Assembly (NCBI GenBank): GCA_025349965.1
Contig: CP075337.1
Coordinates: 60,001 to 92,000, forward strand
Source of the DNA: Candidatus Saccharimonadota bacterium
GTDB taxonomy: Bacteria; Patescibacteriota; Saccharimonadia; Saccharimonadales; Saccharimonadaceae
DNA: 32,000 nt
Reading direction: 5' to 3'
Numbering within the stretch: the first letter of the stretch is position 1; every line of letters begins with the position of its first letter. The position numbers and the translations under genes were made by a program. Below, in pieces: positions 1 to 32,000 of this stretch. Below the pieces are notes generated by a model, which was given only the letters and a program-made list of their open reading frames with translations, did not search any database and was not told the DNA's origin.

Positions 1-148
1 TTTTGAAAGCCTGCATCTTCTCGGCATCGTACACGGATGTATAAATTGGTGCGTTTGGAAATAGTTTGTGGATCTCGAGTACGAGTGGCTCGGCGCCACC
101 CATATTCGTGAGCCAGTCGTGGACTATAGCAACTCTTCGACGAGCCAC
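1..148 (-). CDS. Glycosyltransferase family 4 (GT-B fold), N-terminal 49 codons only; gene runs off the left window edge
   Basis: Not in the ORF track because it is open at the edge. Reverse translation from GTG 148-146 gives VARRRVAIVHDWLTNMGGAEPLVLEIHKLFPNAPIYTSVYDAEKMQAFK. This is the canonical GT4 N-terminus (IVHDWL..GGAE....FP.A.IYT). The start abuts the TAA (151-149) of the upstream sugar transferase. Confidence 0.7.
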   Translation of the reverse strand, partial: MARRRVAIVHDWLTNMGGAEPLVLEIHKLFPNAPIYTSVYDAEKMQAFK

Positions 149-1585
149 TTACTTTGCACCCTTTTTGCGAAGTACAACCCAAACAGTCTTGAAGAGAATC
201 TTGATATCAAGCCAGAACGTCCAGTTCTGCGCGTAGAAGAGTTCAAGTTCAATACGATCATTGAAGCTTAGCTCGCTGCGACCCGATACCTGCCACAAGC
301 CAGTAACGCCAGATTTAACGCTATGGAGAAGTGCAGTACGACCCCTGGCGAGTTTCATTTCTTGAGGGAGGATGGGGCGTGGGCCAACGAGACTTAGGTC
401 GCCTTTGAGCACGTTGAATAGTTGGGGTAATTCGTCAAGAGAGGTGGCTCGTAGCCAGTTGCCGAACTTCGTGATGCGCGGGTCGTTGTCAACCTTGCGG
501 TTACGTTCGTATTCCTTCGCTAGGTCTTCTCGGCCCATCTCGCGGAACTCTTCGGCGGCATCTTTGCCTCCGTACTGAGCACCCATGCTGCGGAATTTAA
601 TCAAGCCAATGGGCTGTGAGAACCGGCTGAGGCGCTTACTGATGTAGAAGGCAGGTCCTGGGTCGGCTAGTTTTTTGACGATGAAGAGGATGATGAAAAT
701 TGGTGACAGGAGCGCTATGAGAACGAGGCTAGTAAAGAAGTCAAAGATGCGCTTCACGATGGCGCCCCATCCTACGAGAGGGGTTTGGTAGACAGTAATC
801 ATTGGATAACCAGCAAAGATATCAACGGTGTTTTTTCCTGAATAAAACTCAGATTCACCGGGAATGAAACTGTATTCTGCATGGAAGCGTTGGGCTTCAG
901 AGAGGATCCGCTGATTGCGTTCGGCATTTTCATAAAGCTCGGTCTGCATAATTGCGGTGATATTGAGTGCTTCGAGTTGCTTCAGAGCTGCTTCTGGTGA
1001 CGAGAAGTGAAGGGCGTTAATTCCTACTGGAAGGTATTTCTTTTCACAGGCAATGGCAACAACGTGATAGCCACTATGTTTTGTGTCAGCGAGGTTGTGC
1101 GCAAGATCACCGGTAACCTCCGAAGAGCCGATGATAAGCAACCGCTTTACCCCTTTGCCGTAGCGGAAGTTGAGTGTTCGGATGAGTCGCATAACTTCCC
1201 TTTCGATAACAATAAGAAAGAATGAGATGAAAAGGGCGTAGACGGCGACGAGTCGCGCAGGAAAGAGTTCTTTTTCGCTTGCGTATTCCCAGCCGATGAT
1301 AAGAAGAATGCCAAGGAAAGACCCGATGGCAATTTTGCTCCACTCAACTAAACGGCGATTGTATGTTTTTGACTGGTAAAGTCCAATAAGCGCGAAGATC
1401 CCAATCCAGAACGGGACTATTAAGAGAAAGGCAAAAAGGTAATCGTACGCGTAGATGTTATGAAGGAGTGGACGGGGGTCGTATTGCACACGTGCAATAT
1501 ACGCAAGGACAAAGGCAGCAATAAGAACAAGTGTATCTATGAGGATAAGGACAAGGTTGTGGGTCCTTGAATTTTGACGGTTCAT
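149..1585 (-). CDS. Polyprenyl-phosphate glycosylphosphotransferase (bacterial sugar transferase family, WbaP/CpsE-like initiating enzyme)
   Basis: N-terminal TM helices and a central LLIIGSSEVTGDLA nucleotide-binding-like segment. The C-terminal catalytic domain carries KRIFDFFTSLVLIALLSPIFI, IKFRSM, DPRITKFGNWLRATSLDELPQLFNVLKGDLSLVGPRP and GLWQVSGRS. The track ORF extends to 1633, but Met17 (ATG 1585-1583) avoids a divergent 5' overlap with 1607.. and lies 7 nt after a -10 hexamer. Confidence 0.9.
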   Translation of the reverse strand: MNRQNSRTHNLVLILIDTLVLIAAFVLAYIARVQYDPRPLLHNIYAYDYLFAFLLIVPFWIGIFALIGLYQSKTYNRRLVEWSKIAIGSFLGILLIIGWEYASEKELFPARLVAVYALFISFFLIVIEREVMRLIRTLNFRYGKGVKRLLIIGSSEVTGDLAHNLADTKHSGYHVVAIACEKKYLPVGINALHFSSPEAALKQLEALNITAIMQTELYENAERNQRILSEAQRFHAEYSFIPGESEFYSGKNTVDIFAGYPMITVYQTPLVGWGAIVKRIFDFFTSLVLIALLSPIFIILFIVKKLADPGPAFYISKRLSRFSQPIGLIKFRSMGAQYGGKDAAEEFREMGREDLAKEYERNRKVDNDPRITKFGNWLRATSLDELPQLFNVLKGDLSLVGPRPILPQEMKLARGRTALLHSVKSGVTGLWQVSGRSELSFNDRIELELFYAQNWTFWLDIKILFKTVWVVLRKKGAK

Positions 1586-1621
1586 AGTACGTAGTATACT
1601 AGGGGTATGGGGATGGTGCAA
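1574..1621. promoter_or_regulatory. Overlapping divergent sigma70-type promoters sharing a palindromic -10 (TAGTATACTA)
   Basis: Plus strand: TTGACG (1574-1579), 15-nt spacer, TATACT (1595-1600), then ATG at 1607. Minus strand: TTGCAC (1621-1616), 17-nt spacer, TATACT (1598-1593), then ATG at 1585. Both imply leaderless or near-leaderless mRNAs. Confidence 0.4.
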
Positions 1622-2953
1622 AGCATATTGCATTGGTATGACACAAAAACGTCCTGGTTAGAAAAAGCCTATGTATGGCTTTTGGCGGGGGTGCTTTTTG
1701 GTATTGTCCTTCATGCACCAATTTCAGTTGGCTTCGGAGCGCTTGCGCCAGATATCTCGCTGACTATTAAGTCATGGAAAGAGATCCTTCTTGGGCTAGC
1801 GGGGGTATTGCTCGTAGTTATTCTTACAACAAAAAAGCAATGGGGTATATTTCACTCTAAGCTTTTTTACTTTATTCTTGCCTTCGCGGGCATTAATCTG
1901 CTACTGGTGCCGGTTTTTTATACTGGGTTGGAGTCGACACTTGCTGGTTTGCTTATTAATCTACGCTATCTTTTCATGTTTGCGCTTGTATTTGCGGCCG
2001 TGCGACTCTATCCAAAAGCGGTACCACTCTTTCTTTCAGTAGTTGCGTCCGGCGCGGCGGTGGTTATTCTGTTTGCACTTCTTCAATTAACGGTACTTCC
2101 GCATGATATTTTGAAGTACATTGGTTATGGCGAATCAACGATAATGCCGTACCTCACGGTTGATCAAAATATGGATTTCGTACGTATTAACAGTACACTC
2201 CGTGGCCCGAATCCACTCGGCGCATATATGATTGTTGTACTTACACTTATTTTGGCGAGCATGGTAAAAGTTACCAAACCAGTTACACCGCGGTGGCGCT
2301 GGGTGTATGGAATAGTCACTGTGAGTGCTGTAATTATTTTATGGACAACCTACTCTCGAAGTGCCATCCTAGGTGCTGCTATTGCGCTTGGTGTTGTGGC
2401 GCTTGTTGTCTATGGACGACGCATTACTCGAGGTGTATGGCTAGGTGTTGGTGTTGTTGGAATCTTGCTTATGGGAGGGCTCGTGGCCGCAAAGGATACA
2501 AGCTTTGTCTCAAATGTCATTTTGCATGAGAATCCTGGTGAGGGTGGTACGGTTAATTCCAATGATCAGCACGCGGAGTCACTTGCGGTGGGCGTAGAGC
2601 GCATGCTAAAGCAGCCATTTGGTGGTGGAATTGGGAGTACTGGATCTGCCTCGCTCTATACTGACGCACCGATTGTTATTGAAAATCAGTATTTATTTAT
2701 CGCTCATGAATTGGGATGGTTTGGCTTGGCGGCGTTTCTTGCCATTCTTGGAATTATTTTCGTGCAACTGTGGCGGAATCGTGCGCAGTGGTTGAGTCTG
2801 GGGGTATTTGCTTCTGGGGTGGCGTTGGTGTTTGTGGGCCTTATTCAACCCGTATGGGTGGATGATACGGTCGCAATTGTTTGGTGGGCGCTTGCTGGAA
2901 TGGCCGTGGCGATAGCTCCTCGTTCAAAAAAGAAGGAGGTGGCACGTGTCTGA
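1607..2953 (+). CDS. O-antigen ligase / O-antigen polymerase-like (Wzy_C family) polytopic membrane protein
   Basis: 448 aa, about 10-12 hydrophobic helices. A single large loop (ENPGEGGTVNSNDQHAESLAVGVERMLKQPFGGGIGSTG) is followed by ENQYLFIAHELGWFGL, the pattern typical of this family. Adjacent to glycan-assembly genes. Confidence 0.65.
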   Translation: MGMVQSILHWYDTKTSWLEKAYVWLLAGVLFGIVLHAPISVGFGALAPDISLTIKSWKEILLGLAGVLLVVILTTKKQWGIFHSKLFYFILAFAGINLLLVPVFYTGLESTLAGLLINLRYLFMFALVFAAVRLYPKAVPLFLSVVASGAAVVILFALLQLTVLPHDILKYIGYGESTIMPYLTVDQNMDFVRINSTLRGPNPLGAYMIVVLTLILASMVKVTKPVTPRWRWVYGIVTVSAVIILWTTYSRSAILGAAIALGVVALVVYGRRITRGVWLGVGVVGILLMGGLVAAKDTSFVSNVILHENPGEGGTVNSNDQHAESLAVGVERMLKQPFGGGIGSTGSASLYTDAPIVIENQYLFIAHELGWFGLAAFLAILGIIFVQLWRNRAQWLSLGVFASGVALVFVGLIQPVWVDDTVAIVWWALAGMAVAIAPRSKKKEVARV

Positions 2954-3380
2954 TCGTTCCACGAAACGGCAAAAAGAATTGCTAGAGTATGTAGACAAGT
3001 TTATTAAAGAACATGGCTACGGACCGAGCTACCGTGAGATTATGCGTGCGCTTGGCTATAAATCAGTTTCAACTGTGGCGATTCATATTGATGGGCTTAT
3101 CGCAAAGGGGTATGTCCGGAAGACAAGCCATTCTGCGCGGTCACTTGAAGTGATTACGTCGCGGTACGGTGCGGGAGACATTCCCGTATCTAAGCCGAGC
3201 GCCGCGAAAGAAAAGTGGCTTGTGGAAGCAGTTGAGGCACGGTTTGGGCAGTATGACCAGAATAAAGATGCAGGCGTACTTGATGAGCTCTATGTGCTTA
3301 TCGGAGCGTTAAAGGTGCTTGGGTTTGACGGTGCATACGAGGCGATGCGCGCGAAACTAGCACGGAAGTTGGGGGTGTAA
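2946..3380 (+). CDS. LexA-N-terminal-type winged-helix DNA-binding protein without an S24 peptidase domain
   Basis: GTG start preceded by AGGAGG (2933-2938). The N-terminus KRQKELLEYVDKFIKEHGYGPSYREIMRALGYKSVSTVAIHIDGLIAKGYVRK matches the LexA DNA-binding domain pattern. The remaining ~75 aa are helical, with no Ser/Lys autopeptidase motifs. Confidence 0.7.
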   Translation: MSDRSTKRQKELLEYVDKFIKEHGYGPSYREIMRALGYKSVSTVAIHIDGLIAKGYVRKTSHSARSLEVITSRYGAGDIPVSKPSAAKEKWLVEAVEARFGQYDQNKDAGVLDELYVLIGALKVLGFDGAYEAMRAKLARKLGV

Positions 3381-5155
3381 TGTCCGAGGGATATCACAAA
3401 ACATACAGCAAGTTTAAGGCGCACGGTGAGCAGTTTGCGAAGTCGGTGCATTATCATGCATTGAGTACGCCAAAAAAGATTGCGCTTTCGGCCGGAGGTG
3501 CTGTTTTGGTGGCGGTGCTTATCTTCCAGTTTATGTTCCCAACTGACACAATCTTGCCTTTCGCAAAGATAGATTCAGTTGCCGTGGGTGGAAAGCAGAA
3601 GCAAGAGGTAGTGAAGCTTCTCGATAGGTCTTATGCGGAGGCAAAAGTGCCGATTTACTTTTCAAGTGATACAAAGTTGAAGGTCGCACCTTCCTATGCT
3701 GACCTTGGTGTAAAGGTGGGTAATGAGCAACGCGTAAAAGCCTTGGATTATCCTTGGTATGTGCGGTTGGTGCCAAGCTCTATCTTGTGGTACGGATTGA
3801 TTGACCAGTCTGGAAGTCCAGAAATAGCGCGGGATTCAAAAAAGCTCGACTCTTACTTTGCAGATCATTTTGGTGCTAATTGTACGCTTGAGCCAGTCAA
3901 TGCAACAATTAGTGTTAAAGATGAAAAGTTAACTGTTGAGCCATCAATTAGTGGCGGAACCTGTGACTATAAGGAGCTTCACCCTAAGTTGGAAAAAGTA
4001 GCCGTCCAGCTTCATCCTGAGAAGATTATTGTTAAGGGTACAACGAAAAATCCTGTTATCTCTGACGAGATGGCTGAAAAAGAAAAGAAACGCCTCAAAG
4101 AATTACTTGATCAAGGTGTGAAACTGCAAGTTGGTGATAAGACTGAGCAGCTCAATACGAAGGATGTCTATACATGGCTTGGATACGTTGCCGAAGAGGG
4201 GAAACTACTTGCCTCGCTTGATGCACAGAAAGCTGAGCCGTGGCTTGAAGAGAAGTTTGGGAAGCAGCTTGCGATTGCGCCCGGTACAACAAAGGTGGTA
4301 ACACGCGACTTTACGGAAATTTCCCGCGTAAATGGTACGAGTGGGCAGGCGATAGATACGAGTGCGACGCGCCAGGCACTTGAGCATCAGCTCCGAGGAA
4401 AGACTGATGTATCTAAAGCTGCCACAAAGACAGTTGCGCCAAAGGTTCAATATGAGCGGAGTTATAGCCCAACCGACGAGGGGCTTTCGGCGCTTCTAAA
4501 GAATTTTGCCGAATCACACTCGGGTTCGTATGGCATTAGTATGGTTGAATTGGGTGGTAGGGGGCGACGTGCTGACTACAATGCAACAGCGCAATTTACC
4601 ACGGCAAGTACCTACAAGCTCTTTGTTGTATACAGTGCCATGCTACGCGTAGAAAGCGGTAGTTGGCGACTGACAGATCAGATAAGTGGCGGGCGAGACC
4701 TTGCAAAATGTATTGATGATACGATTGTGCAATCTGATAACGCCTGTGCGGAGGCGATGCTTAAGAAGATAGGGTATTCACAGGTGACGAATGAAGCCCG
4801 AGCAATCGGTGCAACCAGCACCTCATTCCTTGGAAGTAACGGTATTAAATCAACTGCGCGAGACGAGGCGATCTTCATGGGTGCGCTGTATTCAGGGCAG
4901 CTGTTATCGCAGCAATCAAGCCGCGATAGGATTATTGGCGCCTTGAAGCGTAATGTGTACCGAAAAGGTATTCCAGCAGGGTTACCAGGGATAGCCGTGG
5001 CAGACAAAGTTGGATTCCTCGATGGGCTATTGCACGATGCATCAATTGTTTACAGCCCAAGCGGTGCGTACGTGCTGGTTATTTTGACGGATAATTCAAG
5101 TTGGGCAAACATTGCCGAACTTGCGAAGCAAATTGAAGCGCTCAGAAACGCGTAA
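3380..5155 (+). CDS. Membrane-anchored serine hydrolase with a C-terminal class-A beta-lactamase / penicillin-binding-like domain
   Basis: N-terminal TM (IALSAGGAVLVAVLIFQFMF) and an ~330-aa extracytoplasmic linker. The C-terminal domain has SxxK (ASTYK), SDN (QSDNACAEAM) and a KTG-like triad (ADKVGF) in the class A order. The start overlaps the upstream stop (TAATG). Confidence 0.75.
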   Translation: MSEGYHKTYSKFKAHGEQFAKSVHYHALSTPKKIALSAGGAVLVAVLIFQFMFPTDTILPFAKIDSVAVGGKQKQEVVKLLDRSYAEAKVPIYFSSDTKLKVAPSYADLGVKVGNEQRVKALDYPWYVRLVPSSILWYGLIDQSGSPEIARDSKKLDSYFADHFGANCTLEPVNATISVKDEKLTVEPSISGGTCDYKELHPKLEKVAVQLHPEKIIVKGTTKNPVISDEMAEKEKKRLKELLDQGVKLQVGDKTEQLNTKDVYTWLGYVAEEGKLLASLDAQKAEPWLEEKFGKQLAIAPGTTKVVTRDFTEISRVNGTSGQAIDTSATRQALEHQLRGKTDVSKAATKTVAPKVQYERSYSPTDEGLSALLKNFAESHSGSYGISMVELGGRGRRADYNATAQFTTASTYKLFVVYSAMLRVESGSWRLTDQISGGRDLAKCIDDTIVQSDNACAEAMLKKIGYSQVTNEARAIGATSTSFLGSNGIKSTARDEAIFMGALYSGQLLSQQSSRDRIIGALKRNVYRKGIPAGLPGIAVADKVGFLDGLLHDASIVYSPSGAYVLVILTDNSSWANIAELAKQIEALRNA

Positions 5156-5174
5156 ATTTATTGCATAGAACACC

Positions 5175-5203
5175 TTGACGACACGGTGTCTGGACGGTAT
5201 AAT
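5175..5203 (+). promoter_or_regulatory. Sigma70-type promoter of tRNA-Asn
   Basis: TTGACG (5175-5180), 17-nt spacer, TATAAT (5198-5203). It lies 11 nt upstream of the mature tRNA 5' end. Confidence 0.6.
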
Positions 5204-5214
5204 ACATCTTGTAT

Positions 5215-5289
5215 TCCGGCGTGGCGCAGCGGTAGCGCAAGATGCTGTTAACATCGAGGTCGCTGGTTCGAATCCAGCCGCCGGAGCCA
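5215..5289 (+). tRNA. tRNA-Asn (anticodon GUU), CCA encoded
   Basis: Hand-folded cloverleaf:
- Acceptor stem TCCGGCG/CGCCGGA.
- D-arm GCGC-AGCGGTA-GCGC.
- Anticodon loop CTGTTAA (GTT at 5247-5249).
- T-arm GCTGG-TTCGAAT-CCAGC.
- Discriminator G, then CCA. Confidence 0.9.
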
Positions 5290-5292
5290 TAG

Positions 5293-5330
5293 AAAAAGCC
5301 TTAGGTATTTACATCTAAGGCTTTTTCTTT
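5293..5330 (+). terminator. Rho-independent terminator (symmetric, potentially bidirectional)
   Basis: 12-bp perfect stem AAAAAGCCTTAG (5293-5304) / CTAAGGCTTTTT (5315-5326) with a 10-nt loop, followed by a T-rich tail. An A-run on the 5' side allows use from the minus strand too. Confidence 0.7.
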
Positions 5331-5394
5331 AGTTTTGCGTTTGGTCGCGGTGCGATACCAAGGAGCGGTGGAGGAAAGTTTACTTTCAAACATG

Positions 5395-5434
5395 CGACGC
5401 TGGTATATTTTAAATAATCCAGCCGCCGGAGCCA
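5395..5434 (+). repeat. Degenerate duplicate of the tRNA-Asn 3' portion (T-arm plus acceptor 3' strand)
   Basis: AATCCAGCCGCCGGAGCCA (5416-5434) is a perfect 19-nt copy of tRNA positions 5271-5289. Upstream, CGCTGGT also matches the T-stem 5' strand, but the T-loop is replaced by an AT-rich insertion. Confidence 0.6.
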
Positions 5435-5511
5435 GACTAGATACCCACAAAGTTCTAAACCGGTATCCCTGCAATAATTACTTTATGAAATCGAACAGGG
5501 ACGATATAAGC

Positions 5512-6318
5512 TTAGCGTCGCCAAATGTCGAACGTGATGCCTTGTTTGCCGGCTAATTGTTGCAATAATCTAGCTATTTTCCTACCCTGCAGGGGGGTAA
5601 TTTCATGAGTTCCTAAGAGGGATTTGAACGTGACAAATTTAGGATTTTGGTGTGCAATTTTTTGTAAATTTTTACGGATAATAAAGAAGTCTAGTAGGCC
5701 ACCGACGAGCAGTGTAGGTGTCCGTAGGCGAAGAGCGTCTTTGTATGAACCAAATTGCATAATGGTATTATTCAAACTCGCTTTAAATGCCGGCCAGGTT
5801 GCCTCGTTGATCTCCATACCTTTAACTGTAGGGAGTGTTTTGCTGGCGCTTTTCGCGCTTGTTATTGTGAAATCGGGATTGTTTTTCAAAAAAGAAAAGA
5901 TGGTGAAGTATGTATTTTCTGGAAATCTGAAGCGCTCTAGCCAGCTACGCGTTGGGAGCTTCTCGTATAGGGGTGCTCCAAATAGTGCTAAGTGTTGAAC
6001 GAGGTCCGGTCGCTGCTTTGCAATCTCAATGGCAACGATACAGCCCATGGAGTGACCAGCAAGAATAACGTTTGTTAAATTGAGCGTGTCCATTGTTTGT
6101 ATTGCTGCTTTTGCATGTTCCTCGGGGGTGTAGGGGTGTCCTTTCGGCTTCGGCGCGTCTCCAAAGCCAAGGAGGTCAAAAGCGACGACGTGCACTTTTT
6201 TGTAATTGAACCGTCGCAATACAAATGTCCAGCTTTTATAGTTATTGCCCAGGCCGTGCAACAGAACAACTGTTGGTCCATTGCCCTTGTTAATTTGAAT
6301 CGGAAGAATATGGCTCAT
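5512..6318 (-). CDS. Alpha/beta-fold hydrolase
   Basis: 268 aa. VVLLHGLGNNYKSW oxyanion region, nucleophile elbow GHSMGC, and a late His (GTHEITP). Confidence 0.8.
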   Translation of the reverse strand: MSHILPIQINKGNGPTVVLLHGLGNNYKSWTFVLRRFNYKKVHVVAFDLLGFGDAPKPKGHPYTPEEHAKAAIQTMDTLNLTNVILAGHSMGCIVAIEIAKQRPDLVQHLALFGAPLYEKLPTRSWLERFRFPENTYFTIFSFLKNNPDFTITSAKSASKTLPTVKGMEINEATWPAFKASLNNTIMQFGSYKDALRLRTPTLLVGGLLDFFIIRKNLQKIAHQNPKFVTFKSLLGTHEITPLQGRKIARLLQQLAGKQGITFDIWRR

Positions 6319-6486
6319 AGTCTATATAGTATAACTGATACACAGGTTAGGTTTAACCGAAGTTGATAGTCCGGAGTTTTTCGTGGCGATGGTTGACGCG
6401 TGCGGGAGTTGAGTTGGTGTCTTTGGTTGAGAAGTGGAGACTCTTTTGCCCTTTTTGATTCAAAAAGATATAATAATACGTAAGCT

Positions 6487-8877
6487 ATGTCAAAATACAC
6501 CCGTATTCGGTCCTATAGTCCAAGCAAGGCAACGCAACCCATAAAGAAGTCGCCAGTTAAGCGAACGAGTGGGGTGGCGAAGCCTATTGCAAAACCAGTA
6601 AAGGATCATGGGCCTGTTGGCAACTTCTTTGTAAACCGCTGGCGTTGGTTTAAGCGCTTGAGTAAACCTAAAAAAGCGCTCGTAATTGCAACCCCACTTT
6701 TGGCGTTTCTTATTCTTACTCCTATCTTTACGTATCTTTATTACGCGAATGCGATCTCAGACCCTGATAGGCTCATGAACTATAACAATGCCGGTGTTGT
6801 GTTGCTTGATTCAGACGGAAAGCCTTTCTATAGCTTTGGTACAGCAAATCGCGGTGAGCGTCTGCCGCTTGACCAAATATCAGATTATACGGAAAAGGCA
6901 CTTATTTCTTCAGAAGATAAGAATTTCTATAAGCACGGCGGTTTTTCACTCTTTAGTATCCTTGGGGCGCTTTATGCAAACATCCTTAGTGGTGATGCGA
7001 CGGCATATGGGGGTTCTACACTTACGCAGCAGTTAGCTAAAAACACACTCCTTTCAAAAAACCAGACCTTCCTCCGAAAATATCAAGAACTGACAGTTTC
7101 GCTTGCTATTGAACAACGCTACAGTAAGGACGAAATTCTTGACCTCTACCTTAACTCTGTGTACTACGGTGAGGGTGCTTTTGGTATCGGCAACGCGGCA
7201 AAGACATATTTTGGTAAGTCAGCCGCTGACCTTGATTTGGCAGAAAGCGCCATGCTTGTTGGTGTGCTTCCGGCGCCGTCGGCGTATTCGCCAGTTTCTG
7301 GCAATCCTGCGTACGCTAAAGAGCGGCAAGGGACGGTTCTTGGCCGAATGGTAGATAATAAAGTGATCACACAAACTGAATCAGATGCAGCCAAGGCGGA
7401 GGTGCTTGCCTATGCACCTCAGAGTGAGGGGCAGAACGGCACCGCGCCTCATTTTGCCGAGATGGTATTGAACGAACTTTACAAGAAGTATGGCGAAGAG
7501 CGCGTGACGCGTTCCGGTTTCCGCGTCACAACTACGCTTGACTTGGCATTACAAAAAGCCGCAAATGAAACAGTCAGTAAGCAGATAAGCTTTATTCAGC
7601 GTAATGGGGGTTCAAATGCTGCAGTTGTGGCGATTGATCCGGCAACGGGTGAAATTAGGGCTCTTGTGGGAAGTGCGGATTACAATAACGAAGACTTCGG
7701 CAAGGTGAACATGGCTATAACGCCTCGTCAGCCAGGTTCAAGCATTAAGCCGCTTTACTATACGGAAGCGATGCGCAGAGATTTAATTACTCCAGCGACA
7801 ATTCTTAAAGACGAGCCGACAGATTTTGGCGGTGGTTACCGGCCACTTAATGCCGACCGCCGTTTCAGAGGAAATGTTACGGTTCGTAATGCCCTTGCGC
7901 AATCTTTGAATATTCCATCTGTTGAAGTGATGCAGAAGCTTGGGGTAGCGAATACAGTCGATACCTTAAGGCAGCTCGGTATTAGCACTATTGATAGTTC
8001 GAAAGACTATGGGCTCTCATTAGCGCTCGGGTCTGCGGAGGCGAAGTTAACCGAAATGACAAATGCGTATGCCGCGTTTGCTAATAGCGGCAAGCAATAT
8101 GAAACCACGTCTGTAACCGAGATTAAAGATAAGTTTGAAAAACAGATTTTTAGAAACACTACAAAAACTCCGAAACAGGTGATGGATGCTGACTCAACTT
8201 TCTTAATATCTAATATTTTGGATGATGAAAGTGCGCGCGCGCCTGTCTTTGGAAGTAGCTTGAACACAAACGGATACAGTGTTGCGGTCAAGACTGGTAC
8301 GACGGACGAGGCTCGTGATGCATGGACGATTGGATACGCAAAGCAACTTACGGTTGGTGTTTGGGTTGGGAATAATAACAACACGCCAATGAATAATGGT
8401 GGATCGGGTATGGCTGGTCCGATTTGGCGATCTGTTATGATGGCAGGTCTCAAGGGTCAGTCAAATCAGCCATTTACTGCACCTTCAGGTGTTCAGCGCA
8501 TCTTGATATGTAAGAGTAATGGTCTTCGTGCGATCGGTGGCGGTACTGATGGGACATACCAGGAGTACTTCAAGTCAGGTACTGCACCAAGTAAAACGTG
8601 TGATGTCCCTAAGCCACCAGAGGATAGTGATAAAGACGGCGTGAATGACGATAGGGATAAATGTCCCAACACTCCAGCTGGAACAAAGGTTGACGAGAAT
8701 GGCTGTCCCGTGAAGACTGATGATGAAGGCGGTACAAACCCACCAGATACTTCTGATAAGTGTCAAAATGTTCCACCAGATGTTGAGGTGGACCAGAATG
8801 GTTGTCCGGTATCAAATAACGGCAACGGCACGGGACCATCACCTGTAAATCCAGTGACACCACCGCGAAGAAATTAA
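6487..8877 (+). CDS. Class A penicillin-binding protein (PBP1A type: GT51 transglycosylase plus transpeptidase) with C-terminal thrombospondin-type-3-like repeats
   Basis: Basic cytoplasmic tail plus TM (ALVIATPLLAFLILTPIFTYLYY).
- GT51 motifs: EDKNFYKHGG, GGSTLTQQLAKN, RKYQE.
- Transpeptidase motifs: SSIKP (SxxK), SLN, KTGTT.
- C-terminus: DSDKDGVNDDRDKCPNTPAGTKVDENGCPV and DKCQNVPPDVEVDQNGCPV. Confidence 0.92.
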   Translation: MSKYTRIRSYSPSKATQPIKKSPVKRTSGVAKPIAKPVKDHGPVGNFFVNRWRWFKRLSKPKKALVIATPLLAFLILTPIFTYLYYANAISDPDRLMNYNNAGVVLLDSDGKPFYSFGTANRGERLPLDQISDYTEKALISSEDKNFYKHGGFSLFSILGALYANILSGDATAYGGSTLTQQLAKNTLLSKNQTFLRKYQELTVSLAIEQRYSKDEILDLYLNSVYYGEGAFGIGNAAKTYFGKSAADLDLAESAMLVGVLPAPSAYSPVSGNPAYAKERQGTVLGRMVDNKVITQTESDAAKAEVLAYAPQSEGQNGTAPHFAEMVLNELYKKYGEERVTRSGFRVTTTLDLALQKAANETVSKQISFIQRNGGSNAAVVAIDPATGEIRALVGSADYNNEDFGKVNMAITPRQPGSSIKPLYYTEAMRRDLITPATILKDEPTDFGGGYRPLNADRRFRGNVTVRNALAQSLNIPSVEVMQKLGVANTVDTLRQLGISTIDSSKDYGLSLALGSAEAKLTEMTNAYAAFANSGKQYETTSVTEIKDKFEKQIFRNTTKTPKQVMDADSTFLISNILDDESARAPVFGSSLNTNGYSVAVKTGTTDEARDAWTIGYAKQLTVGVWVGNNNNTPMNNGGSGMAGPIWRSVMMAGLKGQSNQPFTAPSGVQRILICKSNGLRAIGGGTDGTYQEYFKSGTAPSKTCDVPKPPEDSDKDGVNDDRDKCPNTPAGTKVDENGCPVKTDDEGGTNPPDTSDKCQNVPPDVEVDQNGCPVSNNGNGTGPSPVNPVTPPRRN

Positions 8878-9251
8878 CTGATTGCAATAACAAAGGTGCA
8901 GGATGCGAGAATAAGGCTTACGGTGCTCATTACGTACCGCTCTGGCTTACTTCTTGACAGTATATTAATAAAGACACCAACGAGAAAATAGGTAAAAATA
9001 ACCCACGATAGCGTATTTAATAAGACGCCAGGGGGTATGGCGGTGAGAACGGCTGCTTTACTGAGTAGACAAAGCGCTATGCCGGCATAAATAATTACAG
9101 AAAGGATACTGCCGATACGTAGTTTTGGTGGAAGTGTTCTGTGAGTGCCGCCCCACGCGAGGTAACCAAATGGGGCGCCACATGCCAATAAAACCTGAAA
9201 CAATGCGAGCACGCCTAGGATAACTATTGTAGTAATTACCGCCAGTGTCAT
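8874..9251 (-). CDS. Small integral membrane protein (4 predicted TM helices), function unknown
   Basis: 125 aa, almost entirely hydrophobic helices. ATGA-type overlap with the upstream gene. Its stop overlaps the PBP1A stop (TTAA). Confidence 0.5.
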   Translation of the reverse strand: MTLAVITTIVILGVLALFQVLLACGAPFGYLAWGGTHRTLPPKLRIGSILSVIIYAGIALCLLSKAAVLTAIPPGVLLNTLSWVIFTYFLVGVFINILSRSKPERYVMSTVSLILASCTFVIAIS

Positions 9252-9646
9252 AGTTCGCGCTTCTGCTTTGTCTCAATGTCATCAATGAGCTTGTTGCTGA
9301 TTTGTAGATTTGAGCGTTCAGTTTTTAGCACGGTGTTAATTTCTTGGGCGATTTTATGTAGTTCATTTGATGTCCGCGTATTATAGATACCTTGCACGAC
9401 GGCCAGGACAAGAGCGATAACCGCAAAGGCAAGGGCGATTATTTCGTAGAGTGTTTCAAAGAGGCTTGTCTCGCTATTTAAAATTTGCAAAACAACTGCG
9501 GCGACGGAAAAGAGGGCGAGTATAACGAGGGTGACTTTTGTAAAACGTTCTGTTTTCTTCATTGCTATCATTGTAGCATAAGCGAATATTTCACTGGCGA
9601 ATAGTGGGCAAATATGGTATGCTAAAAAAGTAACTAAATAATACAT
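9248..9646 (-). CDS. Small membrane protein with a C-terminal coiled segment, function unknown
   Basis: Two TM helices (VTLVILALFSVAAVVLQIL; IIALAFAVIALVLAVVQGI). The true start is probably internal (MIAMKK, ATG at 9571, or MKK at 9562), because 9590-9650 appears to hold the metK leader promoter. Confidence 0.45.
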   Translation of the reverse strand: MYYLVTFLAYHICPLFASEIFAYATMIAMKKTERFTKVTLVILALFSVAAVVLQILNSETSLFETLYEIIALAFAVIALVLAVVQGIYNTRTSNELHKIAQEINTVLKTERSNLQISNKLIDDIETKQKREL

Positions 9647-9797
9647 ATCCAGAGTGCAGCGAGAGATCTAGCTCAATGACCTGCCGGCAACCAGCTTTAA
9701 AAGTAGTGGTGCCCCTTCTAGCCCAAATGGGAAAGATACGTGAAGTCTTCACTCCTTTCATTTTTTCCAACGCGGGCGGAAAGATATGTGAAAGGAG
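9643..9797 (+). promoter_or_regulatory. SAM-I-clan riboswitch (SAM-I / SAM-IV-like aptamer) with an SD-sequestering expression platform, in the metK 5' leader
   Basis: The aptamer-like core ATATCCAGAG..GAGAGA..AATGACC..CCGGCAACC...GGTGCC parallels the SAM-I consensus (UAUCaAGAG..GAGGGA..AUGAa.CC.GGCAACC..GGUGCC). The anti-SD CTCCTTTCA (9752-9760) is perfectly complementary to TGAAAGGAG (9789-9797), which contains the metK SD. It can alternatively pair with GGGAAAGATACGTGAAG (9729-9745). That element recurs as GGAAAGATATGTGAAAG (9778-9794). Confidence 0.6.
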
Positions 9798-9804
9798 TAT
9801 TTTT

Positions 9805-10782
9805 ATGCCAACATTTAAAACAGCCGAGAGCGTCTCGCCAAAGCATCCGGATAAAATCTGCGATCAAATCTCCGATGCAATCCTAGATGCGCATCTCAAA
9901 GAAGACTCCGAAGCACGCGTAGCAGTTGATGTTGCTGGTGGACATGGAGCGGTATTTATTACCGGTGAGGTGACGTCACGAGCAACGAAGGTGGATATCG
10001 CAAGGATTGTACAGCGCCTGGCGGGTGACGTGGAGATTATTGAAAGAATCACGAAGCAAAGCCCGGAAATAGCACAAGGTGTTGATACAGGTGGGGCGGG
10101 CGACCAAGGAATTATGGTTGGCTATGCAACAAGCGAGACGCCGGAGTTCTTGCCACTTGAAGTGGTATTGGCGCAAAAATTAAATAAATATCTCTATGAG
10201 CGGTGGCCTTTTGATGGCAAAACACAGGTGACAACGTGCGATGGGAAAATTCACACCATTGTAGCAAGTTTTCAGCATGCGCCTACTGAGGCGCTTGAGG
10301 TCGCCGTTAAGACATGGCAACGTACGCAATCTATTGCCCCCAGTTATGCTCGGGAAATCATCTACCATATCAATCCTGCAGGCGATTGGGATATCGGTGG
10401 TTTTGATGCAGACGCAGGATTAACGGGACGAAAGTTAGCCGTTGATAATTACGGTCCGACTATACCCGTGGGCGGCGGTGCATTTAGCGGGAAAGACCCA
10501 AGTAAAGTAGATCGCTCGGCGGCGTACATGGCTCGAAAGATTGCAATAGACTACGTACGAAGATTTCAGGCGAATGAAGTATACGTTACGCTCGCCTACG
10601 CAATTGGCTATAGTCAGCCCGTTCAAGCAGTGGCGGTTGTTGATGGGCGAGAAGTGCAGGTTGAGGGATACGATCTTTCGCCCCTTGGAATTGTGGAATT
10701 CTTAAATCTGAAGATGCCGCAGTATGAACAAACGGCGCGGTATGGGCATTTTGCAGACTCAACCTTCACTTGGAATAGATAG
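9805..10782 (+). CDS. metK: S-adenosylmethionine synthetase (methionine adenosyltransferase), compact ~325-aa form
   Basis: Motifs ESVSPKHPDKICDQISDAILDA, GAGDQGIM, GLTGRKLAVDNYG and GGGAFSGKDPSKVDRSAAYMAR. Start taken at ATG 9805 (SD AAAGGAG 8 nt upstream). The track's 9676 start would read through the riboswitch. Confidence 0.93.
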   Translation: MPTFKTAESVSPKHPDKICDQISDAILDAHLKEDSEARVAVDVAGGHGAVFITGEVTSRATKVDIARIVQRLAGDVEIIERITKQSPEIAQGVDTGGAGDQGIMVGYATSETPEFLPLEVVLAQKLNKYLYERWPFDGKTQVTTCDGKIHTIVASFQHAPTEALEVAVKTWQRTQSIAPSYAREIIYHINPAGDWDIGGFDADAGLTGRKLAVDNYGPTIPVGGGAFSGKDPSKVDRSAAYMARKIAIDYVRRFQANEVYVTLAYAIGYSQPVQAVAVVDGREVQVEGYDLSPLGIVEFLNLKMPQYEQTARYGHFADSTFTWNR

Positions 10783-10800
10783 AGCCATCAAAACTGCTCA

Positions 10801-10809
10801 TGGTATAAT
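10801..10809 (+). promoter_or_regulatory. Extended -10 promoter element (TGGTATAAT)
   Basis: Perfect TGnTATAAT 30 nt upstream of ATG 10839, with SD GAGGGAG in between. No good -35. Confidence 0.35.
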
Positions 10810-10838
10810 CAAGGTAATAGATTGAGGGAGTGTAATAC

Positions 10839-11426
10839 ATGGATAATGATAGGTTTCGCACGTCTGACAGGCGAGTGGTAAATGGTTCTTCTGAACGGGG
10901 TACTTCATCGCATAGGCAGGTGGAGGAGCCATCGGTGACGTCCGCATCATCACCCGAGCCTACTCCACGGAAATCGCGCGCGATAGTTCAAAATACTCCA
11001 GAGAAAAGGCGTCGCAATCCGCTTTGGGTGGTTGTTGCTGTTCTTGGGGTGGTGATTGTTGCGATTCTTGGTTGGCTCTTTTGGTCACAACAGCAAAAAA
11101 CGACAGGTATTGACTCAAGTAAATATCAGGCGGTCTTCCTTTCAAATGGTCAGCACTATTTTGGCAAGCTAACGGTGATGAGCGATGACTATTTTAAGCT
11201 TTCGGATGTATACTATCTCGAGCAAGCTAATAAAACTGACAGCGAGACAAACGCGAACACAGTACAGCAGACTCAAGTTGAGCTCCGCAAGCTTGGCGAA
11301 AAAGAAATTCATGGTCCTGAAGACACTATGATTATTTCGCGCGATCAAGTGCTTCTGTATGAGAATCTTACAGATAAAAGCCAAGTTGTAAAATCAATTG
11401 ATCAACAAAAGCAACAAGCTAAGTAG
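10839..11426 (+). CDS. Single-pass membrane protein, function unknown
   Basis: A Ser/Arg/Pro-rich N-terminus, a TM helix (LWVVVAVLGVVIVAILGWLFW), then a ~110-aa extracytoplasmic domain. Good SD. Confidence 0.55.
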   Translation: MDNDRFRTSDRRVVNGSSERGTSSHRQVEEPSVTSASSPEPTPRKSRAIVQNTPEKRRRNPLWVVVAVLGVVIVAILGWLFWSQQQKTTGIDSSKYQAVFLSNGQHYFGKLTVMSDDYFKLSDVYYLEQANKTDSETNANTVQQTQVELRKLGEKEIHGPEDTMIISRDQVLLYENLTDKSQVVKSIDQQKQQAK

Positions 11427-11428
11427 TG

Positions 11429-12079
11429 CTATTTAAGCGAGTTGATATACTTCTCCCAGTTCTGCTGGGAGATATTTTTTTGCGATTTAATAAGCACGAG
11501 TGTCTTGCCTTTTATAAAGAGGACAGATTGGGGGCCTTTTGCGGAGGTGCCAATGAAGGCGCCTGTATTTCCAATTTTATCTGTAGCGTTGAATGCTTTG
11601 GCCATTTCTTGAAGTGCCTGAGAGGGGTTTGCCTGAAAACTCTCCGGTAAAGGCTGCTGGCTAACGTTAATGGTAGTGCCTTCGATTGCATCGAGAAAAG
11701 CGAAAACAGGTGAAGCGTCCGGCGGGCTGACACGCCTCCAGCCACCAAGTGAACTAATAGATTTTCCGGCCGGGAGAACGGTGTCATAGTTCGGACGCTC
11801 GCCTTTAGGTTGTAAAACAGCAATGACAATAACGGCGAGAATAATAACAGCGAGACTTGCACTGGCAACAATCCGTGTTTTTTTAGAAACCTTCTTGAAC
11901 CGAGTAAGGGCGGGGTATAAAGACGTTTGTTTTTTCGGTTGTGTAATTTGTTGCGGGCGACGTATCGGTTGCACTGCCGGTTTTTGCTCAACAACAGGAC
12001 GTACCGGCGCGCTTGGTCGTGTCGGCGGTACGGGCTTCCTCTGCACCCTTGGTTGTTTCTCTAAACCATCAAAATCCAC
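11429..12079 (-). CDS. Single-pass membrane protein with a proline-rich N-terminus, function unknown
   Basis: GTG start. A Pro/Gln-rich cytoplasmic region, a TM helix (IVASASLAVIILAVIVIAVL), then a ~125-aa extracytoplasmic domain. Lies 31 nt downstream of the 668-aa surface-protein gene on the same strand. Confidence 0.5.
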   Translation of the reverse strand: MDFDGLEKQPRVQRKPVPPTRPSAPVRPVVEQKPAVQPIRRPQQITQPKKQTSLYPALTRFKKVSKKTRIVASASLAVIILAVIVIAVLQPKGERPNYDTVLPAGKSISSLGGWRRVSPPDASPVFAFLDAIEGTTINVSQQPLPESFQANPSQALQEMAKAFNATDKIGNTGAFIGTSAKGPQSVLFIKGKTLVLIKSQKNISQQNWEKYINSLK

Positions 12080-12110
12080 TAAGGTTTATTTTAGCATAAA
12101 GGGGAAGAGG

Positions 12111-14117
12111 TTATTTGTTGGTGAAGGCGAACTTTAGCGTGCTTGCGTATGCATTAGCATCGCTCTTTGACTTGAAGCTTACCTTGATAACAATGCTATC
12201 GCCAGCCTCAAAGCCACAGTTGGCTGGGTCATCGGTATTTTCGGCAACACCCTTGAGCCAGTTTGTCTGACTACCGGTTGAAACGGTAATTGGGGTGCTG
12301 AAACATGGGGTGAGCCCGGTGCTATTCTTCTTGAAGATTTGGTATCCTACTGCTGCGTTTGTGCTGTCGGTGCGACCGAGAAGTGAAGTTGAGCCCTCTA
12401 CGAATTCCTTGAAGGTGCTTGGAAGGTCGTAGGTGACAAAGAGGTTCTTTGTTTGGTCGGTTGCTTGAGTAGAACTCCAGTGGTAGTAGTTGAATGTTTC
12501 CTTTGCGCTGTCGCTACAGATTTCTGGCTGTGAGTTGGTGCCGTCATTAATGCCAAGGTCGGTTGAGCAGAAGCCAGACTCGAAGGTACCAAGGGTACTT
12601 CCCTGTTTGACAGCTCCTGAATATTCAGGGGTGAGGCTTACGAAGGTGTCTGGGCTTGATCCACAATCACCCCAGCCTTCAGCTTCGTAACACTGCACCT
12701 TACCGAGAGTGGTGTCGTAATACATACTTCCAAGGAGTGATTGGTCGGTAATTGCTGGCGCGCTCGTACTCTTATCAAGCGTCAGAAGTGTTGTTTCGGT
12801 ATCAGCCGTGCCGTTGCCAATTTGAATATTGTTGTGCTCGCTCGTTTGCAGTGGAAGATCAGCACCAGTTGAAAGGCTTGAAGTGGTCCAATCTGTGCCA
12901 TTCCAGAAGAGCGTCGCGGTCATATTTGGCTTCATCTTGATGATATTTTGCGCGCCAACACCACCGTTAATGGCAAGGTTGAATCGTTCGGAAATACTTG
13001 CTGCGGTGACGTAAATAACGCGGCCGGTAGTGGTGTTGGTTGGGTCGCCAAAGTTGAAGGTGATACCTGCCGCACCTGCGCTCAAGAGAACGGCACCGTT
13101 TTTATCAATACTACTTTGCGTCACCGCACAGTTGGTGTCGCAGCTTTGTTGCTCGGCGGTCTTGTAAGCTGGGGTGCTGATGATGACGAGTCCGTCTGAT
13201 CCCGTACCGGTGCCTGATCCGCCGCTGATAACAACGTCGCCACCGTTACCGTTCGTTCCGCCAGCGTTGCCACCCTGAAGGCTCAGTGTACCGCCGTTAC
13301 TTCCTGCGCCCGCGCCACCGTTTCCGGCTGAGATGCCAAGACTTCGGCCAACCGTATCTTCTGGTGAGCCCTGAAGGGAGATAGCGTGATCTGCGTTACC
13401 GCCAAATTCAATGTCACCGCTGTTGTTCACGGTGAAGACGTCGGTTGCTGCATTCTGGAGCTGGATGAGGTTGCCGTTTCCAGTCTTGTTGATGAAGAGG
13501 CTACTAAGGCCGCTCGTGTCTGATTGAACTCCTTGGCCAAGCTGTACGAGATCATTGGCTGTTTTGCCGTTTACGGCGCCAGAGTTGATGGCATATGGGG
13601 TTGCGGTAATCCGCTTCATAGGGGTCATTTCGCCGTCAGGGTCACAGGTATCAAAATCAGAACAAGCCGCAGAACCTGCGACGTTAACAGAAAGCCAAAT
13701 TGTGTCATTATCCCAATCTATATTGGTGCCGAATGGAGTACGCGACCCCAGATCTATTGCCAGGAATCCATTTTTAACCGCGACGCCTCCAGAAGAGCCA
13801 TCGTTGATGTAGGTTTCTGTCCATTTATGCTGTCCGTTAGGGTTGCCTGGGTCCGTGCCAGTTCCACCTTCATAAAGCTTGAACTGAACATTGTAATTGC
13901 CATCAGGAACAGCTACCCCTGCAGAATTCAGGAGTCGCCCTTGGAAGCCGAGAGTTTTCGTGACATTTTGCACGGCAAATGCAGGAAGTGTCAAAGATAA
14001 CGTTGTAATAATAGCAACGCTAGCAAGTAACAGCCCTGCGAAAAGCAGTACAAACTGTCGACGAAAGGTCAAAAGACATCGTCTAAAAATAGTGGTTAGG
14101 TGATACCACACTGTCAT
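12111..14117 (-). CDS. Large N-terminally anchored/secreted surface protein with a tail-fibre-like N-domain and glycine-rich beta-helical repeats
   Basis: Signal/anchor FVLLFAGLLLASVAIITTLSLTLPAFA.
- N-domain: GNYNVQFKLYEGGTG...HKWTETYINDGSSGGVAVKNGFLAIDLG...WLSVNVAG, a pattern common in proteins annotated as tail-fibre-domain proteins.
- Gly-rich block: GNGGAGAGSNGGTLSLQGGNAGGTNGNGGDVVISGGSGTGTGSDG.
- Cys-containing C-terminal domain. Confidence 0.6.
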   Translation of the reverse strand: MTVWYHLTTIFRRCLLTFRRQFVLLFAGLLLASVAIITTLSLTLPAFAVQNVTKTLGFQGRLLNSAGVAVPDGNYNVQFKLYEGGTGTDPGNPNGQHKWTETYINDGSSGGVAVKNGFLAIDLGSRTPFGTNIDWDNDTIWLSVNVAGSAACSDFDTCDPDGEMTPMKRITATPYAINSGAVNGKTANDLVQLGQGVQSDTSGLSSLFINKTGNGNLIQLQNAATDVFTVNNSGDIEFGGNADHAISLQGSPEDTVGRSLGISAGNGGAGAGSNGGTLSLQGGNAGGTNGNGGDVVISGGSGTGTGSDGLVIISTPAYKTAEQQSCDTNCAVTQSSIDKNGAVLLSAGAAGITFNFGDPTNTTTGRVIYVTAASISERFNLAINGGVGAQNIIKMKPNMTATLFWNGTDWTTSSLSTGADLPLQTSEHNNIQIGNGTADTETTLLTLDKSTSAPAITDQSLLGSMYYDTTLGKVQCYEAEGWGDCGSSPDTFVSLTPEYSGAVKQGSTLGTFESGFCSTDLGINDGTNSQPEICSDSAKETFNYYHWSSTQATDQTKNLFVTYDLPSTFKEFVEGSTSLLGRTDSTNAAVGYQIFKKNSTGLTPCFSTPITVSTGSQTNWLKGVAENTDDPANCGFEAGDSIVIKVSFKSKSDANAYASTLKFAFTNK

Positions 14118-14285
14118 TTTTTTGTGTTTTTCTTTATTTTTACCCTGTTAGGTGGATATAAATATTTGTTTCACTTATTGACGTGTGGTGGCCCATCTAA
14201 AGCTTATGGCTATTGTACCTAAAGTGCTTATATTTAGCAATTATTTTTATTTACTGCTCATGCTATACTACTAGGTAGATTACAC

Positions 14286-15149
14286 ATGGGTAGGAGTGTA
14301 TATAAAAACGTGAAAAAAACAGTCACATTACTTACTGTAGTGCTGAGCTTTGCTTCAGTGGTGTTCTTTGGGTCGCTTGTGGGTGCCGTGACTTCAAGCG
14401 GTGGTGCACAGCCCTATAAGGCAGATGGCAAAATTGATAACGGCACAATCGTTCAGCTCACCACTAAAGACTCGGGGCGCGTAAAGGTTGCCAAGCAACA
14501 GGAGCTCCAGAATATGTTCGGGGTGACGATTGACCGTGGTCTCTTACCATTTACAATGTCGAACGAAGGCTCGGAAGGTGACGTTTATGTTGCGGCCTCT
14601 GGAACGTACAATGTCTTGGTAAGCACGCAGGCGGGTGTTATAAAATCGGGTGACTACATTACCCTCTCTGCCATTGACGGTATTGGCATGAAGGCCGGTA
14701 CAGAAGAAAAGACGGTATTTGGGCGCGCAAACGCAGGCTTTGACGGCACAGGGGTGGTACTCGGTACTGTCACACTCAAAGACGTCAACGGTAAGGAAAA
14801 TGATGCGGTGAAGATTGGTACGATTCCGGTGACAATTAACATTCAGCGCAACCCTAATATAAAGAGTACAAAAACGAAAGTACCCGAGTTCCTTGAGCGG
14901 ATTGGGCAAGCAATTGCAGAAAAAGAAGTGAGCGCGCTTCGCATCTATTTAAGCCTCGGTATTACTGCGGTGAGTATTATTGCGGCAATCGCGATCCTTT
15001 ATGCGGGTGTGCGTAATAGTGTTATTTCAATCGGTCGTAATCCAATGTCTAAAAAGTCGGTATTCCGGGCGTTGATGGAGATTATTTTGACGAGTATTCT
15101 TATTCTCGTAATTGGTCTCTTTGCGGTATACTTATTATTAAGGTTATGA
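14286..15149 (+). CDS. ATPase-operon gene 1: signal-peptide protein with a ~190-aa extracytoplasmic domain and a C-terminal two-helix membrane hairpin; unknown family
   Basis: N-terminal VTLLTVVLSFASVVFFGSLVGAV and a beta-rich middle region. The C-terminus is LRIYLSLGITAVSIIAAIAILYAGVRNSVISIGRNPMSKKSVFRALMEIILTSILILVIGLFAVYLLL. Extended -10 TGCTATACT at 14261-14269. Sits where Fo genes are normally found. Confidence 0.55.
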   Translation: MGRSVYKNVKKTVTLLTVVLSFASVVFFGSLVGAVTSSGGAQPYKADGKIDNGTIVQLTTKDSGRVKVAKQQELQNMFGVTIDRGLLPFTMSNEGSEGDVYVAASGTYNVLVSTQAGVIKSGDYITLSAIDGIGMKAGTEEKTVFGRANAGFDGTGVVLGTVTLKDVNGKENDAVKIGTIPVTINIQRNPNIKSTKTKVPEFLERIGQAIAEKEVSALRIYLSLGITAVSIIAAIAILYAGVRNSVISIGRNPMSKKSVFRALMEIILTSILILVIGLFAVYLLLRL

Positions 15150-15178
15150 TTAGTATTTAATCAAAAGAGTGGGAAACT

Positions 15179-15916
15179 ATGGGGCTATTTAGTCGTAAAA
15201 AACACACAAGTAATTCGCCAGAGGACGTAGAGTTCTTTTTTGACGAACATTTTAGCGAAGAGCTTCGTAATCGAGGGCGATGGTATTTTGAAAATATTAT
15301 CAAAGAGAACGCAGAGCGCTTTCAGGAAGATCTTGACGCAACTATCAAGCAGGTTAATGTTGAGCTGAAGGATCAGATTACTGCTCGGTTGAGCGAGTCG
15401 GTAACAGAAATCAGTGCCGAGCTAAAAGAGCATGTGGCCGTTCAGGTGCAAGAGCAGCTCTCTGGTTTTGCATCATCAATGAAAGAGTCGCAAGATAGGG
15501 CGCTGGGCTCACTTCAAGAAAGTGCAGACTCTCTCAAGGGCCAGTATGAAGAACTTCGTACAACGCTGCGCAAAAGTGTAGATGATCAGAAAGTGACACT
15601 CACGAATGTATTCGAAGAGAATAAGGTTCGTATTGCGGCCATGCACGACGCCCAGAATATGGCGCTTGAGTCGTTGAGTCATAGCGTTGAGGCGTTGCAA
15701 AAGCAACACGACAAGCTTAAGCATACACTCGAAAAGCATGTGGAAGCCCAGCAGGAGCTCTTTATTGATGCCTTTAAGAATAATATGGCCCAAGTTGTTG
15801 AGCATTATGTACTGGATGCACTGAGTGGCCAGTACGATCTTAAGGATCAACTTCCATCAATTATTCAACAAATGGAAGACAAGAAGCAGGCGATTGTGGA
15901 CGACATGAAGTTATGA
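15179..15916 (+). CDS. ATPase-operon gene 2: soluble all-helical coiled-coil protein (possible peripheral-stalk, b-like, but with no TM helix)
   Basis: 245 aa, rich in E/K/Q/L with heptad-like periodicity and no hydrophobic segment. ATGA overlap with the delta-like gene downstream. Confidence 0.5.
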   Translation: MGLFSRKKHTSNSPEDVEFFFDEHFSEELRNRGRWYFENIIKENAERFQEDLDATIKQVNVELKDQITARLSESVTEISAELKEHVAVQVQEQLSGFASSMKESQDRALGSLQESADSLKGQYEELRTTLRKSVDDQKVTLTNVFEENKVRIAAMHDAQNMALESLSHSVEALQKQHDKLKHTLEKHVEAQQELFIDAFKNNMAQVVEHYVLDALSGQYDLKDQLPSIIQQMEDKKQAIVDDMKL

Positions 15917-16440
15917 GTAGTGCCAATGTAGCTGTTTTTGGAAGTTATCTTTTGCCCTCAAGCGTTGCAACGGGGCGTGATCTTGCGCACCTTTTGATGG
16001 AGCTTGAGCGAATTGATAACGAAATGACGGCTGCGGCGGTGCATCATGATACTGAGGGTGAGAACCAAAATGAAAATAAAGAGGTTTTTATCCCCGATCT
16101 TGTTCATGAATTTTTAGAGAAAAATGAATTCTCTCTCGACAACACTAACGATCGAAGCGAAATGATTACCCAGCTACGTCTTCTAAAGCGAAAAGCTCCC
16201 GTGGTACATATGGCCTTTGCTGCAGAAGCCGACTCGTCCATACTTGGCGAGCTTGTAAATTGGTTTCGTGACTCGGTGCATCCGCAGACTATTCTTGTAG
16301 TTGGCTATCAACCAGCTTTGGTTGCGGGCGCGTATATTCGTACGCCAAATCATATTTATGATTTGAGCCTACGTTCTGCTTTTAAGCAGGGGCGAGAGAA
16401 GCTTCTCGGTGAATTGGAGGCGTTACGTGGGGACAAGTAA
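15913..16440 (+). CDS. F-type ATPase delta (OSCP)-like subunit, divergent
   Basis: The C-terminal half APVVHMAFAAEADSSILGELVNWFRDSVHPQTILVVGYQPALVAGAYIRTPNHIYDLSLRSAF follows the OSCP/delta pattern (v.v.sA..l....i...l....v....vd..l.gG..i..g....D.S). Positioned immediately before alpha. Confidence 0.55.
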   Translation: MSSANVAVFGSYLLPSSVATGRDLAHLLMELERIDNEMTAAAVHHDTEGENQNENKEVFIPDLVHEFLEKNEFSLDNTNDRSEMITQLRLLKRKAPVVHMAFAAEADSSILGELVNWFRDSVHPQTILVVGYQPALVAGAYIRTPNHIYDLSLRSAFKQGREKLLGELEALRGDK

Positions 16441-17872
16441 AGTCTTTGACGAATGCGTTGAAAAGGGTGCACCAGTCGGTGAGATCATTGGACTTGATGC
16501 GTTCATGGTAAAGGTGAAGGGGCTCCAGCCCACAAATGTGCACGCCTTGGTGCGTTTTGAAAATGATGTTCGCGGCTATGTGCACCACGTCTATGAAGAC
16601 TACGTCATGATTATGAAGATGGATCCAACTACGCTGACCATTGGGATGGTATGCGTTGTTGAAAGTGATGACATGCAGACGAAGGTAGGGAAGAATTACG
16701 TAGGGCGTGTTATTAATGTGTTCGGTGAGCCAATTGACGACAAGGGTCCGATTGAGCCTGATGATAAGTGGGACGTTTTCCACTCTGCTCCAATGCTTTA
16801 CGAGCGCGAGCTCCTTGATACACAGCTTGAAACCGGAATTACGGTACTTGATATTAACTTTTCACTCGTGCGCGGACAGCGCATGGCGGTACTTGGTGAT
16901 GGTAAGGTAGGAAAGACTGCACTAACAACGCAGATTGCAATCAACCAGAAGAACACTGATATCACAGTGATTTACGTATTGATTGCCAAGCGACAGCGTG
17001 ACGTTGCGCAGTTGGTTGACCGTCTTGAGAAAAACGGCGCCATGGAAAAAGCAATTATTATTGTGACAAACATGTTTGAGTCGCTTGTTCTCACTTATCT
17101 TGCGCCATATATCGGTGCGGCGCATGGTGAGTACTTCTGGCAGAAGCTCGGCATAGATACACTGGTTATTTACGACGACCTTACAAGTCACGCGCAGGCG
17201 TATCGTGAAATCTCGCTTATCGCGGGTGTATCTCCGGGCCGTGACTCATATCCGGGTGACATGTTCTATACGCACTCGTCATTGGTTGAGCGAGCGGGAC
17301 GTATTGCCTCTAATCATGCCAGCCAGACAATTCTGCCAATTATTTACGCTCCAGGTGGTGATATTACTGCCTATCTTCCAACCAACGTGATGTCTATGAC
17401 GGACGGTCAGTGGATTCTTGATATGAAAGTCTTTAAAGATACGATGCGTCCGGCGGTGAGCACAGGTCTCTCTGTGACGCGCGTGGGTGGTGTTGGTCAA
17501 AATAGTCGCCAAAAGGCGTTGGCGGCCGCGCTTAATAAAACACTGGCTGGGTACCGTCAGGCTGAAGAGTATGCTCACTTCGGTACGGAACTTTCCCCTG
17601 AAGCGCAGGCTGACTACGATAAGGGTGCAATGCTCTTCAAGGCAATGAATCAAGAAATTGGTGAAAATTATAATGTGATGGAGCAGCAGTATATCCTTGA
17701 TATTATTCTCAACTCCGAGCCAGATGACATTCTCGATATCCAGAAGATGAAAGAGCGCGTGCATGAGTACGCCGAGAAAACGGTTGAGAAGGATGATCAT
17801 AGCAACTTTGAGGCACTTCGCGATGCGCTGAAGGCTGAAATCGCCACCAAAAAAGAGGTGAAAAAGAAGTAG
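16409..17872 (+). CDS. atpA: F1 ATPase alpha subunit (divergent)
   Basis: P-loop GDGKVGKT, YDDLTSHAQAYREISLIAGVSPGRDSYPGDMFYTHSSLVERA, GDITAYLPTNVMSMTDGQ, and Arg-finger region LSVTRVGG. The start may instead be GTG 16427 (smaller overlap with delta). Confidence 0.9.
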   Translation: MNWRRYVGTSKVFDECVEKGAPVGEIIGLDAFMVKVKGLQPTNVHALVRFENDVRGYVHHVYEDYVMIMKMDPTTLTIGMVCVVESDDMQTKVGKNYVGRVINVFGEPIDDKGPIEPDDKWDVFHSAPMLYERELLDTQLETGITVLDINFSLVRGQRMAVLGDGKVGKTALTTQIAINQKNTDITVIYVLIAKRQRDVAQLVDRLEKNGAMEKAIIIVTNMFESLVLTYLAPYIGAAHGEYFWQKLGIDTLVIYDDLTSHAQAYREISLIAGVSPGRDSYPGDMFYTHSSLVERAGRIASNHASQTILPIIYAPGGDITAYLPTNVMSMTDGQWILDMKVFKDTMRPAVSTGLSVTRVGGVGQNSRQKALAAALNKTLAGYRQAEEYAHFGTELSPEAQADYDKGAMLFKAMNQEIGENYNVMEQQYILDIILNSEPDDILDIQKMKERVHEYAEKTVEKDDHSNFEALRDALKAEIATKKEVKKK

Positions 17873-17873
17873 T

Positions 17874-20076
<2,203 letters not shown>

Positions 20077-20077
<1 letters not shown>

Positions 20078-20391
20078 TGGCCGAAGAGCAGACGCCAGCT
20101 GAAGTGGTTGAGAAGGAAAACATTTCCCCTCAAGCAGCTGATACCCGCCCGCAAATGGAGGTGAAGATATACGCCCCATTCCGCGTGTACTATGAAGGCA
20201 CTGGCTACAGTGTGAGCGCTAAAAATGAAGTGGGGCCTTTTGATATTCTTCCCATGCACCGTAATTTCCTTTGTATGCTTGTGCCGTGTGACGTAAAAGT
20301 CCAAACACCCGAAGGCGAGAAGATTGTCCCTATCAAGAAAGCTTTAATGCATGTTAAAGCAGACCGCGTTGTTATTTTTGTAGACGTTTAG
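20077..20391 (+). CDS. atpC: F1 ATPase epsilon subunit, short form (beta-sandwich only)
   Basis: 104 aa. MEVKIYAPFRVYYEGTGYSVSAKNEVGPFDILPMHRNFLCML fits the epsilon N-domain (G.fgiLp.H). No C-terminal helical hairpin. TAATG overlap with atpD. Confidence 0.7.
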
Positions 20392-21461
20392 TTCGCTACG
20401 AAATAATCAAATGAGAAAGTCTGATTAGCCGGTGCTGCGTTTGCAGTACAAATACTAAAGTTGGCGTTAGTGCGTGTCACGTAATATTGTGTTTGGCCGG
20501 CGGCCTGTCCTACGGGGCTGACAATTACTCGTGGTTGGCGGTCAAACGGACGGTTGAAGTTGACTTGGCCAAAGCAGCCAGGTGTTGGCCCATTTCCAGT
20601 CTGGATATTAATCGTTCCAGAAGTATCGGAGCCGCTAATTGAGAGCGAGCCGCCACTTCCAAGTACACTGTTGTTAATAGCGCCACGCCCGGGGGTTGGG
20701 CCGGTAAAGCCGATATGGTTTGGCACTTCAAGCTTAGCATTTCCACTTAGAATAAGATTTGTAACAGTGAGTTGGTTGGCGGTTACTGCACCACTGAAGG
20801 TGGTTGCACCAGATACATTAAGATCACGCAGCGTCGTCCCGCCTTGTACGGCGAGCGTATTTTGCACCTGAAGGGTCTGTGTCTGTGTTTGTCCTAGATT
20901 TGCAGCACCTGAAATGGTAATACTCGGCCCTTGGATACTCCCGCCAACTTGAAGATTGCCGGCAATATTTGCGCTGCCACGCATGAGCGTTTGCCCTGCA
21001 ATGATTGCGTTACCTTGAATGGTGAGTGTTTGAGAGTTGTTGCCGACGGAAACGTCAGTATTGGCGAGCTGTTCAAGTGTTTTTTCGGCAAGCTCTTGCG
21101 TGGCGATATCGATTTTCGGATTGGCTTTCTGGTTATTGATGTAGTTAACGACGGTAATTGCCCCCGCTACAATAAGGAGGAGTGCAAAAAACAGGAAGTA
21201 GACGTTGATCTTCCTAAGAAATCGCTTAATTGGTGAAACTTTTTTTACAGGAACTTCTGTTGGGGTTTTCCCTTCGGCTGCATCCTGCTCGGCTTTTTCA
21301 GCATCAAGATCTTCCGGCGTACGGCTGAGGGCATCTGCTGGAGACGACTCGTCCTCGTCAAGATTGCCGCCCTCAAGGTTGCTCGAAGAAGACTCATCAG
21401 GAGTAGCTGACGACGGGGCTTCTTTTACTTCTTCATCTTTGGTAGTTTTGTCTTCGTCCAT
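20388..21461 (-). CDS. Type-II anchored surface protein: acidic cytoplasmic N-terminus, TM helix, beta-helix-like repeats, small C-terminal lectin-like domain
   Basis: Acidic/Ser-rich residues 1-80 and TM helix VYFLFFALLLIVAGAITVV. Degenerate repeats follow (IQGNAIIAGQTLMRGSANIAGNLQVGGSIQGPSITISGAANLG...). The C-terminus FGQVNFNRPFDRQPRVIVSPVG...YYVTRTNANFSICTA...FSFDYFVAN resembles the H-type lectin pattern (weak, by eye). Confidence 0.55.
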   Translation of the reverse strand: MDEDKTTKDEEVKEAPSSATPDESSSSNLEGGNLDEDESSPADALSRTPEDLDAEKAEQDAAEGKTPTEVPVKKVSPIKRFLRKINVYFLFFALLLIVAGAITVVNYINNQKANPKIDIATQELAEKTLEQLANTDVSVGNNSQTLTIQGNAIIAGQTLMRGSANIAGNLQVGGSIQGPSITISGAANLGQTQTQTLQVQNTLAVQGGTTLRDLNVSGATTFSGAVTANQLTVTNLILSGNAKLEVPNHIGFTGPTPGRGAINNSVLGSGGSLSISGSDTSGTINIQTGNGPTPGCFGQVNFNRPFDRQPRVIVSPVGQAAGQTQYYVTRTNANFSICTANAAPANQTFSFDYFVAN

Positions 21462-21537
21462 ATATAAGTATTGATTACGCTTATTGTTATTAGTTTACTA
21501 TAAGCGGTACTTTGTTGCTACAATATAGGTAACGCTT

Positions 21538-22278
21538 ATGCGAAAAGGGAAGTTTCAATTAGGAGCAAAGGGTCTGCTACTTGCTGTAGCTGTTTTTGCC
21601 GTTGCCGTGGGTGGTGTACAGACGGTCTTTGCGGTAACTTCAAGTTCTGAAAACTACCAGCTTACGGAAACGCAATTTAATGGCGGTACGGTAGCTGAAG
21701 GCTGTTCTGAGAAATATTGTACGCAGGCCTCTATTGGCGATACGAGCAGAACAACGGGGAAGAGCTCAGCGGCGTTTGACCCGAAACCGGAAGATGATCC
21801 GGTGTTGGAGGTGATTGTTGATCCTGGCGAATCAAATCTTGGAGTGCTGACAACCGAGCATACCGCCACAAAAACACTGATTGTACGTGTTCGTAATAAT
21901 TTGAGTGAAGGGTATATTGTACAGATTGTTGGTAATGCGCCGAAATTTGGCAATCACTCACTCAAAACAACCAGCACTCCCGAAGCATCAAAGCCGGGAA
22001 CGGAGCAATTTGGTATAAATGTTGTTGCTAATACAACACCGTTGATTGGTGCTGCACCGGCGCAAGTGCCGGGCGGGCAAGGAGTATTTGGAAGCGCAGT
22101 AGATGGCTATAATACACCTAATGTATTTAAGTATGCGAGTGGTGATGTTATTGCAAGGAGCACCAGTGCAACTGGAAGAACAGATTATACCGTCAGCATG
22201 GTGGTGAATATTTCCAACAATACTCCAGCCGGAAAATATACGGGCGATTTTGCCGCCATCGTTATCCCAACCTACTAA
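21538..22278 (+). CDS. Secreted WxL-like (tryptophan-less) surface protein, paralogue A (small)
   Basis: Signal peptide LLLAVAVFAVAVGGVQTVFA. Shared family motifs RNNLSEGYIVQIVG, PGTEQFGINV and VFKYASGDV. C-terminal strand NNTPAGKYTGDFAAIVIPTY-stop. Extended -10 TGCTACAAT at 21516-21524. Confidence 0.6.
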   Translation: MRKGKFQLGAKGLLLAVAVFAVAVGGVQTVFAVTSSSENYQLTETQFNGGTVAEGCSEKYCTQASIGDTSRTTGKSSAAFDPKPEDDPVLEVIVDPGESNLGVLTTEHTATKTLIVRVRNNLSEGYIVQIVGNAPKFGNHSLKTTSTPEASKPGTEQFGINVVANTTPLIGAAPAQVPGGQGVFGSAVDGYNTPNVFKYASGDVIARSTSATGRTDYTVSMVVNISNNTPAGKYTGDFAAIVIPTY

Positions 22279-22367
22279 ATCTGTGGAAAAACTAACCGTA
22301 TTTTTTGCTTAAAATATGGTGAAAAGAGCATTTGCAAAATCTGTGGAAAACTTTTATACATAATGTA

Positions 22368-22396
22368 TTGTACACCCATACTGATAATGCTAAAAT
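22368..22396 (+). promoter_or_regulatory. Candidate promoter of paralogue B
   Basis: TTGTAC (22368-22373), 17-nt spacer, TAAAAT (22391-22396). The 13-mer ATAATGCTAAAAT (22384-22396) recurs upstream of the next gene (24140-24152). A 13-nt palindrome ATACATAATGTAT (22356-22368) abuts the -35. Confidence 0.45.
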
Positions 22397-22468
22397 AGCG
22401 ACGTAACCCTTCTATTTCTATTGTGATTTCAGAGGGAGCAGAAAAATAAACAACAATTAAGGAGACAT

Positions 22469-24043
22469 ATGAGTACATTTACACTCAAGTCAATCGCGCA
22501 ACGCGGATCCATGCTTGTTGCGGCGGCAGGCCTTTTGGCAGCTACCTTCGCACCAGCAGTATTTGCGGACGCGCTCAATCCATTGACCGAACGCTCTTTG
22601 CTACTAAGTAGCTCGGCGCCAGGTTGGCAGGATACGGACGGTTCTGGTTATTCAGAAGCGAATCCAAACCCAGGAGCAGCAGGGTCTGGTGGTACTATCC
22701 CAGGCCACTATGCACCAGCAGGTTCTGGTGCGAATGGTCGCAAGACTGGACAAACATTTAGCTTCCGTATTAGCACCGCTGCTACAGAAAAGGCAATTAA
22801 GGCATTCACACTACAGTATTGTGTTGAGGCTGCAGGTCTTTGTGCAGCACCTGGTGATAACGACGGTGACGGCGGCACTCGCGACAGCAACGCAACCGGT
22901 CTTGCTAAGAAGAAATCCGACCTAGAAGTTAACTATGGCACGGATGCCGATGCTGGTGTAGACTTCAAGATCTATGCAAACAACACAGAAATCGATTACA
23001 CTGGCTGGGAGCTCAAGTCTTCTAACAAGGAAGACGCCGCACATACACGTGCAAAGACTGGTAAGGATAACTTTATCACTCTCCAGACATCAGGTGACGG
23101 AATCGACAACGTGCCTGCGAACGCACAAATTCGTATTGTATTCCTCGCAACAGAGAACAAGTACATTACCAACCCAGGTTCTGGCTCATTCTTCGTAAAG
23201 ATGAATACTTTTGATACTAATGATACAACCCCAGCAGATCACAGCCCTGCTGAATCAAACACACACCTTATCGATGGCGGTGTGACTGTGGCTAATGTAA
23301 TGGCTGATTCAATTCACATTACAACCAAGGTCTTGGAAACTATGCAGTTCTCAGTTGGAACTGAAAACCCTGACCAGAAGGAAGTAACTCTTCCTGCTAC
23401 GCACGGTACTTGTGATGCTATTACAACATCAACAGGCAACCGTCTTCAGCTCGGTAACGTAAATGCTGAAAGCTCACTTGAGACCGGACGTGGATTTGGC
23501 GTAAGCTCATTCTGGCGTCTATCATCTAACTCATCTGGTGGTGCATCAGTCTACTACTCAGGTGAGACACTTACTAACACCGTAGGTGACATGATTGCAC
23601 CAATCGGTGGCAACACTCCTGGCACCGAAACGCTTAGCCTTCCGGGTACAGAGCAGTTTGGTCTAGCATTCCAGAGTCACGGTGCGGCATACAATGCATC
23701 AACTCCAGAAACTAACCCACACTCTGCATCATTTGAGGCAATGATTGGTTCAAATAGTGCATTCCGCACTCCAAACCTCTATGTTCTTAATAAGGCTGCG
23801 GCTTACGACGAGGGCGATGGTTCACTCGGTGTTCTAGGTCAAGGTGGCGAAGCTGCAACTGCGAAGTTCGCATTTGACCGCGGAAGCCTCACTAGCCCGG
23901 TTGCAATTGCAGACAACCTTGGAACTGGCGGTGTTCTTACTTGTGAAACTGCTAAGATGCGCTATGTAGCTAACATCGCAGCAGATACACCAGCTGGTGT
24001 ATACACAACAAAGATTAACTATCTTGCAGCCCCTCAATACTAG
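22469..24043 (+). CDS. Secreted WxL-like surface protein, paralogue B (large; candidate major, highly expressed subunit)
   Basis: Signal peptide MLVAAAGLLAATFAPAVFA. Motifs ERSLLLSSSAPG, GQTFSFRIS, SSNSSGGASVYYSG and PGTEQFGLAF. C-terminal ADTPAGVYTTKINYLAAPQY-stop. Strong SD (AAGGAG 22459-22464). Codon choice looks expression-biased by eye. Has its own terminator. Confidence 0.6.
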   Translation: MSTFTLKSIAQRGSMLVAAAGLLAATFAPAVFADALNPLTERSLLLSSSAPGWQDTDGSGYSEANPNPGAAGSGGTIPGHYAPAGSGANGRKTGQTFSFRISTAATEKAIKAFTLQYCVEAAGLCAAPGDNDGDGGTRDSNATGLAKKKSDLEVNYGTDADAGVDFKIYANNTEIDYTGWELKSSNKEDAAHTRAKTGKDNFITLQTSGDGIDNVPANAQIRIVFLATENKYITNPGSGSFFVKMNTFDTNDTTPADHSPAESNTHLIDGGVTVANVMADSIHITTKVLETMQFSVGTENPDQKEVTLPATHGTCDAITTSTGNRLQLGNVNAESSLETGRGFGVSSFWRLSSNSSGGASVYYSGETLTNTVGDMIAPIGGNTPGTETLSLPGTEQFGLAFQSHGAAYNASTPETNPHSASFEAMIGSNSAFRTPNLYVLNKAAAYDEGDGSLGVLGQGGEAATAKFAFDRGSLTSPVAIADNLGTGGVLTCETAKMRYVANIAADTPAGVYTTKINYLAAPQY

Positions 24044-24065
24044 ATCTCTGGTACTGTATGATTAA

Positions 24066-24099
24066 TTAAAATATGGTCGCGTATGCGACCATATTTTAA
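24066..24099 (+). terminator. Strong hairpin terminator after paralogue B
   Basis: 15-bp perfect inverted repeat TTAAAATATGGTCGC (24066-24080) / GCGACCATATTTTAA (24085-24099) with a GTAT loop. The GC-rich core is followed by ATTTTAAT. Confidence 0.7.
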
Positions 24100-24179
24100 T
24101 GGTAATCGATGCTCTTTTCTGCCTGTTCGCTCTTCTTATATAATGCTAAAATTAATCTATAAGATTAGTAAGATAAGAG

Positions 24180-25541
24180 GTGGATGTGAAGATTATATTA
24201 AGTACCTTGATAGTAGTTGCTGTGTTATCTACGGCTTTCTACGCTGTAAACTTTAAGTCGAATGTCGAAGCGGCGTCAAATATTTCACAAAAACTAGTAA
24301 ATTATAATTCCACAAATACGGCCATCTCTACTATTAGTGGAAATTTATATTCATATGTATCTGACGATGGCAACTTCGCGGCCTGGAACTCGGCCTCTCA
24401 TGACGTTGTCACCGGTGATACCTCTTCTGGACCTGTTGTCTATTTACGAGATTTACGATCAGGTGATGCGGCTATCGCGAGCATGGGCGAGAGCGGCGTG
24501 GTGTCTAGTGAAGCTGAGTTTGCCGTCAGTCGTACGGGTCGATATGTAGCTTTTTCTAGCAGAGCACTAGATGTAGTCGGTGATCCAGACGTGTCATTAA
24601 GACCAGGTCTTCACCTTTACTTGAGGGATATGCTACTAGGTACCACTCGTCTTGTTGATCAAAGTGCTGCCGGTATTCCAGGCAATTTACCGTACGGGGG
24701 TCAAGCCATTGCTAGAAGTGTTAGTGATGATGGTAGATATGTAACATTTTATACAGAGTCGACGAATCTATTAACTTCGAGTACTGGTGGAGGGGGCTTC
24801 TTCTTTGTTAAGGATATGCTAACCGGTGCGGTGATAAATCCAACCGCTTCAAATACGGGGTTAAATTCTAACGCTTCAACACTTGGCTATGTACTCTCTA
24901 GTTGTGACGGTTCTTTTGTTGTATTTGGGGCGGCCGCTACAAACCTCACGGCACAAGATAATGGTAATAGTAATACATACTTTGTTGATCTGAGGACTGG
25001 TTATAATATTACCAACCTTACCCATCTGGCCAACAAGGGTGCAAGACCTGTCTCTATATCGTGTAATGGACGCTACATATTACTATCGTCGCAATCTACT
25101 AATCTTACCGCGGACACAGTGTCTGGTGTGGAAATCCATCTCTTTTTGTTAGATAGGATGACGGGTGTATATGAGCTGGTCGATAAGTCAAGCGCAGGTG
25201 TTGTGGGGACGAAGAATGTGTATGGCTACGGCAGCAGAAGAACAGTCAGTGATAATGGAAGGGTGGTCTTTTTTGCTAATGATGCTAATTTAATATCTCC
25301 CGCTTCGCCATATAGTCTTGAAGTCTATGTGCGTGACACGGAGAGTGGTACGACGGAGGCACTTCCTGTTGACTCGGCAGGTATAGAGAAAGGCTTGGGG
25401 ACGACAACCACGACCGTAACTAAGTCTCTTTCGATCTCTTCTGACGGAAAGTCTATAGTGTATAATTCTGTGGCTAGCGGTCTTATCCCGGGTGTCGGGG
25501 CTTTGGGGGGTATGAAAGTGGTCCTGGGTAGATTTAACTAG
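24180..25541 (+). CDS. N-terminally anchored 7-bladed beta-propeller protein (PD40/TolB-like repeats)
   Basis: TM/signal IILSTLIVVAVLSTAFYAV.
- Seven repeats of S-x-[DN]-G-x-x-[VI]-x-[FW]: SDDGNFAAW, SRTGRYVAF, SDDGRYVTF, SCDGSFVVF, SCNGRYILL, SDNGRVVFF, SSDGKSIVY.
- Five of them (SDDGRYVTF, SCDGSFVVF, SCNGRYILL, SDNGRVVFF, SSDGKSIVY) are followed by an x-[ST/A]-N-L-like segment: STNL, ATNL, STNL, DANL and SGL respectively.
- The more likely start is GTG 24186 (SD AAGAGG 24174-24179). Confidence 0.65.
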   Translation: MDVKIILSTLIVVAVLSTAFYAVNFKSNVEAASNISQKLVNYNSTNTAISTISGNLYSYVSDDGNFAAWNSASHDVVTGDTSSGPVVYLRDLRSGDAAIASMGESGVVSSEAEFAVSRTGRYVAFSSRALDVVGDPDVSLRPGLHLYLRDMLLGTTRLVDQSAAGIPGNLPYGGQAIARSVSDDGRYVTFYTESTNLLTSSTGGGGFFFVKDMLTGAVINPTASNTGLNSNASTLGYVLSSCDGSFVVFGAAATNLTAQDNGNSNTYFVDLRTGYNITNLTHLANKGARPVSISCNGRYILLSSQSTNLTADTVSGVEIHLFLLDRMTGVYELVDKSSAGVVGTKNVYGYGSRRTVSDNGRVVFFANDANLISPASPYSLEVYVRDTESGTTEALPVDSAGIEKGLGTTTTTVTKSLSISSDGKSIVYNSVASGLIPGVGALGGMKVVLGRFN

Positions 25542-25627
25542 GCTGAAATAACAAAGGCGACCGTAGCTTTCTCGCCACCCCAAGTATGGTATACAATTCA
25601 CCATAAACGTTTTACAATAGTACTGAT

Positions 25628-26707
25628 ATGAGGCATAGGGTATACAGAACGCACACTCGCGCTTCTCACTGGAGACATACTGCACCAGAGGCTATTCTTG
25701 CTCTCGTCCTTTCTTTAATGATGCTGGTGCCGCCTGCTGGTGCTGCTGCTATGCGCTTTCAACAGCGAAGCCTATATATAAATAATCCAGAGCCGGGCGC
25801 TACAACATACCACAAGGTGTCATTTCGGTACATGAGCGCTTTGCCTGTAGGGTCGCTTGATTTGCTATACTGTCTGGATCCGATTCCATACCATGCCTGC
25901 GTACCACCTCAGGGTCTCGATGTTTCACAGGCCACACTCTCCTCCCAAACGGGTGAGACCGGCTTTACGATTAAATCAAGCTCGCCCAATAGGCTGGTCA
26001 TTTCAAGGGATCCTGCAAAGATCCCGATAGACAACGAGTCTGCATATGTGTTTGATAATATTAAAAACCCAATAGATATAACACAGTCCTTTTCGATCAG
26101 ATTGAAGAGTCACGGGAGTCTTGACGCAACCGGGCCTCAGGTAGATTTTGGATCCATCAAGGGTCAAGTTACGACAGGGATTATGCTTGAGACGCAGGTT
26201 CCACCTATGTTAATATTCTGCCTCGCAGAGGAGGTTGAGAGTGGTTGCGAACAAACAAGCGACACACATTATAAAGAGCTAGGTCAGCTTAGTTCGAGTG
26301 CAACACTATCTACTCAGTCTCAGATGGCGGTTGGAACAAATGCATCTAGGGGGTTTGCTATTACTATTCATGGTACACCGCTAAGTGCTGGTGTTAACAC
26401 GATAAACTCGCTCTCAACTCCTACTGCAAGTATTCCTGGTAGTAACCAGTTCGGTATTAACCTCGTAGAGAATCAAACGCCTGTAATAGGCCAGAATCCT
26501 GAGGGTGAATGGGCTAACGCTGTGGTGTCAGAGGGGTATGATCAGTCAGATAAGTTTAAGTATGTACCTGGGGATGTCGTAGCATATTCTCCCAATGTAA
26601 GTCTTATGAAGAAGTTTACAGTCAGCTATATGATTAATGCATCACCGAATCTACGTGCTGGTGTATATAGCACAACAGTCACTTATATAGCGAGCGGTCG
26701 CTTTTAG
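25628..26707 (+). CDS. Secreted WxL-like surface protein, paralogue D
   Basis: Signal peptide ILALVLSLMMLVPPAGAAA. Motifs QRSLYINNPEPGATTYHKVSFRY, GTNASRGFAITIHG, PGSNQFGINLV and KFKYVPGDV. C-terminal NLRAGVYSTTVTYIASGRF-stop. Confidence 0.6.
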   Translation: MRHRVYRTHTRASHWRHTAPEAILALVLSLMMLVPPAGAAAMRFQQRSLYINNPEPGATTYHKVSFRYMSALPVGSLDLLYCLDPIPYHACVPPQGLDVSQATLSSQTGETGFTIKSSSPNRLVISRDPAKIPIDNESAYVFDNIKNPIDITQSFSIRLKSHGSLDATGPQVDFGSIKGQVTTGIMLETQVPPMLIFCLAEEVESGCEQTSDTHYKELGQLSSSATLSTQSQMAVGTNASRGFAITIHGTPLSAGVNTINSLSTPTASIPGSNQFGINLVENQTPVIGQNPEGEWANAVVSEGYDQSDKFKYVPGDVVAYSPNVSLMKKFTVSYMINASPNLRAGVYSTTVTYIASGRF

Positions 26708-26761
26708 TGATATAATCTGCTTATACTTATAATCAAAATTTTGTGAGGGATTTACATTAAT

Positions 26762-27820
26762 ATGAAACGTTTTGCGAGCATTTTTACCGCATTCATAATT
26801 TCCGCTTCTGTTGCACTTGGCTCATCTGGCATTGCCAGCGCTCAATCTTCAGCCGCATTGAGCATTACACCTAGAAAGAATTATACGGTCGAGGCAGGCA
26901 AGACAGTTCGAGACACACTCAATATTCGTAATATGGATAGCGAACGTACACTTAGCTTGAATCTTAACATTGTTGATTTTTCGTTTAAAGATGATGGTGG
27001 TACTCCGGACCTTATGCTTGCCGAAGACGCACCGCAGACTGCATGGTCTATCAAACCGTTTGTTAAGCTTTCTGCGAAAACACTCTCGATTAAGCCGCGA
27101 GAAAGTAAGACTGTTGATGTATCGTATACTGTACCAAAGGGTCAGGGCGCCGGCAGTTACTACAGTGCAATTGTGTACTCCTCTGGCACACCGGAGGGCG
27201 GAAACGTGGGACTTAGTGCGTCAGGTGTGACTCTTGCGTTTGTTACGGTTCCAGGAACGGTAAAGCAAGATCTCCAGCTTGAGAAATTTGGTGCGTATCG
27301 TGCAAAGGCTGGTGACCGTGCAGCTAAGTATCTCAATTTTGCGATTGATAAGCCGCAAAATATCGCCTATACACTTAAGAATGAAGGTAATGTCGCAGAA
27401 AGCCCGACAGGTACAATTACACTGCGACACATGTTTGGACAAGAGATAAAAATTAATGATATAAATCCACAAAGCTCACTTGCTCTGCGCGGTCAGACAC
27501 GAACATTTGTTTCATGTATTGCAATAAAAGATGAGCACCTTGAGTTGAGCGGGACTGAACGCTCGAACGCTAAGGTGTGTACTGATCCTGGTCTATGGCC
27601 TGGCCTCTATACAGCCTCTATCGACGCTTATTATGGGCAAAACGGCAACCCTACAAAGGAAATTACAGGCACCACTTGGTTCATCTACGCCCCTCTCTGG
27701 TTCCTCATCCTCCTCGGTATCCTCATCCTCGCAATTGCTTTCGCAATCTGGCGCATTGTCTCAAAGACAAAGAACAAAAAGCGCAGCGTTAAGGGTAAGA
27801 AATCAGCACTTCGTCGCTAG
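26762..27820 (+). CDS. DUF916/DUF3324-like two-domain cell-surface protein with a C-terminal TM anchor (CscA-like), paralogue E
   Basis: Signal peptide ending IASA.
- Domain 1: LSITPRKNYTVEAGKTVRDTLNIRNMDSERTLSLNLNIVDF...GAGSYYSAIVY.
- Domain 2: LQLEKFG...IAYTLKNEGNVAESPTGTITL.
- C-terminus: APLW, then a TM helix, then the polybasic tail KTKNKKRSVKGKK.
- Extended -10 TGATATAAT at 26708-26716. Confidence 0.6.
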   Translation: MKRFASIFTAFIISASVALGSSGIASAQSSAALSITPRKNYTVEAGKTVRDTLNIRNMDSERTLSLNLNIVDFSFKDDGGTPDLMLAEDAPQTAWSIKPFVKLSAKTLSIKPRESKTVDVSYTVPKGQGAGSYYSAIVYSSGTPEGGNVGLSASGVTLAFVTVPGTVKQDLQLEKFGAYRAKAGDRAAKYLNFAIDKPQNIAYTLKNEGNVAESPTGTITLRHMFGQEIKINDINPQSSLALRGQTRTFVSCIAIKDEHLELSGTERSNAKVCTDPGLWPGLYTASIDAYYGQNGNPTKEITGTTWFIYAPLWFLILLGILILAIAFAIWRIVSKTKNKKRSVKGKKSALRR

Positions 27821-27846
27821 AAAGAGTACTCCGGTAGGAAAAGCAC

Positions 27847-28794
27847 ATGGCAGTCCGACTACCAAAAAATATGCACAGAATGACCCTTGATAAAAAGGGG
27901 TCATTCTTGCTATTTTTGGCAGCAATGACATTGGCTATGGTAACATCTGCTGTATTTATTACATCAAGTGCACATGCTTTGACGCCGCTTCCTACGCCTG
28001 ATCCAAAACCGGGTTCTTTTGGTGTAGAGGCAACGAAGGTAAAAGAGCCGCCTAAGGTTGGTGCGAGCATTGCCGTCCCGGGTTCTGGTGCGTCGTTTTC
28101 AAGTTCGCCAATTACGGTAAGTGGAACCTGTCCGAATGATTTGTTGGTACAGATCTACAATAATAATGTAATGGTTGGCTCTGTGCTCTGTACTAACGGA
28201 AGCTTTTCTATTCAGGTAGGGCTTTTTGCGGGTACAAATGAGTTAAGCGCGGTTGTGTATGATGAACTTGATCAGGCCGGGCCTGTTTCGAATATCGCCA
28301 CCGTTACATATACCGATACCCGTTTTACCGCCTTTGGTCAGCTTTTAACGCTTACAAGTAATTATGGGCGTCGTTCAACGCCAACCGGCACGCAACTTAC
28401 ATGGCCGATGCAGCTTTCAGGCGGTACTGGTCCGTATGCATTTAGTATTGATTGGGGCGATGGCTCTAAGGCAGAGCTTAAGAGCCAGTCACTCGCCGGG
28501 CTTGTGTCATTGGCGCATGCGTATAAAAAAGCAGGCATCTACACCGTAAACGTTACTGCAACCGATACAAATAACGTCACTGCATTTTTGCAGGTAATCG
28601 CGGTGTCGAGCGGTAAAGTAGAGCCCGAGCCAACCGAGAAGAAAGTAGCGGTTGATCGAACGACTATCTTGTGGGTTCCGGCGGCAATTGCATTGGCATT
28701 GCTTGTTCCAGCCTTCTGGCTTGGGCGTCGTAGCCAGGTTATATCTATACGCAAGAAGATGCTCAAAGAGCGCGATAATTACGTTCAAAAATAG
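27847..28794 (+). CDS. Surface protein with an Ig-like domain and a PKD domain, C-terminal TM anchor
   Basis: Signal peptide FLLFLAAMTLAMVTSAVFITSSAHA. Ig-like block ITVSGTCPNDLLVQIYNNNVMVGSVLCTNGSFSIQV. PKD signature GTGPYAFSIDWGDGS...HAYKKAGIYTVNVTATD. C-terminal TM ILWVPAAIALALLVPAFWL plus a basic tail. Confidence 0.7.
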   Translation: MAVRLPKNMHRMTLDKKGSFLLFLAAMTLAMVTSAVFITSSAHALTPLPTPDPKPGSFGVEATKVKEPPKVGASIAVPGSGASFSSSPITVSGTCPNDLLVQIYNNNVMVGSVLCTNGSFSIQVGLFAGTNELSAVVYDELDQAGPVSNIATVTYTDTRFTAFGQLLTLTSNYGRRSTPTGTQLTWPMQLSGGTGPYAFSIDWGDGSKAELKSQSLAGLVSLAHAYKKAGIYTVNVTATDTNNVTAFLQVIAVSSGKVEPEPTEKKVAVDRTTILWVPAAIALALLVPAFWLGRRSQVISIRKKMLKERDNYVQK

Positions 28795-28837
28795 CAGTTA
28801 TTTTCTCGTCATAATACCTCAAGCATAAGGGGTGTTA

Positions 28838-28846
28838 TGGTACACT
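28838..28846 (+). promoter_or_regulatory. Extended -10 promoter element (TGGTACACT) for paralogue G
   Basis: TGn plus TACACT, 28 nt upstream of GTG 28874. GGAG (28861-28864) lies between them as the SD. Confidence 0.3.
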
Positions 28847-28873
28847 AATATACAGTATGTGGAGTTGTTGTAG

Positions 28874-30010
28874 GTGAGGACTGTATTGTTCACAATCCAC
28901 ACAAAACGGGTAGCGTTGCTATTTGGTTTTTTGGGTATTGTGATTGCGGGCGTTTTAGGCGCAGCCGCGCTTGTTTCGGCTGAACAACTCCCAGAGCGAT
29001 CCGTTCAGCTGTCCAGCGCTTCAGCCGCGGCAACAGGCGTGACGTACTCCTTTGACTTTACAGTAAACTCACTAGCCGGAGCCTTTGTAATCGACTTCTG
29101 TACCACACCACTTGCGGGTACGGCGTGTGTTGCGCCGGCTGGCATGACGGTTGCCTCTTCAACAATCAGTACTCCAGGCTATACCAAGGTTGCTATGGAT
29201 GCTAATACGCTTGCGGTAACTGCCGATATCGCCGCTTCGGCAAAAGCCACCTTTACTATTGACGGAATTACCAACCCCTCTGCGTCCGGACTCGTGTATG
29301 CGCGTATCGTTACCTACGACACACCCACAAACGCGCAAACCTATACATCTGACTCGTTGGGGACGGGGAGCGTAGATGGCGGCACGGTGGCGTTTTCTAT
29401 TACAGATACAATTGCAGTCAGCGGCTCTGTGATGGAGAGTGTTACATTCTGCGTATCAGGTGTGCAAATTGGTGCCAACTGTAGTGGCGTACAGCGTCCA
29501 GTACTTAAGCTTGGTGAGCAAATAGGTGATGTAATTGCATTGACACCGTCAAAAGTAAGCGAGGGTATTATTTACGCTCAGGTTTCAACAAATGCTGCTA
29601 ATGGGGTCACGATAAACCTAAAGAGCAGTGCTCTAAATTGCGGCGGCCTTTTGCGTGCCGGTGACTTAACCGCCTGTGACATAGCGCCCGCTCTTGATCA
29701 AGATATCACTGAAGGCCAGCCGAAATTTGGCGTGAAGGTTGCATCAGCGGCCGACACAGGTGCAAATCCAAATGGTATGCTTCGTGCAGCGGGTGGTTCT
29801 ATGTATGGTGCGTCACGTTTTTCTTTGAATTTTATTAACGGCAATGCTAGCGGAGTTACCAGCACCTTCGGTGATCCGTTTCTTGATACAAATAACGCCC
29901 CAGCGAATAATAAAAATGTCGCCCTCACTTTTGGGGCGAGCGTTGCGAATAATACGCCAGCCGGGCTCTATTCGGCGGATATTAGCCTTATTGCGGCAGG
30001 GAAGTTTTAG
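28874..30010 (+). CDS. Secreted WxL-like surface protein, paralogue G
   Basis: GTG start. Signal peptide LLFGFLGIVIAGVLGAAALVSA. Motifs ERSVQLSSASAAATGVTYSFDFTV, STNAANGVTINLKS and EGQPKFGVKV. C-terminal NNTPAGLYSADISLIAAGKF-stop. The stop overlaps the next start (TAGTG). Confidence 0.6.
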   Translation: MRTVLFTIHTKRVALLFGFLGIVIAGVLGAAALVSAEQLPERSVQLSSASAAATGVTYSFDFTVNSLAGAFVIDFCTTPLAGTACVAPAGMTVASSTISTPGYTKVAMDANTLAVTADIAASAKATFTIDGITNPSASGLVYARIVTYDTPTNAQTYTSDSLGTGSVDGGTVAFSITDTIAVSGSVMESVTFCVSGVQIGANCSGVQRPVLKLGEQIGDVIALTPSKVSEGIIYAQVSTNAANGVTINLKSSALNCGGLLRAGDLTACDIAPALDQDITEGQPKFGVKVASAADTGANPNGMLRAAGGSMYGASRFSLNFINGNASGVTSTFGDPFLDTNNAPANNKNVALTFGASVANNTPAGLYSADISLIAAGKF

Positions 30011-31038
30011 TGAAGAGCGGCATGCGGCAATTTGTGAGAGCGGCCATTGTAGCAGCTCTTTTTGCTTTCCTAGCCGTGCCCGTTGTGTCCGCTGCCGATT
30101 CCAAGACTGCCAATACGCTCAAAGTGTCACCCGTCCGCACTGATATAGAGGTACCTGCAGGTGGCAAGAAGGTAGTGCAAGCGACAGTGACAAATTTGGC
30201 GGATGCCCCCGTCAAGGTTACGCCAGTAGCGAATGACTTTATTGCTGGGGATGAGCGTGGTACGCCAGCACTCATTCTTAATCAAGACCAGTATGCACCA
30301 ACGCATAGCCTGAAGCGGTTTATGTCACCTCTTTCTTCGGTGACAATTCCCCCAAAGGGCTCAAAAACGATTAATGTAGTCATTACAGTACCAGTAACGG
30401 CGCAGGCGGGTGGGTATTTTGGTGCTGTTCGCTTCATGCCTTCAGATCCGGATGAGGGTGGGCAAGTCAATCTTAGTCCGAGTGTTGCGTCGCTTATCCT
30501 CTTAAAAGTTCCAGGTGCAATCGTAGAAGATCTCACTGTGACTACCTTTGAAGTACAAAAAGCGGGTGCTGCAGGATTTTACTTCCAAGATCCAAGCGAT
30601 CTTCAGGTGCTGGCTCGCTTTGAAAATAAAGGAAATATCCAGACCGCGCCGCTTGGTGTAGTGCAAGTCCGACGCGGCAACGATGTTGTATATGAGACAA
30701 ATTTCAATGCCAACACTCCACACGATATGATTTTGCCAGATAGTGCCCGACGTTGGGATGTGCCCCTTAAAGATATGGGCAAGATCGGCTATTACACTGC
30801 CGTGGCGACTTTCACGTACGGAGAAAAAAATACTACCGTCACAATAGAGAAATCATTTTTAGTGGCGCCGCTGTGGCTAGTGCTAGTCGTACTGGCTGTG
30901 CCTGTTCTGCTTATCGGCGGCGGTATTTTAACGGGTATCCTCGTCGTACGCAAAAAGCGTAAGGGTGGCGGGCGTCGGACTCCAAAACGCTCTCGCGGAA
31001 AAGCTAGTCTTGTACCCAAGAAACGGTTTGGTCGCTAG
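30010..31038 (+). CDS. DUF916/DUF3324-like two-domain cell-surface protein with a C-terminal TM anchor (CscA-like), paralogue H
   Basis: Signal peptide AAIVAALFAFLAVPVVSA.
- Domain 1: LKVSPVRTDIEVPAGGKKVVQATVTNLADAPVKVTPVANDF...AGGYFGAVRF.
- Domain 2: LTVTTFE...VLARFENKGNIQTAPLGVVQV.
- C-terminus: APLW, then a TM helix, then RKKRKGGGRRTPKRSRGK.
- Same architecture as 26762-27820. Confidence 0.6.
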   Translation: MKSGMRQFVRAAIVAALFAFLAVPVVSAADSKTANTLKVSPVRTDIEVPAGGKKVVQATVTNLADAPVKVTPVANDFIAGDERGTPALILNQDQYAPTHSLKRFMSPLSSVTIPPKGSKTINVVITVPVTAQAGGYFGAVRFMPSDPDEGGQVNLSPSVASLILLKVPGAIVEDLTVTTFEVQKAGAAGFYFQDPSDLQVLARFENKGNIQTAPLGVVQVRRGNDVVYETNFNANTPHDMILPDSARRWDVPLKDMGKIGYYTAVATFTYGEKNTTVTIEKSFLVAPLWLVLVVLAVPVLLIGGGILTGILVVRKKRKGGGRRTPKRSRGKASLVPKKRFGR

Positions 31039-31075
31039 GGGTGACCCACAGGCCTTCTTGAGGTACACTTAAATA

Positions 31076-32000
31076 ATGCAATCTTTTTCTTTTACTATTA
31101 CACACGCACCCGGTGACGCTCGATTTATGCGCACGGGTGTGATTAAGACTCCCCATGGCGAAATTAAGACACCGGCCTTTATCCCAGTTGGCACGCAGGC
31201 GGCCATGAAGGCGTTGACGGTTGATATGATGCACGGCGTTGAGGCGCAGGCGCTTCTTTCAAATGCGTACCATCTCTATATTCAGCCGGGGCACGAACTT
31301 ATTCGCAAAGCGGGAGGTATTCACCGTTTCATGAACTGGAATAAGCCTGTTGTGACTGACTCTGGCGGCTTTCAGGTGCTTTCTCTAGGGAGCGGCTACA
31401 AAAAGACAATCGAGATGACAGCTGCTGTTGCGACGGAAAATACCAAGAAGAGCGCGCGCCACGCTTTTGTTGATGAAGACGGGGTAACATTCAAGTCTCA
31501 CCGTGATGGTTCGCTCCATAAATTCACTCCAGAAGTATCTATGAATATTCAGAATGGTATTGGCGCGGATATTTGTTTCGCCTTTGATGAACTTACCTCG
31601 CTCATAGACCCCTACGACTATCAGGTTGAGGCGTTGGAGCGCACCCGGCGCTGGGCAATTCGTTCACTTGATGAATGGAAACGACTTCGCGAGACCACCG
31701 AAAACTACCAAGCGCTTTTTGGCGTGATTCAAGGCGCGAATTATGAAGATCTTCGCCGCAAGGCCGCTCAGGATATTGGCGCGATGGATTTTGATGGCTT
31801 TGGTATTGGCGGTGCAATTGAAAAGAGTCAGCTCGGACAAATCGTTCGCTGGGTGAATGAAGAACTTCCTGCAAACAAGCCAAAACATCTCCTCGGTATT
31901 AGTGAGCCAAGTGACATTTTTGCAGCCGTAGAGCAGGGGGTTGATACCTTTGACTGCGTAGCGCCAACCCGCGAAGCCCGTAACGGTGCTATTTATACGC
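31076..32000 (+). CDS. tgt: Queuine tRNA-ribosyltransferase (tRNA-guanine transglycosylase), 5' part; continues beyond the window
   Basis: Hand translation from ATG 31076: MQSFSFTITHAPGDARFMRTGVIKTPHGEIKTPAFIPVGTQAAMKAL...VVTDSGGFQVLSLG...HRDGSLHKFTPE...GADICFAFDE...GVIQGANYEDLR...GFGIGG...KPKHLLGISEP.DIF.AV..GVDTFDCVAPTREARNG. No stop before 32000, so it is absent from the ORF track. Confidence 0.93.
   Translation, partial: MQSFSFTITHAPGDARFMRTGVIKTPHGEIKTPAFIPVGTQAAMKALTVDMMHGVEAQALLSNAYHLYIQPGHELIRKAGGIHRFMNWNKPVVTDSGGFQVLSLGSGYKKTIEMTAAVATENTKKSARHAFVDEDGVTFKSHRDGSLHKFTPEVSMNIQNGIGADICFAFDELTSLIDPYDYQVEALERTRRWAIRSLDEWKRLRETTENYQALFGVIQGANYEDLRRKAAQDIGAMDFDGFGIGGAIEKSQLGQIVRWVNEELPANKPKHLLGISEPSDIFAAVEQGVDTFDCVAPTREARNGAIYT

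Follow-up and report, generated by a model that had tools for sequence, protein, structure and literature searches.

Described systems related to the locus

The Pam pilus, a thin fibre on the surface of ultra-small CPR bacteria, was first described in a 2026 preprint (bioRxiv 10.64898/2026.03.03.709456). By cryo-EM, the Pam orthologues of Candidatus Mycosynbacter amalyticus form helical filaments (Troman et al., bioRxiv 10.64898/2026.03.03.709456); the assembly model given in this preprint is largely AlphaFold-based. Next to the pam operon lie ATP synthase genes and a conserved gene for a tail-fibre-like protein, the linker strands of PamA and PamB were reported to be conserved, and PamT was described as having no linker (bioRxiv 10.64898/2026.03.03.709456). 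Pam models are available in NCBIfam (NF058578, NF058579, and NF058581).

Two further systems are close enough to be compared. In the WxL/Csc clusters of Lactobacillales, the WxLIP, or CscA, consists of DUF916 (PF06030), DUF3324 (PF11797), and a transmembrane (TM) helix, and it occurs together with WxL proteins (PF13731) of a small and a large type; a CscD-type LPxTG protein is usual in these clusters but not essential. The chaperone-usher pili (Pap, Fim, Caf1, CFA/I, and Csu) have in common with Pam the two-domain PapD-like chaperone fold, the incomplete-Ig pilin domain, the logic of donor-strand complementation and exchange, and a tip subunit that lacks a donor strand. Pam differs from them in having neither an usher nor an outer membrane, in its TM-tethered chaperones, in the extra N-terminal domain of its pilins, and in a donor strand that is the inter-domain linker and not an N-terminal extension (bioRxiv 10.64898/2026.03.03.709456). 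Sequence similarity between the two is not detectable.

A conserved seven-gene core in TM7i

The window analysed here, a stretch of 32,000 nucleotides, comes from Candidatus Saccharibacteria bacterium TM7i, a cultivated Saccharibacterium whose describers ascribed all its appendages to type IV pili. A preliminary description had reported eight co-directional genes for exported proteins, and we verified the eight ORFs (A to H) at the coordinates given below, all on the plus strand. Each of the eight products begins with a hydrophobic segment, and in E, F, and H a TM helix and a polybasic tail are additionally present at the C-terminus. Every motif string quoted in that description was found in the translations; the APLW motif that it noted in E and H is located where the TM helix begins, and the TAGTG overlap between G and H is a true stop/start overlap.

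The locus is very probably the Pam pilus operon of TM7i, a monoderm CPR bacterium, encoding an usher-less pilus assembled by donor-strand exchange with the aid of chaperones. The preliminary description was unaware of such loci in CPR genomes; the system has since been published under the name Pam pilus, and NCBIfam models exist. The order A-B-D-E-F-G-H corresponds to PamT(289)-PamA(287)-PamE(285)-PamD(284)-PamR(282)-PamB(280)-PamC(277) of M. amalyticus, in reversed accession order, so that all seven components are present in the same order. Protein sizes and cysteine counts agree as well: B has 54.1 kDa and 4 Cys (PamA, 55.3 kDa and two Cys pairs) and G has 37.9 kDa and 6 Cys (PamB, 38.7 kDa and three Cys pairs). 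By their synteny, sizes, and numbers of Cys, B, D, E, G, and H are probable orthologues of the M. amalyticus Pam proteins. The two systems also share TM-anchored chaperones, a TM-anchored RbmA-like PamR, the ATP-synthase and tail-fibre-like neighbours, and the CPR/Saccharimonadia lineage. TM7i is, however, a different species, with Leucobacter as its host.

A gene-neighbourhood survey, as had been proposed, showed synteny of the seven-gene core with the ATP synthase genes and the tail-fibre-like neighbour across 80 related Saccharibacteria loci; the order atpD-atpC-X-A-B-D-E-F-G-H was found in 31 loci with full flanks. The eight-gene set of the preliminary description is thus upheld for seven genes, while gene C, with a homologue in only 8 of the 80 loci, falls outside the conserved set.

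Gene F (27847..28794, plus strand, 315 aa) is PamR, the RbmA-like terminator/anchor, and was identified in 70 of the 80 loci. It matched the equivalog NF058578 (CPR_pilus_PamR) with 373.5 bits (cut-off 300). The protein consists of a signal peptide, Ig/PKD domains (PF00801, 25.4 bits, cut-off 23.5), and a C-terminal TM helix at residues 271-294.

Four paralogous pilins

Gene A (21538..22278, plus strand, 246 aa) is PamT, the single-domain tip pilin. It aligned end to end with the NCBIfam equivalog NF058579 (CPR_pilus_PamT; 268.8 bits, cut-off 240, E 3.6e-80) and also matched NF058581 (Pam_pilin_C; 162.6 bits, cut-off 55). Besides its C-terminal Pam pilin domain, the protein has a signal peptide and a Cys56/Cys61 pair. 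In its AF2 model the C-terminal domain (90-246) has block-mean pLDDT values mostly of about 80-95, with one dip to 60, and the N-terminal third is disordered. A VLEVIV strand that precedes the C-terminal domain resembles the linker motif and sets the TM7i protein apart from PamT as described in M. amalyticus.

The other three pilins have two domains joined by a linker strand, or carry such a linker. Gene B (22469..24043, plus strand, 524 aa) is a PamA-like large shaft pilin according to profile, size, Cys, and synteny, with an N-terminal beta-sandwich domain, the linker strand ITTKVLETM (284-292), and a C-terminal Pam pilin domain; it was found in 64 of the 80 loci. Gene D (25628..26707, plus strand, 359 aa, 4 Cys; 67 of 80 loci) is PamE-like, as its operon position is that of PamE in the M. 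amalyticus order and it matched NF058581 with 157.4 bits (cut-off 55); its N-terminal domain is followed by the linker QVPPMLIFC (190-198) and the C-terminal Pam pilin domain. Gene G (28874..30010, plus strand, 378 aa; 76 of 80 loci) is a PamB-like small shaft pilin on the same grounds as B, with its linker at VMESVTFCV (186-194). The TM7i B (50.3 bits) and G (37.7 bits) have diverged to just below the NF058581 cut-off of 55. The linker strands rank among the best-conserved segments of B, D, and G.

That A, B, D, and G are paralogues, as claimed before, was borne out far above chance by blastp and by profile-profile comparison. A and D share 37% identity over the C-terminal domain (E 8e-22), and the pairs D-G (E 4e-11), B-G (E 2e-4), and B-D (E 1e-3) were also recovered. 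Between the pilin families, hhalign gave 99.9% for A-D, 99.7% for D-G, 99.5% for G-B, 97.4% for D-B, 95.1% for A-B, and 87.6% for A-G.

The preliminary description had read these four proteins as tryptophan-less WxL proteins of a WxL/Csc-type complex, in which a CscA/WxLIP-like protein serves as the anchor and the assembly is held non-covalently on the wall as a platform and not as a fibre. Tryptophan is indeed absent from A and G. As in WxL clusters, a TM-anchored two-Ig protein accompanies a small subunit and large subunits; the partners there are likewise a small single-domain protein and larger ones whose C-terminal domain is the shared one. Among the pilin motifs, the C-terminal strand alone resembles WxL motif 2 (YSTTVTYIAS in D, compared with Y.TTLTW.L), and this resemblance is not significant. 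However, PF13731 had zero matches in A, B, D, and G (Pfam) and none in 59 PamT homologues with the threshold relaxed to E <= 10. Comparison of the pilins with small or large WxL domains gave 3.4% and at most 7.4% across local hhalign runs, values equalled by reversed controls, and nothing in global mode. Foldseek matches of the PamT model were weak (E >= 4e-3) and included the chaperone-usher pilin domains of PapG, Csu, CfaB, and Fim; no WxL chain, such as that of 9i25, was among the top 50. The Pam partner domain cannot be recognised as a WxL domain, and the assignment of A, B, D, and G to the WxL proteins is not supported.

Membrane-anchored chaperones related to WxLIP

Gene E (26762..27820, plus strand, 352 aa, pI 9.7) is a PamD-like membrane-anchored chaperone, assigned by its homology to H and by synteny, and consists of a signal peptide, two Ig-like domains, a TM helix, and a basic tail; it was found in 67 of the 80 loci. 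Gene H (30010..31038, plus strand, 342 aa, pI 10) is the PamC-like membrane-anchored chaperone, with a WxLIP/DUF916-like two-Ig ectodomain, a TM helix, and a basic tail. The hydrophobic window spans residues 303-337 in E and 276-316 in H (helix 288-321 in the AF2 model of H), and the basic tails follow. The two had been described as anchored paralogues, in agreement with their 30% identity (blastp, E 1e-20) and the 99.8% obtained by hhalign for their ectodomain families.

The H model (pLDDT 85.6) was searched with Foldseek against 350,542 PDB chains, and the best three matches were Enterococcus faecium WxLIP chains (9i25_C and 9i1y; E 4e-12 to 9e-11), with the alignment extending through both domains. 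They were followed by the chaperones CfaA, Caf1M, EcpB, DraB, CupB2, and FimC (E 1e-9 to 1e-6). Profile comparison of the H family with Firmicutes WxLIPs, a set of sequences checked with Pfam, gave 97.6% (hhalign, E 3.7e-12) over 211 ectodomain columns covering both domains, while reversed and cross-domain controls reached at most 0.5%. Against PF06030 (DUF916), H scored 23.8 bits and E 16.3 bits (E 0.01), both below the cut-off of 27.3. All 51 of 51 H orthologues matched PF06030 (best E 1.3e-11), and some of them carry the NCBI name "DUF916 domain-containing protein". Because all 51 orthologues match and the N-domain of H reaches 94.6% with the WxLIP N-domain (74% for E; hhalign), with their own scores under the cut-off, we regard H and E as related to DUF916 at a sub-threshold level.

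The second domain is more distant. The C-domain of H is weakly similar to that of WxLIP (DUF3324, PF11797; hhalign 44.7%, E 2e-4), and Pfam reported no PF11797 match in the locus proteins or in the H orthologues. Nor is NQIDKxxxYFDLK, the signature of WxLIP, conserved: the aligned segment of H reads NTLKVSPVRTDIE, in which only N and D-[IL] are kept.

As judged from sequence profiles and the predicted fold, E and H are homologues of WxLIP/CscA, which agrees with their earlier comparison to a DUF916/DUF3324 CscA protein. They resemble it in profile and fold, in the order of the domains, in having a C-terminal TM helix, and in length (about 340-360 aa). The basic pI of E and H is that of the Lactobacillus plantarum and Listeria WxLIPs, whereas enterococcal WxLIPs are acidic. 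In both systems the prediction is that the anchored protein contributes a strand that completes the beta-sandwich of its partner, for WxLIP that of the WxL domain, and the principle is the same as in chaperone complementation. The evolutionary link between Pam and WxL runs via the chaperone; the preprint (bioRxiv 10.64898/2026.03.03.709456) makes no mention of it.

The WxL/Csc reading therefore stands for E and H, by their homology to WxLIP, and fails for the pilins, in which no WxL domain is detectable. As an account of the whole locus we consider it improbable. No LPxTG motif was found near the C-termini of A to H or of X, and no CscD-like protein in the locus, which has two chaperones and four subunits. 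Pam proteins build long filaments, as the M. amalyticus orthologues do by cryo-EM (bioRxiv 10.64898/2026.03.03.709456), whereas the descriptions of WxL proteins are of complexes bound to the wall; and the Pam host is a CPR bacterium, not one of the Bacilli.

Other explanations of the locus

All products are exported and beta-rich, as would be expected of independent surface adhesins or S-layer-type proteins that are unrelated, share Ig-like domains, and do not assemble jointly. We regard this as very unlikely: the seven genes keep strictly the same content and order in 80 species-level genomes, the chaperone genes follow pilin genes (G and H even overlapping), conservation extends to the C-terminal domain and to the linker motifs, and there are equivalog-level matches to parts of a structurally solved filament.

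A classical Gram-negative chaperone-usher pilus, acquired horizontally, has hardly any likelihood left. The Foldseek matches of the H model to usher-system chaperones and of the A model to their pilin domains are in its favour, but they share only 9-17% identity, and WxLIP is structurally nearer to H than any of these chaperones. Furthermore, Pfam and NCBIfam searches found no usher or other outer-membrane protein in the locus, where each of the eight products has another assignment, the chaperones have C-terminal TM anchors, and the relatives recovered from genome contigs are almost all Saccharibacteria. A sortase-dependent Gram-positive pilus was rejected, as the scanned locus and flank proteins yielded neither LPxTG motifs nor a sortase match.

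Proposed assembly of the Pam pilus in TM7i

For the Pam pilus of TM7i, this analysis shows the identity, paralogy, and synteny of the genes and the folds of chaperone and pilin, and filament formation, linker-strand exchange, and subunit order are taken from the M. amalyticus orthologues (bioRxiv 10.64898/2026.03.03.709456). All components would be exported by Sec. A (PamT) would form the tip, G (PamB-like) and B (PamA-like) the shaft, and D (PamE-like) the base, each pilin terminating in a putatively incomplete Ig-like C-terminal domain. H (PamC-like) and E (PamD-like), the two membrane-anchored chaperones, may keep this domain open with an inserted strand that comes from the end of the first of their Ig domains, for which the conserved GG(Q/N)V(N/G)LSAS..L is a candidate. 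The conserved linker strand of the next pilin ([VIM][LM]E[TS]..F[SC]) would then replace the chaperone strand, so that the fibre would grow from the membrane. Finally, the N-terminal strand of F (PamR) would cap the base and its TM helix tether the fibre, which probably contacts the actinobacterial host (Leucobacter).

Accessory gene and flanking genes

Gene C (24180..25541, plus strand, 453 aa) encodes an accessory exported protein with an N-terminal anchor and PD40/TolB-like repeats. It has seven S-x-[DNT]-G-x-x-[IVLA]-x-[FWLY] repeats at a spacing of about 55-60 aa and a weak match to PF07676 (PD40, E 0.035). This PD40-like propeller is a variable insert outside the conserved core, and its position varies among the loci that have it; located between PamA and PamE in TM7i, it is an extra gene relative to the M. 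amalyticus operon.

Upstream, at 16409..20391 on the plus strand, are the F1 ATP synthase alpha, gamma, and beta genes (best NCBIfam matches atpA, ATPsyn_F1gamma, and atpD) and a small ORF (20077-20391) that no NCBIfam model matched and whose assignment as epsilon is purely positional. The divergent neighbour X (20388..21461, minus strand, 357 aa) is, by synteny, the "tail fibre-like protein" of the Pam neighbourhood and adjoins PamT in the same orientation in 56 of the 80 loci. It has an acidic N-terminus, a TM helix at 80-111, and a repetitive beta-rich ectodomain, and shows a weak bactofilin-like match in Pfam.

The locus encodes paralogous exported proteins

Eight ORFs on the + strand (genes A to H, 21538-31038) are present with exactly the boundaries given in the preliminary description, and each product carries a hydrophobic signal or anchor segment at its N-terminus, as expected if all eight are exported. 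An exact sequence match assigns the window to Candidatus Saccharibacteria bacterium TM7i, in which the locus proteins (UTX51414-51419 and KI440_00450) are all currently annotated as hypothetical proteins. A C-terminal TM helix followed by a polybasic tail was found in E, F and H, and the APLW motif common to E and H lies at the start of this helix. The TAG stop codon of G and the GTG start codon of H overlap as TAGTG. The sequence motifs first quoted for A, B, D and G (hereafter the pilins) were all found in the translations.

Using blastp and hhalign comparison of families, we found that the proposed paralogy of the four pilins, and of the TM-anchored, two-Ig proteins E and H (hereafter the chaperones), is real. 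A and D share 37% identity (blastp E 8e-22; hhalign 99.9%), and the pairs D-G (E 4e-11; 99.7%), B-G (E 2e-4; 99.5%) and B-D (E 1e-3; 97.4%) are also linked by both methods. The pairs A-B and A-G were not significant in blastp and reached 95.1% and 87.6% in hhalign, respectively. E and H share 30% identity (E 1e-20), and their ectodomains gave 99.8% in hhalign. The motif (E/Q)RS[LV]x[LI] lies just past the signal peptide, in the mature N-termini of B (22574-22600), D (25760-25786) and G (28994-29020), and is absent from A. It is strongly conserved, at 0.76-0.94 in the families of B and G, and its RSL core recurs in D; it may form the first strand of the N-terminal domain or serve in recognition. 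A promoter and terminator scan returned the same counts as in shuffled sequence, thus operon boundaries cannot be claimed.

The locus is a Pam pilus operon

Using NCBIfam 20.0, we detected a match of A to the equivalog CPR_pilus_PamT (268.8 bits, cut-off 240) and of F to CPR_pilus_PamR (373.5 bits, cut-off 300). The domain CPR_Pam_pilin_C is present in A (162.6 bits) and D (157.4 bits; cut-off 55), and the scores of B (50.3 bits) and G (37.7 bits) fall short of this cut-off. These models derive from a 2026 preprint on the Pam pilus of Ca. Mycosynbacter amalyticus (bioRxiv 10.64898/2026.03.03.709456). It reports cryo-EM structures of two thin filaments, PamA (55.3 kDa) and PamB (38.7 kDa), in which the pilin acceptor domain takes up the linker of the neighbouring subunit; the donated strand is this linker and not the N-terminus. 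Its AlphaFold-based proposals are that PamT is the tip and PamE the base pilin, that PamC and PamD are TM-anchored PapD-like chaperones, and that PamR is an RbmA-like terminator and anchor.

Matched to the M. amalyticus proteins by gene order, size and Cys counts, the window genes A, B, D, E, F, G and H follow the accession order of the Pam operon (289-287-285-284-282-280-277 for T, A, E, D, R, B and C). B (54.1 kDa, 4 Cys) resembles PamA, which has two Cys pairs, and G (37.9 kDa, 6 Cys) resembles PamB, which has three. The Pam system is already described, with curated HMMs, and the window locus is an unstudied member of it. PDB sequence searches with B, G and C and with the H-family and PamT-family profiles returned nothing meaningful; the Pam filament structures are apparently missing from the searched PDB copy or too divergent. 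The Southlakia Tn-seq paper is silent on these genes.

TM7i belongs to the small number of Saccharibacteria in culture, and its describers identified no filamentous appendage besides type IV pili in its streamlined genome (PMC9894109). The complete Pam operon contradicts the assumption of type IV pili only, and adds a second fibre type to be weighed for pili-like appendages and host attachment.

Conservation and gene neighbourhood

When searched against one genome for each GTDB species, the H-family profile identified 181 relatives, and the gene content of the best 80 loci, which do not include M. amalyticus, was analysed by ORF calling and blastp. Almost all of these 80 come from Saccharibacteria or Saccharimonadales MAGs. 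The order atpD-atpC-X(-)-A-B-D-E-F-G-H was found in 31 of the best 80 of 181 loci, with shortened versions at contig ends. Within the same 80, H is present in 80, G in 76, F in 70, D and E in 67 each, B in 64, A in 58 and X in 56. Directly upstream of the pam genes are the F1 ATP synthase alpha, gamma and beta genes, then a small ORF at the epsilon position without a match in NCBIfam.

X (20388-21461, - strand) adjoins the PamT gene and is divergently transcribed. Its TM-anchored product has a single TM helix; the N-terminus is acidic and cytoplasmic, and the ectodomain is beta-rich and repetitive and gave a weak bactofilin-like match. The preprint's neighbourhood analysis likewise places ATP synthase and a TM-anchored, beta-rich neighbour at the Pam locus, and X is the counterpart of its 'tail fibre-like protein' (bioRxiv 10.64898/2026.03.03.709456). 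Five Pam loci lie in MAGs that carry the labels Dongiaceae, Chloroflexi, Acidobacteriota or Parcubacteria; their contigs most likely belong to Saccharibacteria and were mis-binned, and are not true non-CPR occurrences.

Gene C (24180-25541, + strand), between PamA and PamE in TM7i, encodes an exported protein of 453 aa with seven PD40/TolB-like repeats (S-x-D/N-G-x-x-V-x-F, spaced about 55-60 aa), probably forming a 7-bladed propeller. A homologue was found in only 8 of the best 80 of 181 loci, at varying positions, and we thus regard C as a lineage-specific accessory outside the core set.

The chaperones are related to WxLIP

The preliminary description had likened the locus to a tryptophan-less WxL/Csc cluster. 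Such clusters combine WxLIP with a small WxL protein and with a large one whose WxL domain is C-terminal (PMC9772566, PMC10599100). WxLIP (CscA) consists of DUF916 (PF06030), DUF3324 (PF11797) and a TM helix, and AlphaFold predicts that a strand of its hairpin completes the WxL beta-sandwich (Hassan & Williamson; PMC9772566, PMC10599100). This reading is supported for E and H and agrees with the architecture of the locus as a whole; for the four pilins it is unsupported.

The H model (51 orthologues in the alignment, pLDDT 85.6) has two beta-sandwich domains and, at its C-terminus, a long helix. A Foldseek search against 350,542 PDB chains ranked Enterococcus faecium WxLIP first (9i25_C, 'WxLIP ... 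bound to long WxL', then 9i1y A and B; E 4.4e-12 to 8.5e-11, TM-score 0.42/0.53). Next came the class 5 chaperone CfaA, followed by Caf1M, EcpB, DraB, CupB2 and FimC (E 1e-9 to 1e-6); RbmA was also among the matches. Within the literature library searched, no paper describing 9i25 or 9i1y was found.

Every one of the 51 H orthologues matches PF06030 (best E 1.3e-11), and some already carry the NCBI name 'DUF916 domain-containing protein'. As comparators, 46 WxLIPs and 74 WxL proteins were extracted from metagenome contigs scanned for the WxLIP signature QIDKxxxYFDL; a sample checked with Pfam scored 134-147 bits for PF06030, 145-182 bits for PF11797 and 140-244 bits for PF13731 (the WxL domain). 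The H family aligned with 14 WxLIPs in hhalign at 97.6% (E 3.7e-12) over 211 columns, wholly within the ectodomain and across both domains. With signal peptides and TM helices trimmed, the value was 95.7%; the N-domains alone gave 94.6% and the C-domains 44.7%, and cross-domain and reversed controls stayed at or below 0.5%. The direct match of E to WxLIP is weaker (N-domain 74%), E itself being homologous to H. An untrimmed E-WxLIP comparison (99.8%) was set aside, since signal peptide and TM helix were still part of the alignment.

The Pam chaperones are nearer to WxLIP than to any chaperone-usher chaperone, which points towards a common monoderm origin for Pam pili and WxL/Csc clusters. The most conserved chaperone segment past the 'AGGYFGA' strand, GG(Q/N)V(N/G)LSAS..L, aligns with the WxLIP hairpin region 'GLAIKNEYSYVVALLL' and is a candidate for the complementing strand of the chaperone.

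The pilins lack detectable similarity to WxL domains

The A model (59 homologues, pLDDT 71.8) is better in its C-terminal domain (residues 90-246), with block means mostly of about 80-95 and one dip to 60. Its Foldseek matches are weak throughout (E >= 4e-3) and mostly to chaperone-usher pilin domains (PapGII pilin domain, CsuE, CsuA/B, CfaB, FimA, FimG and PapA), with no WxL chain in the top 50. PF13731 did not match A, B, D, G or the 59 PamT homologues, and a Pfam scan of the latter at E <= 10 gave scattered noise only.

The PamT family reached 3.4% against small WxL in hhalign. We compared Pam C-terminal domains, single and merged, with small, large and combined WxL alignments, using local and global modes and reversed-sequence controls. 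All local runs were at or below 7.4%, not above the reversed controls, and global mode found nothing. The sole recurring local match was the last strand (Pam 'TPAGvYtTxIxYiA' against WxL 'Y.TTLTW.L'; YSTTVTYIAS in D), which is suggestive and not significant. Since hhalign does not distinguish them from controls, the likenesses of the C-terminal strand and of 'TN..G[FY]x[IV]' to 'DNRG..GWxL' are unproven.

In a metagenome WxL cluster, a 974-aa large WxL protein (L091, 7549-10473, - strand) is not matched by PF13731 at E <= 1e-3, yet a large-WxL C-terminal alignment that includes it gave 99.4% against small WxL domains in hhalign. Pfam thus under-detects the large-WxL form.

Proposed assembly and deeper origin

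The Pam model is the best-supported reading of the locus, to which our analysis contributes component identity, paralogy, folds and synteny. All parts would be exported by Sec, and the TM-tethered chaperones H and E would keep the open C-terminal pilin domains stable. By analogy with the M. amalyticus orthologues of the preprint, from which filament formation and linker exchange are taken, the putative chaperone strand would then be swapped for the conserved linker between the domains of the subunit that follows. These linkers are ITTKVLETM in B (residues 284-292), QVPPMLIFC in D (residues 190-198) and VMESVTFCV in G (residues 186-194). PamT (A) would stand at the fibre tip and PamR (F) would end and anchor the fibre, which we infer to take part in host adhesion by TM7i.

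PamT of TM7i has a VLEVIV strand (residues 89-94, 21802-21819) right before its C-terminal domain that resembles the shaft-pilin linker [VIM][LM]E[TS], whereas the preprint's PamT is described without a linker strand (bioRxiv 10.64898/2026.03.03.709456). This strand may self-complement the groove in the PamT monomer.

The kinship of Pam chaperones and WxLIP ties a newly found CPR pilus to long-enigmatic Firmicute surface clusters and suggests a strand-donating chaperone role for WxLIP. WxL is nowhere mentioned in the Pam preprint. It is a tentative and rather unlikely reading that CPR Pam pili and Firmicute WxL/Csc are two branches of one ancient monoderm system of usher-less, chaperone-assisted assembly. 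Membrane-anchored WxLIP/CscA would then be a PamC/D-type donor-strand chaperone and not a host-binding adhesin, and the WxL domain a Pam-type acceptor domain that has diverged strongly. The W-x-L strands would correspond to the [FYV]-x-[IV] and Y-x-T-x-[IV]-x-[YL] strands of the window pilins. If true, WxL proteins would be predicted to exchange strands and perhaps to oligomerise. The chaperone half of this two-branch reading is well supported; its subunit half is unproven and finds no support in sequence profiles.

Other features of the window

Five sizeable ORFs, one of them 668 aa long, had no NCBIfam match at E <= 1e-5: 12111-14117 (-), 1607-2953 (+), 10839-11426 (+), 11429-12079 (-) and 14286-15149 (+). 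A LexA-like repressor fragment (2946-3380, +; 61.6 bits, under the cut-off) precedes an ORF for a 591-aa protein (3380-5155, +) whose C-terminal part is weakly class A beta-lactamase-like (50 bits, far under the cut-off). A SAM (S-box) riboswitch (RF00162, 57.5 bits; 9642-9742, +) was detected immediately upstream of metK. The longest metK ORF (9676-10782) overlaps it, so that translation of metK probably begins further downstream.
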